Virus record (IMG/VR): IMGVR_UViG_3300005393_000308
DNA: 45,353 nt
Direction: 5' to 3' (one strand)
Source of the DNA: a virus
The stretch's first letter is position 1, and every line of letters starts with the position of its first letter. The notes under the pieces were generated by a model. That model ran no database searches. It saw only the letters and a program-made list of their open reading frames with translations, and was not told the DNA's origin. A program made the position numbers and the translations under genes. Below, piece after piece: positions 1 to 45,353 of the stretch.

Positions 1-1054
1 TCCTGGCGGTAATGTTTGTCAGTCTTGCCTCCAGGTTCATCTTTTCCATATTCTGCGCCTTGGCCAGGTCAAGAATTGTAGTATCAAGGCCGCTGTCAAT
101 AACGGTAAGGCCGGTCAGCGAATGGTCCACCAGGTTATACGCCGGCGATTTGTCGGAATCCAGCGCCAACTCCTTCAGCCAGGCAGCTACTTTTCTGACC
201 GCATTGAGCCGCAGCCTGGCCAGGGAAACGGCCGTATCATGCAGGTCCTCGATAATCTGCTGGTTACCATAGAGACGGTCCTGTTCGTTCAGGTTAAGCT
301 CCTGCCGGGCGAGGTTTCCAAAGCTGGTCTTCAGCACAGTACCGATACCGTTAAGAACTTCCGCGTCCGCCACCGCCATCTCCCCAGCTACCGACTCCAC
401 GCTGCCGTTACATGAATCGTTTGTGCTAATCTTGGCAATTCCAATACACCTGTCCAGGACAGACTCAAAGGTTTCCAGGCGCTTCTTCACCTGGTGTTTC
501 AGCTGCGCCTCGTAGGCCAACGCCAGTCTGTCGACCGAGCCGGGTTTCTTGTACTCCATATAAGCCAGGTCGGTATACATCTTTTCTTCAAGCACATACA
601 ACTCCTGGGGAAACTCGGATGTCACGGGGACGATGTTCTGGGCGGTAAACTGCCGGACATGCTCAATCCTGCCCTGTAGGGATCTAAGCATACAGTAGAG
701 TTCACCCTGGGTGGAGCCATTTATATCCGCACTGTGGTAATCCTCGAATACCCTGGCCATCGCATAGTCGTCCTCTTCTACAGCCCTGTCGTAGTCATCT
801 GCACTCACGCCGTTATATTGAGTATTGCCGAGACATGACTTCAGGTTGTCAAGGGTCTCGCCAATCTGGTCGAGCAGCGCATCCGCTCTGGCCAGCAGGT
901 CGCTGGCCAGGATCGAAGCGGCATCGGCCAGCTCGCTCGGCACCTCATACGACGGTTCATATTCCTCTCCCGTCTCTTCAACCTTGAAGGAAAGAGCCCG
1001 CCTGATATCAAAGCGCGGCAGATAGGTAATGTAGTTATTCTCGTTCAAGTACAT
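1..1054 (-). CDS. Hypothetical phage late protein, partial (runs off window start)
   Basis: Read manually: ATG at 1054 after GAGGTG RBS, open frame MYLNENNYITYLPRFDIRR... to position 1 with no stop; directly follows the terminase. Confidence 0.7.
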   Translation of the reverse strand, partial: MYLNENNYITYLPRFDIRRALSFKVEETGEEYEPSYEVPSELADAASILASDLLARADALLDQIGETLDNLKSCLGNTQYNGVSADDYDRAVEEDDYAMARVFEDYHSADINGSTQGELYCMLRSLQGRIEHVRQFTAQNIVPVTSEFPQELYVLEEKMYTDLAYMEYKKPGSVDRLALAYEAQLKHQVKKRLETFESVLDRCIGIAKISTNDSCNGSVESVAGEMAVADAEVLNGIGTVLKTSFGNLARQELNLNEQDRLYGNQQIIEDLHDTAVSLARLRLNAVRKVAAWLKELALDSDKSPAYNLVDHSLTGLTVIDSGLDTTILDLAKAQNMEKMNLEARLTNITAR

Positions 1055-1063
1055 GTAAGCACC

Positions 1064-2641
1064 TCAAAAAATAGATCTGGACATTGACCGGCTGAATGAA
1101 CGTCTGAAGGTATTCATACTGCGGCTGCCTACCATGCTCATCTTTGGTTTCCTCTTGGGTTTGAAAACTTCCTTGTCGGCTTTGGCTATGATGTTGGAGA
1201 CAGAAACTATACCGTGCCCCACTTTGACCCTGCAAATGTCTGAGAAATGGGTCAGGAGACCATGAACCGCCAACCCCACGGCATCAATAATATGCTCGTC
1301 CTCATCTGAGTAGGTCGGCTGTCCCTGGCTTGTATACCCCTTGACACGGTAGTTGTAGAACTGCCTGGCCATCACCCTGTCGTCGGGAGGCATAACGATC
1401 CGGCCGCGCTCGAACAGCACCTGCAGGTTACCGATGATCCAGTGCTTGAGCGGCTTTTTGACCAGTTCCCTGGTGAACGGGTCCGGCACCTTGATAGTGT
1501 CGCCAAACGTCACGCCCTTGACTTTCTCGTGCAGCCTCGTATGGGGATTTTGCAAGCCGTACTTGTGCAGTGTTTCGACTTGCATTTCACCGTATCCCCG
1601 GTCTACATAGATATAATCAAGGTCGTACAGTTCGTTTAGGAGAATAATCCTGCTGACAGCGTTGTCCAGAGTAAACTGGGAGCGCGGGATTTCCACCCTG
1701 TATATCGGTTTGTACAATCCCAGGGTCTGGTCGTATTCAACGATGGCTATGTTGGTACCGCTGCTAAACTTGTCCCAATCGCAGCCGAGCACTCTTGGGC
1801 CCTTCCTTTCAGGCGGCGCGTCGCTGTATTTGAGCCCGATATCCCTGCCACGCTTGATGGCAAGTTCCACGTACTGACGCAGGAAGACACCTTTGTCTTC
1901 CGACCCGAACTCCGCAGCCACTTCCAAAGTGTATGCTTCACCAGGGAGTTCTTCGCGTAGCTCGGCTTCCATCTCGGGATTCCAGTTGGGGTTGACCCAC
2001 GAGGGATAGTGAAATTCATGCCAACCGAGATCTTTGTTGAGGCACCACCGCTTAAAGTGATCCTCCCGCCCGCTTGGAGTCGAGGCGGCGATAATCTTAA
2101 TCCTCTGGGGATCCTGCAGTTGGATAGCCAGCAGGGTATTGACGTCTTTGTCTAATAAATAAGAGGCTTCATCAAGGACGAGCAGATCGGCTTTTTGGCC
2201 CCTTACGTTGGCAGCCGCCTTGCCCGTTTTAGATCCGGCGCTCATACCACGGATGATGGAGCCGTTGGCAAGTTCAATCTCGTGCGGGTTTCTTACATCC
2301 CGGACAACAGAGGCAAGGAGGTTTTCGCTATTTGACATCAGCTCCCGTATACGCGAGAAAAACTCGTTGACCTGCGACTCATAAGGAGCAATATAAAGGA
2401 CCCGGTAGCCCGGGTCTTTGCCTCTGTTTAGCTGGATATAGGCATGGTAAAGGGCAAAGATGCAAAGTGCGTCAGTCTTGCCGGTTCTTCTTCCAGCTCT
2501 TACCACTATTTTACGGGATTTGGAAGATAAGATTTCTTTCTGGTACCACCTGGCATCCCAGTCTAACTCCACCTTTGCCCACAAGGCTGGGTCGGAAAGG
2601 ATAGTCAGGAGGTCGAGTTCTTCTTTAGTTAGTTGATACAT
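1064..2641 (-). CDS. terL: Phage terminase large subunit
   Basis: Walker A (AGRRTGKT), Walker B (LLVLDEA), motif III (AASTP), nuclease-domain acidic motifs (LGCDWD, VDRG, DEHIIDA); probable start MYQLTK at 2641. Confidence 0.92.
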   Translation of the reverse strand: MYQLTKEELDLLTILSDPALWAKVELDWDARWYQKEILSSKSRKIVVRAGRRTGKTDALCIFALYHAYIQLNRGKDPGYRVLYIAPYESQVNEFFSRIRELMSNSENLLASVVRDVRNPHEIELANGSIIRGMSAGSKTGKAAANVRGQKADLLVLDEASYLLDKDVNTLLAIQLQDPQRIKIIAASTPSGREDHFKRWCLNKDLGWHEFHYPSWVNPNWNPEMEAELREELPGEAYTLEVAAEFGSEDKGVFLRQYVELAIKRGRDIGLKYSDAPPERKGPRVLGCDWDKFSSGTNIAIVEYDQTLGLYKPIYRVEIPRSQFTLDNAVSRIILLNELYDLDYIYVDRGYGEMQVETLHKYGLQNPHTRLHEKVKGVTFGDTIKVPDPFTRELVKKPLKHWIIGNLQVLFERGRIVMPPDDRVMARQFYNYRVKGYTSQGQPTYSDEDEHIIDAVGLAVHGLLTHFSDICRVKVGHGIVSVSNIIAKADKEVFKPKRKPKMSMVGSRSMNTFRRSFSRSMSRSIF

Positions 2642-3243
2642 GGCTGTCCACCCGCGATCCAGTAAAACTTCTGCCATCCGGGTTTTTCCATGTACCAACC
2701 ACAACTACGATCAACAGAGGCGGTGGCCACGGCCTTGTGGCTGCGTGTCAAGAGCGGCAGATAGATGTCAGATGTCGGTATAATATTGCCAGTTAGATCG
2801 CAATCGTCGAACAGTAACAAATCAGGTTGATAACCACGAAGTGACGGTCCGCTCGCCATACGGTGCACCTGAATAATAGAGCCGTTTGCAAATTCGATAT
2901 AGCCAGGCATACCCGAATGCTGTCTTTTTACTGCGCTGTGAAGACTTAGACTACTATTAATACATGACATAAGGAGACTAAACAACCATATGTGTACTCC
3001 TTGTATATAAACTATCTTACTACCTGGTGTAGTATCTGCTGTATAAAGAGCCAGCATAGCAAGCGTGGAAGTTTTGCCGGTCTGTCTGTCGCCAAAGATT
3101 ATTATCCTGTCTGAACTGGAAAGGAGAACCTCCTTCTGGTTCTCCGTCGGCTGCCACCCGAACTCGATACCAGCCCATGTGACAGGATCAATGATATTGG
3201 TGAACGATTCCTTCTGGAACTGATCAGTATTCAAAGTAACCAC
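2629..3243 (-). CDS. Terminase-like ATPase domain-only protein (paralogue of adjacent TerL)
   Basis: DPVTWAGIEFGWQPTENQKEVL, GDRQTGKT, IEFANGSII and LLLFDD align with the TerL N-terminus; no nuclease domain. Confidence 0.75.
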   Translation of the reverse strand: MVTLNTDQFQKESFTNIIDPVTWAGIEFGWQPTENQKEVLLSSSDRIIIFGDRQTGKTSTLAMLALYTADTTPGSKIVYIQGVHIWLFSLLMSCINSSLSLHSAVKRQHSGMPGYIEFANGSIIQVHRMASGPSLRGYQPDLLLFDDCDLTGNIIPTSDIYLPLLTRSHKAVATASVDRSCGWYMEKPGWQKFYWIAGGQPCIN

Positions 3244-3670
3244 GACTGATTCGACGCGCCTCGCTTCCTAACACGGAATTTACCCTCATCTTGGAGTCCT
3301 GCAGGGCCTGCACGGCCCGCTGACGCATGGTCGCCTTGGGCTGTGTGTCCATAAAGAAACCACTGCCGATGCCGGTTCTGTAACCCGGGCCAGGGACGTT
3401 GGTAATCGACTGCCACCATAGATTACCTATTCCCTTGCCAATCGCCGACGCTACATCTTTCAGGCTCCAGGCCAGAGCAATGGGAGTAGCATACTGCCAC
3501 AAAGCGAAAGTAAGGGCACCACGCGCAAAAGCACCGACAGTCGAAGCGTCTTTATGCTCTCTTTTGTATTTGTAGGCATCCGACGCGGCTATGCCGACAT
3601 TTATTACACTGCCGACAGCTGCACCCCCGGCCAGCCGCTTAGTAACATATCCACCAATTAACCTGATCAT
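3224..3670 (-). CDS. Gly/Ala-rich hypothetical virion protein
   Basis: 148-aa ORF, translationally coupled within the late operon. Confidence 0.6.
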   Translation of the reverse strand: MIRLIGGYVTKRLAGGAAVGSVINVGIAASDAYKYKREHKDASTVGAFARGALTFALWQYATPIALAWSLKDVASAIGKGIGNLWWQSITNVPGPGYRTGIGSGFFMDTQPKATMRQRAVQALQDSKMRVNSVLGSEARRISRGYFEY

Positions 3671-3942
3671 CCGGTAGCAATCCCGCCTATCATCCTGTTA
3701 GCGGCAATCTTCCCTAGTACATTGGGTGCATAATGCCTTGCCAGCATAGCCCCCGCTCCGATCCCGCCACCGATAAACGCACCGGTCATGAAACCGCTAC
3801 CTCGTCCGTCTGGCGGGGCGGCAATAGCACCAATAACACCGCCGGCCAAACTTGCAGCAGCTGCATGCTTTAAAATGTTGGCCCAGACCGGATTCTTCTC
3901 AGCCCATATACTTGCAGAAGCAAGCATGTTATAAATACCCAT
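3667..3942 (-). CDS. Small Gly-rich hydrophobic protein
   Basis: Start MGIYN after AAGGGGGG RBS; glycine-zipper-like segments. Confidence 0.55.
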   Translation of the reverse strand: MGIYNMLASASIWAEKNPVWANILKHAAAASLAGGVIGAIAAPPDGRGSGFMTGAFIGGGIGAGAMLARHYAPNVLGKIAANRMIGGIATG

Positions 3943-3959
3943 GAGAATCCCCCCCTTAT

Positions 3960-4496
3960 CTACTTCCTCAACTGGTGCAACGCCAAAGCAAGAGAACCAT
4001 CGGCGCCCAAATTGTCGACCCAATTTGGTTTGATCTGTTGGTTGTAAAGCCCTGGCGTAAGGGCTTCTCCAGTCAGAGAAGTCATTGGGCCATAATTAAC
4101 CAGACCCACCTGGGCATTCCGCATACCGCCCAAAACACCTACGGCCGTGGTACCCCAAAACAGGACATCGCCAGCACCCGAGCGTACCTTCCAGCCAATA
4201 AGGTTGTTTTCTTTCTTAAGAAACGGCCTGACAAATGGCTTGGCCGCAGCTGTGGCAGCATCAATATAACCGCCGGCTCTTTCTATACCTCTAAGAGTAT
4301 TTTCCCCAGCTGTACTAGCTGCAGTTTTTACAACGCCAGTAACAAAGTTGCCAACGCGGTCAATTGTAGTTTCTCCAGGAACATTTCTTACAGCCATCGC
4401 GCCAGCTATTTTAGTTCCCTTGAGAGCCGCCTGTGCTCCTTTGGTAATGCCATAAATGAACGGTTTACTGAGCAAGTCAAGAATAAACATGTACAA
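3960..4496 (-). CDS. Gly/Ala-rich hypothetical virion protein
   Basis: ORF co-oriented and closely spaced in the late operon. Confidence 0.55.
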   Translation of the reverse strand: MYMFILDLLSKPFIYGITKGAQAALKGTKIAGAMAVRNVPGETTIDRVGNFVTGVVKTAASTAGENTLRGIERAGGYIDAATAAAKPFVRPFLKKENNLIGWKVRSGAGDVLFWGTTAVGVLGGMRNAQVGLVNYGPMTSLTGEALTPGLYNQQIKPNWVDNLGADGSLALALHQLRK

Positions 4497-4506
4497 TCAG
4501 TCCGCC

Positions 4507-5058
4507 TTACACAAACGGTATGCCGGCTATATCAAACTGCCCACGGTCATTGGTAAATGGGCCACCCTGACCAGTAACAAAACGCCATCCTGTGCCCGCG
4601 GCAAACAAGCTGCCTGCGGTCATTCCCATGCGCTTGCCCCAGTTGGTCCAGTCGCCACGAGGCGAGAACCAGGCCTTAGCGCCGCCCCATGCCGCCTTTA
4701 CCGGAGAGGTCAACGCTCCCCCAGCGGCCTCAAGACTTAACATAGCGTCATCTTGAAGCATTTTGGCCCGTTGTTCTAATAGATCAGCTACATACCCCCC
4801 GCCAATAGCCCTCTCAATGCGTGCTTCGTCGAGCAGTCTCTTAGCCTCGGCATTCATTTGGGCAGCCGTTCTCAAGCCTCTGCCCGCTCCTCTTATTCCA
4901 CCAGCAGCAGAGAACGGGGCAATACCTTCTCTGACTGCCGCAACAGTTCCACCAACCGTTTTGTTTGCCGCAAGCTTCTCGATAACACCACTGGCAGTTT
5001 GTCTTGCTTTCTTAACTACTAAATCTGCAAAACCACCAAAATTAGCTACTAATCCCAT
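4507..5058 (-). CDS. Gly/Ala-rich hypothetical virion protein
   Basis: 183-aa ORF with GGAG RBS, in operon. Confidence 0.6.
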   Translation of the reverse strand: MGLVANFGGFADLVVKKARQTASGVIEKLAANKTVGGTVAAVREGIAPFSAAGGIRGAGRGLRTAAQMNAEAKRLLDEARIERAIGGGYVADLLEQRAKMLQDDAMLSLEAAGGALTSPVKAAWGGAKAWFSPRGDWTNWGKRMGMTAGSLFAAGTGWRFVTGQGGPFTNDRGQFDIAGIPFV

Positions 5059-5064
5059 AATAAG

Positions 5065-5739
5065 CTAACTCCCTTCTTGTTGCTGTGCTTTGACTTCAAT
5101 TGTCTTATACAGCCCCAATTCTCTGGCTTTTGATATAATCTCCGAAGCCAGCGAACTCGGATCTCTCTTTACTTGCGAACCCTCACGATCCTTCCGCGTG
5201 GAGTTCAGGAGTTGGAGGATGCGGTGGCGCTCCCGCCGCAACCGCTCCTTATATTCCACCACACGCGCTATCTCTGGCTTGGTAATAGGCATACCGTCAT
5301 CGCTTACAAAATAGACCACGTCCTCGACGAAGTCGGGATTGGCGGCCATGTAGTGGTCGGCCCGCATCAGCTGCACATCCAGGTCTACCAGTTCCCTGAC
5401 CAGGCTAAGGTCCACTATATCGTCCTCTCCGACATCCAGGTAGCCGCAGTATTTGTCAAACAGGGTGAGGATCATAGAGATTTCAATTGGGCAGCGCCCG
5501 TTCTTCGGCCTCTCTTTGGGGTCTATGTAGCACGTTGAAGCATAGGGGCAGTTGGAGTTGCGGCAGATGATGGGCACCTGGGCCATCAGACCGTGCTTCA
5601 ACCTGTGCATATAGTTAGCTCTGGCCACACCGTTAATTGAACTCTCGTCTATTCCCCATACCTCGGCGATCAAGCCGAGGTCTTTGACGTTGGCCGTAAG
5701 ATCGACTGCTTTTGCTTTTACATCTAAGGCCTTAGACAT
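5065..5739 (-). CDS. Hypothetical phage protein with Cys cluster (possible terminase small subunit)
   Basis: CRNSNCPYASTC...CPIE plus helical C-terminus; lies upstream of terL; function inferred from position only. Confidence 0.55.
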   Translation of the reverse strand: MSKALDVKAKAVDLTANVKDLGLIAEVWGIDESSINGVARANYMHRLKHGLMAQVPIICRNSNCPYASTCYIDPKERPKNGRCPIEISMILTLFDKYCGYLDVGEDDIVDLSLVRELVDLDVQLMRADHYMAANPDFVEDVVYFVSDDGMPITKPEIARVVEYKERLRRERHRILQLLNSTRKDREGSQVKRDPSSLASEIISKARELGLYKTIEVKAQQQEGS

Positions 5740-5783
5740 AAACGAATAGACAGGGAGCTACCCTGTCCCAAACCTCCGTCAAC

Positions 5784-6161
5784 TTATTTGTTAACCCACG
5801 ACCGCGACGTACTGTGGACCGTCACTCCACAGCCGCCGCCGAGTGTAATACAGTCTCCAACTCTGTGAACCGGTATGCCGTTTACAAAACAGTTCTCCGA
5901 ATGGTCACGCGCCCAACCGACACCGCAGTGCGGGCAGGTCGTTTTACATTTGTCACCACGCCGCACCAGCTGTTTCCCCTCTGAGTAGGCATTATGACTG
6001 CCCTCGACAAAATGTCCCGTAACAATGTGCGGACAGCACTTTCCGCCATGGTCGCAAATACCTATAATAGTGTCACCGACGCGCGCCTGCAGACCGAAAT
6101 CACTACGCGGAATCCCTTCCTTAAAACCATAACGGCACGTGTAGCGTGTACACTCGCTCAT
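5784..6161 (-). CDS. PAAR-like baseplate spike tip protein
   Basis: Three repeats ARVGD / VRRGD / VHRVGD, FVNGIP, Cys/His metal ligands. Confidence 0.85.
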   Translation of the reverse strand: MSECTRYTCRYGFKEGIPRSDFGLQARVGDTIIGICDHGGKCCPHIVTGHFVEGSHNAYSEGKQLVRRGDKCKTTCPHCGVGWARDHSENCFVNGIPVHRVGDCITLGGGCGVTVHSTSRSWVNK

Positions 6162-6231
6162 AACAGCACCTCTAACATCTATAGTACCAGCGAAAGTTAC
6201 AGGCGCGCGTCGGTGTTATGCTTTAACGGAA

Positions 6232-6991
6232 CTAACTCTGGTAGTTAACTTTGTAACTGCCGTTGGCGAAAAGTTTCACCTGCACAGTTGAGTTATTGGT
6301 GTAGCGATAAGAGAAATCAACATACGGCTGGGCCAAGTCCCACGAGCCAAGCATATCAAACTGAGCGCTCAGTTTGTCCGTCGCCGCTGCATCGGTAGCA
6401 GCATCCATCTCCAGGTAGTAACCGAACCTGATCGTCTTGCTCGTCCCAATAAGGGTCATCCAATCAGTGGATGGTATGAAGTTAAAAACATTCGGCGGGA
6501 TACCGTTTGCCCTGACTTCAGCCAGGTTGTTATGGTTGATGGTGCTCCAGGTTCCATTGCTGTAGGTCTTCCAGGTAACGCCACCATCCACGCTGACTAT
6601 CAGCCTGATTAACCCGCTGCCCGACTGGTTATAAGTTAAAATGAAGCCGTCTATGTTTTCTATATAGTCCAGCCGGATATCTCCAGAGGCCAAAAACTAA
6701 TTTAGGGTATGGCGTAGCCGTTAACCTGCATGTCTTGGAATTGGTTCCATCAGTCCAGACAAGTAGCTGCGGCGCAACAAGAGTGGAGATATTAACACCA
6801 ACTAAAGAATCCATTCCATAAGTATCAAACATGGTCTGAGTCACCGGTGCCGGGCCCACATCGACCCAGGTGCCGTCAGAGTATCTTTTGATAGTATCAC
6901 CATCTTGGAAGAGATATTTAACTGTTTCAAAGTATATCTCCTGTGTATAGGTGTCAGAAATACGATGCCAGGTCACTACAGCATAACCCAT
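6232..6991 (-). CDS. Tail/baseplate-associated protein (one +1 frameshift at 6692-6696)
   Basis: ATG 6991 with GGGGGTGA RBS (MGYAVVTW...); removing one base of the A5 run joins PYPKLV to LASGDIRLDY; contains SVDGGVTW motif. Confidence 0.65.
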
Positions 6992-7302
6992 GATATCACC
7001 CCCATAAGTGGCATAATATACTTTTTGTCTTAACCGAAAGGAATTGCACCACTTGAGCCAGCCGTTGTAGGATGCAACAACACTACGATCACGGTCGGTA
7101 AGTTCTTTCTTCCCTAACAGTGGCATAAGCTTGCGCTTCATCTTCTTAAGCGTGGACTTGCGTAGGAGCGTATAAACTCCAAAACTGCGGTAGCCGACAA
7201 AATCTATCCCACGGATACGGCTCGGGAAAACCTGCCAGTTTTCCTTGATTGAAAGATTGAGCCTGTTTTGCAGGCATTCAGCAATCTCTAGTCGCAGTTG
7301 AT
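6976..7302 (-). pseudogene. DGR reverse transcriptase, C-terminal fragment (after IS insertion)
   Basis: LNLSIKENWQVFP, GIDFVGY, SYNGWLKWCNS motifs; continues in frame with the N-terminal part once the IS is removed. Confidence 0.9.
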
Positions 7303-7418
7303 CTGACATTCTCCCACGGCTGAAGCCGTGGGGTTCACGGGTCCAGCGTGGTGCAGACGATTTTATATTTCGCGGATGCCCATGGCAGACCTAAGCGGCT
7401 TGCCTGAACGTCCCCTGT

Positions 7419-8673
7419 TCACGGCCTTTTAGGTGTGGTTTTCCTCCACACGAACAGGTTGACCGCAGGGCGTGCCAGTGCGCCCACTACTCCCGACCGT
7501 TCCGGCAGTGCCAGACCGGCCTCACGGAGATACCTTTGCAGAATATTGTACGCGCCCACCAGGTCGGCGTTGAAAGCTCGACTGCAGTGGACAAAAAAGC
7601 CCCCGGTATATACGGGCCTTTTTAATCCTCTTGCCGCACGCCGGGCAGGTTGTGCTGGTGCTTTTCTCCGGTGCCTTGATAACCCGGATGCCAGCTAATG
7701 CCGCCTTATAAGTGAGCAAGCTTGTTATCTTGCTGAACGGCCAGGTGTGCAGCTTCTGGTTGCCGGCGTCTCCCCAGTCTTTATCCGCGCGAATACCTTT
7801 TAATTCGCCGACGAGGATGACAGAGACGTTGCGGGCAAGCGCCAGGTTGACCAGCCACCTGGTCAGCACGTGCAGGTAGTGGTTGCGCTGCCTGCCCCAC
7901 TTGGCGTTCAATTCAATACAATGCTTACTGGAGGACCTGGAGCATTTGACCTTTTCCTTCTGGAAGTACCGGTCGAGCGCCAACAGTTCCCCGCCGGGGA
8001 CAATAAACGAATAGCCGTCGGATATAAGTCCAGCCGTGATGTTCACGATGCCCAGGTCGAGGGACATGATATTTTCGGTTTCACGGTATTTGATCTGAAC
8101 CTTGTGGGTGATATGCAGGCGCCATTCCCCGGTCTTAGGTTCGTACACCAGCTTGACCTGCTGCACTTTGCCCAGGACGGCGTCCGGAGGAAGCCGGTAT
8201 TCCAGAATAATTTCCCGCCTTTCATAGGTCTTGGGCAGTTTCAGTTTCACCTGGTTGTCCGGCAGCATTTCGAAGGCGTTTTGTTTGAAGGTTACGGTGC
8301 TCAGCGAGTCCTTCTTCCTGAATCCCGGCGGATTGGCTTTCTTGTCACCGTTCTTCCGGTGTGAGAACCACGAACGGTAGGAGTCGTCCTGCTCGCCCAG
8401 GACTTCCTGCGCGGACTGGGATGGTAGGAGCCTGTACCAGCGGTTGCCTTTGAGTTCCCGGCACTGCTCCGGAAAGCCGGGGATCTTGCCGGTTTCGCTC
8501 CAGGCGGCGCGCCGGTGGTGGTTGGCCACGTTCCACAGCTTTGTAGCAGAAAAGCCCAAGAGGCCCAGGAGCAGGGCGTCCTGGTCGGAAAGGCCGACGA
8601 CCTTGGTCCTGGCTGTGAGAGTCTGCGTCGGTACGTCATTATTGGACTTCTTCTTCCGGGTCAGTTCAATCAC
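7419..8673 (-). CDS. tnpB: TnpB RNA-guided endonuclease (+1 frameshift in A6 run 7593-7598)
   Basis: RuvC-I SLDLG, RuvC-II GEL, TSTTCPACG; RuvC-III FNADLVGAYNI appears after correcting one base; GTG start overlaps tnpA stop. Confidence 0.9.
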
Positions 8674-9068
8674 CCTCTTTTCTTCTGCATTTCGATGTAC
8701 TTCCGGATGGTGTCGGAGGAAACATCGCCGGCGGTGGACACGAAGTAGCTCCGCGTCCACATGGACGGCATCCGGGCGATGTGCTCAAACTCCCGGCGCA
8801 GGTGATGTGAGGATACGCCTTTAAACCGCGCCACGATATCGTGCGGCGCCAGATTCGGCGGTGCGTTGACGAACAGGTGCAGGTGGTCGGGCATGATCTC
8901 CAGGGCCAGGATTTCCAGTTCCAGCTTCTCAGCCACCTCCTGGATCAGTTCTCTCAGCCTGGCTTCGACGGGACCGACCAGCACTTTGCGCCGGTAGCGC
9001 GGGCACCAGATAAAATGGTAGTTTACCAGTGATACGGACGTGTGTTTGTGTCTATATTTCTGCTCCAT
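8670..9068 (-). CDS. tnpA: IS200/IS605 Y1 (HUH) transposase
   Basis: YHFIWCPRYRR, MPDHLHLF (HUH), WTRSYFVST, YIEMQ catalytic Tyr. Confidence 0.97.
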   Translation of the reverse strand: MEQKYRHKHTSVSLVNYHFIWCPRYRRKVLVGPVEARLRELIQEVAEKLELEILALEIMPDHLHLFVNAPPNLAPHDIVARFKGVSSHHLRREFEHIARMPSMWTRSYFVSTAGDVSSDTIRKYIEMQKKRG

Positions 9069-9177
9069 AGCTATATTATAGCTGTTTTAAAACAAAGGAG
9101 CAACATATGTCCGGAAATATAAATAAGCCGCGCTTTCATCCCACGGCTGAAGCCGTGGGCTTTCCCGCGCAGTTGAT

Positions 9178-9871
9178 GTAAGAACGACTTATCGCCATGG
9201 AGGATTACCATGTCATCCATATAGCGAAGGTAGTATTTAATACCCTTCTCTTCCTTCAACCAGTGGTCAAAATACGTCAGGTAGAAATTAGCCAGGTACT
9301 GCGAGGTATAGTTACCAATTGGTAACCCCTTGCCGCCGGGAATACTGTCAATGATTTCATCCAGGAGCCAGAGAAGTTCTGGATCTTTGAACTTCCTGCG
9401 CAATAGCTGCTTCAAGATAGTGTGATCAACACTGGGGAAGAACTTAGCAACATCCAGCTTTAAGCAGTACTGCGAACCATCCCTGTCGCGCATAAAGGAA
9501 TGTAACATTTTAAGGGCTGCATGAATTCCTCTTCCCTCAATGGCAGCATAAGTATTATGGATAAACGTATTAAGCAAAGTGGGCTTAATGACGTTCATGA
9601 CAGCATGATGCACAATCCTATCGGGATAGTAAGGGAGCTTGTAGATTTCCCGCTCTTTGCCGCCATCGTTAATAATGAATATCTTGTACCTAGAGGTACG
9701 ATAGGTGCGATTGAGCAGTTGCCGTTGGATTTCCAGGAGGTATCTGTCAGGATTCGCGTCCACCATTTTAACTTCAGTATAATAAGATTTGCCCCTACGA
9801 GCCCTGGCGTGGGCTAACCGCAGGTTCTCAACGTCGCAAATCCTGGAATAGAGATTGCCGTATCTACGCAA
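9178..9871 (-). pseudogene. DGR reverse transcriptase, N-terminal part (interrupted by IS605)
   Basis: GKEREIYKLPYYPDRIVHHA, LKLDVAKFFPSVDH, GLPIGNYTSQYLANFYL, YLRYMDD; reconstructed full length about 339 aa. Confidence 0.95.
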
Positions 9872-9967
9872 GCCTTACCTCCAGTTACTTTGTGCCTTTT
9901 CGCCGAGCCTTCGAGTATAGAGCCTACCAGCACGGCTTTTGACAGGCTTATGTTCTGCCAAGAGGCA

Positions 9968-10154
9968 CAGTAGTTATCCGGGTAAACATAGAAAAGCACA
10001 AAGCAAGGTGCCTGCCGATATTCGAGTTCACATTCGAGGCGGTGTAGTTGACATTCAGGCAAAACGCGCCCGTGTTCGACGCGTTAGACCAATTACCCCT
10101 GAAGATCGGAAGGTAGGACGCGTAAAGATTACCGTTGAAGCCGGATAACTACTG
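9968..10154 (-). ncRNA. DGR template RNA: TR (10006-10135) enclosed by a 14-bp inverted repeat
   Basis: 130-bp ungapped match to VR; AAY-rich; CAGTAGTTATCCGG (9968-9981) is the reverse complement of CCGGATAACTACTG (10141-10154). Confidence 0.9.
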
Positions 10155-10162
10155 GAAATTAG

Positions 10163-11215
10163 TTAATAAACGAGGCGCCCGCCGACAGCCGAGCTCACAC
10201 TCGAGGCGGCGTAGCTGACATACAGGCAAAACGCGCCCGCGTTCGACGCGTAAGACCAATCACCCCCGAAGATCGGAAGGCAGGACGCGCAAAGATTACC
10301 GTAATCACAAAGCTTAGTGGTGGCGCTGCCGCCACCGACCTTAATAATAAACCCAAGCGGTGCATCGGGGAATATGTCAGTAATATAACCACTAATATTT
10401 GCGACAAGGCCTGTATTGTAGACGGCGTACCCGGCGCCTGTATTGTTGAATCCCTTGTTGCCGATACAGATCTGTCTTGAGGCATTACAGTATAAGCCAT
10501 CTACCCACTTGTGAACATTACCCCAGAAGTTCTCTATTCCCCGGTAGGACATGGCGTGCTTGTCGTCAGTACCTAGATTAGCTTCGTTACCGGTATGGTT
10601 GCCCAGGGAGAGGGTTCTGCCGGTGGGAATGGTGGCAGTGTTGCCGCCTACAAACCCACGGCCTATTTTGGTCTGACTATTAAAGTGTGCATATTCTACA
10701 AGGTACAGCATCTGGATAGCGTATAGAAGATTAAAGTCCAGCTGGCCCCAGCCGTTGCCGTTGTTCTTAGCATAGTTACGGAAGGTGCCGATAGTTTGGC
10801 TGACTGTAACGGTTTTATTAGGCAGGCTACGCAGTCTGTTGGAACTGTCTACCCATCCCTCGAAGGCACCGATATAGCGGTAATCCACTTCGGGGACAGG
10901 GTCGCTGTTTTGTACATCGCACAGCCTGTCCCGCTGGCGGTAGAAGGCCGGGTGGACGACATAGCCGTCTTTGGGTTGATTTGAGACGCCGAAGACCATG
11001 TCGTCACCGTTGGCATACTTGGTGCACCAGAACTTAGGTATCTCCACCATACAGTTTTGGCCGGCCGACTCCACGGCAGCCCAGTCTACCGCAGTCCCAT
11101 CTTCCTTCTTATTGGAATCGTTAGGGTCAAGATAATAGGCGACCGTGCCGTTGGGATTGAGAATACATCTTCTCATCCATACCCAGGGAAGGTTCATGTC
11201 AAATGGGGTGGCCAT
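10163..11215 (-). CDS. DGR target protein, putative receptor-binding/tail fibre protein with C-type-lectin-like fold
   Basis: MVEIPKF, YIGAFEG, YRGIENFWGNVHKWVDG and C-terminal GGDW...AGAF...VGGRL containing the VR. Confidence 0.88.
   Translation of the reverse strand: MATPFDMNLPWVWMRRCILNPNGTVAYYLDPNDSNKKEDGTAVDWAAVESAGQNCMVEIPKFWCTKYANGDDMVFGVSNQPKDGYVVHPAFYRQRDRLCDVQNSDPVPEVDYRYIGAFEGWVDSSNRLRSLPNKTVTVSQTIGTFRNYAKNNGNGWGQLDFNLLYAIQMLYLVEYAHFNSQTKIGRGFVGGNTATIPTGRTLSLGNHTGNEANLGTDDKHAMSYRGIENFWGNVHKWVDGLYCNASRQICIGNKGFNNTGAGYAVYNTGLVANISGYITDIFPDAPLGFIIKVGGGSATTKLCDYGNLCASCLPIFGGDWSYASNAGAFCLYVSYAASSVSSAVGGRLVY
10173..10302 (-). repeat. DGR variable repeat (VR)
   Basis: 16 mismatches versus TR, all at TR adenines on the coding strand (13 A>G, 2 A>T, 1 A>C). 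Confidence 0.96.
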
Positions 11216-11704
11216 TTAAAACACCTCCACTGTTTCAACAGTTTTAAATTGAGTTTTATCAATAATAAGTGTCCACAATCTACCCGTACCTAAGATGCCA
11301 CCGTCAACCATTGGTATATCATAAGAGGTTTTTAAACGCATTGTGCCATCGAAGATCACCTGTGAGTCGGCCCCCTGGAAGCTGGTGGCATCGGCGTTGT
11401 TAAACTCACAGACAGTAGTAATCTTGTCCCGCTCGCCGGGAGTAAACTTGAGTACCTCTATAGGGATGCGCCGAAAGTCCTGCGTTGTAGGTATAGGTAT
11501 ATCAACGACATAGGGAGACGTCTGGCTGGCGGTAATATTGAGTTTGGTGACCTGAGATACATTAACCGTACCGCTGCTGGTGGGGAGCGTAGCCAGGCGC
11601 TCGGCCAGGGTAGGTTTATCGCCCCTGGCGGCGGCGATCTCGTCTCGTATAGAGTTTAGTTGTACGCTGTGGATCTGGTAGTCCTGAATGCGGGTAGCAG
11701 GCAT
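11216..11704 (-). CDS. Tail-associated protein
   Basis: N-terminus (RIQDYQI...EIAAARG...TLAERL) resembles that of the upstream tail protein. Confidence 0.6.
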   Translation of the reverse strand: MPATRIQDYQIHSVQLNSIRDEIAAARGDKPTLAERLATLPTSSGTVNVSQVTKLNITASQTSPYVVDIPIPTTQDFRRIPIEVLKFTPGERDKITTVCEFNNADATSFQGADSQVIFDGTMRLKTSYDIPMVDGGILGTGRLWTLIIDKTQFKTVETVEVF

Positions 11705-11718
11705 CTATTACACCTCCA

Positions 11719-13086
11719 TTAAGCTAGAAGACGCTTGCGGACCGATATTCCGGTAATCAACCCGCTAGCGTTGTAAGTATAGGTCGTGGTAATAATCAGG
11801 TTGCCTTCGGTGACCACTTCCGAGGCTCGGTACCCCTGTTCGTTGTACGTGTACTCTATGGTTTTGTTGACATCTCCAGTCCAAATCTCACGGACGACGC
11901 GGTTCTGTCCGTCGTACTCAATGGAGATGTCTACGTTACAGTCGCCGAGCTGAGAGTTGAGCCTGTGAGCTATAGAAGTATAACCGCCGGCAGCTGAGGA
12001 TTCGGCGGCCGTGGTGCTCTCCATGATGAACTTCACCCTGTCGCCGTCAGTGAGAGGATAGTTAAATGTTACAGCGTATTCGCTGGTCTCCGTATAGTCG
12101 TTGTCGGGGCCGGGTTCGTACAGGACGCCGTTGACGTAGACGCGCAGCCTGTTTTGGCTAACAGGATAAGGGTAGGATAAGTTGAATAAGGTCTGCCCCG
12201 GGGTTGCCGTAAATGTCTCGGTAAAACCCATTCCAGGGACCAGGTTTTCACATACGAAGCGTACATTTTGGCCGGCCGACAGAGGGTAATTAAATGTGAC
12301 CGTATATGCGTCTGTCTCTATATAGTCGGCGTCAGACCCCTCTTCCATCAGCACACCGCCTACAAAGACACGCAGCTTCTTTTGTCCAACAGGATAACGG
12401 TGCTGGAGGGTGAAGGTCTGCTGGTTTTCGGTTGAGACATGCGTCTCGCTGAAAGTAAAACCGTTGATTACGTCGTCAAGAGAATCCAGCCGCTGGTCGA
12501 GTGAAGCATGATTGCCGCGGGCCTCGCTTACCTCGCTCTCCACCACCGTGAGTCGGTCACCGATGGGGCCGTATCCTTCGCTGACGGCGTCTATTTCACC
12601 CTCCATGGCCTGCAGCCGCTCGCTCAGGGTGTCATAACCTCCGCGGGCATCGTAAACCTCTCCTGTGGCCCCGCCCTTCTGCAGGAAGGGCCGCAGATCG
12701 GATACGGTGACATCCGCGGTTGTTTGGCCGGTCGTCACCGCGCCCAGGAGCAGGCTGTCAGCATCCTGCAGCGCCTGCACGGCGGCTATAAGCGTCCCGT
12801 CTTTTTTCAGGTATATGTAGTAGACAGTCTGCGGCTGGGGCTGGTATATATGGCAGGTCAAAACAGAATGCGCCAGCACGGGAACATCGTCTATAAACGC
12901 AAGGCCTGGGTTAATTTCTACGATAAGAGAGTCGCCGGACGGATAGACGGATTTTATCTTGTAGTCGGACAGAATACTGTCGAGGCGTTCCTTGAGTGTG
13001 GGATATTCCCCGCGCGCGTCTCCTATCTCCTGCACGACACCATCGAGCCGCGGGCTGTTTATCTGGAAATCAGATATCCTGCGCAT
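11719..13086 (-). CDS. Tail fibre/baseplate-associated protein with internal repeats
   Basis: Three ARGxxxxLxxRL motifs; two roughly 65-aa repeats (FxET...QxxFxL...LRVxVxGVL...DYxET...VTFNYPL); YD-like C-terminus. Confidence 0.7.
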   Translation of the reverse strand: MRRISDFQINSPRLDGVVQEIGDARGEYPTLKERLDSILSDYKIKSVYPSGDSLIVEINPGLAFIDDVPVLAHSVLTCHIYQPQPQTVYYIYLKKDGTLIAAVQALQDADSLLLGAVTTGQTTADVTVSDLRPFLQKGGATGEVYDARGGYDTLSERLQAMEGEIDAVSEGYGPIGDRLTVVESEVSEARGNHASLDQRLDSLDDVINGFTFSETHVSTENQQTFTLQHRYPVGQKKLRVFVGGVLMEEGSDADYIETDAYTVTFNYPLSAGQNVRFVCENLVPGMGFTETFTATPGQTLFNLSYPYPVSQNRLRVYVNGVLYEPGPDNDYTETSEYAVTFNYPLTDGDRVKFIMESTTAAESSAAGGYTSIAHRLNSQLGDCNVDISIEYDGQNRVVREIWTGDVNKTIEYTYNEQGYRASEVVTEGNLIITTTYTYNASGLITGISVRKRLLA

Positions 13087-13347
13087 TAATATGTATCCTC
13101 CAAAACCGAACAGGTGGACAGACGTCCTCGCCTAAAGGGAAGAACCTTCAGAGCTACCCGCCTGCCGCTCTCGCCTATTACTTATAGTACCGCCCGGGCG
13201 GCAAGACTGTTGTTAGATAAGGAGAATTGTGGTATCATGGTGAAAAAGGGAGATAACCAGAGGAAAGGGGAGATGTGAGAAACCAAATGTCATCAAATCA
13301 ATGATAGCCAACTTATTTCAGAATTCACCAGTCTGGAGGGATGCATA

Positions 13348-15150
13348 TTGGAGATCATAAAGAGGATTATGGGACTGCTTATAACGCTGGCGGTAGTTGC
13401 GGCACTCCTGCCGCTCCCGGCGGTCGCTGACGACGGCAACGACGGCATTCTGTCATACGATGAAATGCCGAAGGTAATATGCGAGGGGTTTGTCAAGCCG
13501 CTGAGAGTGACGCTGGGAGACGACGGCTCCATTTATGTACTGGACGGCATGGTGCTTAAGAAATACAAAGACGGCCAGGTGAGCGAAGTGGCAAGCCTGC
13601 TCAATAGCGGCCAGTACTTCGACAAGTATAACCTGGGGGAAGTGGAGGACCTGTACACGTTCAGGCCGGGCACCATGGTCTATGCCCATGGGGCGGTCTT
13701 CATGGCGGGACTGATGGTGGATAAGCACGAACCGAGACCGTATGGCGAGTGGCGCCGGAGTTATCTCAGCAACCAGTACAGCATCGGTTCGGCGTATTCT
13801 GTAATAGTGAAGGTAACCGACCATTTCGAGCCGATACTGGTCGAGGGGCAGGAATCGGATCTGGCCCTGAACGAAAGCGAGCTTCAGGGATTGATGATGA
13901 ATGATCCATCTTACACCGAAGATTGGATGTACGAAGATTACACGACCCGCTACAGGAATCTCTACATTCCAAACCTCGTGCTGTTCCCGGACGGCAACAT
14001 ATATGTCATAAAGAATACGGCAATCAAACACAGGGACACCGACAACACAATTACATTAACACACAGGGGAATAGGGAAATTATACGACCCCAAAGAACAT
14101 TACATTTACAGCTCGTGGGGCGGCGCCCGGGCTCTCTACAAAATATACCCCGACGGAAGCCAGGAAATCATTGACGAGGGCACATACAACATGCTCAAGG
14201 AACCTGACAAATGCACGCTCGGAGACTTCGTGATTTCAAACAAGTACCTGCGCGAGATGAACGACGCCGACCCAGACAACGACACCATCTATGTCCTGCC
14301 GTCGCAGGAAGACCCCGAAAACTCGGTCATCGTCTGCAACGAAAGTTATATCTGGAAGTACAACTTTAAGGAACACACTTACAGACAGGTGGAATTCATC
14401 CCGGGCAACGCAATGCCCAGCGGCAACCAGATATTCCTGATGCCCGATCACGTATATGCGCCCACTATGCCACGCACCACGAAGACGCTGGGCAACTTCT
14501 TCTACGCCGGCAAAGTCTGGCGTCTCTACGCCGACAGGTACTACCAGGACTTTGGCGATCTGGGGCTTAAACCTTATGAAGAGTACGGGAGTTCAGTAAT
14601 TGACTGGACAATAGACGAGGATAGAAGGATGATTTACGCGCTCCTGGACAGCGGTAAGGTGACGGCGGTCAATTTCAGCAAGTACGTGCGCTACGCGCCC
14701 GGGCAGAACGAAGATTACCAGATGCCGGGCGGCACAAACGATGACACCGCCTTCAAGGTGATGTTTGACCAGAACAGGCAGGCCATCTACTCGGTCAACG
14801 GAAGCAAAGGGCCTTATGTGAAGGACGGGACGCTTTACGTGCCGATTGACCCCGTGGTCTATCTCCTCGGCCTCAGCGTGCATGAAGACACCCTGTGCCA
14901 GACGGGCACCGGCAACAACTACGCCATAAAGCTGAGCAACCCCAACTTCAACACGTCAGAGTATGTCTGCGTGGAAATCAACAGAGAGGGCAACGTCATC
15001 CAGAAGCACGCCAAACTCTGGCACCTGATGAACGTGATATACAAGCTCACCGGAATGAAGTATAACACCAGGTACGACGTGACCACCAACACGCTGTACA
15101 TCCAGCCGGACGACGGGGCAATACAGCTGTTCAAGGGGCTGTGGAATTAA
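13348..15150 (+). CDS. Secreted protein with probable copper-amine-oxidase-N-like (stalk) C-terminal domain
   Basis: Signal peptide (KRIMGLLITLAVVAALLPLPAVA); PYVKDGTLYVPI motif. Confidence 0.65.
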   Translation: MEIIKRIMGLLITLAVVAALLPLPAVADDGNDGILSYDEMPKVICEGFVKPLRVTLGDDGSIYVLDGMVLKKYKDGQVSEVASLLNSGQYFDKYNLGEVEDLYTFRPGTMVYAHGAVFMAGLMVDKHEPRPYGEWRRSYLSNQYSIGSAYSVIVKVTDHFEPILVEGQESDLALNESELQGLMMNDPSYTEDWMYEDYTTRYRNLYIPNLVLFPDGNIYVIKNTAIKHRDTDNTITLTHRGIGKLYDPKEHYIYSSWGGARALYKIYPDGSQEIIDEGTYNMLKEPDKCTLGDFVISNKYLREMNDADPDNDTIYVLPSQEDPENSVIVCNESYIWKYNFKEHTYRQVEFIPGNAMPSGNQIFLMPDHVYAPTMPRTTKTLGNFFYAGKVWRLYADRYYQDFGDLGLKPYEEYGSSVIDWTIDEDRRMIYALLDSGKVTAVNFSKYVRYAPGQNEDYQMPGGTNDDTAFKVMFDQNRQAIYSVNGSKGPYVKDGTLYVPIDPVVYLLGLSVHEDTLCQTGTGNNYAIKLSNPNFNTSEYVCVEINREGNVIQKHAKLWHLMNVIYKLTGMKYNTRYDVTTNTLYIQPDDGAIQLFKGLWN

Positions 15151-15452
15151 TGCTATTGACCATTATCGTTCTCCTTACTGCCGGCGCGATCATCTCTGCC
15201 TGCGTCACCTGCAAGGAAGTATTCTCATTCTTATATAAGCTGTTCTGCGTGTTCCGTATGCTGGTGATCATGCCGCTCTTCATACTTGGAGGAATGGCTT
15301 TCGGAGAATACATGGAGCGCCTGAACGGCACAGAAGACCCCTCTGCCGACATCTGGTACGGTCTTGCTGCAGCCGTTCTCTACTTCGTCATTATATTCAT
15401 TATAGATGCCGCAGCAGAAAAGATAGCCGAGAAGCACGGTATAAAGCTTTGA
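15141..15452 (+). CDS. Small membrane protein
   Basis: Three hydrophobic segments. Confidence 0.6.
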   Translation: MELMLLTIIVLLTAGAIISACVTCKEVFSFLYKLFCVFRMLVIMPLFILGGMAFGEYMERLNGTEDPSADIWYGLAAAVLYFVIIFIIDAAAEKIAEKHGIKL

Positions 15453-15469
15453 TACATGGAGGTATGCAA

Positions 15470-15613
15470 GTGCTTCAGTTTATTGGGTGCGCCTTCCTGA
15501 TCGGCGTGTTCGCCGGCTTCCTCTTTATTCTCATCAAGCTCGGGGTCGCGGCCGCCATAATATTCCTGGCCGTTCTCATGGCCCTGGGGATTTTCTCGAA
15601 AGGTAAAAGATAA
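15470..15613 (+). CDS. Small 2-TM membrane protein (47 aa)
   Basis: GGAGG RBS, VLQFIGCAFLIGVF...SKGKR*; below the ORF-track cutoff. Confidence 0.5.
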   Translation: MLQFIGCAFLIGVFAGFLFILIKLGVAAAIIFLAVLMALGIFSKGKR

Positions 15614-15620
15614 ACAGATA

Positions 15621-15656
15621 AGGCATAGCAGGTGCCTGCTATGCCTCGCTTATTTC
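15621..15656. terminator. Hairpin between convergent genes, probable terminator
   Basis: AGGCATAGCAGG-TG-CCTGCTATGCCT perfect 12-bp inverted repeat. Confidence 0.65.
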
Positions 15657-15842
15657 AGGTACCAGGTGGTAGCGATATCACTTGTACTTCTAGAAAATCT
15701 ACTCACGATCTTACTTAAGCCATTCAATAACATGGCCTTTACGCGTTCTCCCAATGACATTCTGTTTGCCTTAAGCTTGTACATTTCGTCCTTTACTTTG
15801 TTGGCGGTCCGGTCCTTCTAGATAAGCAAAAACCAGCCGCAC

Positions 15843-17351
15843 TCATACAGCCGGTTCTTTGTTCCTCAGTTCCCACAACCGTCTCTTTATTTCCGCTATA
15901 CACTCATCCTCATTCTGTTTGCTCAGGTAAACTGCCGGAACCCCCCGCCGCCGCATTTCAGCCATCACTGTGTCATACAGCGCATGGCTTATATACCCTG
16001 TAATGAAACACACGACTTCTGCGTAGGCTATCATTGACGATTCATATGGATCGTCAGCCGCAATAATCCTCCACAAATCAGGCAGCACCTTTTTCATGCG
16101 CGCCGCCCAGCGCTGGTGACCCCCAATTATCACTCCCCTGACGAAAGAAAGATCGGTATCTGGTATCTCTTCGTCCTCTTCCGAATAACCAAATAGCCCT
16201 TGTTCCATCTCCCCCAGCCTCTGCCGCAGTCTTTCTATCTCTTCCCAAAGCCGGCGGTTTTCCGTTTCCAGTTCTTTTACCCGGTCAATATACTCTGATC
16301 TTGCCCTGCCATACTCTTTCTCCAGCTGCGCCCTCAACCGTTTTATCTCAGTATCTCTCTGTTTGAGCAATTCTTCCAGTTCCCCGGCCCGGGTTTTCGC
16401 TTCCTCCGCCTCACGCCGGGCCGCGCTCTCCTCCAATTGGTACACCTCACGGCTGGTCTTGAAATACAGTTGTTTCGCTTTCCTGTAGGAACGCAGGACA
16501 GCCCTGAGCATATGCCCTGCTACAAGGAACTTCTTCACCTCATCCGATTCGACCTGCTGCTCACCGCCGGCACAGACAAGCGCCGCTACCACCTCATCTA
16601 CCTCATACTCGGACAACACCTCGTCCTCGACAATGCCGGTCGACATTCTCTCCAAGTCAAAGATAAAACCAACAGCATCAAACCACGTCCTGACAACAGG
16701 GTCGCGGCTACTGATATAGGAGTTTATATAGTGGTTAATCTTGATACGGTCATACACGTCCCGCCTTAGTTTCCGCACCTGCCGGATCAACTTCTTATCC
16801 AAAGCCTTCCACGCCAACCGGTTGACCCCATATTCCCATTTTAACCTGTCAAAGCAAACAGAAGTGATAAACTGGTTCCCGGGATCACCCGCGTCCAGTT
16901 CCCTTCCCGATATATTTGCAACTATAATTGTCAGTATTGCGGTGGCGTTTAAATCATCGTTCTTGAGCCGGTCAAACTGCTCCCGTCGTCGCACACCAAG
17001 TTCCTGGTAAATCAACTCCCTGACTGCTCTGTCGACACTTATCTTTCCTTCCTGCTTTCGCACCCACTCGTAAACATACGGCCAACCCTTCCTTATAATC
17101 TTCAAAACATCATCATCCCGCCCGGCGGCAATCAACCCCAGGACATGCTTGGCCACTATCTCCCTCTCCAGTGACTGGCCGGTAATAAACTCACTGTCAT
17201 ACCACTTGCTCGCCCGCGCCGCCTGGTAATACTTTACCGCATCAGCCATATAAAGCTCACTGATCAACTTCCATACCGTCCTGTTAGATGAGATTATCTC
17301 ACACAGGAACGGTACAAAAGACACCTCTACCGCTTTCTCCTCCATAAACAC
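15843..17351 (-). CDS. Coiled-coil protein with C-terminal DUF2325-like domain
   Basis: IIGGH...EVVCFITGYISHALY C-terminal motif after a long coiled coil. Confidence 0.7.
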   Translation of the reverse strand: MFMEEKAVEVSFVPFLCEIISSNRTVWKLISELYMADAVKYYQAARASKWYDSEFITGQSLEREIVAKHVLGLIAAGRDDDVLKIIRKGWPYVYEWVRKQEGKISVDRAVRELIYQELGVRRREQFDRLKNDDLNATAILTIIVANISGRELDAGDPGNQFITSVCFDRLKWEYGVNRLAWKALDKKLIRQVRKLRRDVYDRIKINHYINSYISSRDPVVRTWFDAVGFIFDLERMSTGIVEDEVLSEYEVDEVVAALVCAGGEQQVESDEVKKFLVAGHMLRAVLRSYRKAKQLYFKTSREVYQLEESAARREAEEAKTRAGELEELLKQRDTEIKRLRAQLEKEYGRARSEYIDRVKELETENRRLWEEIERLRQRLGEMEQGLFGYSEEDEEIPDTDLSFVRGVIIGGHQRWAARMKKVLPDLWRIIAADDPYESSMIAYAEVVCFITGYISHALYDTVMAEMRRRGVPAVYLSKQNEDECIAEIKRRLWELRNKEPAV

Positions 17352-17378
17352 ACCTACCCGTTTTATATATAACTGCCA

Positions 17379-18011
17379 CTATTTACCCCCGAACTCATAC
17401 CCGCAGAAACGGCATACCTTAGCCCGCGCCCGCACCATTTCCGCACACTGCGGACACTCTTTATACTCCACACCGCCCGCCGCCGCGGTCTCCTGAATAA
17501 CACTGACCTCGCGTTCCAACAGCTCCTGTTGGTTCAACATATGACGCTGGTACATTTCCTGCTGCCTTTCAATCTCACCCTCAAACACCTTAATTTCCTT
17601 GTTCAGCTCATCTATTTCCTTATTAAGTTTGTCTATTTCACCCTGCGCAGCCGCCCGCGCCTCTCTCCCCTTTTCAATAGTTACCGCTCCCCACAAGAGC
17701 GACACAATGCCGCCAATAGCTATAAATAAACCAGCTGCAGCTACACCACCACCCTCCCCGGCAAACCCGAGAAACGCAAGTGGTACGCCGACAATAATGG
17801 CCAGCCAGCCAATCACTCTGATCAGTGTCCCTATGAACACCGTAAAAGAACCAGTAAGCTCGAGCGTATCCACCCGCGACTTCTTCTCACCTATAATCTT
17901 TTTCTTATCACGTACTCTCTCCTTCAACTGCTTCATCTTTGCCTCAAATGCCGCGGAAACATCTACAGTCCTGATCAGTTCCTGCAAATCAATCCCTCCC
18001 AATTCTAACAA
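17379..18011 (-). CDS. Membrane protein with C-terminal zinc ribbon
   Basis: Two TM helices, coiled coil, CPQCAE...CRFCGY. Confidence 0.75.
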   Translation of the reverse strand: MLELGGIDLQELIRTVDVSAAFEAKMKQLKERVRDKKKIIGEKKSRVDTLELTGSFTVFIGTLIRVIGWLAIIVGVPLAFLGFAGEGGGVAAAGLFIAIGGIVSLLWGAVTIEKGREARAAAQGEIDKLNKEIDELNKEIKVFEGEIERQQEMYQRHMLNQQELLEREVSVIQETAAAGGVEYKECPQCAEMVRARAKVCRFCGYEFGGK

Positions 18012-18244
18012 GTTATTTCATGCTGCCTATTATTTCTACAATCTCCCGCGTAAATCCTTTTAGCCAGTCTCTACACGAATGCATGGATGTGAATAAAGAT
18101 AGAATTATTTCCTGGAGGGCCTTTTTAAGGGAAAATGTGCAGCCATTTCCTAGAGGGGGTAGGACTACAGCACATGACAAATTGCTGCGTTTGATGCCCA
18201 TCCCGGTTTGAACGCGGCAGGCAAAACAAAGGGAGGTGAATGTA

Positions 18245-18391
18245 ATGGCCCAGTTAACAGTCAAGAAGTGCGTCCGTTGTGGCAGAGAGATTGTTGCTCT
18301 CGTAAGAGAGAGCGAACCTATCTGCCAGCATTGCCAGCCAAAGAGAAAGCAGGGTTTACTGGCCCTGCTTTTTTCTTTGCTGGTTGGGTAG
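18245..18391 (+). CDS. Small zinc-finger protein (48 aa)
   Basis: GGGAGGTG RBS; MAQLTVKKCVRCG...ICQHCQ. Confidence 0.55.
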   Translation: MAQLTVKKCVRCGREIVALVRESEPICQHCQPKRKQGLLALLFSLLVG

Positions 18392-18401
18392 TTTTCTTCT
18401 T

Positions 18402-18771
18402 TCCAGGAGCCTCTCCCGGCGGGGCGGGGGCTTCTGGAGGGGACCCGCCGGGGCAACCGCGTGGTGGAGCGGTAGACCTGGGCAGGGACCCACGGTGTTG
18501 GCTCCGGCCTTGGGGTTGGGGCCACAAGGGAAGCGGTGTAGGTTTTCGGATAGCCGGCACCGCTTGTCCCCGCTTCCGGTTCTGGAGGGTTGCCGGGTTG
18601 ACAAAAGCCCTCTTCCAGCAGGTCCAATCCTATGACCTTAAACTGGGACTGCAATACACTGGGGCAGCTCCAGTGGGCTTAGCGGGCCGTCACTGCTGCG
18701 CTGAGCCGCACTGATACGGTGGAATGGATGAGATGAATACATAGTCTCCTCTGCAATGAAACCGCATCAGT
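18402..18771 (+). ncRNA. Candidate large structured RNA/leader
   Basis: Back-to-back stem-loops with many G-U pairs on the + strand; no credible ORF. Confidence 0.5.
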
Positions 18772-18885
18772 CACCCGGTGAGGGGAGCGCTCCTGTTGCT
18801 GTGTGACCAGGCGCAGGACAGGAGGTAATAGCGACGATGGCGCGAGCTGAGCTGAGAGTCTGAGGCGGAGAAGGAGGTGTTAACT

Positions 18886-19233
18886 ATGTTGAACTGGCTG
18901 AAGGGACTGTGGGCCCGTTTCGCCGCCTTCGTGAAGAAGGTGGTGGAGCGGGTTAAGTCCGTTGCTTTCGCTGTCCTGGAGAAAGGCAAAGACGCGGTTG
19001 CCCAGGCTGCTGTCTGTGTCGCCGCCCAACCTGCTCCTGTAAGAGTGGCGGTAGCGGTAGTGGCTGGGGCGGTGACCGCTGCAGCAGCATTGGCTGTGGC
19101 TAAGGCGGTTGCTGTTCCGGTCCTGTTGGCCGTCCTTATCGTTGTCCTGGCGGGACTCAAGTTCCTGCCTTTCCTCGCCGGGGCGGCTGCGGGCTACTAT
19201 CTCTATCACCTCCACACTAGCATACAGTGCTAG
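18886..19233 (+). CDS. Ala/Val-rich membrane protein
   Basis: AAGGAGG RBS; long hydrophobic C-terminal half. Confidence 0.65.
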   Translation: MLNWLKGLWARFAAFVKKVVERVKSVAFAVLEKGKDAVAQAAVCVAAQPAPVRVAVAVVAGAVTAAAALAVAKAVAVPVLLAVLIVVLAGLKFLPFLAGAAAGYYLYHLHTSIQC

Positions 19234-19342
19234 CGCGGAGGTCCCCGGTTCCGGGGTGTCTCCGGGTCAACAAAAGCGCCCTTCCAGTAATTAAACCTGA
19301 TGAGGCAGGTCTGCCATCCGATCTGCTTAGGGCTATAAGGAG

Positions 19343-20047
19343 GTGATGAGGATGGCAGTTAAGTTTGCGGATGTTGTTGAGGAGCTCCGGGAGCGGTTTC
19401 CGGAGCTGCGGGCTGTCCCCGTGTATGTGGGCAGCTCTGTCTGTCACTTCTATGGCCCCTGCTTCCTGTTTGAACCAGGGGCCGAGCTGGCCGAGAGGTT
19501 GCATGTCTTCTATGGCCAGCTTTTCGAAGAGGCCGACAGCACTCCTGCCATGGGAGTGCTTAGGCAGCAGTTTGAGGGGGTGATGGATATCCTTTCCGCT
19601 GTCCAACCCGGCGTCCACCTGCCGGAGGATATGGACTGGGTGCAGGAGGCGGTAGAGATGGCCGCTCAGCTCCTTGCGGAGATTGGACTGGACCCTGGTG
19701 AGGCTAGCCTGGTGTCCGGCCAGCTGGAGGCTATTGCCTCCCGCATACGGGCTGCTGGCCTGGAGCCCACCGAGGAGGTGGTGGCCGAGTTTATAGTCCT
19801 CCATGAGACCGGTCATTACTTTGACTACCTCAAGACCGGGGATCCAGAGGTCTGGCGATTCCGGGTTAATCTCGCTGTGGTTGACCTGTTGTGTGACGAT
19901 GGTGACCTGGCTGCTGGCTACCGCCAGATGGAGCATGAGGTCAGGGCCGATGAATTTGCCCTGGCTAAGCTGAAGGAACTGTATAGGCCGCGGCGCTCTC
20001 TTCTGGGCGCCGTGTTACGTTTTGTCGGGAAAGGAGGTGACAAGTGA
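19343..20047 (+). CDS. HExxH zinc-metallopeptidase-like protein
   Basis: VLHETGH and HEVRADEFA motifs. Confidence 0.7.
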   Translation: MMRMAVKFADVVEELRERFPELRAVPVYVGSSVCHFYGPCFLFEPGAELAERLHVFYGQLFEEADSTPAMGVLRQQFEGVMDILSAVQPGVHLPEDMDWVQEAVEMAAQLLAEIGLDPGEASLVSGQLEAIASRIRAAGLEPTEEVVAEFIVLHETGHYFDYLKTGDPEVWRFRVNLAVVDLLCDDGDLAAGYRQMEHEVRADEFALAKLKELYRPRRSLLGAVLRFVGKGGDK

Positions 20048-20166
20048 TGAGTGTTGTTGACAATTTGTTTATCGTCTTGCAGGGCTGTCTGAAGATGGCC
20101 ATGCTATGGTCTCCGGCGATTGTTATCGGAGCTATTGTTATTTATATCTTTGAAAGGAGATGAGTA

Positions 20167-20403
20167 GTGATGAAGGATACTTTGTTCTGTTTGTTCCAGG
20201 AGGATATTCGTGAGAAAAAGCAGGCGGCCAGCGGTGCGCGGCACCGGGCTTCCAGGGGCAAAAAGCCGGTGTCTGTTAAGACACCGGCGGACATGATTGA
20301 CGGCCGGACTAAAGCCGGCCGTGCCTACAAAGGCGCTTCCCCGGTCACAGTCTACAGACTGGACCCCCTGACTGGGGAGCTGATCTTTGTAGGGATAGAA
20401 TAG
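20167..20403 (+). CDS. Hypothetical basic protein
   Basis: AAAGGAG RBS; followed by hairpin 20411-20440. Confidence 0.6.
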   Translation: MMKDTLFCLFQEDIREKKQAASGARHRASRGKKPVSVKTPADMIDGRTKAGRAYKGASPVTVYRLDPLTGELIFVGIE

Positions 20404-20479
20404 CACATTTGGCGGCTGCTGTCAATAGATGGCGGCCGCTGTTCTGTCTTATTAATTAAACAAAGGAGGGGATTGATTT

Positions 20480-20917
20480 ATGCTGTCTGTTCTGAAGGAG
20501 TCCGTTGATGTTAAACTACTGGAGGGGCTGGTGTTGAAGCTGGCGGCCAGGATTAAGTCGCCCAAGCCCTGGCCGGATGAGCCGGCTGTCTATGATATGG
20601 CCGGCTTCAGGGTCTGGGTGGGGGTCACACCGGAGCAGGGCTTCCGCCGGGTGGCTGTCACCCATCCCCAGGACCGCAACTGGACTATGGTCCTGGTGGA
20701 CGCCAACCCTGAGAAAGTCAGGGCGGCTGATAGGAAGGTGATGGTTTACCTTTCTGTCGCTGCCCATGCTCAGTCCTGGTGTGTCCGCCGCTATGTGGGT
20801 CAGGTGAGGTTTGGCGGGGTGCGCCCTATCCTGGTGTGGTTTACTTCCCAGAGGAGGCAGACTGCACCGCGTGATGATCGCGCCGGCGCAGTTTCCGCTG
20901 ACGCTTCAGTTCGTTGA
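20480..20917 (+). CDS. Hypothetical protein
   Basis: AAAGGAGG RBS, 145 aa. Confidence 0.6.
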   Translation: MLSVLKESVDVKLLEGLVLKLAARIKSPKPWPDEPAVYDMAGFRVWVGVTPEQGFRRVAVTHPQDRNWTMVLVDANPEKVRAADRKVMVYLSVAAHAQSWCVRRYVGQVRFGGVRPILVWFTSQRRQTAPRDDRAGAVSADASVR

Positions 20918-21074
20918 GCATATCACGGCGGCCGTCCTGGTAGGCCTGGACCTTGATGTACTCTATAACTGTCTTAAGTTCCCGGTCTTTCAGGCGGCCG
21001 TCCTTGCCCATCCGGATGACTGTTCTCCGACTGACTCCCAGTAGCTGTGCTATCTGTTCCACTGTCAGTGTCAT
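20841..21074 (-). CDS. Excisionase/MerR-like HTH DNA-binding protein
   Basis: LTVEQIAQLLGVSRRTVIRMGKDGRL; GGGAGG RBS. Confidence 0.75.
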   Translation of the reverse strand: MTLTVEQIAQLLGVSRRTVIRMGKDGRLKDRELKTVIEYIKVQAYQDGRRDMLNELKRQRKLRRRDHHAVQSASSGK

Positions 21075-21326
21075 CGTATTCCTCCCTGTTTACTCTGTTG
21101 GGTGTCAAAGTGTTGTGTTAGTCCAGTGGACTCGACCGACACTCTGACACTCCTTTCACCCCTCTATAGTATCTCGTTTGACACTGGCAGCCTTGGAACC
21201 CGCGTCGCTATTGGGTTTCTACTGTTTCCAGCAGGTAAACAGAGGAGGGTGTGTCTGTTGGAAAACTGCATGGAGTGTCAGAATGCCGTGTTAGTCCATG
21301 TGTTTAAAGAGCGCTACTGACACTCC
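21066..21326. promoter_or_regulatory. Cluster of TGACAC-core sites (putative operators)
   Basis: CTGACACTCC at 21144 and 21317, inverted at 21272; further TGACAC/GTGTCA cores near 21068, 21102 and 21179. Confidence 0.5.
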
Positions 21327-21391
21327 CCAGCCTTCGGCTACCGGGGTTGTCCGGTAGTAGTACGATAGATTAATACTCAGGAGGTGGCGTT

Positions 21392-21739
21392 ATGCTTATT
21401 CTCTGTCGCGCCGGCGAGCGGGTGGAAGCCGACATTAAGCTCCAGATCACCCGCTCCCGCAAGGGCCTGCCGGAGGGTTGGCTTTGGGCGCCCCAACTGG
21501 CCCCGTCACCGGAACTGTTTAGAGATTACCTCCGGTGGCGGGACCGTGGTGAGTGGCCCGCTAGGTGGCCCGAGTACCGCGAGCGGTTCCTTTCTGAAAT
21601 GCAGGGCACTGTTCCCCGTCGGTATCTGGAGAGGATCCGGCAGAGGCTGGCGGAGGGCAAGACCGTGGCCCTGGCTTGCTTCTGCCGTGATGAGCGGTAC
21701 TGCCACCGGTCTTTGGTGGCAGAGTTGGTGAGGAGATGA
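21392..21739 (+). CDS. DUF488-family protein
   Basis: QLAPSPELF, YRERFLSEM, VALACFC...CHRSLVAE. Confidence 0.8.
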   Translation: MLILCRAGERVEADIKLQITRSRKGLPEGWLWAPQLAPSPELFRDYLRWRDRGEWPARWPEYRERFLSEMQGTVPRRYLERIRQRLAEGKTVALACFCRDERYCHRSLVAELVRR

Positions 21740-21903
21740 TAGAACGAGAAAGAGCGAGATTGGGGGCGTGAGAAGGAGTGTGAGGACACCCCCCAATCTC
21801 ATCGTCCACTTCCGCTTCCTGTTCCCATCCCATTGTCGCCTGCGTGCTGTCCCTCATTTGGCATAGTACGCAGGCTGTACTTTTAATGTATGGAGGTGTC
21901 TGT

Positions 21904-22365
21904 ATGTTTGTAGAGACTGTTGGGGACTTGTGGGATCTTGCCCGTGGTAGTGTGCTGGTTATTACCACTAACGGGTGCATTAACCGCCACGGTGCGTGTG
22001 TCATGGGCCGGGGGATTGCCCTACAGGCGAAGCAGAGGTTTCCCGGTGTCGCCCTGAAGTTGGGTGGTTATATTCGCCAGTACGGGAACCGGTGCTTCAA
22101 CCTTGGGGTGTGGGAAGGGTACCGTCTGGTGTCTTTCCCTGTAAAGCATCAGTGGGACCAGCCGGCGGATCTGGAGCTTATTGAGCGTTCCGCTCGTCAG
22201 TTAGTGGAGATGGCGGATAAGTTTGGCTGGGAGTGTCTCTATATGCCCCGGCCCGGGTGTGGCAATGGAAGATTAAGCTGGAGCCAGGTGCGCCCGGTGC
22301 TGGAGCGTATCCTGGATGAGCGCTTCGTTGTCTCCAGCGGTGTTGGGAGGGGGGTGTTATCGTGA
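21904..22365 (+). CDS. Macro domain (ADP-ribose binding/hydrolase) protein
   Basis: GDLW, VMGRGIALQAKQRFP, SFPVKHQW, MPRPGCGNGRLSW. Confidence 0.88.
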   Translation: MFVETVGDLWDLARGSVLVITTNGCINRHGACVMGRGIALQAKQRFPGVALKLGGYIRQYGNRCFNLGVWEGYRLVSFPVKHQWDQPADLELIERSARQLVEMADKFGWECLYMPRPGCGNGRLSWSQVRPVLERILDERFVVSSGVGRGVLS

Positions 22366-22870
22366 GGATAGCTATCATTGGTACCCGGCGGCCTTCCCGG
22401 GAGATGGCGGAGTTGTGCATAAAGATAGCCGCCGCCTTCCGGGATTTGGGGTGGGGCTTGTCACAGGCAATGCGGATGGGATAGATGGTATTGCTCGTGA
22501 TGTGTGGAGCGAGCGTTACTCCGACAGGGTGACGCTGGTGCTCCCGTGGCCTGACTACAATCGTGATAAGGTGCGCTCCGGGAATCACGTCGTGGTTTAC
22601 CAGGGCCAGCGGGAGTGGCTGGATAGTGTCGTCCGATATCATCCACCGGGTGCATTCTTGAAGCCCGGCGCGGTCGCGTTACACGCCCGCAACTACGGGA
22701 TAGTAGAACTGGCTGACGTTGTTATTGCCTTTCCGAATGATGGAAAGGAGGGCGGCGGCACGGGACAGGGTATAAGGATTGCCCGGGCGCTGGGTAGGGA
22801 GTTGTTTATCCTGCCTGGTGATTTGGACAGGTTGCGTGGGTTTTATGCTTCTCACCGGCCCTTAACTTAA
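22362..22870 (+). CDS. SLOG/DprA-like protein (one base missing in G run near 22453-22456)
   Basis: GTG start MRIAIIGTR in one frame; VTGNADGID...HARNYGIV...GGTGQGI in the other. Confidence 0.78.
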
Positions 22871-22893
22871 GCCAAAGGCCGGTGATTTAGCTT

Positions 22894-23883
22894 ATGATAA
22901 ATATAAAGGAGGTTATGGTTATGTGTAGCAGAAGCCCACATAGCATGAGCGAGTGGCCGATGGGGGCGCTGCCGCCCATCGTGTCTATGAGGGTAACAGG
23001 GGGTACATTTACCTCCCCGTTTGGTCCTGGGTTTAGGTTCCGGGGCAGGGACGCGGATCTGGAGATTGTCTCCGTCCGCCAGGCTTTGATGAAGCTTGAG
23101 CAGGGAGCAATTTCCGTCCCGGTGTTTGTTGTCAGGAAAGGGGATGGCTCGGAAGTGCAGGCCCGGCTGGGGCATGTACTTCTATATGCCGCCCCGCTGA
23201 AGCCGGTGACTGTGGGTACTCTTCGGATTGTGGATCCGGAGACGGAAACTATTTGGAGAGTCTCTGCAGGTGCCCGTGGGATGTTCGCCACTCAGGCGAC
23301 TCCCGATCCGGACCGGCCCGGTACTACGTCCTGGTTCCACTTCCTTGACAGTTTCAACCAGGATGTGACGCCCTATGTCCATACGGCGGTAGCGTCCGTG
23401 GCAGCGGGGCTAATCGGTTTTCCGGTGAGCTCGCTGAAGGCACCACTGGACAACCGTGCCCAGTGTATCACCTGCAAGGCGTTTCGGCGCCTGCGGGGCA
23501 CTGATCAAATACTGGGCGATGCGGAGGCCCAATATGCCTCCCGTAGTACTTCTGTCCAGAGGACCGAGGGACCCTGGGCGGAGGATGCGTTCTGGTGCTC
23601 TGCCAGACAGGAGGTACCGCCGGATGTTGCCCGGTTGGTGCGGGAGCACAACGCTCTTGCCCGGCGAGGATATCACGACCCGGTGCTCCCGCTCGACCGG
23701 GCAGGTGAGGACTGCACTTCCTACCTACATCAGAATACAGGTAGGAAGAAGCGGAACTCACTTCCTCCCTGGGATGTACCGGCCGCGGTTGTCGGCAGTC
23801 CGGTTATCCGCTCCACTGGCGGTCGAACCGTTATCACTTCTCTCGGTGCCCAGTGGGAGGTTTCCGCTTCACTTCCCTTGTAA
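22894..23883 (+). CDS. Hypothetical protein
   Basis: Long ORF with AAAGGAGG RBS near start; scattered Cys motifs. Confidence 0.6.
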   Translation: MINIKEVMVMCSRSPHSMSEWPMGALPPIVSMRVTGGTFTSPFGPGFRFRGRDADLEIVSVRQALMKLEQGAISVPVFVVRKGDGSEVQARLGHVLLYAAPLKPVTVGTLRIVDPETETIWRVSAGARGMFATQATPDPDRPGTTSWFHFLDSFNQDVTPYVHTAVASVAAGLIGFPVSSLKAPLDNRAQCITCKAFRRLRGTDQILGDAEAQYASRSTSVQRTEGPWAEDAFWCSARQEVPPDVARLVREHNALARRGYHDPVLPLDRAGEDCTSYLHQNTGRKKRNSLPPWDVPAAVVGSPVIRSTGGRTVITSLGAQWEVSASLPL

Positions 23884-23980
23884 TCTCTCAATAAGGGAAG
23901 TGATTTAGCTTATGATTATTAAGAATAATGCGCCCTTCGTACTGCTACTACGAAGGGCGATAACCAAGGAGGTATAAGTT

Positions 23981-25165
23981 ATGAAGGATATCACTGCCTA
24001 CTACGGCACCCTTGTTTCCTTCAGTGTCCTCGACGACTTCACGCTTGTCATCTCTCGGGAAGATCCCGCTGGCGAGCAGTGGCGCATCTGGGAGCCTGTC
24101 GGCAAACTCACACCTCCCGGTCTTCGTGAGGTGGTAGTGGAGCAGTTCCCGTCCGCCCCACAGGTGGAGGATCTGGAGGTCGCCGCCGGTGCCCTGCCCG
24201 ATGAGACAGAGCTCCAACCGGACCTGGAAATGCTAGGGGATGGTGACCCGGGCGACCGGATCCTTCCTCTCGATTATATCACCTCCGGGGATCCGGTGCA
24301 AGACCTGGATCTTCAGGAGGACGTGCTCGATCCGGGCATCCGCGAGGACGCTGAATTGCCGTCGATAGACGGCAAGATATATGTGGATTACAACGTCCTT
24401 GCCCAGCGTAACGCCGGGAATCCTTATGGCTCCCGGCACAGCTTCGCCGGGGTGCGCCCGAACTTCGAGTGTACCCGCGGCGGGCAGTGCGCATCATGCG
24501 GGGATGAGTGGAACCCGCCGCCCTGCCAGAGAGCCTGGGATCGCCACCCGGTGTCCTGGGAGGATTCCCAGGTGCGCTCCCTGGGATTCTTCTGGGTGGT
24601 CGGCGTGTTTCCCAGAAGGGTGCGGGCGGGGGCGTTCCGGGACATCCGTACCCGTGACGGTCGGGTAATCTCCGTTCAAATGAAGGAAAACCCGGTGGTA
24701 CTCGTCCGCTGGCTGGACGAGAGTGATCTCCAACCGGGGATCATTGATCCAGTTACTGGTGAGCGCCACGAGCGCTACTCTATTATGCCCGCTTGGGCTT
24801 TGCTGGACGTTGCTACCGGCGAGCCCTTCCGGTATAAAGAGGAAGAGGCTCGCGTAGCGGTCAGCCCGCGCCGCCAGCAGTTTCGTAAGCGCGTGGTTGC
24901 GCGTTTACACAATGATATTTGGGTGGATGGGCTCATTGTTCCCCGCAAGCATCTAAAGGCAGAATGGTGGAAAGTTGATCTCCAGTCCGAATCCGCCACT
25001 GTCCATGTCTCCTACCCTGATAAACGGGTCACCGTTATCTGGGTGGAGATAGTAGATGGTCGTCCGGTTCCGCTTGGCGGGAGCTCGGCAGAGCGCCTGT
25101 TCGCCGCCCAGGCGGTGGACTGGAAGCTCGCCGAGCTGGCCGAGATAAAGGCGGGTGAGCGGTAG
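23981..25165 (+). CDS. Hypothetical protein (acidic N-terminus, Cys cluster)
   Basis: AAGGAGG RBS; CTRGGQCASC...C. Confidence 0.65.
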   Translation: MKDITAYYGTLVSFSVLDDFTLVISREDPAGEQWRIWEPVGKLTPPGLREVVVEQFPSAPQVEDLEVAAGALPDETELQPDLEMLGDGDPGDRILPLDYITSGDPVQDLDLQEDVLDPGIREDAELPSIDGKIYVDYNVLAQRNAGNPYGSRHSFAGVRPNFECTRGGQCASCGDEWNPPPCQRAWDRHPVSWEDSQVRSLGFFWVVGVFPRRVRAGAFRDIRTRDGRVISVQMKENPVVLVRWLDESDLQPGIIDPVTGERHERYSIMPAWALLDVATGEPFRYKEEEARVAVSPRRQQFRKRVVARLHNDIWVDGLIVPRKHLKAEWWKVDLQSESATVHVSYPDKRVTVIWVEIVDGRPVPLGGSSAERLFAAQAVDWKLAELAEIKAGER

Positions 25166-25362
25166 TGCTTACCCGTGAGTATATGGAAGATAAACTCCTT
25201 CAGTGGAATCCTCACTGGAGGATTTCTACAGTCAAAAGTTGGCATAACCGCCAGCTCTACGCTATTTACAGAAAGGAGCAGGCAAAGCTTTTCCCTGGTC
25301 TCACGGTTATTCCTTACAAGCGGTCTGCTCCGCCCTCGGTACAACTTAGCCTGGATCTGTGA
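25165..25362 (+). CDS. Hypothetical protein
   Basis: Coupled start; ends QLSLDL, resembling a beta-clamp-binding motif. Confidence 0.5.
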   Translation: MLTREYMEDKLLQWNPHWRISTVKSWHNRQLYAIYRKEQAKLFPGLTVIPYKRSAPPSVQLSLDL

Positions 25363-25411
25363 TTTAACTGAATCGTGAAAGATATAAAAGATATATAGAG
25401 AGGAGATCGTC

Positions 25412-25789
25412 ATGGAAATCTTGGCTGTAAAGCTTGAGGGTAGGATTTATATTAATACTACCCCGCATCCTATCACTTTCCAAGACTCACAGGGAGGAGT
25501 TGTTACTGTTCCTTCCTGTGGGCATCTGGTTAACGCCCGGCCAATCGAGGAGCCGGCCGGTGGGCGCGATGGCGTTCAGTTTGTTCGTACCCGATTTGAA
25601 GCCGATGAGGCTTCTGTTCGGATATTGAACGAGATCGAGCGCCAGTACCCCGGTGCGTTTATCATCGGCTCTATCATTGCTGCTCAGGCTTTTCCCGGCC
25701 GGGTGTTGGCAATGGTGCCCGTACCGGGATTTGAGCGGGTGCCGCCCGCGGAGAAGCGTATGCGGGTGGACAAGTTTACGGTGTTCTAG
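25412..25789 (+). CDS. Phage hypothetical protein (NxTPH motif)
   Basis: GAGGAG RBS; INTTPHPITF. Confidence 0.65.
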   Translation: MEILAVKLEGRIYINTTPHPITFQDSQGGVVTVPSCGHLVNARPIEEPAGGRDGVQFVRTRFEADEASVRILNEIERQYPGAFIIGSIIAAQAFPGRVLAMVPVPGFERVPPAEKRMRVDKFTVF

Positions 25790-25801
25790 AGGTTTATCTT
25801 G

Positions 25802-25842
25802 GAGCTGTGCAGAATCTACACCCTGCACGGCTCTCTTTTTTT
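25802..25842 (+). terminator. Intrinsic terminator
   Basis: GAGCTGTGCAG...CTGCACGGCTC stem followed by T tract. Confidence 0.7.
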
Positions 25843-25917
25843 ATGCTCCTCGGTCTTGGCTTTAGCAGGCAGTGGCCTGGGGTAATTTTATCTACCAGAT
25901 AAAGGGAGGTTAGGATT

Positions 25918-26139
25918 ATGTATGTAAGGTATTTCAAAAGCGGTGAGGTATTTGCCGCTGAGCATGTGAAGGCAGATACTTCTGCCGTCCGTTACTTTCG
26001 TATTGACGAGGACGGCTTCACTGTCCCTGCTCCGGATTGTGGCCGTCCCGGCCTCACCGGTGAGGAACTTCTTGCCAGTGGCTGGGAGGAAGTTCCCTTT
26101 GCCGAGGTTCGTCAGCTTGTACACGGCTCGCTCCTGTGA
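25918..26139 (+). CDS. Hypothetical protein
   Basis: GGGAGG RBS. Confidence 0.5.
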   Translation: MYVRYFKSGEVFAAEHVKADTSAVRYFRIDEDGFTVPAPDCGRPGLTGEELLASGWEEVPFAEVRQLVHGSLL

Positions 26140-26448
26140 CATCCTCATTTCCTCCGGTCTGCTTAAACTGTCTTCATTACGACATAATACCGCTATTCAT
26201 CTCCTGGTTTTAATCAGGGGCATTCTGGCGGATCTCTTTGTAAAAGGAAGGTGACATTGATGTTTGCTAAGATCTGTCCAAAATGTGGGCAGTGGTTGTT
26301 TTCCGCTGCCCATAACTGCTATTGGGTTTGCTCCTGTTGCGGGACTGACCTGGCGCTTGAACGACTCTATGACTCCTCTGAATACCATTCTGCAGAACAC
26401 GGGGAGCTAGAGATCTTAAACTGAAAGGAGGAGCGCCGTGAAGTCTCG

Positions 26449-26685
26449 ATGAGTAGGTGTCCTTATTGTAATACCTTGTTTGTCCTCCGCCCGGTTGAAA
26501 TCTATATTCCCTGGCGTGACGATACTGGCCCTGTTCGTATTGCCGGCCGGGACGTACAGGAGTATTACTGTCCTGCCTGCGGCTACTCTTCTTTTACCCC
26601 ACAGACCCATGATACGTTCCGCTGGATTATGGACGAGGTTCAGTCCTATGATGCGGAGCGTGTCCCGTATAATGTTCTATGGTGA
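26449..26685 (+). CDS. Zinc-finger protein (YgiT/MqsA-like)
   Basis: CPYC...YYCPACG. Confidence 0.55.
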   Translation: MSRCPYCNTLFVLRPVEIYIPWRDDTGPVRIAGRDVQEYYCPACGYSSFTPQTHDTFRWIMDEVQSYDAERVPYNVLW

Positions 26686-26699
26686 TTTAACTTAGTTGT

Positions 26700-26748
26700 G
26701 ATACAGTGTATGTATCTTATTGACATACACTGTATCCTGTGTTATAGT
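26700..26748 (+). promoter_or_regulatory. SigmaA-type promoter overlapped by a 14-bp inverted repeat operator
   Basis: TTGACA (26720-25), 17-bp spacer, TATAGT (26743-48); GATACAGTGTATGT / ACATACACTGTATC. Confidence 0.8.
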
Positions 26749-26754
26749 TATAGT

Positions 26755-26868
26755 AGATATGAGGCGTCGAGCGGCGCTACTTCGAATATACTTAGGACGA
26801 AGATGACCAGAAACTAAATAGGGCAACCCCTTATTACTATTTGCGTCACTCATAACTTCCTCATATCT
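26755..26868 (+). ncRNA. Candidate Y RNA (Ro60 partner)
   Basis: Starts at the predicted +1; 10-bp terminal stem AGATATGAGG/CCTCATATCT, GUCGAG bulged-helix-like motif, inner stem GAGCGGCGC/GCGTCACTC; directly upstream of the TROVE gene. Confidence 0.65.
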
Positions 26869-26945
26869 GTTAAGTTTAAGTAGTTGGCGGAGCGTAGAGA
26901 TGGGTTACTCTGTTGGTTAAGCCGTATCATCTGTAAGGAGGGAAT

Positions 26946-28439
26946 ATGTCCCGAGCTACCTCTATGTTTTCTTCTGCCGTACCTCGGCCTGATGCTGTGA
27001 ACCGTGATGGCTATCCTGCCTACCAGCGCCCACTGGAGGAGCAGTATCTTCAGGTATTGCTTACCAACACATTGAGTAATACCTTTTATGCCTCCAGTGA
27101 CCAGCTGCTCCAGGAAGTCGAACAGGTGCATGACACAATGCTGGCGGCCGACCCTGAGTTTATGGCCAAAGCCCTTGTCTTTGCTAGGAATGAGGGCTTT
27201 ATGCGGCTCCAGCCTACCTTCGGCCTGGCAAAGTTGGCCGGTGTGCGGCCTGACCTGTTTGCTCAGGTGTTTGATAGGGTTATCGTGATCCCTAGTGACC
27301 TGCAGGACTTTATGACTATTCTGAGTTCCATGGGGCGTGGTGAGGGTGGCCGTGCCGTGAAGCGACAGGTGGCCCGCTGGCTTAATGAAAAGCTGACCGA
27401 GTACTGGGCCATTAAGTATAATGGCCGCGGCAGGGGATACTCGCTGGGCGACATCGTTCGCACTGTTCACCCGAAACCTGCTGGCCCTAAGCAGTCTGCT
27501 CTATTCAAGTATGTAGTTCACGGTGAGGGTGCAGGAGATTTCCTGCCTCAGATACAAGCATATAAGCTACTGAAACAGGCAGATCCCTCTAGCCGTGCTA
27601 CGCTCATCAGTGCAGGTCGCCTGCCCCATGAGGTTGTGACCGCGGTGGGTGATCTGGATAAGGACTGCTGGAGGGCACTTGTTCTGCAGCTGCCTGCCAT
27701 GGCCCTCCTGAGGTATCTGACCGCCCTGGAACGCCGCGGCGTGCTCGATGAGTTTCAGGACTACATCACCACCCGTCTCACAGATCAGATGACTCTTAAG
27801 AACGCTAAGATTTTTCCCTTCCACTTCCTTAAGGCTTTCCAGCAGGTCCAGAAGCCCTGGGTGAAGGACGTTCTCCGGCAGGCTGTAGAGCTGACTGTGG
27901 CCAATATCCCGGAGATTTCTGGCAAGACCGCCATCTTTCTGGATGTGTCTGGATCGATGGGCGGTGGGCCTCTTCTCATCGGATCGGTGTTTGCCCTGGC
28001 CTTATATAAGCGCACAGGCGGCACTGCGCTGTTCTGGGCGTTTGATACTAAGGTTTACGAGCAGTCGCCGAGTATGGTTGATTCGGTCTTGTCGCAGGCC
28101 GAGCGCATCTGCGACCTTGGTGGTACTGATACCAGTGCACCAATACAACGGTTGGCTGACCGCCGCCTGTTTGTCGATAACATTATTATGATCACAGATG
28201 AACAGCAGAATACAGGTTCGCCGTTCTACGGCGCCCTGGCACAGTACCGGCGGAAAGTCAATTCCAAGGCTAAGACGTTCATTGTTGACATTTCATCTTA
28301 CCGTTCAACTATGGTTCCCCTGACTGACTCTCTTACTCACTATATCTTTGGCTGGTCGGATCAGGTGCTGCACTATATCTCCCGGAGTATTCAGGGGTAT
28401 GGCGGTCTGGTTGAGGCCGTCAGATTGATATCACTTTAG
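26946..28439 (+). CDS. rsr: Ro60/Rsr TROVE-domain RNA-binding protein with vWA domain
   Basis: VNRDGYPAY, NTFYAS, FARNEGFMR, IKYNGRG, HPKP, LDVSGSM (MIDAS), GGTD, ITDEQQN. Confidence 0.92.
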   Translation: MSRATSMFSSAVPRPDAVNRDGYPAYQRPLEEQYLQVLLTNTLSNTFYASSDQLLQEVEQVHDTMLAADPEFMAKALVFARNEGFMRLQPTFGLAKLAGVRPDLFAQVFDRVIVIPSDLQDFMTILSSMGRGEGGRAVKRQVARWLNEKLTEYWAIKYNGRGRGYSLGDIVRTVHPKPAGPKQSALFKYVVHGEGAGDFLPQIQAYKLLKQADPSSRATLISAGRLPHEVVTAVGDLDKDCWRALVLQLPAMALLRYLTALERRGVLDEFQDYITTRLTDQMTLKNAKIFPFHFLKAFQQVQKPWVKDVLRQAVELTVANIPEISGKTAIFLDVSGSMGGGPLLIGSVFALALYKRTGGTALFWAFDTKVYEQSPSMVDSVLSQAERICDLGGTDTSAPIQRLADRRLFVDNIIMITDEQQNTGSPFYGALAQYRRKVNSKAKTFIVDISSYRSTMVPLTDSLTHYIFGWSDQVLHYISRSIQGYGGLVEAVRLISL

Positions 28440-28465
28440 CGTTAATTGGAAACACTATCTCTTAT

Positions 28466-28497
28466 AGGTCTAGCTTATTGCTAGACCTTCTTTTTTT
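28466..28497 (+). terminator. Intrinsic terminator
   Basis: AGGTCTAGC-TTATT-GCTAGACCT plus T tract. Confidence 0.85.
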
Positions 28498-28573
28498 GCC
28501 CCAGCAAGTATAACCATAAGTGGCCTGTTAGGTTTCTTACTATGATTCAACATGTATAAGGAGGTATTTTCGT

Positions 28574-29104
28574 ATGATTGATGTGAAGCAGGCTAAGCTG
28601 TTTGGCGGCATTGGAACGATTATGATTATGTTGGGGCCTATTCCGTACATCGGCTGGATAGCTGCTGTTGTAGGTCTTATCCTGCTCGGCATATCGCTGA
28701 GCAATCTTGCTACTGTTACTGGGGACAGGTCCATCTTTACTAACTTTGTTATCTCGCTTGTGGTCGGGATAGTTGGTGGTGTCTTTGTCCTGTTCCTGTT
28801 CTTCGGCGCCGGCCTGACCGGCCTTTCCACCTTGGGCGCCTTAGGTGGCGGGACAACTTATATTCTGTCTGTTATATGTGCCTATTTTATGTCCCGAACG
28901 TATCGTACTCTTGGTACTCGCCTTTCCACTGCTTTGTTTAACACTGCTGCAACTCTTTGCTTCTGGGGTGCGGTCGGAATACTTGCCTTTGGCATTGGCC
29001 TCGTAGCTATCCTGGTTGCCAACATTCTTCTGATCGTAGCGTTCTTCTCCATCCCGGACAGCCTGCCGTCTGTTATCATTGGAAATGATTTAACTCAGGA
29101 TTGA
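28574..29104 (+). CDS. DUF996-like membrane protein
   Basis: AKLFGGIG N-terminus, several TM helices, VAFFSIP C-terminus. Confidence 0.75.
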   Translation: MIDVKQAKLFGGIGTIMIMLGPIPYIGWIAAVVGLILLGISLSNLATVTGDRSIFTNFVISLVVGIVGGVFVLFLFFGAGLTGLSTLGALGGGTTYILSVICAYFMSRTYRTLGTRLSTALFNTAATLCFWGAVGILAFGIGLVAILVANILLIVAFFSIPDSLPSVIIGNDLTQD

Positions 29105-29125
29105 AAATATGTCAAGGAGGTCGAA

Positions 29126-29621
29126 ATGATGAACAGCAAGACTATCGTTGTACTCGGGCGTGTGGGTAATGTACGGGTGTTCGATGGGGAAGATGGCCGT
29201 AAAACGGTAGTTTTCGGCGTGGCTGTTGATCAGCCCAGACGTGGCGAACAGGCGGAAGGCGAGCAGAAGCCGCCGGCTGTGTGGACGTCGTTTAGAGCGG
29301 TTAACGGGACAGCCGAGATGTTGGCCCAGTACCTGACCAAGGGCCGGCTGGTACATGTTCGTGGGTACCAGCCCGCGGCTCCGCCAGTACGAGACCTTGC
29401 GTACCATTAACATTAAGGGTGTGGGTAATGTCCAGTTTAAGGACGTCCAGACGGCGGAAGAGTACATCGTCGTAGACTTCAAGTTCGCCGACGCCCCGCG
29501 GAGCGATGCAGATGGACAGCTGGTCGGTGAGGTTGTTGCCGGTGAGCCTGCTGGTGCTGCCAGCGGCGACGCTGAGGTCTCATCCGCTGCAATGTTTGAT
29601 CTTAAAGATATTCCCTTTTAA
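29126..29621 (+). CDS. ssb: Single-stranded DNA-binding protein (+1 frameshift near 29372)
   Basis: VVLGRVG, AEMLAQYLTKGRLVHVRG, acidic tail ending DIPF; frames join as GYQPRLRQY. Confidence 0.85.
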
Positions 29622-29637
29622 GGTTTCCAGCCGTTAC

Positions 29638-29668
29638 GGGTCGGGGCAATCCCGGCCCAATTCTTTTG
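29638..29668 (+). terminator. Probable intrinsic terminator
   Basis: GGGTCGGG-GCAAT-CCCGGCCC plus TTCTTTT. Confidence 0.55.
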
Positions 29669-29682
29669 ATAGAGGTGATAGT

Positions 29683-29898
29683 TTGTCCAGGTTGATTCCT
29701 GCCGCCTTGAGCTTTATCCTGCCCGGCTTGGGTCAGCTTTATAATGGCCATACACGTAAGGCTATCGCCCTGGGCGTTGCCGTGCTGGCCTCTCACCTTG
29801 TCCCTGTAGCTCCTCTTTCTGCTGCTGTGAGGCTTGGCGCCTGGGCGTATGGCATCTGTGATGCGTATAGATGCGGATCTAAGAATGGGATACAGTGA
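29683..29898 (+). CDS. Small membrane protein (PGLGQLYNG motif)
   Basis: LSFILPGLGQLYNG...ICDAY; TTG start after GAGGTG. Confidence 0.6.
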   Translation: MSRLIPAALSFILPGLGQLYNGHTRKAIALGVAVLASHLVPVAPLSAAVRLGAWAYGICDAYRCGSKNGIQ

Positions 29899-29967
29899 TT
29901 TAACCTACTGGTTGACATTGTGTCCCAATATAGTATATTATATGTTTGATCGATTAAGGAGGTGGCA

Positions 29968-30993
29968 ATGGTGTACGTTAACCAGGCTAAGAGACATTTG
30001 GCCGCTTTGATCCAGAGAGACGGCGTGCCACCGATCATGCTCTGGTCTGCCCCGGGATGCGGTAAGAGCAGTATAGTCAAGCAGGTGGCGCAGGAAGCAG
30101 GCATTGGCCTCATCGACGTGCGCCTGCTGTATTTTAATCCAATAGACCTGCGCGGCATCCCGCGGGCTAACCCGGAGACGAAGGTGACCGAGTGGTACCT
30201 GCCTGACTTTCTGCCTAGAGTGGAGCGTGACGGCGAGCGGGGTATCCTGTTTCTTGATGAACTTCCTGCTGCTCCGCCGGCTACTCAGGCGGCCAGTTAC
30301 CAGCTTACCCTGGATAGGAAGATCGGTGATTACGAGCTACCTACCGGCTGGAAAGTGGTGGCCGCTGGCAACCGAATGACCGACCGGGCCGTTACCCACC
30401 GCATGCCAAGTCCCCTGGCTAACCGCATGCTTCACTTTGATCTGGATGTTTCGCTGGATGACTGGAAGGAATGGGCTATCGACGCTGGTGTCCACCCTAC
30501 TGTAATTGCTTTTCTTTCCTTTCGGCCGGAACTGCTGTACAAGTTTCCCGATGGGGCACCCGAGATCAAGGGTTTCCCGACGCCCCGCTCCTGGGAGTTT
30601 GTTTCTAGTCTGATCGGTGAGATTGGCGACAGCTATGAGCTTGCCGCCAGCGCTGTGGGCGAGGGGGCGGCGCTTGAGTTTATGACCTTCAAGAAGACTG
30701 CTGACAAACTACCCTCGCCGGAGAAGATCATCGACGGTGAGCAGGATTTCAAACCTGACAGTCCCGACTTGATGTATGCTCTTTCCAGCGGTCTGGTCTC
30801 TTATATTATGGTGAACTTCACCAAACCCAGGGTCACCCGTCTGTTTGACTATATCTCCTTTGCCCTGCCGGTGGAGTTTCAGACCCTGGTGATAACTGAC
30901 CTGCTCCGCACTAAATACCATGCTAAACTGTACTCGCTGCAGCCATTTTTGAAGTGGGCTAAAGACAATGCGTTTATTATTAATGCGGCGTAG
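29968..30993 (+). CDS. MoxR-like AAA+ ATPase
   Basis: APGCGKS Walker A, LFLDE Walker B, VAAGNR, PLANR, PTPRSW. Confidence 0.92.
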   Translation: MVYVNQAKRHLAALIQRDGVPPIMLWSAPGCGKSSIVKQVAQEAGIGLIDVRLLYFNPIDLRGIPRANPETKVTEWYLPDFLPRVERDGERGILFLDELPAAPPATQAASYQLTLDRKIGDYELPTGWKVVAAGNRMTDRAVTHRMPSPLANRMLHFDLDVSLDDWKEWAIDAGVHPTVIAFLSFRPELLYKFPDGAPEIKGFPTPRSWEFVSSLIGEIGDSYELAASAVGEGAALEFMTFKKTADKLPSPEKIIDGEQDFKPDSPDLMYALSSGLVSYIMVNFTKPRVTRLFDYISFALPVEFQTLVITDLLRTKYHAKLYSLQPFLKWAKDNAFIINAA

Positions 30994-31306
30994 CGGCTGG
31001 CCCCATGGAGGTAGTGGTTTGCCTTACTACGAACTTATCTTGTTTGAGATTCCCGATAGCCTTACTCTTGACTTGGTTGTTGCTATCCTTAAGCTTCACA
31101 ACCTGTATGTCCTTGATTATGGCAATAGCGTCCTCTACTCATATATCCACTTATCGTTTGAACCTGGCTTTGAGTCAAGGTGCAAGTCTGTCCTTCGTGA
31201 TCTATTTGGCGCTGATCCTGGGTTATCCTGGTTTCTGTTTACTCGGACTAAGCCGGTTGCTTTTTAGGTGTAGTGAGACTCCTCGTGACTAAGGAGGTGC
31301 TAGTTT

Positions 31307-32452
31307 ATGTCTGCTACGGCACCGCAACAGATGATCTCGGCTGCCCGTACTCAGCTTGTCCTGCGGCGGCCCTTTTTCGGTACGCTAGCTTTGCATATGC
31401 CAGTAGTGGAATCTGTGTCTATTCCAACAGCCGCTACGGACGGCCGGTCTCTCCTTTACAATCCTGCTTTTGTTGAGTGGATTGTAAAGCAACATCAGCT
31501 GGCCGGCTTACAGACTATTATTGCTCATGAAGTAATGCATGCTGCTCTCCACCACTGTTTCCGCCGTGGTAGCCGTAAGCCCATTCTCTGGAATGTAGCT
31601 ACTGACCTGGCAGTGAATGACCTGCTACGACAAAGTGGATTCTCTATTCTGCCTGGTATGCTCTATGACCGGCGCTTTGCGGATATGTCTGCGGAAGCTG
31701 TCTATGATCTGCTTCAGAAAGATCCTGGCTGCCGGGTATCTGTCTTGCAGTCTGCCGGGAGTAGTAGTGATAACAGCGGTGATCATTCTCTATGGGGTAA
31801 CAGCCAGAGCGCCGCCGACCTTGAGGCTCAGTGGAAGACCGCCCTTTCCAGAGCTGTCCAGGCTCAGAAGATGTCTTCAGGTCACGGCAGTCTACCTGGT
31901 GTGCTGGAGCGACTCATAGAGGATATCCTCTATCCTCGCCTTGACTGGCGTCAGGTGTTGGCTTCATTTCTCCAGCCCGTTAAGGCTGATTACAGTTTTC
32001 TGTCTCCAGACAGACGGTTCGATGATATCTTTCTGCCAGACTTCAACGTGGATTCCGTTGAGGAGGTGGTAGTAGCTATTGATACATCGGGTTCCACCTA
32101 TAAGTGTGTGTCTGCCTTCCTTGCTGAGGTTCGTGGTATTCTCGCCTCCTTCCCACAGGTGAGTGGGTATCTTGTCCAGTGTGATGCCCAGATTCAGGAT
32201 TGGCAGCCGCTGGATGAGTACGAGCTGCGGTCTGCTAAACTTAAGGGCTTCGGCGGCACCGACTTTAGACCTGTATTTGAGGAAATTGATAAAAGAGGCA
32301 TTGATCCTACTGCTCTTGTCTACCTGACCGACGGCTATGGTTATTATCCCGCCCACCAGCCCCACTATCCTGTCCTGTGGGTGCTCACCTGCGAGCCGAC
32401 GGATGGCTACCATCCTCCGTTTGGTCAGGTGATTCAGCTTAACCTTGGGTAG
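31307..32452 (+). CDS. Metallopeptidase-like + vWA protein (DUF2201 type), MoxR partner
   Basis: TAATDG, HEVMH, WNVATD, IDTSGS, GGTDF, YLTDG. Confidence 0.9.
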   Translation: MSATAPQQMISAARTQLVLRRPFFGTLALHMPVVESVSIPTAATDGRSLLYNPAFVEWIVKQHQLAGLQTIIAHEVMHAALHHCFRRGSRKPILWNVATDLAVNDLLRQSGFSILPGMLYDRRFADMSAEAVYDLLQKDPGCRVSVLQSAGSSSDNSGDHSLWGNSQSAADLEAQWKTALSRAVQAQKMSSGHGSLPGVLERLIEDILYPRLDWRQVLASFLQPVKADYSFLSPDRRFDDIFLPDFNVDSVEEVVVAIDTSGSTYKCVSAFLAEVRGILASFPQVSGYLVQCDAQIQDWQPLDEYELRSAKLKGFGGTDFRPVFEEIDKRGIDPTALVYLTDGYGYYPAHQPHYPVLWVLTCEPTDGYHPPFGQVIQLNLG

Positions 32453-32467
32453 TTATACAGGGAAGGG

Positions 32468-33631
32468 GTGTTTCTTCTGTCTCACCTATCTCTTTTTGAC
32501 GTTTTTAGTACTACTGCTCCGTTTGACTCGTATTTTCCTGTACTATTCCAGCGGCTCTCTTCTCTTGCTATTCCCTGGATAGCGCCTGAGGCCTGTCGCT
32601 CCTATTCGTTACATATATATTCACACCACTTTCATGGTTATTCTGACGCTAATTTGGCTTGTCTACTTCCAGTATATCCGGTGTTTGACAGTGGTCTTAT
32701 CGGCTACTGCCCGCACGCTACCTCTCAGTGGCTGCCTGACTATTTGGCTAGTGGAGGTGAGAAGTTTACTCCTGAGTTTCTGCCACTGCTTTCATCTATT
32801 TACAGCTTTGCTCTTTCTATAACTCGTGAGTACCGTCAACCTATCGGCCGCTCCGCTGCATCTTCTCCCTCACTTCAAGCTATCTTGTTAGGGGTTGATG
32901 CTTCGCACCTGTTATGTCTTTGCTCTATTGTACATCTAAAACGTCACATACCGGGTCTACTTACTACCCTAGTCGTGCTTGATTATATTCTCAAACAATC
33001 GTGTGGCTATCTGTATGATTTTATGTCCTTTTATACCTATCCAGAGGTTTTGGCTGATATCCTCTTTTTGATTGCTCCTATAAGTAAGCCGCCTCTTCCC
33101 AATGAGACTTTTTCATCTATTTATCGTTACATATCTGACGTTGATCCAACTCTCCTGTCTTATTTACTACTACCGTGGTTTCGTACTGTTCCTTTGAAGT
33201 CATTCGACTATATACTCGCTGATCTTTTTAATACGTACCGGTCTAGGCGATGGCTCTACCGTTCACTGTCCCGTCTCCTTTCCCTGTTGGCTGTCACTCC
33301 AGACTGTCCTGCTGATATCCTGGAGGCCCTGGGGAAGTCGCCGTTCCGTACAGCTAAACGCCTGGCCCGCCTGCGTGATCCGTCTATTTCGTCATCCTAC
33401 CTGATGCAGGCACTTGGTACATCGTTTGGCAGCGTGGCACCTGACACAGTTTCTTTCTACTGGGTTGCTGCTCTTCTGCACCCTAATTTCCCTATGGATG
33501 CATTGTCTCTTTTACTCTCTACTTCTCCTCTGTGTGCTGATGATTTTATGTCTGCTCTAGAAACTGCCCGGCAACGGGTACTTTCAGGTTCTGTTGATCC
33601 TGGCTTAACTGACCTTGCAACTGCTTGTTAA
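32468..33631 (+). CDS. Hypothetical Leu/Ser-rich protein
   Basis: 387-codon open frame in T-rich DNA; no recognised motif. Confidence 0.55.
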   Translation: MFLLSHLSLFDVFSTTAPFDSYFPVLFQRLSSLAIPWIAPEACRSYSLHIYSHHFHGYSDANLACLLPVYPVFDSGLIGYCPHATSQWLPDYLASGGEKFTPEFLPLLSSIYSFALSITREYRQPIGRSAASSPSLQAILLGVDASHLLCLCSIVHLKRHIPGLLTTLVVLDYILKQSCGYLYDFMSFYTYPEVLADILFLIAPISKPPLPNETFSSIYRYISDVDPTLLSYLLLPWFRTVPLKSFDYILADLFNTYRSRRWLYRSLSRLLSLLAVTPDCPADILEALGKSPFRTAKRLARLRDPSISSSYLMQALGTSFGSVAPDTVSFYWVAALLHPNFPMDALSLLLSTSPLCADDFMSALETARQRVLSGSVDPGLTDLATAC

Positions 33632-33728
33632 GCATATAAAGTCTAGGAGTGGAGGTGTTTATTGTATGTGGTGATTTAGCCTGAAGATTGCCGTTAATTA
33701 ATTAAACCAAGAAAAGGAGGTAGTTATT

Positions 33729-34316
33729 CTGGATTCGCTTGTCTTCTATGATGAACTCTGTAAGCTTCTTAACAACGACCTGGACGAGCTTCGGCTCACT
33801 ACCAAGTTTCCCGGCAATGGAAGTGTACTTCTTCAAGCTGATGCTATCTTCAAAGACACTGGCCTCGTCCAATCTGACCCGTTCCTAACTTCTCTTGATT
33901 CCTGTGACTCTGCTACTGGGGTTCCTTATCTGTTTCTTGCCTTACTCCAGGTAGTAGCCCGTGCTTACCGGTTAGAGAAGACTAAACTGGTCCTTGCTGG
34001 TGACGGTATTGATGATGACAACATCGACGAGGAAGACGATCAGGACCTGGATGACTTTGATGAACCTCAAGGTTCTGATGATGACGACGATGGTGACGAT
34101 GATGACGATGACGGATCTCAGAACTCTGATGAGCTAGAAGCCCAAGATCTGCAACAGCGTTTCCAGACTGCTCTTGACGAACTGGTCCATGAGCGGTCGT
34201 CTGGGGATCATATTTGTCAGAGTTGTCCTACCTGCGGCCAGCCCGATCTGTCTTCCTGGCAATACCGCCCTGATTGCTCCGCTCACCTGGATCATAACAG
34301 TATTACAACTGCCTGA
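33729..34316 (+). CDS. Acidic protein with CTG start, possibly PRTRC protein E-like
   Basis: Absent from the ORF track; AAAGGAGG RBS 8 nt before CTG; 195 open codons; poly-Asp tract; C-terminal CQSCPTC. Confidence 0.65.
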   Translation: MDSLVFYDELCKLLNNDLDELRLTTKFPGNGSVLLQADAIFKDTGLVQSDPFLTSLDSCDSATGVPYLFLALLQVVARAYRLEKTKLVLAGDGIDDDNIDEEDDQDLDDFDEPQGSDDDDDGDDDDDDGSQNSDELEAQDLQQRFQTALDELVHERSSGDHICQSCPTCGQPDLSSWQYRPDCSAHLDHNSITTA

Positions 34317-34340
34317 TAATTCTAAAGGAGGTTTTATTCT

Positions 34341-34523
34341 ATGGATAAATGGACAATTCATTACAATGGTATTACTGTTAATGCTGATGCAGACCTTTCT
34401 GTTGATCAGATTAAGACTGCTATGGCCCGTGTTTATCCAGCTGTGGCTAATGCCGTTGCTGACGTCGACCCCGAAAATAAGGTTATTAAGTTTGTCCTGC
34501 AGGCTGGCACAAAGGGTTGCTAG
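34341..34523 (+). CDS. Prokaryotic ubiquitin-like protein (PRTRC protein C type)
   Basis: 60 aa, LSVDQIK...YPAVANA...FVLQAGTKG(C); AAAGGAGG RBS. Confidence 0.85.
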   Translation: MDKWTIHYNGITVNADADLSVDQIKTAMARVYPAVANAVADVDPENKVIKFVLQAGTKGC

Positions 34524-34594
34524 GTTGTCTTATGTCCTGAGAGGAGGGGAATCTCTCCTCTCAGTGCTGATTCTTTTGTGAGGAGGCTGAGTCG

Positions 34595-35590
34595 ATGCAT
34601 ATCAGATGTAATCTCTTATACCGTGATGCTGCGCTTCTTGCTAACCTGGCTCGTACTAAGTACCGGAGGCGCCTGCGTAAACTACCGGGTGATATCTGCT
34701 CCGGTGAGTCTTGTAATTCTACTCCAGGTTCCTGTTTTACCGATCTGTTTTCTTATGCTGCCAAGCTCTGTCTTGGTTTATGTACCTGTGAGCTTGCCTC
34801 AATTACTGGCCATTCTCCTCTTACGTCTATTGCTTTACGCAGTAGAGCTAAGCGTGTATACCGGCTCGTTATACCAGCCGGTCTACTAAGTTCTATTGCC
34901 CAAATGCCGCAGTTAAGCTTTTCTGATGATGTGATGATTTCTTATCTTGTATCTCTTCTGCAACAGCGCTGTCAGGCCAATAGTGTTCCTGATGTCTCTA
35001 TTTCTGTAGCTACCGGCGATACTACAAAATGCTATTCTTATTCTGAGGCTGTGGAACTTGTTGTTGCTATTATCAATATCATGTATGTTCTTCATTACGG
35101 CTGCCTGCCTGCCTCTCGCACTACTGCCATGTCCGCTGCGCGCATTGTTAGTTCTGTCTCGTTCTTTTCCACAAATCTACAGAACTATACTTGTTTCATC
35201 TTGCCAGTTTCCCCTGATGCTTATGCTTCCTCTCAATGTTCCTCTTTCTCCGGGTGCGATCTGAAGTCTACTCTGCCTACTGTATTTGTGTTTCCTGTTG
35301 GTGACTGTTACTCTGTTGAACATCTCCTCGCTTCTCGACTTGGACCTCTCTTCTCTATACCGCTGGTGCTATACTATTTCTTGTTCTGCCATTTCCTGTA
35401 CTTGCTTACTGAGGTACTGCCCGTTTTCCCGGCTCTGGTTGAACGGCTCTTTGCCCTGTCCTATCAAGATTCTCAGCCTGCTGCTACAGAATTGGGTACT
35501 GTCTTAAGCGAGGCTGTATATATGGATGCTCAAGCTTTGTTTGATCGTGCTGTGCGATCTGTCCTTAGCGAGGGAGTGTCACTACCATGA
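34595..35590 (+). CDS. Hypothetical protein within the ubiquitin-like cassette
   Basis: 331-aa ORF between Ubl and E2; GAGGAGG RBS. Confidence 0.55.
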   Translation: MHIRCNLLYRDAALLANLARTKYRRRLRKLPGDICSGESCNSTPGSCFTDLFSYAAKLCLGLCTCELASITGHSPLTSIALRSRAKRVYRLVIPAGLLSSIAQMPQLSFSDDVMISYLVSLLQQRCQANSVPDVSISVATGDTTKCYSYSEAVELVVAIINIMYVLHYGCLPASRTTAMSAARIVSSVSFFSTNLQNYTCFILPVSPDAYASSQCSSFSGCDLKSTLPTVFVFPVGDCYSVEHLLASRLGPLFSIPLVLYYFLFCHFLYLLTEVLPVFPALVERLFALSYQDSQPAATELGTVLSEAVYMDAQALFDRAVRSVLSEGVSLP

Positions 35591-35814
35591 TCAACCCAAT
35601 TGAACTTTTGGAACAGCGACTCTCTGATTTCTGTCACCTATCAGGTATCTGTTGCATGAATGATGATTTTCCTAGCCTTATTGATAGGTTGCTTATGGAT
35701 TATGCCAATCTTCACTCTCCTAACTCGTGTTTAGATTTTCTTGTCTTTAAGCTTCGGTCTGCTATCCACAATCACCGTCACTCTTCCTGTGTCTGTCCTG
35801 ATATCTATGTCTAG
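35587..35814 (+). CDS. Hypothetical protein
   Basis: ATGA overlap with the upstream stop. Confidence 0.45.
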   Translation: MINPIELLEQRLSDFCHLSGICCMNDDFPSLIDRLLMDYANLHSPNSCLDFLVFKLRSAIHNHRHSSCVCPDIYV

Positions 35815-35833
35815 GAAAGTTGAGGTGTCATTC

Positions 35834-36778
35834 TTGAACATATCTATTGAAGATGGGGCCGTCTTTTTAACACATGAGAACACTATACGTTATATTAAGC
35901 CTGATGATTTTATCAGCATCCTTTCTGATGTCCTTGACAAGCGTGCTTACAGCCCGGGCTTACTTCCTCCCGGGACCCGCCAGGTATGTATATCCTCAGA
36001 TTCGGCTGTTTATGTTATTGAGCTACCTCAGTCTGTCCAGCCGTTAACTGTGGCTGTATCTAAGCACACCCGGTTTACTGTGCCGCTTGTTTTGCCTCCG
36101 ATGCTGTTCGTCGTGTCGATGAAGAATACTCGATCTAAGGGCGTATCTTTCTCCGGCCTCCGTGCTTTCGCTTTCCAGTACCCGCTGACTTTGGATTCTA
36201 TGTTATATATCCCACCGTTGCCGAATGTTTTTATCGATTCACCAGTCTGCCGGGTGTGTACTGGTGATATTTCTCCTTCTCCTGCTGGTGACTATAATGC
36301 TGTAGCTATATATGTTGTATCACACTTTTTCTCTTCTACATTTAATACCGACTTATCCACTCATCTATCCGACTACCTGTATAAACTTGTCCTCCTTTTT
36401 GCTGATGACCAGGGGGTCGCCCTTCTTAATTCTGATACCCCTATTGGGAGCCGCCTGTTTGAAGCTTATTCCCAACAGGGGTCTGGCGGGTTGTGGAGGT
36501 GTCTGTTTTCTACTGACCTCGTGCGTTTGTTCTGTCAGCATTATGCCTGCGACACTGACCCTGATCGTTTTCTTTCTTCCGTTACTTGGCCTAGTTTCTC
36601 ATACTCTTCTGATACTGATGTTAGAACTTTATTTAGTAGCTATGTTCAATCTCTGTCCCAGGCTTCTCGCTTGTTGTTCACATATCTTGTAATGTCAGCT
36701 CTGACTACTTATCCATTGTCAGTTTTGTCTTCTGTTGGCACTTATGGTTCTATTGTTACCGAGTTGCTTGGTGAATGA
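35834..36778 (+). CDS. Prokaryotic E2-like protein (PRTRC protein B / E2 family D type)
   Basis: PGLLPPG, LPPMLF, LYIPPLPNVF...VCTG, FFSSTFNTDL. Confidence 0.8.
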   Translation: MNISIEDGAVFLTHENTIRYIKPDDFISILSDVLDKRAYSPGLLPPGTRQVCISSDSAVYVIELPQSVQPLTVAVSKHTRFTVPLVLPPMLFVVSMKNTRSKGVSFSGLRAFAFQYPLTLDSMLYIPPLPNVFIDSPVCRVCTGDISPSPAGDYNAVAIYVVSHFFSSTFNTDLSTHLSDYLYKLVLLFADDQGVALLNSDTPIGSRLFEAYSQQGSGGLWRCLFSTDLVRLFCQHYACDTDPDRFLSSVTWPSFSYSSDTDVRTLFSSYVQSLSQASRLLFTYLVMSALTTYPLSVLSSVGTYGSIVTELLGE

Positions 36779-36791
36779 GGAGGTATCCAAT

Positions 36792-37583
36792 ATGTTCTCT
36801 ATTCCAGGTCTTGTTTCTCATTACTTCTCTCTCGAGGATGCGCTTGCTGCTGCCACTCCTGTATCTTATGTATTTGGTTCGAATGGCATTATGACTATTC
36901 ACCGTACTAACTTTGGCCGCCTGGGGGTTTTAGGCGCTAGCAAGGATATCCCCGGCCTTGAACCTCTCCCCTCTTACCTGATTGAATGGTCCATACCTCA
37001 GATCCCGTTTGATCTGTTTGTCTCTGCCGTTAGTACTCTGAAAGCTGCCTATGCCTCGTATCAAGCGGAGTCGCTAATATTTATCTGCTATGATGGCCAG
37101 AATTACTTCCTGTATGTTCCTGAACAGGAAGTTACCTCTGCTTCAGTTAACTATGAACTAGATATACCGTCAGAGCATATTGTTATGCATATTCACTCTC
37201 ACCCGGGTAGTATGGACCGCTTCAGTGGCACGGATGATAGAGATGAAACTAATGCTGGTTTTTATGTAGTTTTGAGTAACCTAACAGCCTCCTGGCCAAC
37301 TGTTACGCTGTCTCTATGTGTTGGTCAAAATAGGGTTACTTTATCTTCGTCGTCCGATCTGGCCCAGGTTTTCTCTATTCCTGCGTCTATGGAACCCCGG
37401 CTTGATATGTTATCCAAGATTCGTCCTAAAACCCTCTATACCTCGTCTGCTCACACTAGATATAGGCCATCCTATGTATCAGCTGAACGCTGGAACCTCT
37501 ATGATGATTGGGACGATCATACACTAGGCGATCCATATGCCTACCGCCGCTCTAACCTACCTTCTTCTAAGGAGGAGTTATAA
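36792..37583 (+). CDS. JAB/JAMM metallopeptidase (PRTRC protein A type)
   Basis: HSHPGSMDRFSGTD = H-x-H-x7-S-x2-D; upstream Glu; PEQEVTSASV. Confidence 0.88.
   Translation: MFSIPGLVSHYFSLEDALAAATPVSYVFGSNGIMTIHRTNFGRLGVLGASKDIPGLEPLPSYLIEWSIPQIPFDLFVSAVSTLKAAYASYQAESLIFICYDGQNYFLYVPEQEVTSASVNYELDIPSEHIVMHIHSHPGSMDRFSGTDDRDETNAGFYVVLSNLTASWPTVTLSLCVGQNRVTLSSSSDLAQVFSIPASMEPRLDMLSKIRPKTLYTSSAHTRYRPSYVSAERWNLYDDWDDHTLGDPYAYRRSNLPSSKEEL

Positions 37584-45353: not shown

Follow-up and report, generated by a model that had tools for sequence, protein, structure and literature searches.

What does an insertion sequence (IS) lodged inside the reverse transcriptase (RT) gene of a phage DGR do to its host gene: does it act as a switch that can be thrown in either direction, or is it a selfish passenger that has put the DGR out of action? 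The window examined here (the whole stretch of DNA analysed, 45,353 nt) presents such an arrangement, with the element and both parts of the RT lying on the minus strand (Table 1). An IS608-like element splits the RT here; we think it likely that it is selfish DNA that has silenced the DGR, with homing by its TnpB, and that the tip of its left end is a repair joint.

Table 1. Positions of the features discussed, numbered along the window
Feature	Positions	Strand	Remarks
RT C-terminal part	6996..7302	minus	from alignment with intact RTs; stop codon 6998-6996
Right flank, putative 16-nt guide/protospacer ATCAACTGCGACTAGA	7287..7302	minus	native RT coding sequence (HQLRLE)
IS608-like IS200/IS605 element (tnpA + tnpB)	7303..9177	minus	bounds from 10 related copies
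Right end	7303..7336	minus	guide GAAC 7336-7333; hairpin 7332-7313; 10-nt linker to cleavage site TCAG 7306-7303
Predicted omegaRNA scaffold	7303..7545	minus	overlaps tnpB 3' end and right end; closing helix 7545-7540 with 7312-7307
tnpB	7391..8673	minus	426 aa in contig L019; frame broken in window
tnpA	8670..9068	minus	Y1 HUH transposase, 132 aa; motifs HLH and ...RKYIE
Left guide tetranucleotide AAAG and left subterminal hairpin	9163-9160 and 9159-9140	minus	18 nt from TTAC
Left-end tip ATCAACTGCG	9168..9177	minus	same as first 10 nt of right flank; non-canonical for family
TTAC	9178..9181	minus	TnpA insertion target; presumed TnpB TAM
DGR RT, N-terminal part	9178..9871	minus	231 codons, TTG start, through YMDD; RVT_1
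RT-17 RNA motif between TR and RT	9888..9972	minus	Rfam RF03020, 41.9 bits (gathering score 40.4)
DGR template repeat (TR)	10001..10135	minus
DGR variable repeat (VR)	10168..10302	minus	3' end of 350-aa target gene 10163-11215
Mini-element of the same IS family, gene-less, 77 nt	43484..43560	plus	3' of TTAC 43480-43483; canonical tip AAAATCCGCG

The split reverse transcriptase and its DGR

The N-terminal part of the RT, which ends ...RYMDDMVILHGDKSFL, matches RVT_1 in a protein family search (E 3.7e-18) and is 60% identical to the RT of Psychrobacillus phage Perkons, in whose genome the match to the N-terminal part ends at 91258 and that to the C-terminal part starts at 91260; the two parts are thus colinear there. 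The insertion point lies directly 3' of TTAC, 11 codons past the YMDD motif. Taking the element out restores the frame exactly, as the sequence-only reading of this locus had proposed: the resulting RT of 332 aa can be aligned with eight intact phage RTs without a gap at the join, where all eight keep the LHQLR motif. The interval assigned in that reading did overshoot at its lower end: it starts at 6976, some 20 nt past the RT stop codon. Extra bases at 7022-7026 and 6999-7003 hide that stop codon in the window.

With the element in place, the RT palm (through YMDD) is separated from motifs 6-7 and the thumb, and the uninterrupted RT gene that a DGR requires is absent, the IS splitting it after codon 231. 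The N-terminal reading frame in the window continues into the IS up to 9071, and the right end of the IS supplies an in-frame ATG for the C-terminal part (7309-7307). Re-assembly of a split RT from the two fragments was considered and set aside, as the ribosome-binding spacing is not usable and nothing points to it. The window holds no second RT; as a caveat to the loss of the DGR, one may be provided in trans from elsewhere. The same insertion is found in an independent contig (L019; JGI sample 3300001095), which crosses both junctions with no branch; with two assemblies in agreement, an assembly artefact or chimera is ruled out as its source.

Every mismatch between the TR and VR copies of the 135-nt repeat sits at a TR adenine, and from these adenine-only differences we conclude that the DGR was formerly active. 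VR is identical in both assemblies (window and contig); the DGR is presumably silent now, its RT not working. The DGR target is a tail-fibre-like protein.

Boundaries, ends and transposase of the element

The boundaries of the IS were defined by 10 distinct related copies from Bacillota genomes and metagenomes, among which homology begins right after TTAC and ends ...TGTCAG/TGCCAG, the flanks diverging beyond. TTAC stands at every left junction recovered from related copies (14/14), which supports it as the insertion site of the family. The window copy of the IS is 1875 bp long and that in contig L019 1873 bp; the element is 94% identical to the related copies L002/L021. Its TnpA covers model positions 1-121 of 121 in PF01797 (Y1_Tnp; E 2.3e-41), with the C-terminal Tyr and the HLH motif visible; there are 20-nt hairpins near both ends, the right one covarying among relatives (helix 8), and no terminal inverted repeats. 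As expected of an element that inserts 3' of a fixed tetranucleotide and duplicates no target sequence, 8 of 10 copies show no flank repeat; the 9-10-nt repeats of the other two are not target duplications, because left-end bases have been replaced and none added.

Judged from sequence, then, the element is an IS608-like member of the IS200/IS605 family with ends and TnpA intact, and the family assignment made in the sequence-only reading holds. Its guide tetranucleotides and cleavage-site spacing match those of IS608 from Helicobacter pylori (IS605 group), for which a TTAC target, an AAAG guide, a 19-nt distance and a right cleavage site TCAA are described (PMC3201880). Both elements carry tnpA followed by tnpB on one strand and insert 3' of TTAC; in both, AAAG lies directly 5' of the left hairpin, the left cleavage site is 18-19 nt 5' of that hairpin, the right cleavage site falls within 10 nt 3' of the right hairpin, and inverted repeats are lacking. 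The element in the window differs from IS608 in its right cleavage site, TCAG with guide GAAC rather than TCAA, in the hosts of its family (thermophilic or anaerobic Bacillota and a phage), and in the 10-nt tip that its copy shares with the flank. A phage collection gave no DNA match to the IS or to 25 kb of this phage, and a search of five host genomes for extra copies added none that was new, full-length and complete at both ends.

TnpB, the predicted omegaRNA and its guide

The tnpB frame matches OrfB_IS605 (PF01385) and the Cas12f1-like TNB domain (PF07282). In the window it is interrupted by an extra T at 7593-7598 (T6), which puts the third residue of the RuvC triad, D370, out of frame, and by an extra A at 7427-7430. 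A genuine frameshift, which the sequence-only reading had named as grounds for refuting its proposal, would leave a nuclease-dead copy that is moved or lost through TnpA only; we regard this as quite improbable. Contig L019, from the same phage, has T5 in place of T6 and encodes an intact TnpB of 426 aa that aligns end to end, to the last residue, with eight relatives, and the triad (D206, E290, D370; numbered from L019) is invariant in the nine proteins. Moreover, window and contigs differ at five places, each a single added homopolymer base in the window that disrupts an ORF kept whole in the contigs, with no substitutions in 11.2 kb. The frameshift is therefore probably a sequencing error.

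At the 3' end of tnpB and the right end of the element, abutting the flank, there is a conserved structured RNA, the predicted omegaRNA. An RNAalifold analysis of 19 copies gave a scaffold of 52 pairs with 97% of cells paired and compensatory changes at 15 pairs; none of 500 shuffles reached the observed values, and slid controls paired at 40-54%. A match to HgcC in this region is weak. As in the known TnpB whose TAM is TTGAT, the guide would be the flank after the right end, the TAM would be the transposase target, and the scaffold extends over the 3' end of tnpB; likewise, the 5' part of the predicted scaffold pairs with a segment next to the guide, as in the ISDra2 pseudoknot (PMC10097598). 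The scaffold predicted here is longer than in that system (~240 nt versus 116-150 nt), and the putative TAM is TTAC, not TTGAT.

In the IS200/IS605 family the sequence following the right end serves as guide (PMC8612924). By this rule the guide would be RT sequence, as had been claimed, the 16 nt after the right end being native RT coding sequence; TTAC as TAM is deduced from the insertion site alone, and we infer that TnpB is an active nuclease. The further claim that TnpB would cut restored or incoming IS-free alleles is not site-specific, such cutting being generic to every such element. Relatives of this TnpB occur in 67 phage records, and IS605 elements are common in phages.

A chimeric left tip

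Left tips of the relatives read A(A/G)AA.CCGCG; alignment of the window copy to L002 begins only at position 8, and the mini-element in the same phage bears a canonical tip. The identity of tip and flank recurs, over 9 nt, in a second, independent copy of the family (L024), whose element is 99.5% identical to that of L022, a copy with a canonical tip. Two of 10 copies are chimeric in this way; their tip junctions fall at short microhomologies (GCG and CCGGG) and the flanks of both are native coding sequence. Choice of a target by its likeness to the left tip is ruled out, as the odd tips are non-canonical and the flanks native coding sequence. TnpA chemistry was likewise rejected as a source of the 10-nt repeat: no other cleavage tetranucleotide fits consistently, and because the flank bases are present twice, DNA synthesis would be needed.

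The chimeric tip looks instead like a recombination joint, most likely formed when a TnpB cut was repaired. On the non-target strand the TnpB cut falls 15 nt from the TAM (PMC8612924), and cleavage requires ~12 matched nt (PMC10097598), so retention of 9-10 nt of flank would be both expected and safe. A joint of the same form could arise without TnpB. An empty and an occupied allele might undergo ordinary phage recombination, the crossover being resolved a few bases into the heterology, or microhomology slippage might give a tandem IS dimer that later lost its first copy to TnpA; each route yields exactly TTAC + flank(1-10) + left end(11...), and the junctions do lie at short microhomologies. 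We nevertheless consider such an origin unlikely, as joining at 3-5 nt of microhomology over a distance of 1.9 kb should be a rare event, yet 2/10 copies are chimeric, and as neither route predicts that the 9 and 10 nt retained should come just below the cut position and the ~12-nt threshold.

Discussion

Under the reading that we favour, insertion of the IS 3' of TTAC in the RT would have left a formerly active DGR without a working RT. TnpA could remove the element scarlessly, but TnpB, guided by 16 nt of RT flank and a TTAC TAM, would cut the restored or an incoming IS-free allele, and the element would be copied back into the cut allele. Repair of an IS-free allele from an IS-bearing one would produce a joint in which 10 nt of protospacer lead into the canonical left end at the microhomology GCG, were the 3' end from the TAM-distal cut trimmed as far as the first bases that pair and extended from there. 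We infer the homing event and, from the scar only, the coexistence of empty and occupied alleles. A more far-reaching proposal, possible rather than probable in our view, is that the overwritten tips (10 nt in the window, 9 nt in L024) are footprints of TnpB cut-and-copy, the IS having reached this RT allele through RNA-guided homing out of a phage genome that carried it, as a gene drive spreading the DGR-off allele through a phage population; the hypervariable first ~7 nt of left ends in the family would then record earlier protospacers.

The sequence-only reading had also entertained a reversible switch, in which precise excision by TnpA and re-insertion toggle the DGR between frozen and diversifying tropism. 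TnpA, the ends and the guide tetranucleotides show no sign of damage, excision would bring back the exact frame, and in another organism, Thiohalocapsa PB-PSB1, intact and transposon-interrupted DGR RT variants occur side by side in long reads (PMC10907252). There too a mobile element has disrupted the DGR RT while TR and VR remain; here, in contrast, only the interrupted form is seen, the host is a phage, and the predicted guide of an RNA-guided nuclease is aimed at the RT gene itself. We searched for the empty junction (TTAC followed directly by ATCAACTGCGACTAG): the empty or left-junction pattern had no matches in viral contigs and none in a collection of metagenome contigs, the latter result being uninformative as that collection lacks the source sample and missed even the known JGI contig. 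Nor was an IS-free RT allele of this phage present in 5.8 billion protein clusters; the nearest RTs are at most 65% identical in IMG/VR and at most 68% in those clusters (the disrupted form aside), so no sister phage is available for comparison. Contig L019 is unbranched across both junctions, VR does not vary between the assemblies, and TnpA alone would seldom put the element back at the same TTAC. Finally, homing by TnpB opposes reversion (PMC8612924; 10.1101/2023.03.14.532601), and it is from this that we take the RT to be locked off rather than switching. The switch thus strikes us as very doubtful indeed; selfish DNA that freezes the DGR describes the element better than a regulator does.

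As a gene disruption the case is ordinary, IS605 elements being common in phages and transposon-broken DGR RTs having already been reported. What is new is a left end whose first 10 nt repeat the right flank, with the same over 9 nt in an independent copy; the papers on known TnpB consulted here report that TnpA excision is scarless and describe no overwritten left tips. The locus also offers a clean natural case of a predicted TnpB guide aimed at a functional phage gene, and as the guide is directed at the RT gene, any IS-free sibling phage would be a target. The chimeric left tip, seen twice independently in the family, would be a mark of homing repair legible from sequence alone, and across genomes that mark could gauge how far TnpB elements spread by copying as opposed to transposition.

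A single RT gene split by an IS608-like insertion

On the minus strand of the window (6996–9871) we see one reverse transcriptase (RT) gene divided by a 1875-bp insertion, in a fragment whose large terminase, helicase and HNH endonuclease genes point to phage origin. Both halves match neighbouring codons of the single intact RT gene of Psychrobacillus phage Perkons (the N-terminal part stopping at 91258, the C-terminal part beginning at 91260), and the RT read across the junction, 332 amino acids long, aligns with eight intact phage RTs without a gap at that point, sharing with them an LHQLR motif nearby; the earlier claim that removing the element restores the RT frame is thus borne out. Within the element's conserved right-end terminus (GGGAGAATGTCAG; 7303–7312, minus) an ATG (7309–7307) lies in frame with the RT C fragment (MSDQLRLEI...); a Shine-Dalgarno-like GGGAG is too near it for an obvious ribosome-binding site.

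The template and variable repeats (TR and VR) mismatch at TR adenines only, an Rfam RT-17 motif scoring above its gathering score lies between TR and RT, and the window holds no second RT. The DGR is therefore one that was once active but now, in cis at least, has lost its unbroken RT gene.

Features of the interrupted DGR, the element and its relatives (window positions unless another contig is named)
Feature	Position	Strand	Details
RT N-terminal part	9871–9178	minus	231 codons, RVT_1 match, ends ...RYMDDMVILHGDKSFL
IS608-like element	9177–7303	minus	
TAM candidate	9181–9178		TTAC
Guide candidate	7302–7287		16 nt
Y1 HUH transposase	9068–8670	minus	full-length; PF01797, E 2e-41
TR	10135–10001	minus	135 nt
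VR	10302–10168	minus	3' end of 350-aa gene
PAAR-motif protein	5784–6161	minus	125 aa, small; just downstream of DGR, amid tail-like genes
Extra homopolymer bases	7593–7598, 7427–7430, 7022–7026, 6999–7003, 6692–6696		relative to L019/L020 (JGI contigs)
Mini-element	43484–43560	plus	77 nt, same IS family; gene-less, left and right hairpins only; tip AAAATCCGCG
L024 element	L024:292–2189		metagenome contig Ga0308419_1015122; interrupts tyrosine-recombinase-like ORF

Ends, genes and predicted guide RNA of the element

Beside its transposase the insertion carries a TnpB frame with OrfB_IS605 and Cas12f1-like TNB domains, and protein-guided searches recovered relatives at 65–94% identity in Bacillota genomes (Peptococcaceae, Desulforamulus, Moorella) and metagenomes. 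Homology among 10 distinct full copies runs from just after TTAC to ...TG(T/C)CAG, with unrelated flanks beyond; TTAC is present at 14/14 left junctions recovered, mostly preceded by T. At the left end AAAG lies directly 5' of a hairpin placed 18 nt from TTAC, and at the right end GAAC lies 5' of a hairpin, the TCAG cleavage site ending 10 nt past it; a geometry of the IS608 type (TTAC at 19 nt, TCAA at 10 nt, left guide AAAG; PMC3201880), save that the right cleavage site is TCAG here rather than TCAA. Family boundaries and this geometry together delimit the element, its candidate TAM and its candidate guide (Table), matching the sequence-only reading of a TTAC TAM beside an RT-derived guide.

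The window's tnpB is frameshifted, which, if real, would leave the protein inactive, as the same reading had cautioned. Two contigs of the same phage (L019 and L020, JGI sample 3300001095) together span 2682–13870 and carry the same insertion; against them the window shows five differences and no substitutions, each being one additional base in a window homopolymer, and each disrupting an ORF that the contigs read without a break, namely tnpB, the RT C-terminus (whose stop, 6998–6996, is masked by the extra bases) or a 252-aa downstream gene (6990–6232). The contig TnpB, at 426 aa, matches eight relatives over its whole length (72–93% identity), D206, E290 and D370 being invariant. A sequencing error in the window is thus the most likely explanation, and a genuine frameshift is improbable; further window ORFs may be hit by the same kind of extra bases. 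The two contigs break at 7168–7223 (56-nt overlap), 80–135 nt outside the right end of the IS and not at its boundary.

Aligned over their final 250 nt, 19 family copies are conserved at the DNA level beyond what coding constraint alone accounts for. Their consensus fold has 52 pairs, with 97% of cells paired and compensatory changes at 15 pairs, values reached by 0/500 shuffles (slid controls, 40–54% paired); helix 8, part of this signal, is the DNA hairpin of the transposase. In a predicted closing helix the hexamer immediately 5' of TCAG (7312–7307) pairs with 7545–7540, much as a pseudoknot forms next to the guide in the ISDra2 omegaRNA (PMC10097598). The candidate guide, the candidate TAM and an intact nuclease are all supported.

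The mini-element, with a canonical left tip, sits 3' of TTAC (43480–43483), downstream of a helicase gene, and may interrupt a small ORF starting near 43398. A second phage contig (IMGVR_UViG_3300034759_000309; L042:2501–2800) retains a decayed family remnant: only the last ~69 codons of a related tnpB (89% identity), its right end without the TGTCAG terminus.

Reversible switch or selfish insertion

The suggestion that the element acts as a reversible switch finds no support. Empty- or left-junction patterns had 0 matches in viral contigs, and 0 in metagenome contigs; the latter search is uninformative, having missed even the known JGI contig. No phage related above 65% RT identity was found in the phage collection or in IMG/VR, and among 5.8 billion protein clusters nothing exceeds 68% identity except the disrupted 266-aa RT form itself. 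L019 crosses both IS junctions without branching, and the VR is identical in the window and the JGI assembly. According to the published model, excision leaves a donor joint that TnpB cleaves, and copying then reinstates the element (PMC8612924; 10.1101/2023.03.14.532601), so the nuclease would oppose reversion. Transposon-interrupted DGR RTs have been described (PMC10907252), and the most straightforward interpretation here is a selfish insertion that abolishes function.

A left tip overwritten by the right flank

The left end opens with 10 nt (9177–9168) that recur exactly at the start of the right flank (7302–7293). Relatives and the mini-element have the tip A(A/G)AA.CCGCG. The window copy and a related copy (L002) share 94% identity, yet their alignment begins only at position 8. 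A second, independent case is L024, which is 99.5% identical to L022 but has the tip ACTGCCGGG rather than AAAAACCGGG, the former being the first 9 nt of its own right flank. Because both flanks are native coding sequence (conserved RT residues in the window, a restored tyrosine-recombinase-like ORF in L024), the overwriting affected the tip rather than the flank. At its inner edge the replaced stretch shares a microhomology with the canonical tip (GCG in the window, CCGGG in L024); tip and flank share 0–2 nt in the other eight copies.

Among copies L002–L032 the left ends vary far more over their first ~7 nt than over the remainder, and four copies (L027–L030) have one odd tip, GGATACCGCG, in common at four different sites; such tips may preserve, by descent, traces of earlier overwriting.

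A second copy of the flank bases can arise only through DNA synthesis, which rules out transposase chemistry as the source of the repeat. A TnpB-independent origin, whether by recombination with its crossover resolved within the heterology or by excision from a slippage dimer, appears rather unlikely. We tentatively favour, at somewhat less than even confidence, a scar of homing repair, in which an IS-free strand ending slightly beyond TTAC would pair with an IS-bearing template, be trimmed to the first paired bases and then be extended, giving 9–10 nt of flank joined to a canonical left end. In ISDra2, TnpB cleavage of the non-target strand falls 15 nt from the TAM (PMC8612924), so only ~5 nt would need trimming; and as cleavage needs roughly 12 matched bases (PMC10097598), the 9–10 nt retained would not make the new left junction a self-target. 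A recurrent repair scar of this kind could offer a sequence-based marker for RNA-guided homing.

Follow-up and report, generated by a model that had tools for sequence, protein, structure and literature searches.

A repeated hairpin and pseudoknot-like module in the untranslated head of a hairpin-dense gene block of an uncultured giant phage

Introduction

Structured leaders and cis-regulatory motifs in phage mRNAs are elements of a known kind. In the leader of the T4 gene 32 mRNA, an H-type pseudoknot is the nucleation site for a regulatory protein that acts on translation: an unstructured A/U-rich run leads from the pseudoknot to the ribosome-binding site (RBS), and the gene itself encodes the single-stranded DNA-binding protein that binds there. 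The small pseudoknot riboswitches of the preQ1, SAM-II/V and guanidine-III types comprise 35-55 nt, with two short H-type stems and an A-rich loop 3, in a 5' leader. The type III toxin-antitoxin RNAs (ToxI, CptI) are pseudoknotted repeats of 36-45 nt, arrayed in tandem directly 5' of an endoribonuclease toxin gene. The lambdoid phage HK022 carries the cis-acting antiterminator RNAs putL and putR, of ~70 nt each, which share sequence and form a minor-groove triplex (PMC9378689); putR lies ~270 nt from its start site (PMC9378689). The put element consists of two stem-loops, and one copy stands behind each of two promoters. Placed between an early promoter and the terminators to be suppressed, put RNA engages the beta-prime zinc-binding domain of the polymerase that transcribes it, and pausing and termination are reduced.

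Here we describe, in an uncultured giant phage, a new orphan member of this kind: a 44-nt motif, predicted to fold as an H-type pseudoknot, in a 45,353-nt window (the whole stretch of DNA that was analysed). By analogy, the T4 gene 32 leader pseudoknot is the closest mechanistic model for a leader pseudoknot that binds a protein. Both loci have an H-type pseudoknot (here a predicted one) in a phage mRNA's 5' leader, whereas the RNA downstream of our motif is G-rich and structured and leads into genes for two orphans, a membrane protein and a 231-aa protein. The motif also resembles the preQ1, SAM-II/V and guanidine-III riboswitches in its size, its two short stems, its A-rich loop 3 and its leader position. 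On the other hand, an Rfam search gave no match to these families even at E<=10, inspection by eye shows none of the signature loops, ACGR-type or other, no terminator or RBS-sequestering helix is adjacent, and the downstream genes have no metabolite link. A repeat unit of ~45 nt, pseudoknot potential and a phage-defence setting recall the type III antitoxins; we rejected that assignment, given that the two copies lie at a distance of 669 nt, on either side of a gene, that there is no tandem array (none was reported at the motif by TRF), and that no toxin-type domains are present (profile searches of the neighbours found no ToxN-, CptN-, TenpN- or AbiE-like protein). The likeness to HK022 put lies in two sequence-related, compact RNA copies, predicted to be structured, on early-looking phage transcripts, one of them a few hundred nt into the transcript, and in the potential for a minor-groove triple helix.

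Results

A long untranslated stretch near the head of the rightward genes

The leftward genes, among which profile searches recognized a 210-aa zinc-ribbon/membrane protein and a 502-aa protein (DUF2325/phrog_11092), end at position 18011; beyond a divergent gap of 224 nt, every gene runs rightward. The first gene of this rightward block is a 48-aa zinc-ribbon ORF (18245-18391, + strand) with a strong RBS (GGGAGGTG), a match to Pfam zf-FPG_IleRS of 22.7 bits that is just over the cutoff of 21.3, and a weakly positive coding score of 0.08 (codon log-odds). Between this gene and the next ATG there is an untranslated stretch of 494 nt (18392-18885, + strand; 36% G), among the longest intergenic gaps of the window. 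It contains a run of hairpins (18402-18771) that a preliminary description had placed at the head of the plus-strand genes, a placement that the gene map supports. There follow the gene for a 115-aa Ala/Val-rich membrane protein (18886-19233, + strand; coding score 0.18), which has no family match in profile searches and whose RBS, GAAGGAGGTG, occupies 18870-18879 (+ strand), and then, behind an intergenic leader of 118 nt, the gene for the orphan 231-aa protein (19352-20047, + strand; coding score 0.33). We placed the start of the latter from the N-terminus of its relative P0002, which begins MAVKFADV. A HETGH motif in the 231-aa protein was noticed by eye. Shortly downstream of the hairpin-dense block that is described below sits a Ro60-Y RNA unit.

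The stretch 18392-18885 is non-coding, in agreement with the earlier remark that no convincing ORF was to be seen. All six frames have negative codon log-odds (-0.2 to -0.02); the reference is set by in-frame pieces of this phage's own genes, which score 0.23 ± 0.06 and never below 0.09. A 213-aa ORF on the - strand across the stretch has no protein relatives, and for a 168-aa + strand ORF a single low-complexity match is all that 1.84 billion representatives yielded. With negative codon scores and no real protein relatives for these long ORFs, a protein-coding gene across the gap was rejected. A putative 8-codon uORF (MARAELRV, then stop; 18837-18863, + strand) ends 22 nt before the ATG of the 115-aa gene.

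Predicted folds of the hairpin run

Each of the six stems that had been claimed for 18402-18771 was reproduced in place by both the minimum-energy and the centroid folds of ViennaRNA. On the + strand, hairpin 1 (18402-18438; -27.8 kcal/mol, z -3.74) comprises ~16 pairs, G-U included; hairpin 2 (18499-18526; -19.0 kcal/mol, z -2.97) has the arms GGCUCCGGCC and GGUUGGGGCC; and hairpin 3 (18528-18570; -23.3 kcal/mol, z -4.16), with the loop UUCGGAU, stands directly 5' of the first copy of the 44-nt motif. Hairpin 4 (18657-18675, + strand; -10.0 kcal/mol, z -2.94) and hairpin 5 (18676-18707, + strand; -17.0 kcal/mol, z -2.27) are followed by hairpin 6, which is branched and AU-richer (18710-18771, + strand; -17.7 kcal/mol, z -2.54). 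A seventh hairpin, outside the run as first delimited, lies at 18790-18824 (+ strand; -21.3 kcal/mol, z -2.7); its 3' arm contains an AGGAGG that precedes the 8-codon uORF. Since the stems were picked before testing, all of these single-stem z-scores run too high.

Taken whole, 18402-18771 folds with -182.6 kcal/mol on the + strand (z -3.61) and with -151.9 kcal/mol on the - strand (z -2.68), an advantage of ~31 kcal/mol for the + strand; 0/100 shuffles were as good in either case. For 18392-18880 the + strand gives -236.5 kcal/mol (z -4.66), and the - strand z -2.15. G-U pairs account for 19 of the 127 centroid pairs of 18402-18771 on the + strand. The stems had been described as rich in G-U pairs and workable on the + strand only: the preference for that strand is borne out, but exclusivity is not, bearing in mind the z of -2.68 on the - strand. 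In the 60 nt that lead up to the 115-aa gene, local structure is lacking (z +0.36), which leaves the RBS of this gene open, as expected for an mRNA leader. A protein sponge of the CsrB/RsmZ (CsrA-type) class, in which successive hairpins expose many GGA motifs in their loops, was rejected: with 11 GGA motifs, where shuffles have 9.0 ± 2.1, there is no enrichment, and most of them are paired, with only 3 in unpaired stretches.

The folding excess extends over the whole block

The 370-nt run is the untranslated head of a ~8-kb island that is dense in sense-strand hairpins, and it is no local peculiarity. In 240-nt windows scored against dinucleotide shuffles, the + strand has z of ~-3 to -6 throughout 18.2-26.4 kb, ORFs included; elsewhere the same scan gives a mean z of ~-0.6 (26-45 kb) or near -0.5 (12-18 kb). 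Followed gene by gene, the excess begins at the 48-aa ORF and stops after the ORF at 25918-26139. The GC content of the island is higher (55-61%), and short inverted repeats number 39 in the block, against 18 in a control stretch of equal length. Among 50-nt folds, 44% reach -18 kcal/mol or lower in the gap (18392-18876), 26% in the coding part of the block, and 4% in the rest of the window, where the GC-corrected residual is about 0 or above. Under a codon-permutation null, the block genes have a mean z of -3.5 (n=15), and control genes (Ro60, MoxR, DUF2201, SNF2) one of -0.7 (n=21). Because the block genes keep z -3.5 under codon permutation, the hairpin excess is not an artefact of codon periodicity. 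As the excess is common to the whole block, folding energy alone marks no RNA gene here, and five of the six stems (all except hairpin 3) may lack a specific role.

These values bear on the possibility that the stretch is a by-product: a functionless spacer or gene remnant, with hairpins that have a block-wide cause and with, at most, the 44-nt motif functional. That is what would be expected from a gap that, once corrected for GC, folds just as the block's coding sequence does (residuals of -2.18 and -2.22, respectively), in a block that holds every one of the eight best 485-nt windows (all within 18.2-26.1 kb) and whose genes retain their z of -3.5; moreover, the searches reported below gave the stretch neither relatives nor an Rfam match nor bounding signals. 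Yet 494 nt is a long gap for a compact phage operon, no frame retains a coding signal, and the motif within the stretch appears to be under selection. Moreover, the sequence TYCTRGAGGG occurs four times, only here: its four copies in the window have the same orientation and all fall within 18110-18589. We regard a by-product as unlikely, though deserving of some weight.

A 44-nt motif recurs with its pairing preserved

Another key observation is that a 44-nt, H-type pseudoknot-like motif is present in exactly two copies in 45 kb, with 0 expected by chance. Copy A is at 18575-18618 and copy B at 19244-19287, both intergenic and both on the + strand, 669 nt apart; our covariance model, R1, scores them at 68.6 and 68.1 bits, respectively, and its next best match in the window reaches 12 bits. 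Between copy A and the start codon of the 115-aa gene there are ~265 nt. Copy B begins 10 nt past the UAG of that gene and lies 64 nt ahead of the ATG of the 231-aa gene. The cores of the two copies are ~77% identical (34/44 positions, thus 10 differences), and their flanks are unalignable.

The predicted layout, from 5' to 3', is S1 (5 nt), loop 1 (4 nt), S2 (7 nt), loop 2 (2 nt), S1 (5 nt), loop 3 (9 nt) and S2 (7 nt). In copy A (+ strand), S1 would pair 18575-18579 with 18593-18597, and S2 18584-18590 with 18607-18613; in copy B (+ strand), the corresponding pairings are 19244-19248 with 19262-19266 and 19253-19259 with 19276-19282. Five of the ten core differences fall within S1 or S2, and pairing is kept at 5/5 of them, so that 12/12 pairs of the pseudoknot model are kept in both copies, through two double-sided changes and one that is one-sided. 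The one-sided change is in S1 (YCCGG/CCGGG, 5 bp), where U-G in copy A becomes C-G in copy B. The double-sided changes are in S2 (7 bp; consensus GGRGKGU/GCSCYCU), which reads GGAGGGU/GCCCUCU in copy A and GGGGUGU/GCGCCCU in copy B: from A to B, A-U is replaced by G-C, and G-C by U-G. In copy B, S2 has G-U at three of its seven pairs, so that this stem can form in + strand RNA only. Loop 3, which is A-rich, is UUGACAAAA in copy A and UCAACAAAA in copy B.

We compared this model with others. Slid-register controls left 50-67% of positions paired, with zero double changes, and the minimum-energy nested fold of copy A has 4 pairs broken in copy B. When 10 random substitutions were simulated, all 12 pairs survived with p 0.005, and did so with at least 2 compensations with p 0.0008; these values are to be read with the knowledge that the pseudoknot model was selected after both copies had been seen. 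The covariation evidence is thin, because it comes from two sequences only, of one genome, without outside relatives; the built-in shuffle control of covariation, in which 139/500 shuffles were as high, has no power when there are only two rows. By nearest-neighbour energies, the pseudoknot is not preferred to nested folds: one of its stems contributes about -6 to -8 kcal/mol and the other -10 kcal/mol, prior to any pseudoknot penalty, against -16.6 (A) and -12.9 (B) kcal/mol for the nested folds. Folded alone, the motif copies do no better than shuffles (z -0.6 for A, -0.1 for B).

Each motif copy has a strong hairpin 1-4 nt upstream. For copy A this is hairpin 3; for copy B it is a hairpin at 19208-19242 (+ strand; -20.7 kcal/mol, z -5.82) that spans the stop codon of the 115-aa gene. 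The two hairpins are unrelated in sequence. Hairpin and motif together make a module of ~80-90 nt, found at 18528-18618 and again at 19208-19287. This module is the only apparent sign of selection in the stretch.

Some further features of the motif were noted. The 5' strand of hairpin 3 (GGAAGCGG) is able to pair instead with CCGCUUCC, which overlaps S1 of copy A; this alternative pairing would be a possible switch, and it is indistinguishable from chance. The loop-3 hexamers GUUGAC and GUCAAC of the two copies are exact reverse complements, which could form a duplex of -8.5 kcal/mol; with the outer bases shared, such complementarity would arise by chance in ~1 of 9 cases. A TTGACA in copy A was considered as part of a sigma-70 promoter and rejected, because a suitably spaced -10 element is missing and copy B does not conserve the hexamer. 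A stimulator of read-through or frameshifting was likewise rejected: no ORF ends upstream of copy A, and read-through past the UAG of the 115-aa gene adds only 18 codons.

The preserved pairing also bears on whether the locus might act as DNA, by way of operator or iteron sites, an R-loop- or G-quadruplex-prone origin at the switch of orientation and GC skew, or a promoter for a phage polymerase. Cumulative GC skew does have its minimum at 17-18 kb, a loose G4 pattern occurs at 18421-18453, and the four copies of TYCTRGAGGG, in their one orientation, include two that lie 38 nt apart in the divergent promoter gap; moreover, the - strand of the hairpin run also beats shuffles. However, the skew switches at 17-18 kb because gene orientation changes there, the stretch contains no strict G-quadruplex (loops <=7), and neither an AT-rich unwinding element nor regular iteron spacing is found. 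The compensatory changes and the G-U pairs of S2 fit + strand RNA, not duplex DNA or a protein half-site. An element that acts at the level of DNA is, in our judgement, highly improbable.

Searches for families and relatives

The preliminary description had recognised no known RNA family, and this stands: a scan of the window with Rfam 15 found nothing relevant, the only match at gathering score being RT-17 at 9888-9972 on the - strand. At E<=10, all matches in the region 18000-19500 were noise, for example 12-22 bits for miRNA and lncRNA models, where the cutoffs are 38-190. The Rfam models of pseudoknot riboswitches, put-like elements, ROOL/GOLLD, HEARO/omega RNA, Y RNA and T-box gave no match in this search. 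A tRNA or tmRNA in the stretch was rejected after search, as was an orphan omega RNA or another repeat of the window, for which there was no Rfam match.

Relatives of the locus proved equally elusive. The stretch had none by blastn against phage records. A pattern search for the motif gave 0 matches in viral contigs and 0 in genome contigs; its 4 matches in metagenome contigs were dismissed as chance, since they lie inside coding sequence and the upstream half of the motif is absent. The neighbouring proteins led to no related loci in viral or metagenome contigs. In a set of 5.8 billion proteins, relatives number only 2 for the 231/234-aa protein and 3 for the 502-aa protein. Genome contigs contain two distant homologues of the latter, from Syntrophomonas palmitatica and from a Clostridiales MAG, which sit among other genes; the motif is absent from those loci. 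When 125 genomes of the class to which Syntrophomonas palmitatica belongs were searched with the covariance model, there was one match of 26 bits, antisense in a 321-aa gene, which we judged to be chance.

Promoters, terminators and the boundaries of the transcript

Immediately upstream of the stretch, and taking in the last codons of the 48-aa ORF, is a long terminator-like hairpin (18334-18383; -32.5 kcal/mol, z -5.45) with 21-nt arms that are 81% complementary, and with a core, GCAGGG/CCCTGC, that is followed by a T-run. An A-tract pairs with the T-tract, and the hairpin therefore looks terminator-like on either strand. A search with the sigma-70 consensus, which misses phage-own promoters, found no sigma-70-like promoter bounding 18392-18885, nor was a U-tract terminator found there; no 3' terminator was found ahead of the 115-aa gene.

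One earlier interpretation, a discrete 370-nt ncRNA gene, finds no support here, in that promoter and terminator bounds are missing and the folding excess is common to the next 7.5 kb of coding sequence. We also weighed a broader version of this idea, namely a free-standing ncRNA of several hundred nt with its own promoter, which would act in trans as a protein sponge or an anti-defence decoy. The stretch is non-coding, folds strongly on the + strand and comes directly after a terminator-like hairpin, and giant phages use promoters of their own that are outside the scope of a sigma-70 scan. However, no 3' terminator is found ahead of the next gene; Rfam gives no match, the large structured families included; GGA is neither enriched nor, for the most part, unpaired; and the folding excess is not local. 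The recurrence of the motif in an ordinary 118-nt intergenic leader also speaks against a free-standing ncRNA, which we consider very unlikely.

The other earlier interpretation was an antitermination leader, proposed on the ground that several intrinsic terminators lie downstream. We detected 18 terminator-like sites in 20-29 kb, where 9.0 ± 2.7 are expected, an excess of ~2x; the best is at 20410-20441, and another, weak candidate is at 19989-20014. Most of these are weak matches with poor T-runs. With downstream sites few and weak, and a strong terminator-like hairpin upstream, we found no positive evidence for an antitermination leader. In its most specific form, the proposal is of processive antitermination as in HK022, in which the module would bind its own polymerase and enable read-through, and the second copy would re-arm polymerases. 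The terminator-like sites at ~2x expectation would be consistent with this, as would two similar structured copies (~45-90 nt) on early-looking transcripts, which recall putL/putR (PMC9378689), and an A-rich loop 3 that could form minor-groove triples. On the other hand, put elements are ~70 nt, with two adjacent stem-loops that are alike between copies; our module is a 44-nt predicted pseudoknot preceded by hairpins that share no sequence, and its copies lie 669 nt apart on one strand and not behind two promoters. Furthermore, the strongest terminator-like hairpin (18334-18383) is upstream of both copies, not downstream, and RNA made from the stretch therefore could not act on it. Antitermination of the put type is decidedly unlikely.

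Discussion

We favour, tentatively and with a probability of roughly 45%, a reading in which the stretch is a cis-acting, structured mRNA leader, or intercistronic spacer, that carries a repeated regulatory module, with no separate RNA gene. The 494 nt would be an untranslated part of the rightward mRNA, from the terminator-like hairpin to the start of the 115-aa gene; transcription as part of an mRNA, formation of the pseudoknot and binding of a factor are all steps that we infer. Most of the hairpins would be an instance of the property that pervades 18.2-26.1 kb, where the sense strand may be selected, or mutationally biased, for dense pairing, and such pairing would shield a long, untranslated, G-rich and C-poor RNA from RNases and from Rho loading. 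The specifically functional part would be the strong hairpin that is followed at once by the 44-nt H-type pseudoknot. We hypothesize that both copies of this module are recognized by a single factor that acts in trans, be it RNA polymerase, a small ligand or a protein of the phage or its host, and that this factor would co-regulate the two downstream genes after initiation, through translation, processing or stability or, less likely, termination. Counting against a transcribed leader is the hairpin at 18334-18383, which could stop transcripts first, with no promoter found after it.

As it stands, the stretch has, from its sequence, the appearance of an ordinary structured leader with one intriguing repeated motif. 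A larger claim may be considered: that the module represents a new class of phage cis-regulatory RNA, either a put-like modifier of polymerase or the binding site in a switch that responds to a protein or a ligand. It would then stand at the start of an 8-kb operon, early or devoted to counter-defence, and the whole mRNA of that operon would be shaped for dense sense-strand structure. We consider this larger claim rather unlikely. Should the module prove to be a genuine regulatory RNA, a lineage of giant phages that has barely been sampled, with Clostridia-like hosts, would have yielded an orphan motif, one that could show how the timing of an early gene block that resembles counter-defence genes is set. 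The hairpin-dense 8-kb block is the broader and less expected observation, and it may be the more interesting lead: mRNA structure on the scale of an operon, if true, might serve, for example, survival of host or phage RNases or of RNA-targeting defences, and if the excess reflects selection on mRNA structure, it would bear on how the transcripts of phages escape RNA-directed host defences or the RNA decay machinery of the phage itself.

Hairpin density across the rightward gene block

The run of hairpins at 18402–18771 stands near the start of a region, 18236–26139, in which local RNA hairpins are in strong sense-strand excess, in coding and non-coding sequence alike. The dinucleotide-shuffle z across this region is about −3 to −6, the mean codon-permutation z is −3.5 in its genes versus −0.7 in control genes, and 26–44% of its 50-nt windows fold at ≤ −18 kcal/mol, versus 4% elsewhere. 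We also note that this 8-kb block (+ strand) is of higher GC content (55–61%) and that its genes are mostly orphans.

The hairpin-rich block stops just short of the Ro60/Y RNA unit, where a near-consensus promoter (TTGACA-17-TATAGT with TG; 26720–26748) stands upstream of the Ro60 gene (TROVE + vWA; 26946–28439). At Rfam gathering scores the window shows no match to a Y RNA family; its sole Rfam match is an RT-17 RNA (9888–9972, − strand; 41.9 bits against a cutoff of 40.4) that lies immediately 5′ of a reverse transcriptase gene (9071–9871).

Repeats and pairing elements at the head of the block

The window contains four copies of TYCTRGAGGG (18110, 18148, 18432 and 18580), all on the + strand and all inside 480 nt; 0.46 were expected and none of 100 shuffles reached four, for a pattern that was defined after the copies were seen. 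The first two (ATTTCCTRGAGGG), spaced 38 nt apart, belong to the divergent promoter gap; copy A of the 44-nt pseudoknot-like motif contains the fourth. TYCTRGAGGG could be an operator or a protein-binding site. A second repeat, RTGATTYARCY, has eight exact copies in the window, all on the + strand, from 22882 to 33671 (region 22882–33681), and 17 matches with at most one mismatch (8.4 expected); our search of the window placed no copy near the hairpin run, and therefore different signals are used at the head of the block.

The two copies of the pseudoknot-like motif carry loop-3 hexamers, GUUGAC (18598–18603) and GUCAAC (19267–19272), that are exact reverse complements. A long-range kissing contact spanning the intervening 115-aa gene is possible; so is coincidence, at odds of about 1 in 9. 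Upstream of that gene is a candidate uORF of 8 codons (18837–18863; MARAELRV and a stop codon) that ends 22 nt 5′ of the ATG, and a hairpin at 18790–18824 buries its AGGAGG (18820–18825) within the 3′ arm.

Neighbouring genes and the host lineage

The 231-aa protein (19352–20047) contains HETGH and, further along, EVRADEFA, which by eye are reminiscent of ImmA/IrrE-type (M78) metallopeptidases; it matches no Pfam or PHROG model, and only two relatives were found among 5.8 billion proteins. On the − strand at 20258–20425, a promoter-like site of good quality (TTGACA-17-TATTCT with TG; 20425–20397) is directed towards a terminator-like hairpin (20288–20265, − strand) that TTTTT follows; together they could specify an antisense RNA of ~110 nt within the 78-aa gene (20167–20403).

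To the left of the divergent gap, a leftward gene encodes a 502-aa DUF2325/phrog_11092 protein with homologues at 32–37% identity in two Clostridia genomes: a Clostridiales MAG (L005, 1044–2507) and Syntrophomonas palmitatica JCM 14374 (L006, 10001–11467). Both homologues adjoin a conserved ~180-aa protein, and they offer a hint as to the lineage of the phage's host.
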